This document shows positions 1-64,000 of a stretch of 64,000 nt of DNA, piece after piece. Within the stretch, counting starts at the first letter, position 1. Every line of letters starts with the position of its first letter. The notes under the pieces were generated by a model. The model was given only the letters and a program-made list of their open reading frames with translations. It was not told the DNA's origin and did no database searches. Origin of the DNA: Botryllus schlosseri (Eukaryota). The stretch is from the NCBI GenBank assembly GCA_051294905.1, contig CM119372.1, positions 28,336,001-28,400,000 on the forward strand, given 5' to 3'. Both the position numbers and the translations under genes were made by a program.

Positions 1-230
1 GACTCGTGAGCCGCATGCTGCTCTTTGAGTATTTGATTGCGGCTCTTCAATGAGTGTGCAATGTGCAATCGGTGATAATGAGCGTAAGCCACTGTGCCTT
101 TTCCGTCAAGATTCACCCAATAATCCCAAAGCTAGAATTGAATCGTCATTACGAAACCAAACACCAAAACCTTAATTGCCAAGAGTTACACAAAAAAGAC
201 ATATTTACGAAGTATTATGATTACCGAGCT
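1..230 (+). mobile_element. hAT (Charlie-like) remnant
   Basis: GAGCCGCATG..GCTCTTT subterminal motif and an LNRHYETKH peptide typical of the N-terminus of Charlie/Buster-type transposases. Confidence 0.5.
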
Positions 231-624
231 CCGAACTGTTTGACGTCATATAAGTCCGATTTCAAACACCTTTCAGCCTAGGTGGAGACACATCGTCTGA
301 TACCACACAATAATAGACTTCATTCGATACCCTACATTTCCTTGTGACGGAATAAATCAGTATATATAAATTTTTGTGTTGTGACTCTTTTACGGCAACG
401 ATTTTTGATATGCGGCTTGCGCGTGAAGCAGCTCTGAAAACCCCTGATCTATAATTATCAGCCAAAATATAAGATAGAATATGAACTTATGAAGCATCAG
501 GAATATCAATAAAATGATATGGAGCAATACCCTACCCGCATATATATCCATGATATGCAATTATAAACGTATGGACGATATTCGTTCGATTTAAAGCACG
601 CAAGAGGGTTAGGTTGAGGTGAGC

Positions 625-932
625 AAGTTTACGACAACGTAAGCTATAAGCTCCGGTCGCTGCGTTAACAATCAATTCATTAGTGGTGTAACAATGGAGG
701 CTCGGTAAAACGCACAATCATTGAGTGACTGGTTAATAATCCGAACTTATACAAGATACGGCGATTTAGTCAACATCGATTAAGCTACTTGATGACTTGA
801 AATTGACTCGTAAATTTTGCTTCGAGTCACGAGTCAATCTGCATTTTCGAAGCGTCGAGTCAAGTCAACTCAAGTCATTTTTGCAAAGTGACTCGAGTCA
901 AGTCAAGTCATACGAAAAAGTTGTCTCGAGTC
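625..932 (+). mobile_element. Fragment of hAT MITE family B (right part)
   Basis: Matches ~3805-4140 and ~47450-47780; lacks the terminal TIR. Confidence 0.75.
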
Positions 933-934
933 TG

Positions 935-1100
935 ACGTTTATAAATATTTTTTGAAAAGACGGATATTCATGAAATGTCCACGATAGGTAGAGCTTGTAT
1001 CGAAGTGTTAGACAGCAAAAGATCTGCTATTCTCGGTTTAAGATTTGAGGGCCAGATATAATTTTGCAATTTTTGATCCATCGGTACCACATCTCCCCTA
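935..1100 (-). mobile_element. Terminal fragment of TA-flanked MITE family E
   Basis: Ends TGATCCATCGGTACCACATCTCCCC-TA; reverse-complement match to 50984-51145. Confidence 0.8.
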
Positions 1101-1109
1101 CATTATATC

Positions 1110-1692
1110 CAGGGGTGTAATGACTCGAGTCAGACTCGAGTAACGATTTTCTGATGACTCGACTTGACTCGAGTCATTTTCTTAAAATACGGAAATGACT
1201 CGACTCGACTCGACTCGAGTGAATGTGTGTATTGACTCGACTTGGACTCGAGTCATTGCGCATGACTCGAACCAAGTCATATGACTCGAGACTCAGACGG
1301 CCTATACCGACATTTCATTGTCATTTCGAAGAACAGTAAAGTAACCTGCCTATTGGGATTTCGTATATTGGTACTTGTACTTGAAAATACGACCAAAACT
1401 GTTAAAAGTGAGGAAAATTGATATATTATAAATGCGAACCATTCGATATCACCAAACAGAGTTAAATAAGTGGGTTTAACAGGACTTTAACTGGAAACTG
1501 AGCAGTCAACACAATGACTTGGACTCGGACTCGAGTCATAATACAATGACTCGGACTCGAACCTTTGTTCGATTACTTGGACTCGGATTTGACTCGGTGG
1601 TGAATAGAAAATGACTCGACTTGAGTCGAGTCAAAACCATAAAAGATAGATTGACTTGTGACTCGGAGCTTTGTGACTTGGTTACAACCCTG
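1110..1692 (+). mobile_element. hAT MITE family A (GACTC-rich)
   Basis: CAGGGGTGTAA...TTACAACCCTG termini, dense GACTC/GAGTC pentamers; TSD not clean. Confidence 0.9.
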
Positions 1693-2594
1693 ATATATCA
1701 CGGAAAATATGGGCTCCGTTCGAGCAACACCGTTATCCGCAAACCATGGAATTGGCACAAATACGATGATTGGCTGATTTACGACAGTCATAAACCACTA
1801 AAGCAGTGGCTCCGACGACGATACAAGTTGGGATATATTTATGCTCCTCGTTGTTTCAATCGTTATTAGTCGATTACTATTCACGCTTCTATGGAAACTG
1901 GGGCTGGAGCTTTTTGGGTCAGAATAAGGTAAACAGCAGTGCTACCAAATATATTTGAATAATATTCTTCGTGTAGCTATATTATATGCTCGGTGCATTT
2001 TACATACTGCGATTTCGGATGTCGTTTCCGTCTCCGTGGATGAGTATTATTCGATACATTTTTCCAAAAAGTTCCGAACTGAGTGTGCAATTTTGCCTTC
2101 TCCGAATGTAGTGTCAATGTCACAAACTTGTTACTGATGGTTATCGTGAGTGAGAAATCATCACTGCCGACAGATGGCTGTGGCCTATAAACATGTTCGA
2201 CATTTACTGTCTTGAGGGATTATAATTAATTACGTCAAAATATTTATTACTGAAAATTTCAACTGATGTTATAAATGTGCTGGATAATGCGATACTTTTC
2301 CAATTTACTCAGAATGGTCTCGCGGGACGTATGTTTGACACCCCTGCTTTTCATATTATGTATTATGTCTTTGGTCTCAACATGTGTTGGTGTGAAAGCG
2401 CATAAACCTGCAGGATCTTGAATAAACTTGAACAGTCGCTGAGCAGTCGTCACTGAGTTGCTATGCTACCGTTGCTGCATCTAACTATAGTAGCCTATAC
2501 TATATATACGCCTTTATTTTGAATTAGTACGAACTTGCTAGGCCTATATCGTACGCTACGTTGACATGATATCGAAGCTTTTATGGGTTCGCGG

Positions 2595-4152
2595 CAGTGT
2601 TGGGATCAAGTCACTACTTTCGAGTCACGAGTCATTTCGAGTCATTGCACATTTTGACTCGAGTCAAGTCAAGTCAATCGATTTTCGAAGGTGACTCGAG
2701 TCAAGTCAAGTCAGTCGATTTTCGGAGGTGACTCGAGTCAAGTCGAGTCAAGTCAAGTCAAGTCACGAGTCAAGTCACAATTCAAGTCAAATGCCTTTTC
2801 GAGGTAGGCTATGAGGCGTGATTTCGTCATTGTATTTTGCTAGCTGTCTGAAATACAGATTGAGTGGTCATTGATTTAGAACCGATGAACGAATATAGAA
2901 TTAAATATACACGCAAGTAAGGAGCTATATCGCTCACATATAAGTAGAACTAATAAACTACGTAAGTAATTGCACAGCCTAAGTTTATAGTTACCAGCCA
3001 AAATAAAGAAACGAACTGATTAGATGCAATATATTACCCTTTTGCAAATTGATATGATACAATTCGAGCCTGCGCCAATGGTTGAGGACTATATAAACTA
3101 TTTTCGAATTCAATATCAATAAAGCAAGAGGTTTTGTTAAGTTAAGAACACAGAACAGAAATAGACATTCTGCCAGGGTTGGAACCAAGTCACAAGGCTC
3201 CGAGTCACAAGTCAATCTCACTTTTATAGTTTTGACTCGAGTCAACTCGAGTCATTTCAATTCACCACCGAGTCAAGTCCGAGTCCAAGTCAGCGAGCAG
3301 GGGGTCGAGTCCGAGTCATGGAATTATGACTCGAGTCCGAGTCCAAGTCATTGTATAGACTGCTCAGTTTCCAGTTAAAGTCTTGGCAAACTCACTTTTT
3401 ATAACTTTGTTTGGTGATATCGGATGTTTCGCATTTATAATATATCAATTTCCTAACTTTTAGCCGTTTCTGGTCGCATATTTAAGTTCCAGTACCAACA
3501 GACGAAATCCTAATAGTGTGTTGGCTTCGGAATTACAATGAAATGTCGGTCTTGGCCGTCTGAGTCTCGAGTCAATGACTTGGATCGAGTCATGCGCAAT
3601 GACTCGAGAGTCCAAGTCGAGTCAATACACAGATTGACTCAAGTCGAGTCGAGTCATTTCCGTATTTTGAAAAAATGACTCGAGTCAAGTCGAGTCATCA
3701 AAAAATCGTGACTCGAGTCGGACTCGAGTCGAGTCATGACTCGAGTCGAGTCATGACTCGAGTCATTACAACCCTGCATTCTGCTATTAAATTACTTGAC
3801 TATACTAAAGTTTACGACAACGTAGGTAGTTATAGCTTCGATCACTTCGTTTGCGATCAATATATTTGTGAGAGAATATGGAGGCTCAGTAAAACGCACG
3901 ATCATTGACAGATTGGGCGCTCTCACGGGTTACATCGGCGTTGCGCGAACAATCCGAACATATGCAAGAAACAGTGATTTTTATCGACACCGATTACTTG
4001 ATGACTTGAAATTGACTCGTGAATTTTGCTCCGAGTCACGAGTCAATCCACATTTCTGATACGCCGAGTCAAGTCAAGTCAAGTCATTTCAGCAAAGTGA
4101 CTCGAGTCAAATCGAGTCATACGAAAAAGTGACTCGAGTCATCCCAACACTG
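2595..4152 (+). mobile_element. hAT MITE family B containing a nested family A copy
   Basis: TIR CAGTGTTGGGAT; perfect 8-bp TSD GTTCGCGG. Confidence 0.93.
3174..3776 (-). mobile_element. hAT MITE family A nested in family B
   Basis: Perfect 8-bp TSD CATTCTGC; the empty site is visible in the B copy near 43500. Confidence 0.94.
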
Positions 4153-4322
4153 GTTCGCGGCGTTCCAATATTAAAATTCGCTTAACAGAAATATGCTCCG
4201 TGTGTGTACTCAGTAGCTACCTCATAAACAGTTCGGTAGCTTCATTTACCCAATTAAGTGTCACGAAACCACGAACATTTGTTACGAAACAACCTTCTAC
4301 ATCATTTCTTCATACATTATAG

Positions 4323-4572
4323 TGAAGTCATACTCCTGACTGGAATACAAGCTGATTAATTTGTGTGGATCGGTTTGACCGACTTAGCAGATGAAGGCGT
4401 GTGGCTATGGGAAGACGGATCTACCGAGCCTGTTTCTTACTGGAAATCACACCAACCGGACAATAGTGGTGGAATTGAAGATTGCGTTCATATTGGGTGG
4501 GACCAGCATCGGCTCAATGAGAATAATTGCAACAATACTTTAGCATTCCTGTGTGAGATTGCATTGATATGA
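4323..4572 (+). pseudogene. C-type lectin domain (CTLD) terminal exon, probably disabled
   Basis: Translation WIGLTD..EGVWLWEDG..YW..HQPDN..GIEDCV..NCNNTLAFLCE is a typical CTLD C-terminal half with a QPD motif; the usual WND reads LNE. The frame from the nearest good acceptor (ttatag, ending 4322) contains a TAA two codons before WIG. Upstream exons not identified. Confidence 0.75.
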
Positions 4573-5460
4573 CCGAGTGTTGGTGAGACGAACATTGCAG
4601 ACTGTATCTGCACCAGACACGGGGTGATCACTTCATCAATGTACTACGATTACTTCTTGATCACGGCAAAATCCAAGTCCATTGTGATTAGGATTGCATG
4701 AAAAAGTAATAACATTTGCATTTATTTTACTTCTTAAAACTTGAGTCTTTAACACATATTGGAAAACAATATAACGATTGAAATGATAAGGCCCCATGAG
4801 AGAACAATTTTCATTTGAAGATTGACGTAATTTAGTTATTGCGTCACAATATATTCATTGCCTAATTTTATAGCTGACGATTTTCACTCAACTATTTTCG
4901 TTCTAGCTACAGCCCCCGCTAACATGGTGTATAAGCGGATGCCTATGGAGGCAAGTTGAAATGTTAAGATTTTGCGTTGCGTTTTTGAAGAATTGCGAAA
5001 TAACAGCAGTTAGTGCCCGTATCAAGTAATAAGATAATAAGATATAAAGTGAACATATAATTCTGCCATGACAAATGATGCTTTTTTTAGTTGAACATTC
5101 ACTGATGTAGGCGGTAGGCGCCTATGAGGCTAGTGCTGGTGAGAAAAATGATGCCCCACATGAAGAATAAATGCCAATTTGGAAATGTGTGTTTCTGACG
5201 AAAGAGGTTTCTCTCTTAATATAGTCTTGTACGTTTGAGTGATTCCAATCTCTTCATTTGACTGTATAGCAGCCTGGCAGTCACGAAATAACAATGTGCC
5301 ACAAAGTAGGCCAAATTAATAGCGAGCCCACCCGAATATATATGATTAATTATAGCCGAAGTAGGCCGAACCTATACAATAATTACGCGCCCTAAATTTT
5401 CATTGACAAAATTCAGTACTGCATTTGAAATTTGCATCCCGCTTGGCACAACTATACAAT

Positions 5461-5461
<1 letters not shown>

Positions 5462-5526
<65 letters not shown>
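5462..5526. repeat. (CA)n microsatellite
   Basis: About 32 CA units with one TA interruption. Confidence 0.97.
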
Positions 5527-5813
5527 TGACACCTCTAAAGAATGAACCCGCGCTTTCGAGTAGTGGGGTAAAGGGTGTGGGTCTGGTTGGCGACGCTCCC
5601 AAGAAGTTTGGTTGATCACCCTACGAGGTGGCGGACTGACGAAGTGCTGTTATGGCCCTGCCTGCACACACCTATGCCTATTGCCTACCATCCATTTAAT
5701 ACAGATATTGTGAGCTATCTTTACGGCGTGGAACAGCTCGGTTATAATTTACATAAGCGTCCGTTGACTCTTAATGTTACGATGTGGACTTCGTTATGTT
5801 GTTTACTACGTGT

Positions 5814-5971
5814 TGTTGTGAATCGAATACACCTCTTTACATCCAAGGCTTTTATTAACTAAGACAAACAATAAATAGAAACGCAATGGTTTTATACCTA
5901 GGACTAGAGTACATAATCAACCAATTAAGCAATAATAACAAAACCGGAATGAGACGATAGCGATCACCACA
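5814..5971 (-). repeat. 3' LTR (158 bp)
   Basis: Direct copy of 15171-15328, no differences seen by eye. Confidence 0.95.
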
Positions 5972-6032
5972 ATCTCCCCGACCAATAAAACAGACATTAG
6001 CGCTGAAAATAACCATTTCAAACAAAATTTAT

Positions 6033-6876
6033 CTAATGGGACACGAAATCCCCATATCTATCAGGAGCTCTTCTTGTCCGTGAAGAGCGTCTCGGAGTCG
6101 AACTGCTTTGAGCATTGTCAGCGGTTTCCGCAGGGATGGTAGCGTCCTCACTACAGAATTCGTCGGCCTGAGTAACCTTTTCTTCTTCGATTTCGCTGGA
6201 GGGCATATCCAAGTCCGATCGAGAAGGAAGAGATTTCTTTTCTTGTGGCAAGGATTCGGTGACATTGGTCATACGCGGATAAGGAGCAAGGTCTGTAGTG
6301 GAGACGGTCGACTCTCTGCCATCTGGATAGCGAATCAAAGCGTATTTTGGATTAGCATCGAGCAAATACACTTTATCGCATAAAGGGTCACTCTTATCGC
6401 GGACGAACTTACGCAGTAGAACAGTGCCCGACTTGAAAAGCCAATCGGGTAATGAAGAGCCATTCATTGATCGTCTTTGAAAAGAGAAAAATCGATCGTG
6501 AGGTGTACAATTTGTAGCCGTGCACAGAAGCGACCTGATACAATGTAATGCGTCTGAGAGTACCTCCTCCCATGAGGACAGTGGCATTTGGTATTGGGCA
6601 AGCAGTAGTTTAACTGTTCTCCAAACAGTTTGGTTGGTTCTCTCACATTGGGAGTTGCCAGTGGGGTGATAAGGGGTTGATTGACTTGTTGCAACACCTT
6701 TCTTCGTTAGGAAATCGTTCATTCTTTTCGACATAAATGACATCGATCTATCGCTATGTACATATTCAGGCAATCCAACGAGAGTGAACAACGTCATTAG
6801 ACATTCGATTACGGTTTCCGACGTCATATTGTAGCATGGAAATGCAAAAGGGAATCGTGAATATTCGTCGACAATG
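6033..6876 (-). CDS. pol: Integrase catalytic core and C-terminus, separated from the rest of pol
   Basis: IVDEYSRFPFAFP...HSDR...YHPTGNSQCERTN (D,D35E region). Removing 6877-12351 plus one TG restores KFILIIVDEY in frame with the upstream pol. Confidence 0.93.
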
Positions 6877-9800
6877 CCCAGCAAACACCCGATCTCCCAC
6901 GGACTTACGGGTACGTCCATAATTGTGCCCAGTCGTCCCACGTCCCACTTTTTGTGACTGAGGACTTGCTCAGTAAGTCACAAATTGACGTCCAATTATG
7001 TAACTCCAAGAGACCCCCAGAGGAAGTAACTTTAAGAGTACTCCTATGCCAGTCACCAATGACCATTCCAGTGGATGTCATAATAGTGTGATGCCTGGAT
7101 GCCACCAACACAGGAGTTGATTTGGATGTCCTTACTGGGAAATCGTTTCTATGAACTCAAATGTGCATTATTCTGCAGTCAATGCTGAATAAGTTGTGTT
7201 GAATACAGTCATGATACAAGTGAAATCTGGTGGAGTGAAGCCGTGAATGTTGATATGGTGTGACTTTCTCATCGCGTGGAACTTCACAAGCCCGGCTGTC
7301 GATCATTGAGGTCGCACAGTGCTAAAGAGGCTCGATATAATGTGCGATACAGAGACACAGTAGCTTATTTTATTGTGACATTACTGGGTCGAAAATGCCC
7401 ACATCAGGGGCAAATACTCGTAATGCATGTGAAATATTCCGACATCAGAACTTGATAATCGTCATGATGGGATTGTGATGACTATTCCAATCACGGAACA
7501 ACGCAGTAAGCAATCCTCTCGGCTATTTCGATAATGGAGTCGAACACGCCTGTTGCTTCAGATTCATCCAACCATAAAACCAGAAGCCTGCCTTCTTCTA
7601 TTTGGCGAGCATCGCGCATGCGCCGCGCGTGTAATTCAATTTGATCACCGTATGTAGCAATGGCGGAGGTACGAATTATAACAGTAAGGGTTTAGTTCAT
7701 AATTGGAAACGTTAACAGCGTGGACTGTGAGATGTCTCTATCATGAGTACCGGAAGGGCAGGGAGCTTGGTATTTGAGTGCTATATTTAATAAACAGCAA
7801 TAGTCTCGATCATCATGAACTGCTGATGCGATATAATGAATTCGATTATATGATTATAGTGACACGGCTGTAATATCACCTACAGACGGAATTGATCGAC
7901 CCGCTGCTAATCAGTAACTCATGCAAGCCGATAATTCTTGTAGTAGGCTACATTTGATACTATATGATAATGTATTGATCATAGAAGTCTGATTTATTGT
8001 GCTCTGTTCCATAATGTCTCACAAGCAATAACTTGCCATTCATGTGCATCCTGTGAAAAGTTTTACAAGGATTTCCTAGGACTGCAGGACCCAATCGGCA
8101 AACCAGATGCCGCATAAAGTAATGTACCGGTATTTTATAACATATCGGTATATACTGAATTTTGAAATGTTATGTAGGCTAATAGAAATGTGGAATGTTC
8201 CTTTATGGAATGTGAGATTGCTGAATTTGTGGATGCATGAAGATTGTAGCATCACATTAACATCCATTTTCGTATTTTTGTGTCCACAACAGTATATAAC
8301 CATAACCATCTATAATAGCGTTAATAAAATAATTGAGGCTTTCAGTGAACATGTAAGAATTTTTGGCAATATTGGTTTATATTTAGGGTATTTTAGGAAC
8401 AACATTATAATAGTTTGTTAGCCCATCTTTAACTTCGCTCTAATCAAAGGATACTCAAACATTAAACCAATTATAAACTCTATAAACTTAACATGTTCAT
8501 GGCCAGGTGCAGACGGGTTGTTGGCAATGTTACCGCAATGTTGGCACGGCCTCCGTGCATACTTTTATTGCTTGATTATAACTTTCGATATTAGTATATA
8601 TACACGGAAACATTGCCTACATTGCAGCAGTATCAAAAAAGTAGGCTATGGATGGGCCCTAAGGAAGGCTGATTGCTCATGGTCATCTTGCCGTCGATAA
8701 GAAAACACAACCTTATTATCAATGGATTCTTACTATATATGGATGGGACATATCTGTGTTTGTGTATACAAAGTTACTTCATTTCTACCAGGAGACTAGA
8801 TATTGAACAGGCAATGTTATGTAGTTCTAAACTTCAGAGGAAGGCGCCGCAGTGGTGCATTGTTCATGGATCAAGATGTTAAATTATGTAAGTTGAAGTT
8901 ACGAACTATATATGATGATTTATGATATTTCATTAATTAGCAATTTATTACCCTGAAAAAAGTGCCATCGATGATGCGGAAATATACAATTGACGGTGGT
9001 TCGCAATCGGGCTGCTAAAACGTGCTGGCTGGAACTATAATTTTATTATAAACTGCATTGTTATAGTGGCACAGAGCGTGTAATTTCAGTAGGCTGTCTT
9101 GAAAATAGTCACATACTTGGCTCGAATCATAAGAATTGATACTCGTTCGAGATTTGAGTAACCATACCAATGTGCTCAGCCCTACTGATTAGTCATTGTA
9201 GTGAGCAGAATGTGCGAATGGTCCAGCTTCAACTTCATTGTCTTTTTTTTACAGGATATTCTAGATTCCTGGCTTGGCTTCTTGACAAATGGCTTCACTA
9301 CAAACATTATAATATCTTTGATTATTTAGATCGGCAATGTCTTCAATTGATAGTGTTCAACAACGTCAAGAACACTGTACAAAGTATGTCTTGGTGACTG
9401 GAACCAAAAACGTTCGGAAGAACTACTGCCACATGAAACAAGCGTTGCTGTAAAATCGGTGCTGCGTCATCCTCAGGAAAAAGTCAAAAGGTATAAAACA
9501 TTGAATACACTTCGTGGAAACCAGAGGCTGTGAAAGTAATCATCTTTTGAACTGAAGTAGATGTAATGTTATGGATTTATACACTCCTAGAGGTAACAAC
9601 TTTAAAGTTGCGTTAGATCTACTCGAAATGGAAGTAGATAATGCACTTCTGGAAAGTATACAAATAATAAGTTTGAAAAAGTAGATTTGGTTGAGGTGTT
9701 GCATAGGCATTCTTAGCGTTTAATCATAGTTGGTGGTCAAAGTACATATTGTGTGCACCGGAGTTTAAATAGTTGCAACGACTTGAATTTCTACTGCTGT

Positions 9801-12351
9801 ACAATTAGCCATTTACCAGGCTTGTAAAATTCACTTCAAAATGAAGTAAAAAGTTCTAAAAGAAGATTTTGTGCTCTATTCTATCCCAGGGGTTCTTGAA
9901 CAGGGCCCGTAGACCCTTTTGTGGTACGATATGCATAGTGGAATTAGACCTATATGCTGTGGTTCTCGTGCTATGCGCAATTTTATGTGAATTGACTATC
10001 TGATGTTAATATAGGTACCATCAGAAATTGTGTTGAAAATAAATTTTGGGCTGCTAGAAATCTTGTGAGTAGCATGAAGTGTGCGATCGCTAAGGCTAAG
10101 AAACAATGCTGTTTACTATGGCTAAAGTTGTTGATATGTTCCAATAATAATCGAAGCCAACATCTAATTCTGAATTAATTTGACTTTAGTAATGACAGTA
10201 GCAACAGCCTACTTATCGCGACTATATCAAAACCCGGATTAGGCTACACCGCTCAAATGCTCTGATACCAGATCAAATTTCAGTAGATTTTAAAATACAA
10301 CTGTGACACGTCAAAGGTCCACCAACTGAAATAGTATAACCCAGAGTTTGATGATGTCATGATGCATCCTATTGCATCATCTCTATAACTCATTATTTTA
10401 ACAAATTATGCCCAGCACAAAAATAATGTTATTGAACTATTCAAAACTGTGATTTTTTTCGTGTCAAACGTGAATAATACAATAGTAAATTACATTCTCG
10501 AGATGTTTTTGGAATGCCTGTCTGCAAGCTCCCGTCAAATAAGGCCTACATGGAAATTATACATTGAATATCCCTATCTTGCTGCGTCGTCAAAAATCCG
10601 GAAATTGACCTGCGACCACATTTGAAGTTGAAGCCTCTGCTCTATATGATGTGACAACATTATGAACAAGGAAAAGTTGAAATATCTATCTCGTATGCGA
10701 GTTCGAAGAAAATGAATACCGGCTCTACATCATATCGAAGAATGTTTTTTAGATTTAAGATAATTCCTATTTTATTGTACTTTGAGACAATACATTTGTC
10801 ATTCACACGATCGTGCGTAGCTACGTCTTACATGTGCCATGTTCTGCGATATGACGAATCTATGTTTTTAGGCCTCGCAGTGGTACATAGAATCGGAATT
10901 CGAATTCTTGTTGAATACAATTTATGTACCCTAAAAGATCATCTGTTTCGACTTATCGTTACTCTATTGAGTCTATTCAGATTCGTGGCAAGCCCTAGTT
11001 GTAGTAGGTGATAGTTCCAAATAAAGGTGGTCAAAGTATTCATCGTTAGTACCGTACTAAATAGTATAAATAGCGATTAACAAGACATCAAACTACTTCC
11101 AAGTGTCGACATGGTCAAAATATGGAGACTTGAGGAATGTCGTAGTTGTATGCTTTTAAACAGAGATAAGGAAAGCAATCATGTTCAGCACTCAATTAGA
11201 AATATTTGTAGCGTCAGTAGTCCAGTACAAGTAAGAGTAACGCAATGTATTTCTACTCGGGTTCAAGCACTCAAGCAGCGATATACACGGCTTCTCAAAA
11301 CTATTTTAGGTAAAGCAGAAGTTCTGGAAAGTACTGAAGTATGTACTTGAGGTGTTTCCACAATTTAATGATTGACGGGTTTCATACTCTGTATCACAAC
11401 GTCAGAAGCTCCCGCACTCGAGTAGACATTGTAGTATCGTCATAAATTATCACTCAGCACAAGTAGAAGTAGTGGATCACAATTAATGCATGAGGGAATA
11501 GAAATTGAAGCAGCTCTGACGCAAATTTCATGTGCTATGTCAGCAGAGTGGCTCTACAAATGATTTGCTGACATTGTTGTATATGTTTCAGGCAAAACAA
11601 AGACCAAGAAGAAAACTGTTGTTGCAACCAAGTTTATTGCGAATACGCACTCGCGCTCTTAACATGATGCGGTGCAAATGATGCATCGTTTTATAATATG
11701 CAATGTAAATTTTACTTATGATTGCTCCATGCTTTTCCCTGTTTTAGTTGTATTAGCAGTTGTACTTTTTCAAAGTCATGTGACACGTTTATTTCTAATT
11801 TCATGATGCACTTCAATTGAAATGTTTGTAATGGTAATATAAAATTGACTTAGAACTTGCTGTTATATACAAAATCCCACTGACACATTTATTCGTAGTG
11901 ATTTCCTGATCGATTTTTCACGTAAGCCTGAACTTTGTTTACCAGTAATAGTTCATTAGTTAATGTTGTACTTGTATTTTGCAATTGTCGTTTTACAGTA
12001 ACCCAATATAAACAGTTCGATAGTTTATATGATGTTGAATTCCATGTAATTGCACCAGGTTAGGTGGGGAGTCCTGATATAGTAATCCTGAGGAATAGAA
12101 CAGGTGGTAAATGACATATCCATAGGGAGTCACGTCGCGTCCACAGTAGGTCTGACGCATCCATAGGGAGTCAAGTCACGTTCACAGCAGATCCAATGAG
12201 TCCATATGGAGTCGCTTCACGTCCATAGTAGACCAACTGAGGAAGTGTTTAGGACGCTTCTAGTAGTCGACAAATCCACTCCAGGGAAGTAACACTGGGC
12301 GTCCTGCGTCTTTTCCGCAGGAAGTCAACTGGACATCGGGTGTTTGCTGGG
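6877..12351. mobile_element. 5475-bp TIR DNA transposon, CMC/EnSpm-like (CCCAG ends, 2-bp TSD), no transposase recognised
   Basis: 17-bp perfect TIR CCCAGCAAACACCCGAT (6877-6893 and 12335-12351); TG duplicated at 6875-6876 and 12352-12353; subterminal GACGTCC/GATGTCC motifs and ~40-bp tandem units at 12120-12240. Superfamily call is inference from the termini and TSD length. Confidence 0.85.
9887..10400. mobile_element. Old hAT-type MITE fragment carried inside the CMC-like element
   Basis: Begins CAGGGGTTCTT; diverged reverse-complement match to ~37660-38239. Confidence 0.65.
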
Positions 12352-14044
12352 TGATTAAAATGAATTTACGTTTACCGGGGACCGGACCTTTGAAATCGAT
12401 TGATATTCTTTGCCAGGGATAAATGGCTTTGATCAATTGGTGAGAATCTCCTTTATAAAATCTAGGTTTGAGTTCTGCGCATACACGGCAGCTGGAACAG
12501 ATACGTTTCACGTCTTCCGTGGAATACGGTAAATTCTTGGATTTAACAAAGTGGGCCAATCGGCTAACTCCGGGATGGCCAAGTTGTGCATGGATTTCAT
12601 TCAAATTTTGACCTGAACCGGTTACGGAGCAAATACGAGACAAGGTGTCTGCAGCGACGTTTTCGATTCCCGCGCGATGTGAAATGTCATAGTTGAAAGA
12701 GCTGAGTTCAAGACGCCATAGCGCAAGTTTTGTATTCTTGATTTTGCTGTGATGCTTCTTCTGAAATATGTAAGATAACGCTCTTTGATCTGTAACAAGA
12801 AGGAATTTCTGATAGGCAAGCAAGTAGTTCCACTTCCGAACCGATTCAATGATTGCGAGAGCTTCTTTCTCAATAGCGGGGTAGTTCGATTCTGTCTTTG
12901 TAAGTGTGCGAGAGAAGAACGCTACAGGCCGATCACACTGATTCAAAACTGCTGCAATGGCGCAGTTTGACGCGTCACACTCAACTGTAAATGGTTGGTC
13001 TTCGTAAATGCATCCTAGACAAGAGTCCATTATCTCTTTCTTCAATTGATGAAAAGCAGCAATAGCATCAGGTCCCAAAGGAAAATTGGATGAACGAATA
13101 AGAGGCCTAATCTTAGCCGAGAAATTGTGAATCCATTTGGAATAATATGAAAACATACCGCATATACGTTTCAAACCTTCAGAGTCCGTTGGCGCGGCCA
13201 TTTCCAGAAGCGGCTTCATGTGGTCAGGGTCCGGACTTATGTTGCCGTGAGATATTTTGTTCCCAAGCAATTGTATTTCTTCGATTCCAAAACTTGATTT
13301 CTCTGTATTGATGGTTAGGTGACAAGCTGTTGCGGAATCTAAAAATGCTTTCAAGCGGATATCATGCTCTTCCTTGGTCGCGCCATAGATTGTAATATCA
13401 TCCAAATACGCCACTACACCCTGTAATTGATGCTTTGAAATAAACGAATCGATGTAACGTTGATAAGCCGCTACTCCATTCGTGACGCCGAACGGTAATC
13501 TGCAAAATTGGTAAAGTGAACCGCAAGCGGCGAACGCCGTGAAAGGTCTGTCATCAGGGTGTAACGGGACTTGATGGTAAGCCGATTTCAAATCAACGGC
13601 TGAATAGTACTTGCCTTTAGAGACTTCATTGATAACATCTTCTATACGTGGCAGTGGATAAGCATCCAAATTGGTGTACCTGTTGATAGATACTGAATAG
13701 TCAATGACAAGTCTTCGTTTATGCCGCGCGTCCCTGGTTACTAGTGGCTGAGCACGCCAAGGTGAATGACTCGGTTCTATGATACCGTCACTGAGGAGCT
13801 TCTGTACTTCTCCTTTAATAAATTCGTTATCTTCTTTGCTATACCTTCGAGAAGGAGCGGCAATAGGTTTGCAATCTGGAGTCAAGAATTGGAATATACG
13901 AAGCGGTTCATCGACTATGGAAGTAACAAGTGCCAAGTGAGAGTTTACGCCTACTGTAAATGGCTCGTTCTTGCCATTTTGAATTCGAAAATAACCTTCT
14001 TGTGCAATCTCATGAAATCTAGTCCCAGGACGAAGTCTGCACAT
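12352..14044 (-). CDS. pol: Pol: reverse transcriptase, RNase H and integrase N-terminal part
   Basis: RT motifs (DLKSAYHQ, LPFG, YLDD), RNase H (ECDAS, EKEALAI, TDQRAL, ADTLSR), integrase HHCC and the first catalytic D (SIDFKGP). Truncated at the nested transposon; the last ~30 aa of the listed ORF are insert read-through. Confidence 0.95.
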
Positions 14045-15138
14045 AAATCATCGATTATGCCAAATTGATGAGTGTACTCACGTGACGCCACTATGAATAC
14101 GACGGTAACGTGTCCTAGCACATCGGTGGCGCATTTGTTGGAAGCCAATTTGATACTGTAAGTTGGTCCCTGTGGAAACAAACCTAGTTTGATGGCAATA
14201 TCCAGTTTGATGAAACATTCAGCAGCTCCCGAATCGAGCATAGCATCGAATATCTGCTGTGCAGTTGTAAGGGGTATGGTCGAGTCCTTCAAACATTTCG
14301 GAGCAGCAGCCAGGTATTTGCTTTTTGATTTACAGAACTTTCTGAAATGTCCAAGTCTGCCACATTTATAACATTCAACCATCGATGCTGGGCATTGGTC
14401 GCGCTTAGCGACATGGGTACCTCCACAGAACGTGCATTCTTCGATTGATTTGACTTCGGACACTCTGCTAATTGCAGAAACCGTGTTGAGCTGAGGATCC
14501 GGTGCGTCTCTCGCAGGCCGGCTGGGATCGTTAGAGGTGCTTGCAACGAAACGTGCATCGATGTCATTAACTTTATAGGAAATGGAAAATTCTTGAGCTT
14601 TCTCCAGTGAAATAGCAGTGATAATCGCTTTTTGCAGTGGCAGTTCCTCGCATTCAAGCAGTCTCGTACGTATATGGGAAGATTTCAAACCTCTGATGAA
14701 AGCATCTCTTATGGATTCTTGGCGATATTGCTCGGCGGTGACACTCTTGAAATCACAATCCTTTGCGAGCGCTGATAAGCTTTGATGAAATTCCTGAACG
14801 GTCTCGCTGGTATCTTGCGCTCTACTTGAGAGAAGATGTCTTGAAAATATAACATTTTTCTTAGGTTTGTAAAGATCCTGTAATAACTTCAGAGCTTCGT
14901 CGTAGGATTGCTTTTCTTCTATCAATGCGTAGACGTCCGCCGAAATGAATCCACACAATAATGCAAGCTTATCTACTGTGGCATCGGCAAAGGATGCAGC
15001 AGCTATGTAGGATTCCAGTTGTCGTTCCCAATGACAGAATGACTTCTGAACGGCCGGAGCATTCGGCAACACCTCAAGAGTAGGTACCCTTATGAGAATA
15101 GGGCATCGGCGGTTTTCTGCTCCTCCATCGACCGACAT
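13951..15138 (-). CDS. gag: Gag-protease of the Gypsy element
   Basis: Capsid-like region (IRDAFIRGL), two Zn knuckles (CTFCGGTH...C and CYKCGRLGHFRKFC), aspartic protease motif MLDSGA and the LGLDF motif. Confidence 0.93.
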   Translation of the reverse strand: MSVDGGAENRRCPILIRVPTLEVLPNAPAVQKSFCHWERQLESYIAAASFADATVDKLALLCGFISADVYALIEEKQSYDEALKLLQDLYKPKKNVIFSRHLLSSRAQDTSETVQEFHQSLSALAKDCDFKSVTAEQYRQESIRDAFIRGLKSSHIRTRLLECEELPLQKAIITAISLEKAQEFSISYKVNDIDARFVASTSNDPSRPARDAPDPQLNTVSAISRVSEVKSIEECTFCGGTHVAKRDQCPASMVECYKCGRLGHFRKFCKSKSKYLAAAPKCLKDSTIPLTTAQQIFDAMLDSGAAECFIKLDIAIKLGLFPQGPTYSIKLASNKCATDVLGHVTVVFIVASREYTHQFGIIDDLCADFVLGLDFMRLHKKVIFEFKMARTSHLQ

Positions 15139-15170
15139 GACTAAAGCTGCTTTGTCTTAGTTAATAAAAT

Positions 15171-15328
15171 TGTTGTGAATCGAATACACCTCTTTACATC
15201 CAAGGCTTTTATTAACTAAGACAAACAATAAATAGAAACGCAATGGTTTTATACCTAGGACTAGAGTACATAATCAACCAATTAAGCAATAATAACAAAA
15301 CCGGAATGAGACGATAGCGATCACCACA
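15171..15328 (-). repeat. 5' LTR (158 bp) with TATA box and AATAAA
   Basis: Minus strand TGTGGTG...CACAACA; TATAAAA at 15253-15247; AATAAA at 15213-15208. Confidence 0.95.
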
Positions 15329-16253
15329 CGTGTGGATATAATTCATTACATAACGACGTGCAAAGCCAATACTTTTGATTTAATGATGAGCAATGGAATT
15401 CGATGATCCAGTGATTCTGCTCTCAATAACCTGACGTTCACGACTATTCAGTTTATGGTATAATCCTTGTACATACAATAAGTAAAACGCAATAGTTCTT
15501 TTATAAAAACGTCGATTAGATCAGGGCTCATCAGCCGGGTATATCGTAACTCTAGAACTAGGGTGTATCACTGGAATGGGATGTTCTGGGGTGTACCACA
15601 CTCTTAACAAAAGGTGCTACACGAAAACAGAACCCAACTCAGAATATCGCAGTCATAAATCCTACGTACTTTCCTACATTCCTCCGTGCATGTATAATTT
15701 GGATTAAAATGTTGTACTCGATTTATACCGCGATATAAGTCTGAGGTAGCTTCTGGTTTCGTTCGTGTGTCGTGGGTGTATATTCACACCGTTATATCAC
15801 CGGTGGTACACGGGTGGAAACTGGAAGTACACAGTATTTTCGCTAAGAGTGTATATCCACATTACAAGAGACCGCTGACTAGCTATCACAATAAATAGGC
15901 AAGTTTATGCTTCAGGTTGACCGAATTTGCAATATCGCATATGATGTTCATATCAACTGTACGCAGGTTGTAAATTACATTCCTTTTCTGATGTCATAAG
16001 CAAATGCTTCTCCTCGTCATTTAACTGTTTGGTTTGGGAGTAGAACAGGGGGAAGTTAACATGTGTTCAGCTTGCGATATCTGTCTTAATTGGTTCTCGA
16101 GAACACCGCCTGTATAGCTCAGACATGTTGAATTGATACTTCATGCGAGATGCATATAAATAACGCAGCGGTGGCGAGGCCAGCGGGGTCTCGGGGGCCG
16201 AGTTTGAGAACCACTGTGTTAGATGGTGGCGCGATACCCGGATTCGTGATTAA

Positions 16254-16766
16254 TAGGGCAAGTTTTTGTTGCAGTTAAATCCGTGGAAAGTTGCATTTAT
16301 TTTTGACAAAAGTTGCAGTGAAAAGTTGCATTTATATTTTCACAAAATTTGCACTAAAAGACCACATTTTTCTCGTGTGACTAAAAATAAAATCAACTTC
16401 CCAGTTCCACTCCCGAAATACACTTTTCCATCCGCATTCTATATTGATTGACTAGAAAAAAAAATGTCAGCTTTCCGGCTCAGCTCCCGAAATACCCGTA
16501 AGAGCGTTACTTCAGTGCTGATTTACAGAATTTCAGTCGAATTTGGCCGTATATTTCACCAAAATCAAAAATACTTTCATGAAAAATCGAAAAAGTTGCA
16601 AAATGTGGCAAAAAGTTGCATGGAAAAAAATGGAAAAAGTTGCAAAAAGTTGCACTATAAGATTCCTTCAAACAGCTTGAAACAGCATTCTAAATGTCTG
16701 ACGAGCATTTAGGAAGCTGCCGGAAGCTGTAAAAAAAAGTTCCAAAAGTTGCAAAAACTTGCCCTA
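16254..16766. mobile_element. hAT-like MITE with AAAAGTTGCA subterminal repeats
   Basis: TIR TAGGGCAAGTTTTTG; flanks GTGATTAA / GTAATTAG (6/8). Confidence 0.8.
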
Positions 16767-17374
16767 GTAATTAGCATTTCGCAAGTCCAATACAATGCAA
16801 TATTGCTCATCCTTATTGCGATAAAGCCAGGGCATGCTGCCGGGAAACAATAATTATGCGACCGTCTACACTTAATTAAATTAGCGTGTTTGAATCTGCG
16901 AATTGGCTCCCAAATCCCTGAGAGATTTTAATCAGCCTAGAAATTTCCTTCACGCTTAGCGCGATTCGGGGTGACTTGAATATATTTCGTTTTTGATATA
17001 ATAGTGCTTGCAATCTGATCCCCATCGTTCAAATGCGAACGGCAGAGGAAAATGAGGCGATTCAAATATATGTCGACTATACAGACAACCCTGAGGAAAG
17101 TCAAGAAATAACATCGTGCAACAAATTGATTAATAAAAACCGGAAGATGCATATTCATCAATTTTGTGGCCAAATTTTTCTTCACGTGGACTGAGAATTG
17201 ATAAATATTGGGTCGTATTATGTGAAATGACAAATATCATCGACGATATTCATACGAGATTCTGAAAAAATGTGGAAAGTGGAAACCGTATTCCAATAAC
17301 TTTCATACTAGTTTCATACTAACATTTATACTCGCGATTTTGAGGCATATATAGCAGGGGTGGGCAGACCTGCT

Positions 17375-17940
17375 TCACGCATGAGCCGCATATAAAGAAT
17401 CTTAACTTTTTTAGAGCCACAACACAAAAATTCAAAAATAAGCATTTATGACGTCACAATGAAATGTAGGCTATCGAATGAAGTTTATTTTTGTGTAATG
17501 TAATGGGCTGCAGGTGGTAGGTGTTTGAAGCCAGACTGATTGACAGTTTCTTCATCTGCCGATGAGCATTTAGGGCCAAGATTTCAGCTCTGTAATCTTA
17601 TTACTCTGCAAATCTGTCTTCGTTGGGTAACTCGTGGCAAAGTTTTGGTGTTTGGTTGCATTATGACGTTTCAAGTTACTGTTCTATTTTCCTGTTCATA
17701 CTTTCCTTTCTTGCGATTGTCGCTCGACTATATTTTCTTGGCCAAAATCTGCAGTAGACCTAACGCTAGCCTTTACGATGCAAATGGAAGAGCCGTATGC
17801 ACTATTACTAGTGAGTAGATAGTCGTTACCTGTGATCTTCTGGATTTCAGCCATTCACTGATTAAATTGTTAGGTTATACTAAAAAACGCTGCACGCCAA
17901 ATTTGGCTCTATTCTGACAAAAGCCGCCGCAGATCCAATT
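17375..17940 (-). mobile_element. hAT (Charlie-like) remnant with transposase N-terminal fragment
   Basis: CAGGGGTGGGCA end; minus strand near 17580-17690 reads SNLKRHNATKHQNFATSYPTKTDLQSNKITELKS. Right boundary uncertain. Confidence 0.6.
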
Positions 17941-18734
17941 AAAATTTGTAATTTATTGGGAAAAATTAAAGAACAAAATTCAAATTTTTCTGTCAACTCC
18001 ATGAAATTGTTGAGTTGTCTTCAAAAACTATGCAAAACAAATTTGACTCAATTCCAACTAGTAGAAGCGGAGTTATTTGAGTTTTGAGTAAACGACAAAA
18101 GGTGTACCACGACGAAAGAGATCGGAAAGCCCTGGATTAGGTAAGCTACTTGTTTACGATTAATTCGGATTTCGTCTCGAATGTGAGGTCTGAATATTAT
18201 GATGCTTATGGCTCATCATCCTTGACCACGTTTTGAAGGGGATACAAATTCATATATTTTCACGCATCGACCGATCTCTGTATCAAAACGGACAGACTAT
18301 ATAGGCAGAGATTAGCATGGGTTAGGATTTGCAATTAAATAGTATATTCATGTTGAAATGAACCCGAATATTTTCGGCTGACACTCGTCAGGGGTAATCG
18401 TCAGCAACTAGTAGAGAATTGGACAGAACATTGTATATCAACAATCGTATCACAAAATATGACGTCACCAGCATGCAATTTCGAATGAGAGAGCGTTAGG
18501 ATTTGGAAAAACCGGATTTGTGAAATTTTGTCGGATTTGAGATTTAAAAAAAATGAATTGGATTCGTCGAGTTTTTGGGGAGATTGATGTTCGGTAGCAA
18601 ATGGCGACGAAGTTTTTCGTCCTAGCACGATTTTCCATAGTTTGCAAAGTTATTACCCCAGGTACTTTGGCACTCATTCAGTGTTTCATTTCTTTTTACA
18701 GAATTATATAGGCATAAAGATGTAGGCTATAGTA

Positions 18735-20313
18735 CAGGGTCACCAACGCCGTGCCCGCGGGCCCCAGGTAGCCCGCGAGGACCAGATGAGTAGCCCGCGA
18801 GTCTGTTCCAAAAATAGATCGAATCGCAGCACTTACCAGTCAGTTTTTATTTATTTATTTATTGATTTAGCTATTTATGTTTAAACATCCTAACATGTGA
18901 CTTACAAACGACAATATACTCAATTACAACTGGTAATATACAAACATGTAATCGAATCACAAGACTGGGGATACGGCACGCTGCCTAAACAGGTGACATT
19001 GCTGATTACCATCCACTGTCTTATTGAAATGGCGGGGTTCCGTTATGATAGCTCGACGTCCAAGACAATGTCAAAGGAGTTTACAACGTTATTTTTCGGT
19101 AGCTGATAGCCGTGAAGGTGAAGCACTAGCGGATTTTCAATGGCTGTATGCCCATTACGTATTGTATCATTTGACACGGCATGATTCTCTTACTCTCAAC
19201 GCAGCTTAGTACCAACTTCCTGTAATCGTTGCTGCTGTCCGGTATAACCAAATTTATTGAGCCTGTATGCTGAACAGTTAGAGATTGAAATTGCAACACT
19301 GCAAATTGACCCCCACCTCATAGCCCACCAGGCTGCACCAAACTTTTGGTTCCTTGTTGACACGGAAAAGTAGTGTGGTGTATGCGCAGCAGATGAAGGT
19401 AGCAAGCATGTTTGGTACAACCATAGTGTCCTATATGGTGTCGACAGTCGACACAGGCAAATCTCACGCCTCAGTGAAATTGTATCTAGGCGAAACGAGA
19501 GAGTAGCTCAAGAGAAAAAGAGCCAGACAGCATTGTTGCGTCCCAATGCCAATCTCCATAACAATGAAAAATTCGAGGCTGATTGTGGGAGTTCCAGGAC
19601 CACGAGCGGAATAACATTTATATTTTCGTAATCAGTGCAGATTCAGCTTTCGATTGATACCCGTTTTACTAAATTTAATGCTCGGCAAGCCGGTCAAAAA
19701 TGACCGTCAAATTGCCTGCAGCCAAATGGAAATTGTGACGTGATACAACTTCACTGAGGCGTGAGATTTGCCTGTGTCGACACCATATAGGACACTATGG
19801 TACAACACATCGTTGTGAATCAGCCTTTTCTGATATGCACTGCATCAGAAACTAACACAGAACACGCCTTACTAATGCGCATCTGGAAGAATGAATCACT
19901 CACAGCTGCAGTGTCAAGTTACATATCAGAGTAGAGCGCATTGTTGATATCACGCAATGCCAGGCTTCCCACGGAATGATATAGAAACATATAACATGAT
20001 GTCCAGTCCAAAGTGTGGCATGATTTATTTAAAAATTTGAGTTGACTGTTGTTGCATAGTTCATACAATTATGGTGCGAAGTAATTCATGGTTTCTTAAA
20101 AATGTTTGTGGCTAGCACGTTGAAATACGATGTTCTGATTTTACAAGACTGCCTTAGAAGTTTTCCCACGTGATGCTTGCCATTCCCAGTGCTATGAATA
20201 TCAAAGTGGAAATTCAGTCTAGTACGGGTGAACGGTAGGAGTGAATGGTAGCCCGCCGCTTCAATCAGTACCCAAAAATTAGCCCTTGGTTGCAAAAAGG
20301 TTGATGACCCCTG
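18735..20313. mobile_element. hAT-type non-autonomous element
   Basis: CAGGGTCACCAAC ... GTTGATGACCCCTG ends with TAGCCCGC subterminal motifs; TSD not recognisable. Confidence 0.65.
19422..19799. mobile_element. CATAG-ended MITE with ~55-bp TIRs and 7-bp TSD (P-superfamily-like)
   Basis: TIR CATAGTGTCCTATATGGTGTCGACAC...CTCAGTGAA; TSD GTACAAC on both sides; the left TIR has a GTCGACA micro-duplication. Confidence 0.85.
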
Positions 20314-20808
20314 TAGTTTTCAAGTGGAATTCCAAGCTCGAATCGGATTGGGATTTTAATATACAAAATTTTTGGATTAGAAGCTTCGAATTGTCATTGA
20401 ACTGAAATTGAGCTGTTATTTGAGGTCACAATTCGATATTATCTTGCTGGTGATAATTGAATGACATTAGCTACATATACCAGCGACGATTATCTTCGCA
20501 TCAACTCTGCGTAGAGATCTTCCATCTGCCTCTCAAATGATGACCACGACTGTGCAGAAAGTAAAATGCACGACAGACACTATAATAGTACACTGACTGA
20601 CTGACTAAACTGACCAAATATCCCGATACGTGTATTTTCAAACTCTACAAAATATGAACTAAACAATCCGTGAAAATTATAAAGCACCGATCACTACAGT
20701 GGACGCTACTGTGGTACGTAACATGCTATTTAAAGGACATGCGTAAGTGCAAATTGGATACTGCGGTATGAATTGAGAGTGCAAAACACATTATTGCAAT
20801 GTCGATTT

Positions 20809-23800
20809 TCAAGAAGGTATCTTGCCGAAGTATGGATTGCCGGTCAAGCTGAGCGCATCTTTCATCTGCTTCACCTCTGAAATGTAAATATTTTAGTCTA
20901 CAGTATTTTACCTAGGGAGTGTTTTCGTAAACGGAAAGGTGGCACGATGCAGGGTTGTAATGACTCGACTCGAGTCAGACTCGAGTCACGATTTTCGGAT
21001 GACTCGACTCGAGTCATTTTCTCAAAATACGGAAATGACTCGACTCGAGTCAATCTGTGTATTGACTCGACTTAGACTCGACTCATTGCGCATGACTCGA
21101 AGCAAGTCATTGACTCGAGATTCAGACGGCCAAGACCGACATTTCGTTATAATTTCGAAGCCAACACATTATTGGGATTTCGTTTGTTGGTACTGGTGCT
21201 TGAAAATGCGACCAGAAACTGCTAAAAGTGAGGAAAATTGATATATTATAAATGCGAACCATTCAATATCACCAAACAGAGTTAAAAAAGTGGGTTTAGG
21301 AAGACTTTAACTGGAAACTGAGCAGTCAACACAATGACTTGGACTCGGACTCGAGTCATAATACAATGACTCAGACTCGATCCTCTGTTCGCTGACTTGG
21401 ACTCGGACTTGACTCGGTGGGAATTGAAAATGACTCGACTTGACTCGAGTCAAAAATATAAAAGTGAGATTGACTTGTGACTCGGAGCCTTGTGACTTGG
21501 TTACAACCCTGGCTCGATGTCTCCTGAGAATAATGCGATGCATTCTTGAACTGGAAACTAGCCGGATTTGTGCCGAAACTTGAGAGTGTTCCACAATGGC
21601 AATCAGCCTAATTTTAATTTGATTCTAAACAGCATCATCAGCGCCGTACCATGGACATTACGGCTGCTCGAAACAACGTAACAATTTTGGCTAAATTCCA
21701 ACCGGTAGAGGCGAATATATTGCAGTTGAAAGTATTGGATTTGAAAAAAATAGCATTGACGTTGGGTTATATTACAAATGTTAACTAAAAACTCAAATAA
21801 CTCCACTTCTACGGGTCGGGATTTAGCCAAAATTGTTATGCACCGTTTTTTAGACATCTTAACAATGCCATGGGTAGCCAGTAAATTTTGAAATAAAAAA
21901 AATATTAATGAGAAATTCAAAATTTTAATATTGTAATAGCTTCGTGTTTGAATGGAATGGAAAATGTTGTGTGCATCGTTTTTTTAGGCAACCTGTAAAT
22001 ACAACAAATACTATTTTGAACACCCCTAATGCACATATACACCGATGCTTGATTTTTCATCTGATACTGGGACCTCGGACGGATCTGAAAACATATCTGA
22101 ATTGGAAACAACTGGTGAATACAATATAGCTGAACAGCAGAAGTTCCTAATTGAGAACCGTGAAAAGCCAATCAAAATCGTAGGAAGTTAGCAAAAAAGT
22201 CGGACTAATTAAATCGCGGATTTACTGGAAACTCGTTAATTGATCAATCCAATGATTAGGAACATAGGCTATATGATCCTCACAGCAATAAGTAGAATTT
22301 CCGATGGTAATAAGCATATTGTAGAATCATGAACGAGAGTCCGAATTCTTGGATTTAAGATGATCATTTCGGTTAGTGTCGACATGATTCTGACAGTTTC
22401 AGTGCCTTTCCGGAACGTTCAGAATAATATTTTATATGGTTACAACAACCGTATCAATATCAACAAATATACCTGCTCAGGGGTGCGTGAGAACACTACA
22501 AAAGTTAGGGGTCTGGTTAGAAAGAGTTTAAGAAATCCAGCTGTAGAGAGACTTTTTGGTAGGTCCGAGATACAGTATCAGTGTTCCAACTATATAATGC
22601 AAATAATGTGGTCGCTATGCTCTGGACTTCCGACTGAATAGATCCCAGCCTAATTTCCTCCATCAAAAACATGCACTTTAAAAGTATCTCAGATGCTTCT
22701 TGCTCTTTTGTGTTGGCCGCTGCTTAAAGACCGCTTCTGATAAAGGCTGCACTAATGCAAAGCAGGGTTGTAATGACTCGAGTCACGATTTCCTGATGAC
22801 TCAACTTGGACTCAGTCATTGCACAGGACTTGAACCAAGTCATATGACTCGAGACTCAGACAGCCAAGACCGTCATTTCATTGTAATTTCAAAGAATAGT
22901 AAAGAAGCCACACTATTGGGATTTCGTCTATTGGTATGGGCACTTGAAGATGAAAATAGAAACTGCTAAAAGTGAGGATAACTAGTATGGTATAAATGCA
23001 AACGATTCGATATCACCAAACAGAGTTATAAAAAGTTGGTTTAATAAGACTTTAACTGGAAACTGAGCAGTCACCACAATGACTTGGACTCGGACCTGAC
23101 TCGGTGGTGAATTGAAAATGACTCGACTTGAGTCAAAACTATAAAAGTGAGATTGACTTGTGACTTGGTTACAACCCCGATGCACTGCTCTGTGTAACAT
23201 AATCGGAAATTTGTCTCCTATGTTCATTGCCTTACCCAGCTTGAGTCGCTCGTTTTCCTGAGTCAATTCGTTATTCCTAGAGTTCAGAAAAACAGCGTCT
23301 TGTATCGCGTCGTCCAGCAATCCGCGCCAGCGGTTGTCAAGGTCCACTTTGAACTCTTCAAAAACCTAAACAATGGACAGATAAGCACGAAATTGTAGTC
23401 CGATATTTGGCGGCCTGTCCAATGACGCCATCTCTTCATCTACTATGGTCGTTATATATTCCTTGCCATAAGTAAATTGTTACTGCTATAAAATAGGGAT
23501 TCATCATACGACGTCACTGTTAGACCAGTACATGCATGAGTAATTAAGGAGACTGATTAGAAGCTACTCCCAATGGAAACTTCCGGTAAGCCAAAGCATT
23601 AGACTTTGCATCGTGCTGTAGTAGGGTTGTAATGACTCGAGTCACGATTTTTTGGTGACTCGACTTGACTCGAGTGATATTTTCAAATGCGTATGATGAC
23701 TCTACTCGAGTCGATTTTTGTATTGACTCAACTTGTACTCGAGTCACTGCGCAAGTCATATGACTGGAAGCTAGGACGTTCAAGACAGACATTTCGTTGC

Positions 23801-26800
23801 AACTTCGAAGAAGAATAAAGTTACCACATTATTGGTATTCGTCTATCAGGCCTGACACTTGGGAAATAGGCCCAGAAACTGTTAAGACTGAGGAAAATCA
23901 CTGTATTATGAATGCAAGCAGAGTTCAAAAAGTGGGTGTGACCGGATTGTACTAAAAACTGAACAGTGACCATAATGACTTGGACTCGGACTCAAGTCAA
24001 AACGCTATGACTCAGACTCAAACCTCTACCTGCTGACTTGGACTCGGACTTGACTCGGTGGTGAATTGAAAATGACTCAACTTGACTCGAGTCAAAACTA
24101 GAAAAGTGAGATTGACTTGTGACTCGGAACCTTGCGACTTGGTTACAACCCTGTGCTGTAGGACTGATGTATGAAGACCAGAGGAGTTCACTTATTAGGG
24201 AAAAGTTGTATTTCTTCAACTATTAACAGAATGGGGAAAGAACACCATGTAAGCCATTTGAGATGGAAACATTATTTTTTACCCTGCTGCTGTTTTACTG
24301 TAATTAAATGAAGTTGATAAGGGGTGATGTATATTACAAATTACAATCACTAATTACCAGTTTTAGATTTAATATGTCCCATTTTTCCATGAAATATTGC
24401 TTTATCAGTAAAAATCTGTTGCAAAATTCCAATATCTATCTGTTTCTAATTGAACTCAATTACCAGTTATTGCCAGATCAGTGCTCGATGCATGACGTAT
24501 GTAGATAAAAAAAACGGCATCGACTTGTAACTAAAATAGAAGCAGATTCTACTGAACCAGTACTGGATTTCATTTGATATTACCAGACCATCATCTTACA
24601 CATCGATTTTGCCTACCGACACATGCCGTTTCATTTTTATCGCTTGTCCATTTTATGTTATCCTCTGAGCGTACCTCATATCTTACAGTAGTTGTCTTTT
24701 CAAAATAATCTGTAGGCTAAGGCGAGTTCATCCTATAGCTTGTGGTATTTTGAAATGATGAAATTATTAATAAACGAATACTGCGCTTCCAAGAAAACAC
24801 ACATTGAATGGAATCCTATTTGAAATGATTGCAAAAAAATAAGGCTGGTATACAGAAGGGATGCAGACACTTTCTCAGCATGTGAGTTCGTTATGTAATG
24901 ATCAAGTCATGATGGCGCCACTGTAGAACTAACAACTGACATTTTTGTCATGGCACAATTGGACCGAACCAATCAGCCAGGGATTGTAACCGCCGATAAC
25001 CAGCATGATACCAGCAGTTTTGTGGTGTTCCAGCAGCATCACTGGAGCATAGGTGTATTTCGATGTCAATAGATCGAAACCGACCTCTCTGTAAGCACGG
25101 AAAGTCTGCAGATTTTGAAGCTGCTGAATTTCCATTTGCTTTGAATGTTTCTCCACCAGTATGTTGACATGATCTTCCAACAAGCGTTTTTCCTTACGTA
25201 ACACGTCCAGCTGTCCAAATATAAAACCATTAGTAACATGTACCGCTCCATAGCTCAATGGATACACTGCAATTTTTTGTCGCTATCTGAATCGAATTTT
25301 CAAAAATATTCATTAATAACGGATATAAAATGAAAGAAGTTCTTCAAAACACCCATGTCTTTAATGGTAACCTGCAGTGCACATATAATTGGAGTGTAGG
25401 AACATGGCACATATCAAGGGAAAAGAGTGCAATTATCTTGAGGCGCATGATTGGGATTATCTGTTTTGTTATACAATTGAATACGGTAACATATTCATAT
25501 TGTGATAAACCAGAATATTTTCGGCTGACATACGTCAGGGGCAATCGTCAGCAACTGGTAGAGAATTCATAAGAACTTTGTGTATGATCAGTCTTATCTC
25601 TAATCATGACATCATGTGCATGGAATTTTGAATAATTGAGGAGAGCCGAGAGCTTAAGCTCAATGTAATGGGTTTGAATCAGTGGTTCCCTCTCAACCTT
25701 AATTATAACCTGTTCCTTGCTGGAGTGAGTCAAGCATTGAGTCGCTTTTGTAAAAAAAGAATTGCCACACAGAATCGACCCATTTGCTATTTTAGCCCTT
25801 CTTTTATCTCAAAATACCCCTTTGAGAACCATTAAGTCAGTGGTGGCCAACCTCTTCGGCCAAAGGGCCACATGAGATTTACGAGCCACAGCACGAGCCA
25901 CTTGAATGTTGATGGCCTTTTTTTAGTCGAACCGAATTGCGTAACATTGAAAACAAAACTTATATTACTACACATTAGAATTGATAACAATTATGTCATG
26001 AAAACTCTGAGTGTCTTCATGCGCTGGCTGCGAGAATCGCGAAATTTTTTCAAAGTTAACAAATGAATTCGATCACTAATATTGTTACTTGCATGCATTG
26101 CGGGTTGCCTCTGCATACCATTGATGGGCTAATTTGGTAAGGACAGGATTATTCGGGGTTTGGATATATCAATGTTGAACATTTCAGCGAACATGCGTCT
26201 ATCATTTAGAGCAGAGGCGTCATCGCCAAAGATCTTACTGCGAGCACACACGCGAAGACGCATGTTGGACAACAAGTTCCCTACTAATTGCGTTATAGTC
26301 ATCAACATCCCTAGTTTCACGGGTGAGGCTAATCAAATTTTGGTTGGCCTTGTAATTTTACCTAGATAATTATTTTTTTTGATGTTACGATAAATTTTGA
26401 GAATTACCTCGCGGGCCCCTGAGACACATAAACTCCTGTTTGCATAAATTAAGTACTTTTTGTGGTAGCTAAAAGGTATGTATTCAAACTTTTCATATCA
26501 CCCCATGCAGTTTTGAAGTTATTACGTGCAATGTTCCCTCTAATTTTCCACGCGGCTGCGCGCACTGACCAACTCACTGTGCGGTCCCTTGGACAACAGT
26601 GTGTAACAACTAAAAAAAGTTCATCACACTTCGGCTTTTTCCTGCGCGGCACATATTTTTCTGGGCGTGGCGACTTTGTCAGCAGTGATCAGCCGCGCAC
26701 GCGCATAGCTTTGAGGGAACATTGATTACGATTGATACTCGAATCGAAGCCTAACAGCCCACTCGATTTGGAATCCAATAACTCAGTCACTCCATTTGGG

Positions 26801-29800
26801 CTAACACTAGCATTTTACCTGAGCTGTAATAGCAGATTTCTCGATTTTCAAGGTCGAAAGTTCGACGGCTTGCTTCAATTGAGCTCCTTCGTCCAATCCA
26901 AGGCCTCCCGATGAAGATGTCATTTCGAGAACGGCTTTCTCGTGAGCCACGTCCAGCTGTCAAGTCAAAGATTAAAAAGGGACAGCTAGAAATTTCAAAA
27001 TTACCAAATAGATTAATGAAAATTGAATGAAACAAATTTCCTCGCGAGAAATGCTAAATATATGTTCGACTCTACTAGGAGCAAGAACTCACGTAAAAGG
27101 AACTTCGGCAGAAACGACATTTCAGTGAAGTCATGTTCAACTTACATCACTTCCACAAAGTGCAATGTACTGGGTATATTCGAAAGAATGCCGCATTACC
27201 TTCATGTGATCTAGAACTGCCATTACTATCCTTGTGGTGGCATAAGCGGTAGATAGTTTTCACAACCAAAGTCTTATGATGGCATAATCAATCATACTCG
27301 AATACAAGACTCAAAGTCTATTACTTGAAGTTGAATTACAATTGAGACAATCGGATATCGATTTCGCATAGATTTAAGTCTACTATAACATCAGAATTTA
27401 ATCTCAGACCTTCATCTTTTCCACTTGGTCGTTGACGATTTGTTCGTTTTCCTTCTTCATCCGGTTTCGATCCTCCTCCAATTTTCGAGCCGTCATTTCG
27501 AAGTTGAACGAGGCCGTGTCGAGGCCAGCCTGCAAGCACGATGGTTTTCAATCTGGCTTCTGTGAGGCGGGGCTACCGAAATCATCCCACAATGGAAGGG
27601 GGCCGTAATAGTGCTTGACGCTGGCTTAACAAGCGACCAATTAGAAGTTTACAAAAGTAATTCGACTTTTAAAACTGCACGAGTATATGTCAAGGCTCTT
27701 GGAACTGGTCCCTCAAAGGAAGTGGTCCAAGGACAGAATGCCTCCTACGACTTGGACCTCAGACATAAACCAGTTGCATGCAAAAACAAGAGCACCTCTT
27801 TCAGTTTCCTCAACTGTTCCTTGGCTTGTTTGAGATTGTCGCGAGACTTGGCGAGCGCGTCACTTTCATGCTTGAACGCTTCTTTCAGGGATTGTATTTG
27901 CACGATTCGAGCTTTGGTTTGGTCATCAGACCGACCTGAAAACCAGAAACATATATGACAGCAGTTACACAACAATCTTAAATATGAGGAAATCGCTGCT
28001 ATTTTTCCTAACGCTGAAAACGATCCGAATCAAAATGCACTACTGCCCTTAGACAGCAAAAATGTAGTTGAGCATGTCCCAGACAGTAATCAGTAGATTG
28101 CACAGAACATCATTACAACATGCAAGATGTGTCGCTGTGACCAACTAACGACGTTGCCAAGAACTTTATACTGGGCTTCACAGCCAATCACAGTGTCAGC
28201 TATAAAGTACTAGTACCTGACGAAACGGATGCCGTGTACTTGTTGAGTTCCGAATTCAATTCATCTTTCAATTTGTCTGCCGATTGCTTTTGATCTTTTA
28301 CTTTGTTTGACATCTGCACGAATGAAACAGTATGTCAACTGACCCCAATGGCAGATACAAGGGAAGTATAATTCAGAGAAATAAAATGAAGCAAACAGAC
28401 ATGATGCAATTCTAGGTTAGATCAATAAGGAAATGATTCCACATAAGTACCAAAAATAACTAGCACTCGTTCTCGTGCAGTGGTGTTGAAACTTATTTGA
28501 TTGGTAGAAACCAAATACGTAAAAAGTGAAAATTGTGGGGTGAGACAAAAATTCAACTATTCCATGACGTCATAGGTCTATAGGGGCGTGACGTAATGAA
28601 CCCGTATGACGTCAAAATCGCTTAATGCAAAACTGCCTTTCTCCGGTTACTGTTGGTAATTCCAACTCGCTTCACTAATACTCGCTATTACGTGTTCTTT
28701 TTCAGTTCTGTTGTTTAGGTGAGAAGTGGAATCACAGCTCCATACTCTAAAATCCATAGCATCGCAGCCTCTAAATCAGTGGTTCTCAACCTTTTTATAG
28801 TCACGCCGCCCTTTTTGATAGTGAAAAATTTCGCGCCCCCCTTATCGTCATATCACAAAATCCAACTGGGATGCTAGCAACCCCTAAAGATTGTTTGATG
28901 GCATGGAAGGTTATGAGTGTTGATGAGAGAATTAAAAATATGAAATTAGGTCTATATATAGAGAAACACACGTGAAATGGAGACAAATCGCGCAGAGCGC
29001 GAAAAAATTTTCCAGTTAACCGCTTCTTCGCGGCCCCCTTCAATGCTTTCACGCCCCCCAGGTTGAGAACCACTGCTCTAAATCCAATAACGCATTCTTT
29101 CTGCTGCGTCATAAAACAGGAGAAAAGCCTTATATTTACTTGGGAGGCTGGCTCAAGGGACGCGATCCCATTTCATATGAATTTCGGATGCTGGGATGCC
29201 AATGTCTAGATTTATAGCACACTGCTTGCAGTAGTCCGGCGTGGTCCGTATTCAGTAATATTTTCATGAAATTTGTGGTGGGCCCAGAAAAATCGATTTG
29301 TGGGCAGTTATCCTGTGGGTCGTAGTTTGAACAGGGACACGCCTGTTCTAACGATTCAGATTTGAGATTGCATTACCGAGTCCCTGATTGATTTGATTCC
29401 GAGTTGAACATCAAGATTGAAGTCGCGATATAGAGTATCACAAATTATGATGCCATACACATTACTAAGTATTCTGAAGTTCAATTCTATGTATTTTTTA
29501 CGTAGCCACAAATCAAAAAACACTTCATCAGAAATCACTTTGCAACTGTGGACCATATTTACAACAAAACACATTGTGACAATGCCACAGTTTGATCACT
29601 ACTTCAAAGAAACGTCCGTTTCATTATCATTCTTTACCTCATACATAGGTTTTGATTGTACGATTCTAGATCATGAATGGAACACCCCAAAAGGAGAAGC
29701 TCTATTGCATCCAATGCTACTCCCACACAGACTTATTGTATGGAGCATGGGTATGTAGTGCAACAATACATAGATTGTGTGGCTGACAAGATAAATTCAA

Positions 29801-32800
29801 ATGTTGGTGGTGGCAATGTAATGGAAACACATACCTCCAGTATACGTTCCTGTAAAGCCTTTATATCATTCTGATTCGATGCATTAGTCGACTCCAGCAC
29901 CCACAACAAGCCACTACAAAATAAATGATCGTACTTAAGAGCACTGCTGAAATTTCCAACAGTTGTGAATATTTCTGGAGTATTGCAGTGAATCAAAGTG
30001 ATCGGTAATCAGCAGTGAAAGCATATTTGACTCTAAGTTGCGACTCAAGGGGCTACAGAATCTCAGCTTCAACATCCTAATTCATATATTGGGGTTCCTT
30101 TCTTTCAAGGGAGACCTAGAATTGCAATGGCAATGATGCTTTCCATAACATAGGGAAAGGTTTGAAGAAAAATATGAAGCAATGTACCTATTTCATAATA
30201 AATAACCTGGTTCTGTCTTGGACTGAGTGCAGAAGGTCAATAGCTATTTTGAGCTTGTCTTAATTCTGCTCCAATTGTAATATTTGTCTTCAGCTTAGAT
30301 ACGTGATAAGGCCATATACCCCAGTTCCTTTCAAATCCTTTTCATGATACTGCCAATTAATTTTATTCTACTACCGTAACTTGTATGTAATTCGGTAGAA
30401 ATGATAGCACTGCATTGGGCTCTATCACCATCAATGACTATTTGTGAAGTACTGTGATATATATACCTAGATATATCCTTTTCATCGACATCAGGCACCT
30501 TTGCCCAGGAATGGCACAAAAAAGATGAGGTTTGAGGCTAAAAAAGTTTTTAGTCGTAAGTCAGCAGGGCTGTGCCTTATGGCTCGAGCTGTCGAGTCCG
30601 AGTTGAGCATCAATTGCTATGAGTCGAGTAGTAATGGCACATTTTTTCAAGCCTTCACACAAAGAGTAATATTCCATCAGGGAAAAATGTGAATCAATAT
30701 TTTATCACATCATTGGAGCCTTGAAACCGCAGTTAGCCGAAAATAAGCATCGCATTCCTAAAACATGCTGCGAAAAGCTACAACCATTTAGGATATGTCA
30801 TTAGCGTCAAGCAATGATCTACAATCACAAGGGCCCAAAGGTGCTAAGAAATGATCTTGGAACGTGAGTACTGGTACAAAATTATTTGAACTATGCAAGT
30901 GTTGTTGTGACCAGGGCGATTTATTTTGCATGTCAAAAAAAGTCAAAGTTTTGTTAAAATTGTAGCATTAGGTCGAAAAATTGGCAAAGCCAAAATTTTT
31001 TCCAACCTGCATTTTGTTTGTAACTTTGATGTTTGCACTATCGGTCGACTTTTCATTTAACATTTCACAGCTTGTACCCTACTTTATAGGCCTACCGTTG
31101 TTCACGTCCCATAGTCTGCTCATTGTGAATCATAAACGGTCAAATGAAACAAATAGGTTGACATGGTGTTATGCTCAACGTACTGCAATATCCCACCCGA
31201 AGCAAGACGGTGTGGGCATTAGTTCTTATATCCAGAAGCGCATGATAAAAAATTGAGATGTAGACACCATTGTCAGAATGAAGCAACACAGTGTGTCACC
31301 GGCAGTGTACTTGTACACTGTAGGCACAACTTTCATTGTTGCCAGCAAACAACTGCTGCTGTAGAGCGTTTTTCTCCATTCTTGGCAAGCTACTTAGTGA
31401 GGACAGACACGTTCTACCCGAGAATATAGGAAAGTAGGCTATCTTGCGTTGTACTACAACAAATTTCAACTATTTCTAGCGTAATGCTTGATGTAACTAC
31501 TGGAATTCATCATCGGTCCAGATTTCGTTAAACTAGAACTTTTTTCATTTATAATTTGTCAGTTTTCAAGTCAAAAAGTTTTTTCAGGCCCAACTACTTC
31601 GTAAGGACAGACAGTTCCAACCAGAAATGAAGATAAGTAATACAATTCTAACATTATGTGGGAAAACACCTAATTTTCATACATGATGGCAAAATTTTGT
31701 CAAAATTAAGTTTTTTAAGGTAAAAAAAGTCAAAATTTACACTTTTTAGGTCAAAATCTTCCACTTTTTAGATAAGAAAAATCGTTCTAGTTATGACATC
31801 ATAATAGACGATACTCAAATACGCGACTCAGAATTGAACCACTTCAACATGAATTGCCCAGCACTAGTCCTAAGTGGGGTAATTTTACTTGGCATGAATA
31901 GAAAATATTGACTGCTTTTTCCTAAATTACCAAATTAGGAAGTTAGTATTTCATCCATTTTGCCAGTTAGCTTTGAGGATGGTTAAATCAAGATGATCAT
32001 CATACCGATCTGATAGGTTGGACTTTCTTTCGTCCGTGCAGAGATTTGAAACAGCGATTCTTCGATCCCAACTCGTATTTTTCAAATCGTTCAATTCACC
32101 AATCAAGGACTCCAGCTTTTCGACGTTTTCTACGAACAGAAATTGAACGAAATTGAACGAATTGAACGATCGGAACAAGATGAACTGGATTTAGGTCCAG
32201 CTTCATATGCCAAACTTCAAAATTAAATCAATCCGACTTGTAATGTCACCGGCTTACTAAAATTTAATCTGATCCTGAGATCGTGATCTTACTCAAGCGC
32301 AAAATCATTTCATATCCAGGCTACTATTGACAAACATCTGTGTTTTCAAATGGTGGCCCTACCTGGGAACTGGATAAACTTTGAAAATATCCATGAAGTC
32401 TAAAAGCATGCAAAGACTTATCATATATCATGACTGATAAAAGCAGTCAAGGAGGTACAGGGAAACATTATTTTGACATGACCGATACACAAATGACCTG
32501 ATATTACCCATTCACGCAATACTGCATGGGTGACAGGGTGACACATGATGTTGAAAGATGTAGATGTGAATGTGATCATAATCTCGGCTAGGGTAGTATT
32601 CATCAGCTAGTCATTGCGTGTAAATCCGACTTCAATTAGTAAAGAATTGAAAAAAAATATTGCATATCAACAATTGTGCTAATAGTGATCTGGTGAGCTA
32701 GATAATATTGACTGTAACGTTAGAAAGAACATTACAAATAAAGTTAAGTCAATTTATCGATATAGTATGGTGAGAAGGTGGAAACTTACTCTTATCAGGC

Positions 32801-35800
32801 ACTGTTTGCTGCATTACGATCTCTCTCGCATTTTTAATGTCTTTCCGAACTTGGGCAAGAGTCTTTGACAGGTCACCGCTGTGTTTTTGCGGGTTGGTAC
32901 GCATCCCCGAACTCAATTTCACCATTTCGAACAATTTTATAGCATCGCTTGCTTGGGTTTCTACAAAGTAAACAGGTCATTTCTCAGTGCATATATACAG
33001 CGTTGACTTGATTCATTTCAAATGATCACAAACAGCAGTGAAAATCGAATTACAATTCAATTGCCTTTAGATTGAACGAATCATACCTTGCCCAGCGCAA
33101 CAAGCAATCATGTAAGCTTTACTGCCTGAGATTGCATCAGATACGATCATGTCTGAAATAGATGATTGGTCTCGTGCTTTTCCTTTGGCCATAGACTTCA
33201 ACAAAGCCTTCAAGCTGCGAATATAACGTGACGTTACTGATAATGTGAAGCAAAATATCTTGGCATTCACAACTGAAAGATACAAAGAGTCACAGGGTGG
33301 ATGATTTTTGAGAATTATCCGTTATGATGTTGGATATTTAGTAATGATCGAAATTGGATAAAATTTTAATTAATCACGGCAAAAGATGCTAAATGTGCAT
33401 TTGTGCAACACACGATCTATGCACATGATTGAGGATAATTGAGGGTGAATTCAATGGAATAATTGCTATATCAGGGTGTTATCAAGGGACTTATTACTCC
33501 TCATCGTAATCTAATGAAGTAACATTCTTAGAGATTTTTGTTGATTCTCGTAGGGTAATAGTTGATTGTCATTGTTTTCAGATATATTTACCCATTACAT
33601 ATTAATTGGAGGAATAAAGGTGGCAACACATTACATAAAGTAGGACACAAAATTATCAAGGTTGTTAAGAGACACTGGAATGGAAGTCACACTAATGTTG
33701 AGATCATAGCAAAAATAAGATACTACGATAAAATTGAAGTACGGTAGTATATTTTATACTTCGGTTTAGAAAACATGCCTACTTATTACCGTCTGATTCT
33801 TTTCAATAGATTAATTCTCACTAAGAAATCAATTTTATCATGTTCTTCGTTGTCCATGACCGGTCTGTGTCTAGTACGTAGCACCGATCACGAAAAACGC
33901 CAAACTAATGTTTATGTAAGGCATTGAGTACAGAATAGTATTTTTATTACAATCTACCCAATTTGTACAGGAAAACTACTCCTTTGTGCTACCACTGTAT
34001 GAATAATGCTTTCTTTGCTTGAAGGAAGTAGATTTATAAATAATGTTTGAAGCAGTGAGTTGATTAGTGCCGTATTATGAGTGCTCAGTGCTCATAAACC
34101 CACAGGTTTTACGGGAGGTGGCGCTAAACAATAGTAGTGACCTCAAGAATACACTTCCACTAATCCGTGGCCTAAAAGTAGTAGACTTGTTTGTGCAAAT
34201 GTTAATGACAGTTACCGTATATAATATTGGTCATCGTCTTGTGAAAGATCACAGAAATCAATGAGTAGGGACTCGTACCAAGATTATTATCCGAAACCAA
34301 TTCATTGCGTAAAACAAACGTAATCACAATACGATTAAGTCCCTTTGGCGACAAAAGATTGTTTGAAGTTTGTTGCTGACAACCATATGTAAAGTGTAAA
34401 TACACGAGGACATTGTTTGAGGTTATATGACGTCTCAGTCCGACTAAGTGTACCAATAACACGGAACACGTCAATAATCTTGGATTTACTGTCAATCCGT
34501 AAATTATCTCTCGAGATATCTCACCCTGTGTTGTCCGGTTCTGTCTCGTGGCCGATCAAGTCGACAAAAGAGATTTTTGATAAGGTTCCGGACGTCGATG
34601 GATCTGCAATAAAACGTTATTAAGTGATATTTATAGTGTGCACTGAAGATTATGGCGTCATGTCAAACTTTTTGGTTTGGATTAATACAAACATGTCCAT
34701 ATAGTTCGAGGTTTTCAAGCAAAATAATTATTAAGATTGGACCACTGAATTCAGATTGTTACTGAACACTAGAGACTGGGAAAATCGAGGCACAGCTGAT
34801 GCGAATCAGACAATGAAAATTTAGTTCGAATCGAATCCCTTGCTCATTCTTATTTTATTGATTGAAATTTACAACACGACAATAGGCAATCGGAACAAAC
34901 TTCAAAGCGAATTGCACAGTTAAAAGCAGTTAACTGTTGCGTAACAAAATTGTGAAATCATCAATGATCCTATATAACCTAACAGCATCACAGTCACATT
35001 CCTTATCAGCAACAGAAATATAGTCATTTTGAAAGTGTAAAGGTAGCTAGAGCTGAAATATATCCAATACCCTGTTGGGTAAGTCATGAAAACCTTCCCA
35101 TTTCAAGGGGTTCATCAAATCGTCTTATAAGAATATAAATAATTTTGAAAATTGGCCACCCCTGATCTTATTAAAATCAAGCAAGTGAAGCAACTCCCCA
35201 GCCAAATGAACATTTTTCTACAATAGGCATATGGGCCGCACACTGCTATGCTTTACTTCACTTGAGATACATTGTAGTTGTAGATTACAAACCTTGGTGC
35301 TTCTGTGACACAATAATCGTGAATACAACGTCTCGGCGGTGACTTTTCAGCCCATTTTCAGTCTTACAGCATTCGGAATACAGCCTGCAAGCCTGTTCCG
35401 GGTTGGATACAACGTAGGCAGTAAGGTTGTCGATGATGCTGTTGATTGAAGATAAAATTATACAGGACAATAAATTCATTGCATTGGTCGTCAACTGATT
35501 ATTGACTCCAAAGCACCTGGCATGTAGTGCAGTCGCTGTTTAACCCGGGCATTTAGAAATCAGGGTTTAGTGTGATATGGTGTGCAAATTCCCATATTCC
35601 ATACCTGCCACCATAGGCGCCAAACGCTTATTTTCCTTAGGTATGCGGGATCGATGACGTCACAAAGAAATGACGTCATAATGTGACGGAATTGATAATT
35701 AGGGTTAATACAGCATCGATTCATGAGGGTTAAGTGCATGCGTAAATGCCGATTATACAATCTCCTCGTGTTAACAAACTTGTGCGTATAAGCTTGTCAG

Positions 35801-38800
35801 CGAGTCCGGAAGCGCTGTAAATTAGCGTGATCGCTAGCGAACAATTAAATACGCCGCTTATCAACGCGTATTATGTAACCTCCGCGGCGATTTCCGCAAG
35901 GCAAAATGTCCCAGTTGTTATGGAATCTGTTCTATGATGGCACCGATTTCAGGTTGTTCAAACTTTTCTCGTCTTTTACAAATCAAGCCTTGACAAACAT
36001 CTTCTGATGGTTATGTTTAAGTATTAGCCGAATTCAATTACGCATGCACGGCCCACGCACAATCGCACATGTCAGCGGACATTCGATGTCATTCAGTTTG
36101 GCGCTAATCGCTAATCAGCATACACCTAATGGCATTGTCTCCAAGCCATCGAGAGATAGGAGCCAATGTATGCTAGGCTCGAGACGCGATAGTTGGCCAG
36201 CGATGATATTTTTCGCACCAGGCCTGTTGCAGATGCGATTGTGTAGGCAAGCGATGATATCGAGCGCGCCAATGCAGATGCGACAGTGCAGGCTAGCTAT
36301 GGTATAGTACGCACGGGGCCTACTGCTGATGTGATTGTTCAAGCCAGTGAACCTAGGCTTGTTGGAGACGCGATAAATCAGGCAAGCGTCTAATGCGACG
36401 ATTGCCGCGCGCACGGCAATCAATGACATAATTTCGCGATCATCTCAGCGGGAAATCGCGTCGCGTTACATTGTGTACAGACGAATCTCGCTGATTGGCA
36501 ACACGCTTTTCGCTAATTGGCCTCGCGCAACGGGTTACCTCGCTCACATAGCAGCAGCAGGTAATCTCGTAAACTGAAATACATTGCGATTTGATCTAAA
36601 TAACACAATCGGGGGTTTATGCCGATACGTGCCAAACCGAATTCTAGGTATGCCGCATACCTAAGAAAATGTCCAGGTATGCATGGCACACCTTGCATAC
36701 CCAGGTTCGGCGCCTATGCCTGCCACACTCTTCCCATGCCATACATATAATTTTCAAAATCAACATACTTCCATACCCTATTCGAAACATTTTCCATGCT
36801 CAGTTGCACAATATCTCAGATTGACGGATACTATACTATTTTTGATACGAGGAAATTCTCAGTAGTTTACATTTGAATTTCTTGGGATGGAATTATCCAT
36901 TTAAGCAGCCCTGATTTGACAATTCAATTTCTGAACGCTGTGTCAAACAGGCCGATCAATGATAAAGGTTATTTAATCATAGAAGATGAAATGTTAGGTA
37001 TATACGCCAGCATGACATTCTTTGCGAATCATGGCCCACTGGTGGTATGACAAACAACAGTGTGACTGCGAATACACTGTTTTTCTCGCAAGACGTCCTT
37101 GTAATAACAGTATTGTAATTACTATCCATTACCATGATATCAAAAATACGTCCGTCAAAATTGTACTTACATTCCAAGTTTGTCGTTCTTTCTTACACGC
37201 AATTTTCTGGAATGAGGATTGAGAATGTCCGTCACTTCACCATTTCCCCCAATCTAAACAGTTAATTACAATATGTCTCATCAGAATTACCCGTTTCTGC
37301 TATCTGCTGAAATGCTCATTTTGATCAGGATCTACAAGTAGTACCTATGCGCGTGCTCATTCATCATAATTCTCATTGAGGTGAGGCTAGAGCAGAGGTC
37401 TCAAACTCAAATGTGCTCGCGGGGCCAATTTCCTAGTTTTCAATGACGCCGCGGGCCACAGCATCAATAACATGGAAATTCAATGTAGGCTATAATTTCC
37501 AAGTAGGCTTTATTTGACGCGACCTTGCAGACAGGCATTCCGCAAACATCGTGGAAATATAATTTACTATTGTACTATTCAAGCCTGACACGAAAAAAAA
37601 TCACATTTTCCGGGCCGGGGATAATTCTTTTAATTAATGAGTTATAGACATCATGTGAGAGGAAGCATCATGACATCGTAAAACTGTCGGGTTATAATAT
37701 TGCAGCTAGTGGACCTTTGACGTGCCACAAATTTATGTAGAATAAATATATTTTAAAATCTGCTGAAGATTGATCTGATATCAGAGCATTTGAGTGGTGC
37801 AGCCTAATCCTGCTTTTGATATAGTCGTGATAAGTATCGGCTATTATTACTGCCATTGCCAAAGTCACATTAAATCAGCGTTGGATCTTGCCTTCGATTA
37901 TTATTGGAACATATCAATAACAGCTTAAATATAATGATTATTGAGCCATAGTGATAGCATTGCTTCTTAACCTTTTAGCGATCGTACGCCTCGTGCTTCT
38001 AATAAGATTTCTCGTTGCCCCTGTAGATTTTTAAAACAATTTCTGACGGTACCTATATTAAAATCAGAAAGCCCACTCGCATAAAATCGCGCGTAGCGTG
38101 AAGACTATTTTCCAGTTGAATAAATTGGCCAAGAAAATATCCCACAGCATATGGGCCTAATTCCACAATGCATCTCGTACACCCTGATGTGGTGCTTCGT
38201 ACCGAGATAGGGTCTACGGACCCTGTTTGAGAACCCCTGAAATAGAAATGTCCAATCGGCGAAGAATTTATTGGTGTCACAGCTGTAGAGCGTATTACTA
38301 CTACTTTACTCGCCACCGATAATAACATGGATGAAAAGAGCAACCAACACCCAGCATGTAACCAACTATACGTCACAGGGGTCATGGAATACCAATGGTT
38401 GCCATACTGACCTGATTAGATATATACCCCTCGCAACGCAAACTACGACCTTTTGATATATTACTTTTCCCCATGACAGTTTAATAGATTGTTGCATCCG
38501 TAGGATTACCAAGTCACCATTCCGAGTCGCAAGTCCTTCTCTGATATTAACGTTTGACTCGACTCGACTGGCGTCATTTTTATTTAATCACTCAGTCAAT
38601 CCAAAATCGAGTAATTTTACGAGAAGGTCGCACCAAACCAAATCACAATTTTCAGTCTCGAATCATCAACGGGTCATGTTTTATCATCATTCACTAGAAA
38701 TGTGACGTAATACCTGTTCTTCTTCCGCATGGTAGCTTTTAAAAGTGATGTGATAGTGAAGTTTGTTGGGATTTCTTTGATTTTTATAGTAGTTTTTGCG

Positions 38801-40501
38801 TGTACTTTAAGGTTTTATATCTAAATAAGATATAGGCCTATGGCACTTGAAAATATTGTTGAATATTTGAAATTCCAAAATGCTGTCGCGAGCCGCACAA
38901 AATGCTCTGGTGGGCCGCATGCGGCCCCGTGTTTGAGACCTCTGGGCTAGAGGGTGCTTTCACAGTAAAAATATATGCACCGGCAAATAAATTGTAATTA
39001 TGCTGATGCACGATATGAATTAACATGTTTTTACATGTTCTGGACATTTTGTGATTCATTCCCAAGACAATATTGATCCCAGCCTCAGATGTTTTGTTAC
39101 GTTTTTATAAATTCACATATCTTCTCAATGATACAATTCAGCTTATAAATATCTCATTTGACGGGCATATTCCTTGCAATGTCCAATCGTACTAATTATG
39201 TATGGTACCTAGAAAATTTGTATTAGAGAAGTTAAATCCTGTGGACTGGGATCTCAGCCCAATGACATGTGTGTGAAGTTGCAAATACTACATAGCAATA
39301 ACCTCTTCTTATTCCCTTCTATATGGGTACAAGCTACCTCTTAGAACCTGAGATGCATGTATGTGGGCTATTTCTGAGGAACACACAGCTAGATATCAGT
39401 GGTAATAGCAATTTGGCACACTCACCCTAAGACATAGAATCATAAAATATTTTAGAACACCCATGTTCACAATACAAACGAAATTCCGATAGTCCTCTGT
39501 CTCATAGAGGCATTGAAAATGCTTGACAAATGTGATTATAACAAATTCTAGGCCTACCTGTAACATGGTAGCGCTGACGAGGTGTCGATCCTTACTAGTT
39601 CTTTGAAACACTTCTTTTATAACGGTAGGGACAATTCCGTCCTGAGCACCAAATCCAGCACCTTGTAAGGCTTGACTGCTACCTGAAAGTCCTCAGTTAA
39701 TGTCACCATTCAAGTTGAAATTACTGGAATCATGTTGTTATGAGGTTTATCATACAGTTTGTTGTCAAACAACTTGTATATCTGTACCGTATTAGTAACA
39801 GCTACATTGCTAGTGTGACATACTATGTTGAATTTTTTACTTAGGATCACATCTTTTAAAGAATTACCAGCACAATAACAAACATAAACAGTTGAAGATT
39901 CAAAAGATAAACAATTTGATGCAGCGAAAAATGATAAAAAAATTTAAAATTAAGCTTAGCTGATAAGATGAAGAGTCCAAATACACAGTATGTACCCAAA
40001 GATTTCCATTACGGTATGTGCTTGTGGCTGCGCAAGAAATGCATGAAGAGAACGCAGCAAGAAGCTGCATAAAATATTACGCGTTATTATTTGAACAGGA
40101 CCCAAACATTACAGACATTTCAAGATAGGCGTAGGCTACAGGTAGGCAAATATGTAAATTTTCAGCACGAGCATTACAGCAGACAACTATTATTTAACCC
40201 ACATACCTGTGCTTGTAATGCCACAACATGTGATATTAACATTATGTCCTGACAACGCATCTTGTACCACACTAGCAAGGTTTGACTTGGCGAAGTTTTC
40301 AATTTCAGTACTGTGGAAGGCTCCGTCAAAGCCAAAAGTCTTTTCATCCTGAATATGAAAGGTAAGAATAATAACTTCCCTTGCAATTAACACTGCCTGA
40401 ACGATTATTACCTGTGCCCCTGATACGGTTACTGATTTGCCTTTTGAAATTTTCATAAAATCCAAGTCACTCTGAATAACGGCATATGTCTTCACTGACA
40501 T
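20809..40501 (-). CDS. Kinesin-like protein with degenerate motor domain and C-terminal coiled coil (17 coding exons, 661 aa)
   Basis: Hand-assembled GT-AG exons with consistent phases: 40501-40412, 40348-40207, 39682-39558, 37253-37171, 35438-35293, 34603-34525, 33214-33087, 32960-32790, 32129-32006, 29913-29835, 28313-28217, 27935-27796, 27529-27410, 26956-26819, 25210-25085, 23365-23236, 20876-20809 (1986 nt, no internal stop). Kinesin landmarks in order: FGFDGAF, ALSGHNVNI, GIVP..IKEVF, VTDILNP..LRVR, VFTIIVSQ, SKISFVDLIGHE, AYMIACC. Heptad-rich tail ends ...LLDDAIQDAVFL...KIPS*. An extra 5' exon cannot be excluded. Confidence 0.88.
20950..21511 (+). mobile_element. hAT MITE family A (intronic)
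   Basis: Family termini; TSD GCACGATG / GCTCGATG (7/8). Confidence 0.92.
22763..23179 (+). mobile_element. hAT MITE family A, internally deleted (intronic)
   Basis: Family termini; TSD ATGCAAAG / ATGCACTG (6/8). Confidence 0.88.
23622..24153 (+). mobile_element. hAT MITE family A (intronic)
   Basis: Family termini; perfect TSD TGCTGTAG. Confidence 0.92.
25838..26420 (+). mobile_element. hAT MITE family F, right end missing
   Basis: CAGTGGTGGCCAAC start; diverged match to 52324-53152. Confidence 0.7.
28777..29075. mobile_element. Charlie-type hAT MITE
   Basis: TIR CAGTGGTTCTCAACCT; perfect TSD CTCTAAAT. Confidence 0.93.
35612..36718. mobile_element. GC-richer non-autonomous TIR element with 8-bp TSD (hAT-like)
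   Basis: TIR CATAGGCGCC(A/G)AAC with GGTATGC subterminal motifs; perfect TSD CCTGCCAC. Confidence 0.88.
37393..38944. mobile_element. Charlie-type hAT element with nested MITE fragment (~37660-38239)
   Basis: TIR CAGAGGTCTCAAAC; perfect TSD GGCTAGAG. Confidence 0.9.
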
Positions 40502-41639
40502 TGCGATCCGACTCAACCAACCGTAATTTATCACAATAGCTTTTGGTCTAAAAAAATTCGTTACAATCAGTCTTCAGACCAAACACTTGTCGGTAAATTT
40601 AAATTGCATATGACATTCATGCATATGTCGACCATGCCACTCATTACAACTACATTGGTGTTTCACAATGGTGGCATGGACATAGCTGGGAAAATGTTTG
40701 AGGGCTACAAAATTTTTTATTAACAATGTGACATCCATGATTTATTGCGACTTTGTTCACTGATAATGTTACAATTTGGAAGTTGAAAACTCAAGGGGGC
40801 AGAAGAGTGGAACTGGTGGCTACATCACACACATTTTTCGCCCATTATTTGCATCATGATTCACCACAAGAAACCTTCAAGTCCAGCTCAATCTACTGTT
40901 ACTACCGACCACCGTTTTAAATGTAACTTATAGCTAGGCCTCTAAAATGGAGCGAAGAATTTCACTACGGTACCAACTACCAAGCAAACCTCTATCACCT
41001 GTTAGTCCATCTTCTTGGTCATTTATGGCATTCATTCTCTATACAATAAGGTATGGCAAAGCATAAGTGACTGATCACGGGGACTGGCTATCTAGTACAG
41101 TAGACATCTTTTCTTTCAGTAAGCTTGACCTTGACGAGGAGTTGGAACTTCACACTTTGTAACACATGATCACATAAAGTTAACAGCGACATACACCGGA
41201 CAGCGATTTCATACTGAATTATGCTATACAGCGTCCTTAAATACAGCTACTACCATATAATGCGAGGTTATCATATGATTAAGGAATGCGGTACTACGCG
41301 TCACAGCGTAGTACATTAACACAGCAGCTGAAATGCTGAAGCCGTCGTTGCCTGCGTAGCGCATAGGCTATGTAATTTTCTTAAGCTCAGCTATTAGTAC
41401 TATTACTTACTTTCAGTTAAGGATGAGTGCTCAGTTGCTACAACGAAGTAGCACAAATATGGCTCAATGAACGATTCTCACAGCTTTCACGCCCCTAGTG
41501 GGAGGGTCGCTGATTTCTTTGATTACACTAATAGACTCCAAATAAACATCTACACCGCTTTATTTGGTTGATTTGAACTGATACTGCTTCTGCAGGACAA
41601 ATAAAGTGCGAGTTTCAGGGTCCAAATTCACCCTAATAA

Positions 41640-42746
41640 CTCGTAATTCTGTGGGTTGTCTCGTTTGATACTCGAGCAATAGTCGGCTAACATATGTAAG
41701 CTTCAATCTGCCTTGGTATCTTACCCTCATCATATTTAGATATTGGGAGATATTTCTCCTTGCCTATCGCTGACTATGCCAAGGTTTTCCGGAAAATTGT
41801 TTCGATATTTTAGCTTTCTTGAATGTCTGCTGTCCGACATAAACATATGACAGTGGCACATGTGTATCATGGTTACATATATGCATTCTTCTTAGGATCC
41901 TTTTTGAGCTACCAATATACATTTGCCATTCACTCGAGTTGTAAATCGGGATTCCTATCTCCTCCAACCACCCATGGTAACAGTATCAGACCAATGCCAG
42001 TATCACGGCAATACACAAATCTACCGAAAGTGGCCCTACGATGAAAACGCCGTTTCTCATGATCGAAAGTGAGATATCTTCGCTCTCTTGTTAAGTAACC
42101 TTTTCTCGATTCGCAAGGATACTATAAGTTCCTAACTCTTCCAAGTCTCTAATCCTATGTCAGTTCATTTAACTTGTGTTGATGGACTACTCTACGTTCT
42201 GAATCCGCGCGTATCTTCGATTTCAAAACCTCATCATTAGGCTTGTCATCCCTAAGATCTTCAGCATCTTGATCCAAATAATGGAGCGTTGGAGCCTATA
42301 GGGGTTTCGAGTTACACTGGATAAGCTGGATGGAGCATTGGACGTATAGCTGATCGTAAATGTAATGTTTATTTTTCTTGTCATATCGTGCAGTTTGCCT
42401 CCAATCTGTGTCTAAACTTTCCTCGGATGATTGCATCCTCTAGTCAAGAATGATTGAAAGCACCGGCCTAGATCGATGCGAATACCTTTTATCTTAATAA
42501 TTCAATTGACCCCTTATTGGCTTTATAACTTATTATGTGATAAAAGTGTGGATTTATATATGATATCGAAAAGTAATATGGTTAAATTCGTGAAAATTTG
42601 CATATTTTGGGCATATGTCGTAGAGCAAAAACTTGACGTGATGGAAGAAAACCAGCAGCATTTTTGGAATCAGCATACCAAAATCAGCCTAAATCAACTG
42701 CAAAATCAAAGTCAACAAATTTTTCGTTCAAAATTGTTGCACAGTG
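41640..42746 (-). mobile_element. Chapaev3-like (CMC) transposon remnant with decayed transposase
   Basis: Terminus CACTGTGCAACAA next to TTA. Minus-strand peptide fragments SAIRP, EWQMYIGSSKR (cf. EWRLFIDSSK) and RYQGR...MLADYCSSIKRD, with stops, frameshifts and deletions. Confidence 0.8.
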
Positions 42747-42868
42747 TTATTATATTGTTAGCATCGATTCAAAACAGCACAAGATGATTGCGATACAATG
42801 CAAAAGATAGGAAGGAGTCGAAACGGCCTGTAGCAGTCTTTCAATAGGACACCGACTTTCGCCTAGCC

Positions 42869-44161
42869 CAGTGGTTTCCAAATTTTTTCATCTCGTGGAC
42901 CCCTTTGGCCGAAAGTTGAGCCAAAACCCCAGTGTTGGGATCAAGTCATTATACCTTCGAGTCACGAGTCATATCGAGTCATTGCACAGTTTGATTCAAG
43001 TCAAGTAAAGTCAATCGATTTTCGAATGTGACTCAAGTCACTCGAATTTTAGAGGTGACTCGAGTCAAGTCGAGTCAAGTCAGGTCAAGTCACGAGTCAA
43101 GTCGCAATTCGAGTCAAGTTGCCTTTTCGGAGTAGAGGCATGATTATGTCATTGCATTTTGCTAGCTGTCTGAAATACAGATTGAGTGGTCATTGATTCG
43201 TAACCGATGGACGAATACAGAGTTAAATATACACTCAGAAAGGGGCTGTATCGCTCACATATACATACATACATAGAACTGCTAAACTATGTAAGTAATT
43301 GCATTGCCTCAGTTTATAGTTACCTGTCAAAATAGAGAATAGAGAAACGAATTGATAAGATGCAATGCATTACCCATTTACAAATAGATATGATACAATT
43401 TGAGCCTGCGCTAATAGTTGAGGACTATGTAAACCATATTCGATTTCAATTTCAATAAAACAAGAGGTTTTGTTAAGGTAAGAACATAGAACAGAAATAG
43501 ACATTTTGCTATTAAATTACTTCACTATACAAGTTTATGACATCGCAAGCTGTAAGCTTCGATCACTTCGTTTGCGGTCAATTTATTTGTGAGAGTACAA
43601 TAGAGGCTCAGTAAAACGCACGATCATTGAATGATTGGTCGCGCTCTCACGGGTTACACCAGATCCAGGGTCCAGTAACATGTTTAGTAAATCGTCGTAC
43701 ATCACAATAAACTAAAATAGTAGTGTTTTTTTTCTTCACGCTCGATGACTTCAAATATTTTTCACGTTAGCTCAGATGTTGGCTTAAAAAGATGAACATT
43801 TTCGCAAGCGTCCTTGTTGTGCTGCATTCGGCATGACTTTTCCCTGCTTAGTGGCAATTTGGTTGAGAAGCTGTCGCGGGCCAAACGAAATCGTCTCGCG
43901 AGCCTCGCGTTTTCAGGGGCTGGAATATCTACGGAAAGGAAATATTTCAAGAAGCATTTAGACATATATCTAGCTAAGAATCTACCAAAAGAAACATACA
44001 GTCGTAAAGAACTAGTTTCATACTTTACATTTCTGTCATAAAAGTCCAAAAATCGTTCGAACCCATAGTGCATCTTGCGTCACTACCCTGAAGCCAGATT
44101 CCCCCCTAAAAATCTCAAAACTCCCCCCAGGGGGGAATTCCCCCCCGGTTGGGAACCACTG
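42869..44161. mobile_element. Charlie-type hAT element containing a truncated family B copy (42930-~43662)
   Basis: CAGTGGTTTCCAA ... TTGGGAACCACTG; TSD GCCTAGCC / GCCTAGAC (7/8). Confidence 0.8.
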
Positions 44162-44281
44162 GCCTAGACGAAGAGTGAGCCAAGCTCCAAAGTCGACAGC
44201 AGAGTCCTGAAAGTGGACGCACGTAAGCGAGAGTTAATGAAGAGTGGGAGTGCGCGTGCAAGCGAAAGTCGTCCTCATTAC

Positions 44282-45265
44282 TAGGGATGGTGTGAACCTC
44301 TGAAAGGTTCAGGTTCGTGTGAACGCAAACCTTTTTGAAAGATTCTGTGTGAACGCGAACGTGAACTTCATGACGTCACGTGACGTCATATTGGTAATTC
44401 CAACTCTACGTTTCAGTGAAGTGATAGCCTATATTTATGTACACTATACCTAACGACGACTCGGACCACATAATGCCACAATACTGAAGTACATATTGAC
44501 ATTTTAAACATCGCCAAATGTATTACCTGGGACAATTAAATGATATAGTAATCCCATAAAATCATTTTCTTTCGTCGATTTGCCAACAATTGCGACGAGG
44601 ACTTGGAAGGGAATATGAGTTTACGCCGTAACGGTCTAGGCCAGACCGGACAATTTATTTGGTGCCCGAGTATTGCTACGTTGATATTGAGCAGAGTGTA
44701 AAACGGGTTTTTGTACTTGCTACCGATATTACCCCAATGACAAGTTATATAGCAGTAGCCAACATCCCCATCGCACGGACTTGGTTTTTATGATAGAATA
44801 AACATATAAAATTTAGATTGACCCAGTACATCAGACAACGATATCAATTTCATTGGTACGTTGGTTGAATAAGCATCATCCGCTCACTACCTACATGTAG
44901 TTTATTTCGCTCTTGATGTTGTGTGATTGCGGGTCAAGCTCATAGCAGAGAGTCGCTAAATATTCACAAACGGAAAGCTGGATATTTCGTGCAAACTTTT
45001 GTAACAAAGCGAGTAAAATTTTTGAGATTGTCAAGGTGCATGCTCGTTCAGTGTTGATTTTTTATGCTGCCAGCGCGATGCATTGAGTGGCGCGCAGTTG
45101 AAATACACTAAATTTAAACCATGTTATAATGAAGTCAAAATTGTAATATATGAAAAAGGTTCACAGTGCAGAACCTAACAGGGTTCGTTTGTGAACGTGA
45201 ACCTCCAAATTTCCGAGGTTCACACACAGAACGCGAACGTGAACCCCGCGTTCACACCATCCCTA
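44282..45265 (+). mobile_element. hAT (Ac-like TAGGGATG) MITE family C
   Basis: TIR TAGGGATGGTGTGAAC, GTGAAC subterminal repeats, perfect TSD CTCATTAC. Confidence 0.94.
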
Positions 45266-46226
45266 CTCATTACCCAAAGCAAAGACAATGAACTTTAAAA
45301 AATGCACTGTCGTGGCGCACGAATCCTAAACAGGCGATTAGCACCACTGTCATTGATCTGTAATAAAAATAATATTGATAACAATACAAACAATCCTGAT
45401 GGGAGGCCAAGAAATAACAACATGCAACAAAGTAATCAATAAAAACGGGAAGATGCATCATCATTAATTTTGAGCCAAAAATTTCCGAAGACACTTCTCC
45501 ATCAGCTCTACAGGTTAATCTGGTCACGTGAGCTGTGAATGAATAAATTTTGGACAGTAAAATGTGAAACTACCAACATTTTAGACGAAATCCATTCAAG
45601 AGGCAAAATTTTAGCGCTCCGCGCGACTACACACGTAATGCTAGTATCTTTTCTTCACATTTATACTCGCGATTTTGGTACATATATTATATATTGTAAG
45701 CCTGCTGGGATGTTTTGCTTCTACAATGAGAAAATTCCCGCAAAGCATATCTCAAGAAATAAGTGAAGGCACAGAACACCGCAAGGCCTCTCCGCGGTGC
45801 TAAGTTCCCAGTAGCAAATTTCATATGAGTATTTGTCGTCCATGGGCCATGGCGACTCCCCGCTGGAACGCGGACGTATTGTATTGGTAATCGAAATGCG
45901 GCTTTCTGCGTTATCGGTGTATTATATGGTCATAGGTGTACGAGTTTTGAGAATATGTTTAAAGGGTGTACCATGACGAAAAAGGTTGAAGAGCACTGAT
46001 CTAGAGTCTGTCAGCCGTCAGTAACATCGGATGCAGCAACGAAGACATATATGCCGCCGTGTCGGCTTGTGACGTCATAATGAATACTTGTCGTCAATTG
46101 TCAATAACAGTTTAGTTGCACTAGAACGCACTCTACTCCATGCCATTGCTGTTTACAGCATTAAAATTCAGGCCTGCTGCTAAATTATGTGAAATGAGCA
46201 GATATGATTGTTGCAGATATAATAGC

Positions 46227-47215
46227 TAGGGATGGTGTGAACGTGAGGTTCACGTTCGCGTTCTGTGTGTGAACCTTGGAAATTTAGAGGTTCGCGTTCA
46301 CAACAGAACCTTGGTAGGTTCTGCACTGTGAACCTTTTTTCATGTATCACAATTTTCACTTCATTATAACATCCTTGGTTCAAATTTATTGCATTTCAAC
46401 TGTGGTCCACTCTATGCATGGCACTGGCAGCATTAAAAATAAACACTAAACGAGCATGCACCTCGACAATCTCAAAAGTTTTACTTGCTTCGTTACAAAA
46501 GTTTGCTCGAAATATCCAGCTTTCCGTTTGTGAATATTTAGTGACTCTCTGCTGTGAGCTTGACCCGCAATCACATAACATCACGAGCGAAATACGTAGT
46601 CAGCGAATGATGTTTATTCAACCAATCAACAAGATTGATATCGTTTCCTGATGTGACAATTCGAGAAGGCGTACGGGGTCAATCTTGACTTCATATCTTT
46701 CCTGCATCATTAAAATCAAATCCGTGCGATTGAGGTGTTTGCTACTGCTTTATAACTTCTTAATGGGGTGATATCGGTAGCAAGTATAGAAACCCATTTT
46801 ACACTCTGCTCAATATCAATGTACCAATACTCAGACGCCGAATACATTGCCCGGTCTGGTCTAGATCGTTAAGGGGTAAGCGTATATTCCCTGGTAAGCC
46901 CCTTCGAAATTGCTGGCAAAGCGACGGAAGATATTGATTTTATGGGAGTATTACCGTTTGATTGCCTCAGTTGATACATTTAGCGACGTTTAAAACGCCA
47001 ATATGTACTTCAGCATTGTTGCATTATGTGGCCCGAGTCGTCGCTAGGTATCGTGTACATTAATATAGGCTACCACTTCATTGAAAGATAGGGTTGGAAT
47101 TAGCAAAATGACGTCACGTGACGTCATGAGGTTCACGTTCGCGTTCACACAGAACCTTTCAAAAAGGTTTGCGTTCACACGAACCTGAACCTTTCAGAGG
47201 TTCACACCATCCCTA
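46227..47215 (-). mobile_element. hAT MITE family C, inverted copy
   Basis: Same TIRs; perfect TSD ATAATAGC; diverged reverse complement of 44282-45265. Confidence 0.94.
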
Positions 47216-47239
47216 ATAATAGCATCTCATGAAATGCGT

Positions 47240-47393
47240 CGGAGCCGGAGCTAGTCCTCAAATAACGGGCTCCAGCTCCGGCTCCGGCTTTGGCTTAATT
47301 TTATGTAGAGCTCCGGCTCCGGCTCCGGCTCCAGCTCCGGTGAAAATGCACGGCTCCGGCGCTCCTTGCTCCAGCTCCGGTTCCAAAGCCCTG
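47240..47393. mobile_element. Right end of a (GGCTCC)n hAT MITE
   Basis: GGCTCC hexamer runs ending TCCAAAGCCCTG; left end not found. Confidence 0.7.
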
Positions 47394-47789
47394 GTAAGAA
47401 CAGAGGACAGAATTAGACATTTTGCTACTGGATTACTTTACTACACTAGTTTACGAGAACGCAAGCTGTAAGCTTCGTTAACTTCGTTTGCAGTCAATTT
47501 ATTTGTGAGAGAACAATGAAGGCTCAGTAGAACACACGATCATTGAATGATTGGTCGATCTTACGGGTTACACCAGCGTTTCGTGAACAATCCGAGCATG
47601 GAAGATACAGTGATTTTTATCGACACCGATTATTTGATGACTTGAAATTGACTCGTGAATTTTGCTCCGAGTCACGAGTCAATCCACATTTTTGATACGC
47701 CGAGTCAAGTCAAGTCAAGTCATTTTGGCAAAGTGACTCGAGTCAAGTCAAGTCATACGAAAAAGGTGACTCGAGTCATCCCAACACTG
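47394..47789 (+). mobile_element. Right part of hAT MITE family B
   Basis: Matches the right part of 2595-4152; ends ATCCCAACACTG. Confidence 0.85.
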
Positions 47790-48006
47790 ATTCGTTGCCG
47801 TCATTTCGGAGCCACGTAGTCATATCAATATCCAGGTTCGGTAAACATGTGTCGGTCATTTTAGATTTTAGGTGTTATCAGTGCCGATCTTTCTGGGAGC
47901 ACACTTCGGGGACTCTCAGGTTGCGCGAAGTCGTGATGTGTCCTAGGGCGGATAGCCTATGCGTGTGTCTAATGGTCCCACACTAGTCTACTGCGCAACT
48001 CTGGAC

Positions 48007-49346
48007 CAGTGTTTCCCAAAGTTTTTTGAGCTGCCGCCCCCTGAACAACGAATAAAGTGCCAGCGCTCCCCTCCCGACCCCCTCACCCCGACTAAATCAT
48101 AAAACGAGAGTTGTTCTACATTTGTTACAGCTAATAATGAGACGGATGAAGCTGGTGTTTTATTATCACCATCCACGTCACATTGGTTTTGAGTTTTGAT
48201 CAGAACAATCTCATTCTAAAATCTATAGTCTTCACGTTCCGTAGGCTACTGTCAAGTCGGCGTCTGCTGTGGGTCAGAAACTTGGTCACAGCACTGAAAA
48301 CACGATCTATCAAATATGGGCGGGGAAGGGCAATGAGGAAAAAGTTATCCCAATTCCAGTGAGAGTATTTCTATTTGATTAAATTGTGTATCCAGAACGA
48401 TTGATTTGAAATATTGAACTTTGCGTTGAACTCAAAAATGTTCTACACTACCATAAAATCAGCTCTTCAATCATTTCATGTTCGGAAACTTTCCAGAATG
48501 GATTGATTATCCGGTAAGGAATTTCTAATTGGAATATATCCAGGAATCAAATCAACATATCCTCGTGCAGTTTTCTGAGATGATTGATTTATATTTCTCC
48601 ATCAAAATCGGGTATTCGAGATAAAACAGTAGCTCATGCAAGTTCGACAATTGGAACAATTCACGTGTCGCAAAATTTGGCTGAAATATCACGTGATTAT
48701 CACTGAATCCGGACAGTGTCATATTCACCTTAATCAGGTTTCATCATTACTAAGAACGGATATATTCTACTCATAAGCTTTGGAAAATATGCCCGTCAAG
48801 TAGAAGCTATATCGTTTCTTGCAACCAGAACGCCGTGCCGAAGACCACGGTCGCAGCACTCCGAGAAATCCACAATCGTTTGAAACAGAGATTAAAATCA
48901 CGCAAGACAGTTTCTCTTAAAAAGCCATCACACCTTGCAGTGGGCAAAAACTGCTCAAATACTTCGTGGTTCCCACAGCACACAATGAACCACGCTATTA
49001 AGAATTCTGCCTACTGCTAAATTAGTCCATTGATGGGCAGGTTCAACATTGCCATGTAACAATGGACTGTTCCGGCCCAGCTGAATAAATAGTCTGATGA
49101 TCCTAAATTGCCCTGACTGAATCGAATTTGCATTTTTACTACGCATTTAGCTGCTGTATTCATCAATCGTTTCAACACTACGTAGCAGTTGCCTTCTCAA
49201 CCTACACCGCCCCATTTTCTCTCCGAGCCACCCTATCGCCCAATTTCATAGCCAGCGTCCCCCCAGTCGCCCATTTCATGGCCAGCGCCGCCTTCACGCT
49301 CGCGAACGCCCCAGGGGGACGTTGGCGCCCACTTTGGGAACCACTG
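48007..49346 (-). mobile_element. hAT (Charlie/Buster-like) element with transposase pseudogene (~48190-49150)
   Basis: TIR CAGTG(T/G)TTCCCAAAGT; flanks CTCTGGAC / CTCTAAAC. Minus-strand fragments HLRKLHEDM..FLDIFQLEIPYRIINPF...EELI and FLIALPRPYLIDRVFSAVTKFLTHSRRRL (hAT C-terminal dimerisation region) with stops. Confidence 0.85.
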
Positions 49347-50985
49347 CTCTAAACTGATGCATATCTACGGCTTCAAGCTTAAGAAAGTACTGTCCTTTCA
49401 TAATTGCGAATATAGTTTGCCTCAATTTGTACATCAAGCGTATGCAATGCGTTATATTTTCATGTCTAGCTTACCAGTGACACTAATGCGCGCGAAACGG
49501 ACAAAGAAATATTTCAGGTGAAAGGAATTTGCCTAAAAATAGTCTATTTATTGCTCTTTAAAAAAATTACAAAAGAATTGTTGGCATAGTCTCTTTTGCC
49601 CTCTGGCTAGCCTAGCGCGAAATATTAGTTCGTCACTTTCCGTTTTGGCAACGTTGCCCAAAGTTTAGCATGTTTCTTCTTTTGCTCGGGTTACGCTACA
49701 AATAAAGCAAGTTAACTTGCGATCTCTTTGACTTCAATCGATGAAGTTGGAATGTTTTGTCAGTATCTGAAAAATTTTAATTCGAAAATAAGATAAATAC
49801 TTTTACTATAGGCCTCGTTGTAATAGATTCGGCACGGCGTTTGCCCGCTTGGGTGAACTTTGTTTTAGAGGCCGTCGCGGGCCCAACAAAATCGTATCGC
49901 AAACTGCATTTTTAGCGCAGCTGAAAGTTATAGCATTTGAACATTCTTCCAGCAAAAAAAAAAACAGTCAAAATGAACATACGTTTATGTTTGGAATTAC
50001 AATTAGTTGACTATACTTGACAGTTCAGCAATTAATTGTTTTTTAATCGGTTACAATTCTAAAGCAAAATTCCCCCGTTGGGAACCACTGATTTAATTAA
50101 ACTTGACAAACATTACGGTGGGCCCCTAATCTACGCCCTCACTATATGCTACTAAATGTAAAATAATTCCCATTTATCAGGAGGTGCGAATATAGAGTTC
50201 GTAAATTGAATGTTAGGCTCATCGGAATTTTCACCAATGTTTGGGTGCAACAATCCATGTTGAGGGTATAATGTAAGCATAGCAGAATCTTTACTAGCAA
50301 TTTGTGTAAAGCTAGGCGATTCAATCATAAGAATTTGGGAAGAAGTTACGTCACTTCCACAAAACTTCACTGACTATACTAAAGTCAATACTGCAACCAG
50401 GGCTGTGGAGTCGGTAAATTTTACCACCGACTCCGGCTCCGACTCCGAGTCCACACATTTTCAATATACCGACTCCGACTCCGACTCCGACTCCGACTCC
50501 TGAATCTATAAACGTACCGACTCCGACTCCGACTCCGACTCCTGGGTCTTTGGACGTACCGACTCCGACTCCGACTCCCGACTCCGACTCCAGCATTATT
50601 ACCAATTTGCTTCGAAAATTATATGCCACATTGTAGGTTGAATGACTATCATACAACCATTAAACATATGCAAACATATGATTAACGGTGGCATGCTAAA
50701 TTGTTTCATTGTGGCACAGCTCGAATTATCCACTATGCAATTAACATGAAAGAAAGATTTGCTAAATATCCTTCTTTTTTCAAGTTTTTATAACATGGAC
50801 TCTTTAATATCCTGAAATGTAAGAATCATTCAAATATGGCAGATATCCAATCCTGTACATTAAAAATGTAGATAAAAATCCAAGTGTAGCTCTTGCGTAT
50901 GAGTCAGCAACTAATAAAGAGATTGAACGTACCAATTTTGTCATGGCACACTATACTGATTATACAAGCACACACACTCTTACTA

Positions 50986-51947
50986 GGGGAGATGTGGTAC
51001 CGATGGATCAAAAATTGGAAAATGATCGCTGGCCCCAAAATGTTCAGCCGAAAGCAGCAGATCTTTTGCTGGCTCAGCACTTTGATACAAGCTCTACCTA
51101 TCGCGCACATATACATGAATATCCGTCTTTTCAAAAAATATTTATGGCCGTTCAAAATTTGTTGCTCGAACGTGTCATCGGTCCCCACCCGGTGGGTCCA
51201 ATGGCACACGACCCGGGGACCTATGACACATATACCCTAAAAACATCAGATGTGACAACTTTTCTTGCTCAATATTATAATCTAAGCTACATCAAGCCAA
51301 AGAAGAATGTTTGATCGCAACCGTCAAAAAATAGAATAAATATTAACTCAAATGTTGTCATAAAATCATGTTTCGATTTAGGCTCGGACTTATAAATTTG
51401 AGGGTACATACATACTGGCCGAAAATCGACAGTGTGACTTCCAAATACCTCGTTATAGCGATAAAACATCATATGCAATTATTACATAAAGATTTTCTGT
51501 ACGTAGGCATGTTTCATTTGTTTCATGATTAGTATGCTTGATTATTTTGCTTGATTTGGCTATTGTATCACCGGTCCCCACCCTACGAATTTTATACACG
51601 AATCGAAAAAAATTCCACTCAAGGAAAGTACTGAAAAGAATAATAGATGCCATTATATAGCCTGATACAAGCCCTACACTTCACAATAAAAATGATTGCT
51701 GGTTTGTTTGTGTTTAAGGTTACACAGAAAAATGTATATGTCGATCTAAATTTAGTTTACACCCCCCAAAACAAAAAACATCTGTGAGAGACCCCATAAC
51801 TCGCGCACGTCGAATTTTTTTGTATGTGAGGAAAGATTTTTCCAGCATGCAATTGTAAACAAGTTCACAGAGTGTAATCATGGAATTATCATAGAGAATT
51901 TTCAAAGTATTTTCGGTCCCAGTGATCCATCGGTACCACATCTCCCC
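50986..51947. mobile_element. TA-flanked MITE family E (Tc1/mariner-like)
   Basis: 25-bp TIR GGGGAGATGTGGTACCGATGGATCA flanked by TA on both sides. Confidence 0.88.
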
Positions 51948-52323
51948 TACTACTAGTCATTGGTCATAAATGGAATTTAGTTAAGTAGTCAAAGACCATA
52001 GCCTATGTCTAGTCTACATGTACTTAATCAAGTATTCAAGGATTGGGACTTGCAGTCTTTTTTATAATTATTTGTTCGACCCAAACAGCTAAGCTACACT
52101 ACAAATATTTTTAATTTTGTCAAGTGGGAAGTATCGTTGGTCATATTTACATCATAATTTACAATTTTACAAAACCAACCGATGCATTTGCTCTGTCACA
52201 GTATCATGGTATAATTCCTAAAATTGCATCAATTTTGACTGCATCGCGAAAGCGCATATTGCGATTTTCTTCCCCCGTGAAACTGAGTTGTAATTTACAA
52301 GAAATGTCTAATTTTATCTATAT

Positions 52324-53152
52324 CAGGGGTGGGCAACTTCTTGGGCCAAAGGGACACGTGAGATTTACGAACCATTGCGCGGGCAGCCATTCTTAGTCTT
52401 CCGATAGGAGCGAACCGAATTAGGTAACATTGTAAACAAGACTTATATTAATACGCTCTAAAATTGATAACAATACGTCATGCAGCTGTGCAGTACGCAA
52501 CCAGGCCCTGGTCGCGCGAAGCGCGAAATTTTTTTGCAAGTTAATGTCTGAATTATATCAATAAATATGTTGCTAACATACACTGGGGGTCGCATATGTA
52601 TACCACTGGGCTCATTTGGCAAGGACAGGATTATTCGACGTTTAGACAGCAAAATCGACGTTATCAGTGAACATGCCTCTATCATTTTGTGCAAATGTTT
52701 TGTCGACGATCTCGCTGCGAGTGCACAAGCGAAGCCGCATGTTGGACGACCAGTTATCTCCTAATTGCGAATATAGTTAGACTCAATTCTGTGAATAATA
52801 TGCATTTATAATTTTCAGAAGGGGGCTCAAATACTGAATGCAAGAAATCTAGTGACAATGAATCATGCGAAGTACCGAGAAAAATTTCAAGTCAAATAAA
52901 TTTGCTATGAAATATTCTCCTTTATGGTCATATACGAAGATCTGGGATATATGTGGCTGGCCCCTGGATACGTCAATGCGTCAGAACTGTTGTTTTAGTC
53001 CTCATCAAATTTCGCGGTCATGCTAATCAAATTTTGGCTGGCCTTGCAATTTTACGTGATGTCATTAATAATTTCGAGAATTACCACGCAGGCCACACCT
53101 AACCTTCTCGTGTGCCAAATCTAGCCTGCGTGCCACGGGCTGGCCGCACCTG
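52324..53152 (+). mobile_element. hAT MITE family F
   Basis: CAGGGGTGGGCAAC ... GGCCGCACCTG; TSD ATCTATAT / ATCTGTAT (7/8). Confidence 0.82.
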
Positions 53153-55994
53153 ATCTGTATGGTTATTAATAACAGTGATTGGTGGTACATAAAAATTATA
53201 TTGAAAATTCTTTGAAAGCAAATGTTTTCATGATAGAGAAGTTGGAGTCGGAGTCGGAGTCGAAGTCAGGGTCGTTCTTACAAACTCCGACTCCGACTCC
53301 AGTCAGTATTTTCCCCACGACTCCGACTCCGACTCCGACTCCAGCTATTATAGTTTTCACGACTCCGACTCCGACTCCGACTCCATCAAGCGAAAATTAC
53401 CCAGACTCCGACTCCGACTCCACCGACTCCGACTCCGACTCCACAGCCCTGACTGCAACACACGGTAAATTAAGAAATCTCTATCGCTGCGTTCATTCAA
53501 ATCCAGGCGGATTTCCAGCTGATTTATTAATCGCTATTGTACATTTCCTGGAGAATGCAGTGCGACCTGTATTTACTCTCCAATGTATGCATTCAATATC
53601 CTGTAATCGCATACCTCTATGAAACATGAGTATGGCATTGTGACGTGAGGCGTTTCATTTAGGACAGTGTTTTGTCTCATAGGATATGCTCTTACGAGTA
53701 TCTATACTCTTCAGTCTGTAATTTTACGATGTCGCTCCGTGTATTCATGTTAAATTGATTTCAATTCAAAATACCGTTTGGATTTGTTATGCTGTGGTAT
53801 ATAAATTAAATCTGTAACGGATATGATAGGAATCGTGTATAATGTATTAGGATAAACGAAATTGTGACGTTTGCATTCACGAGAGTTTTTTTCGAACATA
53901 TGGGACGATTTCCATTAGGTGGTACAGTATTGTAGGCCTGCATGCGGGATCGCAGATGTCTTATTCACGAATCGTATATAGATTCGTATGGACCAGTGCT
54001 TTTCAACCATTTTGATCACAACTTGAACTTTTTTCGAACTTTTTTCATCCGCACAAACCAAGTAAAAATTGTTATACAAAATGAAAATGAAGATACCAAA
54101 CATGATTTAGTTCGGATGTGCAACAAGTAGGCTACCGGTTTATGCCATGAAGTGTCTCATGAAAAAGACAACTGTTTTCCCCCGTTTTCAACTATAGTGC
54201 ATTTAAAACCCTTTTCGGCCAAATAAGTGCTAGATTTTGTATACAAGAACTTCTAGTGCTTGGATGGTCAGGTCTTTATAAGAACCATCCAGCACTCCTA
54301 TCTAAAATACAGCGTATTTTCCGCGATTGGAAAATACTTGCTTGGAGAAATCGTTTCCAAGAGTATGACACAAATGTTTCGGAGGCTCCATTTCGTCAAA
54401 TGAGTGCAAAACCCACTTGTTTCTTTTAATGCTTATGCATGACGCTTTGGAAAATAAGCTCCAAAACTATCAAAGAACGTAGTCACATTAGAGTTCGTTA
54501 GTTTGTGATACGCTGCTCCAACTTCTGTTCTTTCATTTTCAATTTATCATTTTTTGTTTCGGGGGTATATGAGAAGAGCAAAGAAATTCGCGATACTGTG
54601 TGTTCGGTTCTTTAGCTCAAGCTAACTTGAAATTCCATAGCAGTTCAATATTTCTAAAGCAGTGGTTCTTAAACTGTCTAGATTGCGACTACAATTTGAT
54701 TCTTAGTGGCATCCCGCGACCCAAGCCCCACACATCCAAGAGAATGACATTTTGATATTATAATATTATGCTACAACTTTACGGGCATGTAAGACATAGA
54801 GAACGAGAAGACAACAATTGTACGCAGCACAGATCTACAAAACGTGCCTGACGCATATCAATATCAAATTCGATGGTCATTTAGGGCCAAGGTCATTTTG
54901 GCATCGCACTTTCTCAGTGGTATCTTTCCGAAACTTTACATGTTCACGTGTCCCAACGCAGAAGGGATTGGCCTCGAAATGAATGTGACTCATAGGCCCG
55001 CATTTGCACGTTGCACACCACTATACAAAAGCATCCCAATGGTATTCGATGATGTTCTCCATGGAGATCAGTCGTACAAATCTTATTAGGAATTTAAACA
55101 AATTAATGTAATACTAAGGTCGGCACATTTTCATGATCATGCCACATTTTCTGCGTGTCTTGCTTATTGGCTATAGCAGTGGCTCTAAAAATTAAAAAGG
55201 CTCCCGACCACTGTCATGAACAGACAAAAATATCTTTAATCGGGACTACATCGTTATGCAGCATTTTTGCGGTCGGCGGTCATCGTCATCAGAACACCCA
55301 TTCCGAACCAATGATTTATATCTCTACCTACTATAACTGTTGAGCCGACGACGATTTCGAGGGCTCCGGCCACCCCACATCGCATACGTCGACTATATTG
55401 GGTGCAAATCGTACGTAGGCTCATACTATGTTTTTTCGAAAGTATTTACACCATTACGGCAAAATTATACAACATTTAAAAATAATATTTTTCAAAGAGT
55501 TTTAAAACACCATTTGTTTTGAATGTAACCCAATATAAGAGTGAGGTTGTAAACTTTAATCAACAAATACGTTTGAGTCGTTGTACAAAATTTCGGTAAT
55601 GTGTTCCCGAATATCTAGCTGTTGTGGTTTTGTTGTTTACGTTATCAATGGTGTTTGTCGATTACGATGGTCATTTACACCAGGTCGATATTCCACATTT
55701 TTGATTTCGTAACTATACCGACTTGCAGCACGGCTCATTTCTAAAAATTTTGGAAGTAACCGCTTACGCGATGAGATGGCGAGGAGGAGCCTAGATAAAC
55801 TTCCAACACTGGCTGAAAAGTTTGTTGCTCGGATTGAATAGGAAAGTAGTAGTTCAGTGGTTCTCAACCGTCGGTGCCAGTCCGTGGCAAGTTTTCTGCC
55901 GGTCGGCCAAATTTATGAAAATTTATATTTAATTTTTTGAAGACAAGATGTTGGACGCTTGTCCATTATTATGGAGACATAAGTAGTTATGTAG

Positions 55995-56330
55995 ATCGCT
56001 CGTGATTTGCCTGGGGTTCTTATGGGCCCGCTGGTGAGGTGCCGCGAAACTCGTATTGGTGATGGCACCCTTTTGACCCCCCCTTCCGCTGGTGAGGTGC
56101 CATGTGTTCTTATGGGATCTCTGGTGATGGTACCCTTTCGGGTATAGGCTTCGTCGGTGATGTGCCGTGAAAACTCGTGTTGGTGATGGCACCCTTTCAG
56201 ACCCCCTATCGCTCGTGATGTGCCATTGTTTCTTACGAGATCTCTGGTGATGTGTCATTGGTTCTTATGAGATCTCTGGTGAGGTGCCATGTGTTCTTAT
56301 GGATGCGGTCGTGATTCGCACTTTCAGACA
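55995..56330. repeat. Degenerate ~25-32-bp tandem array (GGTGA(G/T)GTGCC-type units)
   Basis: About 11 units such as CTGGTGAGGTGCCATGTGTTCTTATGGGAT, with partial higher-order repetition. Confidence 0.85.
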
Positions 56331-59300
56331 TCTCTCGCGTGGTGTTGAATATGTACGAGTCACCAACAATAACCGCGCGGACGGAAACGTGGCTTGTTGT
56401 GAGGATTAAGCAGTGCGACCTATATTTCGAATGACCTGCGCGCTGAATTATTTCTCGTCCAGCCGCTACTATCGATTATTACACTATTCCATTCAGTGCG
56501 AAATAGTTTGATCATAAATTATGATATATGATGTCGTAGTTTAGTCGTGTCAAATGACCGATCGTGTTCTCTTTCCTCACTATTGATTGCTACCTGAATA
56601 ATACTTTCGGATTATTAACACCTTCAGCAACAAATAACCGCGCTCGTAAATTAACACTTCAAAAAGTGTAAAATAGATTGCAAATCCCGCGATCGCTAAC
56701 AAGATAATGTCTCGGACATAACCATTTTTAGTGACTTGGTGTTAAAGACATACCGATCACTCACAAGGTAATATTTCGGTAATTAGTTTACCACAGAGCC
56801 GGCGTAGACGGCGATTCGAATACCAACAATAACCGCGTTCACAAACTAACACTTCAAAAATGTGTGAAATAGTTTGCAAAACCCCACAATCGCTGACAAG
56901 ATAATGGCACGGTGAGTGCAACAATGATATATCGTTATTCTTATGGGCGCGGCGGTGATTCGTACTTCCGGGTATAGGCTGCGAGCGACATGTCGTACTT
57001 TCAACAAAAAGGGTGTGAACTAGTTTGCTAAATTTAGGAATCACTCGCAAGGTAATATTTTGGTAATTAGTTTACACCAGAGCCGGTGTAGACGGTGATT
57101 CGAATACCGACAAATTCTCACTTATTTCTGATCCAACCCTAATCCTCTGTGAAGTTGACGCTTATTCAAAAAGGTGTGAAATAATTGTAAAAATCCTACG
57201 TCACTGACACGATAATGCATCAGACATAGCGATCTAGTTATAGTACGGTGTCGGAATCCATTCGTGAGATGTTCTAGAGGTAAATCGAGATAATCCGAAA
57301 CCGAATATTTTGACTTTGGCGTAGTGTGAATTGAAATAGGATTGACAAACATGACTACCAACTTTCCCGCAGTCCCGTTTCGATATTATACACACATTGA
57401 TTTGAAACAAGTAATGTAACATTGCATCTCTATTCACGTCCCGCTTTCCGTTTGTCAAAGAGATATTTTAACATCTTACCATACTCAAAAGAATTATTCA
57501 CAACATTAACAATTGTTAAAAATCTAGTTTTCACTTACTTGATTATATCACTACAACTCATAAATTTGAATTAATTCATCCTGGTTGTATTCGTATGATC
57601 GGTCTTTTTTTTATTCGATTGTAAAGGTCGTTACTATTCTGAAGACAAAGTATTTACTATATCGGTGCATACACGATTCGACTTGAACATATTATATTTT
57701 GAGTATACGACATTTGAATGTCTGAACAATAACTGAGAAATAATTTATCACAATTAAAGTCGTAAAAGATATTTGAATGTCAGCAACTCGGTAAGGTCAT
57801 AGTTACTACCACATTACCTAATTTACCCGACCAACTCGTCATGATCATTCCCGAAATCAACACAAACATGACTACTGACTTGAGTCAACCACAAAACAGC
57901 ATCAAGTTTTAAATCCGCTTGTAGCTTACGGCTTATTTGAATGCGGGTTATGTTTTGTTGTAATTGAGTGTACGGAAATAGTATTACGTCTCGACATCTC
58001 ACCATCTTACCATCAACAAAAGAGTAAAATACACAAACCTTGTCAAGTCAATCCGTTTGTAACTCACCGAACCAAAGCAAAAAGTGTCCATACGAAAAGT
58101 AGACAAGACTACGCAAGTAATCACTACAACCCACAAACATATCAAGTTCGGTTTTAGGCATATACCACCAACTCGTCTTTTTTGTTCAACTGTAAAAGTC
58201 GTTACTATTTTGCAAGACAAAGTAATTACTACTCGATATATTTTGTAAGACAAAAGTAATTTCTACTCGGTGCAGGTGACTTGAGATTAACATAATATAT
58301 TTGAGTATACGACATTTGAAAGTCTGATCAACGTAGTTTCTTACAATCGAACGCAGGTGTTATATCGAAAATTATCGTGATGTAAACATAAGGATTGTCA
58401 CATCGATTTAACATATGAGATTTTGTAATGGTCTATCATGACTTGATTATTAAATTATTCGGGTTAATTAGACCCGGCGTTGTGGTAAAGGTTATTAGGA
58501 CAGCAACAAACTTTTCAGTACCGTTGTTATTAACATATTGAGTTGTAAAACTATGCGTGTCTGAAATGTTCTTGAATGGAAAATTATTCCACCTTGGTAC
58601 ATATCACCCTGCGTATCGCGGATATCAGAAAATATTTTACAAATGTAATTGGCTCCACTAACCAAGACTAAAGATGAAACAACAATTTCCTTTGTTAAAC
58701 AATAACCGGTACAATACTTTATCATCGTAATCAGCAGTGAGAATTGAAACACTTTCGCACATTATCCGGCGTCAAGATATCACACTAGGTGAATTGACAT
58801 ACCGCCGCTTGATTAATACCTAATCCATTCGCACCATTTCACATACTTTGATCATTACAAAAGTAAATTGGAATATGTTTGCTAGATGCATTCAATTCAG
58901 TTACAAATGTCTGTTACACAACAATCGTAATATCGAGGAAGTACTTGCTACACTGTAATTCACTTAACGTGTTTTGTATTGTTGTTCATTTGTAGTATTG
59001 ATTGTTTTTGAACCCCCAAATAATAATTCCCGACATGAAACCAAACCGCCGAAAGTCGTTACCAGCACAACGAAACAATTTGTACGATGTTTGCCAAATG
59101 TATCCTATAGTTAGGTGTACTAGAATTATTTGTCTAACACATACACCGACAATGCAACCGAAAATTTTTCCGTTATCATTCGCTAAAGTAAATGTCATCA
59201 CAATACTCATCAAGCTGTCATCTGTAAATCAAGATTACATCCAACTTGTAACTGTATCGTTTAACTACTGGGTTGCATCAGTTTGCTATTTTTGTCATTT

Positions 59301-61129
59301 AGTGACTGCTGAACATACCAAGCGATACACATTCACTTACGAAATACTGTGTTGATCGTAATTTCCATCATCGTGATAATCAAAGTACATTTGTTTCGAA
59401 TTCATAACAACCGACTACTTTTCTATGACATGATAAATTTTTGACAAGTTATGCTTAGAATATTGGTACATACCGCGAAAAATAATATACCGCTAATATT
59501 GATAGTGTTACCCCATTCATCGGTATTTTTTCCGTTGTCGATTTTCAAACGAGTAAAATTTATTACTTGAGTTGTTCTGCTTACTATATTTAAATGTAAA
59601 CTCGCCCGTCTTTCAACAACAAACAATGATAAAAAAGTATGCAATCAAACACAACAAGTTTTACTGTAGGACACTAATTATTATCCCAAATAACTCATTT
59701 CTTACCGAAGACATATGAAAGATATTCATGGTACACGAAAATATTCGATATTCCATGCTACGAACATACGCAATGATTGGTGACGCTTTCACACTATTTC
59801 GATTTAGTGTATCAAAAACAACAACAACAATTTCCACTCTCTTGACTTATGAAAACAACAGACGAACCTTCATTCAATATTTTGTTTGTGTCAATTAGGT
59901 ACTTTGTATGTTACCCCACAACTCTTACAAAAGTACGAAGTATATTAACATCGCACTAAGTAATTAACTTTACTCGATATTCTCGCATTACGAAACTAAA
60001 GAATGGTTGGTTAGACTCTACAAACTGTTTCGATATCACAAGACCTTTATTGTCTGAATGGGTGTTCATGTATCTTAATAATCAAATAATTCAACACAGA
60101 ACTAGAACTAGTACTAACAGAAACATCACAGAGTTGTTTACACAAAAGTTTGTATGTGTACAGTATGCGAATACCATGTGTAAGTCCAGCGCAATTGTGG
60201 TATCCATCCGAGTTTAGTTAACACAAATTTATTACAACGGAGCCACGTAAACTTTCGTGAAGAAAAGCATACTCACTTCCAGAGGGTTATGTCAATACCA
60301 TAGCAGTAAATCAGCTACTCCAACAAGAAAGTACATATGTTTCTAGCCACGGTCCTTACATCTTTCACATAGATCAATCTACTTTGCTAACGAAAAGTGC
60401 TGAGTCATCACATGATCGCCCTCACAACAAAACAGCTAGTAGATATTATCATTCAAAATATTCCTAACCCTTTACACACCAGTGACAAATCATACAACGA
60501 ATATGTTTTGTGGGTCGAATTGTTGTTCAGTGTCAAGTCTACCTGTTGAAACGTACATTAAAACAACACAGTCACAATTCAATTAAAACCACGAATCTAT
60601 TTTCATTTCGTCACATACAGAAAAATAAATTTTATTCCGCCAAAACATACTTGTAACCAATCGCTTTCATTAAACACACAACACCATAAAAGTATTTACT
60701 TTCTACAACATAGACATTCCGATGTAGTCAAGAAATATTTTTATTAATCAAAATCATCGACTTCTGTTTACGGCGTTAGTGTGTGCATGTCATACATGTG
60801 GGATCCGTATTAAAATGGACACGACACGACTGAATGTAAGGAGATAGAAGTCTATCGCATAGATTTACATGTGCTCTTCGCTACGGTTTCAAAAAACTCA
60901 TCATCTCTTTTGCATTGATCGAGACCGAGCAAGTTAGTTAATGGTCATGATTGTGTTTGTCATATGCGAATGATAGGGTTACTGTCAAATCTACATACAA
61001 CAACCTTCTGGCACTCATAATAGCAATTTCATTCTCTCCCTTCGTAATTGTAGACTCACGACAAGCATATTGTACAGCTCGACAGCTACTTTTAACAACA
61101 CCAACGACACTAAACATACGATACCTACC

Positions 61130-61860
61130 CAAGTAAAATTACCATTTTCACCTGGAGGTCAGTCGTTACCTGAGTAAAAATACCATTATTCTTTGGAGAT
61201 TTATCGTTTAATCAGAGTAACAAAACATTTTCACTTGGGGGTCTATCGTTTCCAAGAGTAACAAACCCCCTTTCCTTTGGAAATCTATTTTTCCCCGGGT
61301 AACAAACCTTTTTCACTTGCAAATATATTTTTCCCCCCGGGTAACAAACCTTTTTTCGCTAGGAAATATATTTTTTCCTTGAGCAACAGATCATTTTCAC
61401 TTGGAAATATATTTTTTCCTTGAGCAACAGACCATTTTTACTTGGAAATATATTTTTTCCCTGAGCAACAAACCTTTTTCACTTGGAAATATATTTTTTC
61501 TCTTGGTAACAAACCTTTTTCACTTGGAAATATATTTTTTCTCTTGGTAACAAACCTTTTTCACTTGGAAATATATTTTTTCTCTTGGTACCAAACCTTT
61601 TTCACTTGGAAATATATTTTTTCTCTGGGTAACAAACCTTTTTCACTTGGAAATATATTTTTTCTCTGGGTAACAAACCTTTTTCACTTGGAAATATATT
61701 TTTTCCCTGAGCAACAAACCATTTTCACTTGGTGGGTCGTCGTTTACCTTAGTAAAAATATCATTTTCCTTTGGAGATCCGGCGTTTACCTAGTGTAACA
61801 ATAAATTTTCTCTTGGTCATCTAGCTTTTCCTAGAGTAACAAAACCATTTTCATTTTGAA
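61130..61860. repeat. ~40-bp minisatellite
   Basis: Core unit GGTAACAAACCTTTTTCACTTGGAAATATATTTTTTCTCTT, ~11 conserved units at 61298-61735 with diverged units on both sides. Confidence 0.93.
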
Positions 61861-62170
61861 ATCTGACAAACGCACCTGACAATTTGGTATTTGTTGTATT
61901 GACGATAGTTTGAAATAGATTACAACGAACAGTGACGGAAACATACACGGACTACCGGTTACAGAGTATACCTCCATCAGGCGTATCACATCAATATCAT
62001 CGGTTAACCACATACAATATACTCTTGTACACAGAAATGTATGTTTCGGAAAATTGGACAATAGGCTTCGATAGTTCTGTGATGTCCGGGTTCGTGCTTT
62101 GGATTTTCCAGAGTCAAAATGTCTGAATAAAACACCTCCTCGACGATGGTTGGTATGTGGATAACGGTGT

Positions 62171-64000
62171 TCGGAAAACGGTTGGATTTATGTCACCAAT
62201 CGCGATGACAATTCCAGGTCGAGTTTTCCCCCGCATGTTTACTATATTGTGTCTTTATTGGTCAATGTATGTCTCGACATTCAGTTTGAAATCGGAAACC
62301 CTGATAAAGTATGTAACCGGATCCGGATATCAACTCTGAATCGCTGAACCAATGAACAATATTCAAAGTAAACATGTTACACCCTGTGTTTCCACGAAAA
62401 TATACCATCCAGACATACGTCGCGCTTGTTTACCCACAACAGTATACGCGTAAATGGAGGTGTGTGACATTGCATGCAATGTGTTGGTATACAAACATCG
62501 GGGAGTAAGCCTTCGATCCACAGACATTATCATAGCCGGTAGTTTTAATGTAGATCGAATGTCATCACACCTGATAACAATGTCATACCAATAAGCCACA
62601 TTGCAATGACTCTGAGTCAATCTGAAGCAGGACATACAGACACCGTTCACTGATTTACTCGATTGTTTTATCGCGTTGTAACATTACAAGATAGTCATGA
62701 CCCTATCTCCGGACAGACGTCCCAGATCAATTGGATACATGGGTCAATATCCATCGTGTTGTCGAGACCGAAGTTTTCTGCTGAGACTGCAGCGTTTCAC
62801 CAATGTGAACTATCGAAGTACGGTGCTCGAAATGATTGTGATCAGTCTTTCAGACACGATGCGAGGATGTCGCTACTCCCACATAACGACTCCAGATAAA
62901 TATCGTGAACAGTGATTCTGAAAATCTCGGACTGATACTGTGATCCAATAAGGTATGTTTCTGTGGAATGAAGACTGCAATCGTACACCACAATAGAACA
63001 CTACCTCGCGATTTCACACACAATCATAAAACACATCATCGTAAGGGTCCAGTTCGTCCGGCAACATTTCGAAACGGTCATCGCCACAAGAGATCGGGTT
63101 GGTCTCGTCGTATCGGTAGCATTTTGACACTGTCATCACCACAAGGCTATTGACGTCGTTTCGGTTGGTCATGTCAATCCGTTTTACAATTTACCGTTTT
63201 TCAACTCCCCGCACCATACTGTTACGACACAGACAAGAAGCGTCGGTGGAAATGATAAAACACGGAAGGCACACTTTGGTGTTATTTGATATGGATTTTA
63301 CACCAGACGAACCTCACATTCGAGCGATGCATTTGAATGGTGATTGTATTATTGATGTCCAAGGAAAAGAAATGTATCGATTTATCGGTTTCGTACATAT
63401 TCAACAAAAACCTGGGTATATGATTGTGCACGGTTCGCATATTTGACTGTGATCACAATATTGGTATGTGCTGTACAGTTCACTTTCACTGTCGTGCGAA
63501 TAACCCATGTTACGGTTCCATGTTTGTGTGTCTGTATGTCCTGCTTCAGATTGACTCAGAGTCATTGCAATGTGGCTTATTGGTATGACATTGTTATCAG
63601 GTGTGATGACATTCGATCTACATTAAAACTACCGGCTATGATAATGTCTGTGGATCGAAGGCTTACTCCCCGATGTTTGTATACCAACACATTGCATGCA
63701 ATGTCACACACCTCCATTTACGCGTATACTGTTGTGGGTAAACAAGCGCGACGTATGTCTGGATGGTATATTTTCGTGGAAACACAGGGTGTAACATGTT
63801 TACTTTGAATATTGTTCATTGGTTCAGCGATTCAGAGTTGATATCCGGATCCGGTTACATACTTTATCAGGGTTTCCGATTTCAAACTGAATGTCGAGAC
63901 ATACATTGACCAATAAAGACACAATATAGTAAACATGCGGGGGAAAACTCGACCTGGAATTGTCATCGCGATTGGTGACATAAATCCAACCGTTTTCCGA
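62171..64000. repeat. Long perfect inverted repeat (arms 62171-62643 and 63528-64000+, 884-bp spacer)
   Basis: Right arm is the reverse complement of the left; the ORF track gives the same peptide on opposite strands; right arm runs to the window end. Confidence 0.95.

Follow-up and report, generated by a model that had tools for sequence, protein, structure and literature searches.

Sequence signs of tRNA-free self-priming in an animal Ty3/Gypsy lineage represented in Botryllus schlosseri

To our knowledge, self-priming of reverse transcription has been proven only for Tf1 of fission yeast, and it is commonly taken to characterise the Tf1/sushi chromoviruses; the local structure of Tf1 RNA is said to have been described by Lin and Levin in 1997 and 1998. 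In the accessible parts of the literature on these elements, the first 11 bases of Tf1 RNA pair with the primer-binding site (PBS), with a cut by RNase H between bases 11 and 12 (PMC7175516), the same priming is proposed for Tj1 of S. japonicus and for vertebrate sushi elements (PMC4600332), and Tf2 is reported to use alternative starts, some of which include the self-primer while others do not (PMC5341516). According to the available portion of PMC6317226, self-priming is also predicted for plant Tcn1 (Gypsy) and for the Copia elements TAR, Houba and Osr-1, and because TAR is Copia, self-priming has already been proposed outside the chromoviruses. The fungal GalEa Copia elements offer another comparison: as far as the accessible text of PMC5445492 goes, they carry a 'Conserved Hairpin Site', an inverted repeat at the PBS position, and no tRNA PBS. 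Both GalEa arms lie downstream of the LTR, with no LTR complement, whereas in the element described here one arm lies inside the LTR.

We analysed a 64-kb window, the whole stretch of 64,000 nucleotides from position 28,336,001 to 28,400,000 of Botryllus schlosseri contig CM119372.1, whose minus strand holds a Ty3/Gypsy element at 15328-5814 with 158-nt LTRs and TG...CA ends (Table 1). The Pfam domains of the element (zinc knuckle, protease, RT, RNase H, integrase) stand in Gypsy order (gag-PR-RT-RH-IN), and the closest solved structure to its RT is that of Ty3. The window copy is broken, as a frameshift near 13978 parts the gag-protease ORF from the RT frame and a 5.5-kb insertion divides the integrase gene. 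Other copies of the family are 4.0 kb long with a single 1209-aa ORF, and the elements of the lineage are compact (4.0-4.3 kb, a single ORF, a zinc-knuckle gag), unlike those of the Tf1 group.

Table 1. Features of the Gypsy element, in window coordinates
Feature	Position	Strand	Remarks
Target-site duplication, upstream copy	15329..15333	-	5 bp (ACACG)
5' LTR	15171..15328	-	158 nt, TG...CA, same sequence as 3' LTR
TATAAAA, possible TATA box	15247..15253	-	family trait; lineage-wide conservation absent
LTR segment complementary to PBS	15207..15225	-	predicted self-primer
Family-conserved part of predicted self-primer segment	15222-15207	-	
Initiator-like TTAGT inside LTR segment	15219-15215	-	
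AATAAA inside LTR segment	15213-15208	-	
Predicted second helix	15188..15206	-	GCCTT 15206-15202 / GAGGT 15192-15188; starts at predicted cut 15207/15206
PBS position	15151..15169	-	1 nt past LTR (spacer base 15170); complements LTR segment, without TGG
gag (zinc knuckle) and protease ORF	13951..15138	-	ATG at 15138
RT, RNase H and integrase zinc-binding part of pol	12352..14047	-	
Insertion dividing integrase gene	6877..12351	not assigned (.)	5.5 kb
Integrase core and C-terminal part	6033..6876	-	without chromodomain or SH3_Tf2-1 match
Polypurine tract	5972..5986	-	
3' LTR	5814..5971	-	second primer-segment copy, no complement after it
Target-site duplication, downstream copy	5809..5813	-	5 bp

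The insertion at 6877-12351 has terminal inverted repeats of about 21 nt beginning CCC and a 2-bp duplication, and it resembles an animal EnSpm/CACTA-type DNA transposon; 37491-38097 carries inverted matches to parts of it, and five small ORFs, three of them within it, gave no Pfam match. The window holds repeats of other kinds as well. Two 473-nt arms (62171-62643 and 63528-64000), 100% complementary, 884 nt apart and reaching the window end, may be a fold-back element of recent age or else a feature of the assembly, and a long imperfect palindrome at 44277-47220, with about 1.1 kb per arm at 81-90%, is probably a MITE-like or fold-back element. Dispersed repeats rich in GACTCGAGTC/GTCAA units occur in both orientations at 750-4150, 20950-24150, 42950-43700 and 47390-47780, and a 41-nt tandem repeat of about 12 copies fills 61181-61814.

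No TGG follows the 5' LTR of the window element. One base (15170) past that LTR, the element strand reads TTTTATTAACTAAGACAAA (15169-15151), the exact 19-nt complement of 15225-15207, and the TATAAAA that starts at 15253 lies 28 nt upstream of 15225; a sequence-only reading of this DNA had reported both the perfect complement without a TGG and the spacing from TATAAAA, and both are exact. In having a PBS complementary to an LTR segment and no tRNA site, the locus is like Tf1 and Tf2 of Schizosaccharomyces pombe, Tj1 and Tf1/sushi elements, insofar as the accessible parts of the sources describe them. The 75-nt fold has a z of -5.2, and 0 of 200 shuffles were as stable. Might the match be an inverted repeat that arose by chance where A and T abound, or the scar of a single template switch? 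The segment is indeed A/T-rich, but the longest complement in 20,000 shuffles (LTR versus post-LTR 25-mer) was 13 nt against the observed 19, and families whose RTs are 47-63% identical, as well as loci from other datasets, keep the pairing although its letters differ. The covariation counts that follow rule this explanation out, and we give it a negligible chance of being right.

An RT search of the genome gave 126 matches, of which 40 at 47-63% identity were retrieved, long open frames being preferred, and a metagenome scan gave 80 loci, of which 11 were too short and 27 had no gag match, leaving 42. The lineage was tested by a procedure free of LTR calling, which takes the best exact stem of at least 10 nt within a 270-nt stretch about the start of gag. 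Of 39 own-genome relatives, 33 have a fold-back upstream of gag (the 40th has too little upstream DNA, and the stem of L059, a host repeat, is scored as a miss), as do 29 of the 42 metagenome loci with enough upstream DNA; among shuffled controls, 0-2 of 20 had a stem of this kind. The remaining 6 of 39 own-genome and 13 of 42 metagenome loci (19 of 81) have no stem of at least 10 nt at the gag start, and some of them, in the part of the 19 that was looked at, show single mismatches or decayed gag ends. In relatives with both LTRs, the complement starts directly after the LTR end. LTR ends were mis-set for L031, L034, L042, L047, L050, L066, L067, L071 and L077, which leaves the gag-start counts unaffected.

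From the fold-back loci, 30 representatives were picked, 13 from the same genome and 17 from ten datasets, some of them 84-98% alike. Their duplexes are 12-19 nt long, and the LTR segment lies 22-70 nt from the PBS; a single nucleotide separates the CA end of the LTR from the complement in 28, two nucleotides do so in the other two, and a TGG follows the 5' LTR in 0 of 30. Counted by position, pairing is 30/30 to position 12 (at positions 1-10 by selection of the matches), 19-26/30 at positions 13-16 and 8-10/30 beyond 16. The letters differ from family to family: there are 28 distinct 12-nt PBS sequences among the 30 representatives, with up to four pair types at inner positions, and the mean pairing is 14.5 nt for an element's own segment and PBS versus 4.7 nt for cross-family swaps, 4 of 870 of which reach at least 12 nt. 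The fold-back is a lineage-wide, covarying feature, with about 12 nt common across the lineage. The compensatory covariation that the sequence-only reading had suggested looking for in relatives is present in these counts, while its 19-nt duplex does not extend to the lineage, in which pairing is complete to 12 nt and found in about a third of representatives beyond 16, near the 11 nt of Tf1. L097, compared with four 98%-identical siblings, has one change in both LTR segment copies together with the matching PBS change, as would be expected were the PBS copied from the primer; it is a single event. The L073, L074 and L082 families have a two-base spacer and no RCC junction and still show a 13-15-nt fold-back, possibly as a second register of the same mechanism, and L073 groups with a Ciona protein in the RT-RH tree described below.

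The other Gypsy clades of the same genome served as a control, in which forty loci yielded 39 LTR pairs. A TGG lies within 16 nt of the LTR in 37 of the 39, the other two (L197 and L198) having mis-set ends, and the longest LTR complement is 9 nt, with no fold-back. Among L191-L236 we also noted at least five different TGG-type primer sites, and duplications of 4 bp or 5 bp according to clade.

Within the family of the window copy, a DNA search of the genome gave 42 matches; 30 were retrieved, and 14 of these are 5' LTRs with leader. Pairing runs unbroken for at least 19 nt in nine of the 14, ends at 16 in two and has internal mismatches in three, and by this split the kept part of the duplex within the family is 16 nt, the outer three pairs not being conserved. 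Duplex changes without a match occur beside near-identical or identical LTRs in L002, L008, L054, L062 and L088. For example, both identical LTRs of L054 share a primer-segment change that the PBS does not match, an intermediate to be expected if PBS rewriting comes one cycle later.

The exact 16-mer occurs at 48 sites in the 495-Mb genome, and its reversed control at 0. The DNA search had already identified 42 of the 48 as family LTRs or PBSs, and the remaining six are family LTR copies or PBS; in other words, no host RNA gene in the genome contains the exact 16-mer, all 48 sites being within the family. This bears on whether the primer might be a tRNA of the host, a piece of one or another small RNA, and the LTR match incidental, an arrangement for which half-tRNA priming without a 3'-end match, known in Copia lineages (in the available portion of PMC6317226), would be a precedent. 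That all 48 sites belong to the family, that each of the 28 different PBS sequences has its match in the LTR of the same element, and that the longest match of 41 tRNA sequences (a small sample, of four kinds) is 6 nt together make such a primer very improbable; the comparison with host tRNAs had been proposed in the sequence-only reading, and its outcome, within that small sample, agrees with tRNA-independence.

Self-priming is likely because relatives keep the pairing between PBS and LTR with different letters, and we judge that the element probably primes reverse transcription in the manner of Tf1, with RNA of its own LTR segment in place of a tRNA. The earlier proposal was of tRNA-independent self-priming with a longer duplex; covariation, the lack of a TGG and a 16-mer confined to the family argue for its first part, and the longer duplex is not supported as a trait of the lineage. 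Speaking against self-priming are the 19 of 81 loci that have no stem and the copies with near-identical or identical LTRs whose duplex changes are unmatched. In the proposed mechanism, transcription would start within or just upstream of the segment, at about 15217-15225, the first 11-19 nt of the RNA would fold onto the PBS, and a second short helix would stack at the duplex junction. RNase H of the element's RT would then likely cut between AAAA and GCC (15207/15206), as in Tf1, and the freed 3' end would prime minus-strand DNA through U5, while the short R remaining downstream of the cut would permit strand transfer. The primer would be copied during plus-strand synthesis, and each cycle would thereby rewrite the PBS. 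In families with AATAAA inside the segment, the duplex may have the further effect of concealing the 5' poly(A) signal.

Two features of the representatives concern the predicted cut. RCC follows the segment in 26 of 30, giving TAAA/RCC at the predicted cut, and 25 of 30 predicted folds have the first base of the loop in a pair, versus 8.1 expected when the rest of the loop is shuffled; a second helix is thus predicted to begin exactly where a Tf1-type cut would fall. The Tf1 group, in the accessible parts of its literature, likewise has a core duplex of 11-13 nt and an extra helix beside the predicted cut.

Where would transcription begin? Raw RNA reads on the 5' end of a family copy numbered 0, 33, 22 and 13, too few and without a pile-up of starts or ends, and those on the 5' part of a second family were likewise too few, with no start or end pile-up. 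TATAWA is found within 70 nt upstream of the segment end in 2 of 30 representatives. Judged against the familiar initiator consensus, an initiator-like NNAGY stands at pair positions 13-9, with A at position 11 in 20 of 30 and G at position 10 in 26 of 30; in the window copy, position 11 is 15217 and the 16-nt core ends at 15222. A TATA-based start at 15225, as the sequence-only reading expected, is not supported by the two TATAWA cases in 30, and the initiator-like motif points instead to about 15217-15222. With a start at the A of position 11, the primer would be 11 nt long, like that of Tf1. The self-priming model needs merely a start at or upstream of about 15217, because the inner 11 pairs of the intramolecular duplex form in predicted folds, with a mean probability of 0.98-0.99, for 5' ends from 15260 to 15217.

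The same primer sequence could also be supplied not by the folded 5' end but by the 3' R copy, by a second packaged genome or by a short LTR transcript ending near the poly(A) signal. The segment is present in both LTRs, covariation is blind to which copy pairs, and the frequent overlap of the segment with a poly(A) signal is where such short transcripts would end. We nevertheless consider such a source unlikely, in view of the high probability of the intramolecular duplex over that whole range of 5' ends and of the short distance from segment to PBS, followed by a conserved second helix, which is like the local structure of Tf1.

The poly(A) signal raises a further question, namely whether the duplex serves priming at all. 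The paired segment holds AATAAA in 14 and ATTAAA in 5 of the 30 representatives, and because these 19 segments hold a signal, the pairing could also be maintained through poly(A) control; the duplex might mask the signal of the 5' LTR for read-through, with priming by some other route, and a complement found only behind the 5' LTR is what 5'-specific occlusion requires. Masking alone is weakened as an explanation, however, because AATAAA and ATTAAA are both missing from 11 of 30 segments, four of them (L069, L075, L087 and L095) with a free AATAAA downstream in the loop. The distance of the complement from the LTR end is also fixed, at 1-2 nt, which is the point from which minus-strand synthesis has to set out, and no other primer site was found, so that we regard masking without priming as quite unlikely; in the 19 signal-bearing representatives it may be a second role of a self-priming duplex.

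How does the lineage relate to known Gypsy clades? A quick RT-RH tree of 48 rows, which omits 6 of 27 fold-back loci whose RT-RH frame is broken, sets 22 fold-back elements apart from all 19 TGG elements on a branch with 100% support and a length of 1.86. On the fold-back side are also relatives from Ciona, Trichuris, Papilio, Maniola, Macrosiphum, Macrosteles and Armadillidium, known from proteins alone. The lineage is like the Mag lineage (A, B and C clades) in its short LTRs, 5-bp target duplication, zinc-knuckle gag and lack of a chromodomain. Its RT identity to Mag-type elements of the same genome, in contrast, is 26-32%, and those elements carry TGG sites and form a separate group with 97% support. 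The 'Mag-like' description of the sequence-only reading does not survive this comparison, and we rejected Mag as an assignment on the grounds of the long branch, the RT identity and the absence of a tRNA-type PBS. The Mag-type references are own-genome elements, not named type elements, and the gag and PBS motifs used to label them are presumably typical of Mag. The label further draws on LTR-end motifs in PMC3601003 Table 3. As another name for the clade, Cigr-1 was dropped, since supplement 1 of PMC6238403, in its accessible part, puts Cigr-1 under Mag; going by the portions of the papers available, the lineage may be one of the MolGy clades (PMC6238403) or a relative of Saci-2 (PMC2582038).

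The relationship to Tf1/sushi is the more consequential one. A chromodomain or SH3_Tf2-1 domain at the integrase C-terminus was found in 0 of 6 polyproteins at E 0.05, a difference from Tf1/sushi chromoviruses that bears out the earlier remark that no chromodomain is visible; this absence is not decisive alone, because some chromoviruses lack a chromodomain. An SH3_Tf2-1 search of the genome gave no match and is a weak test, its control being silent too. A chromovirus reference search returned 15 viral-contig loci at 32-34% identity and, from plasmids, one unrelated record, and no relative of the lineage was among the viral contigs searched; a protein cluster search returned generic Gag clusters only. 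Against Ty3, the RT-RH of the lineage, with its long branch, scores 166 bits, versus 204 (Mag-type), 259 (Gmr1/Osvaldo-type) and 262 (CsRn1-type) in tRNA-primed clades of the same genome, and we count this too as a difference from the Tf1 group; these labels follow, in part, PMC3601003 Table 3 and PMC2582038. An origin independent of Tf1/sushi is plausible, as argued from domain content and Ty3 score, and because the branch of the lineage is long, a relationship to Tf1/sushi could be hidden.

The lineage differs from the Tf1 group also in that its primer segment often overlaps a poly(A) signal and in that self-priming is here read from sequence alone. In the latter respect it is like Tcn1 and TAR/Houba/Osr-1, whose self-priming was likewise inferred from sequence, and unlike them it is an animal Gypsy lineage, Tcn1 being from plants and grouping with Tf1/sushi and TAR being a plant Copia element. 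In the literature searched, a scope that leaves most subscription journals and Repbase outside, we found no description of self-priming in a non-chromovirus animal Gypsy lineage. Some animal Gypsy families are said to be called self-primed in Repbase entries, and an earlier note is possible.

Taking these observations together, we tentatively offer a broader proposal, to which we give somewhat less than an even chance: that a widespread animal Gypsy lineage with no relation to chromoviruses, ranging from tunicates to nematodes, insects and crustaceans, would have evolved tRNA-free priming independently, with an initiator-started primer of 11-16 nt, a cut at a conserved TAAA/RCC two-helix junction, a masking role of that primer, in most families, for the 5' poly(A) signal, and a PBS rewritten per cycle, the primer and its site drifting jointly, free of host RNA. 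The self-priming mechanism itself is not new. If the proposal is true, a large non-chromovirus animal lineage, with its dozens of covarying cases, would make self-priming a repeated solution, and it would explain why annotation tools based on the PBS miss such elements. Its naturally covarying sequences would also serve to predict where the cut falls and which helix RNase H needs, and it would imply, for the elements themselves, an escape from control by tRNA fragments.
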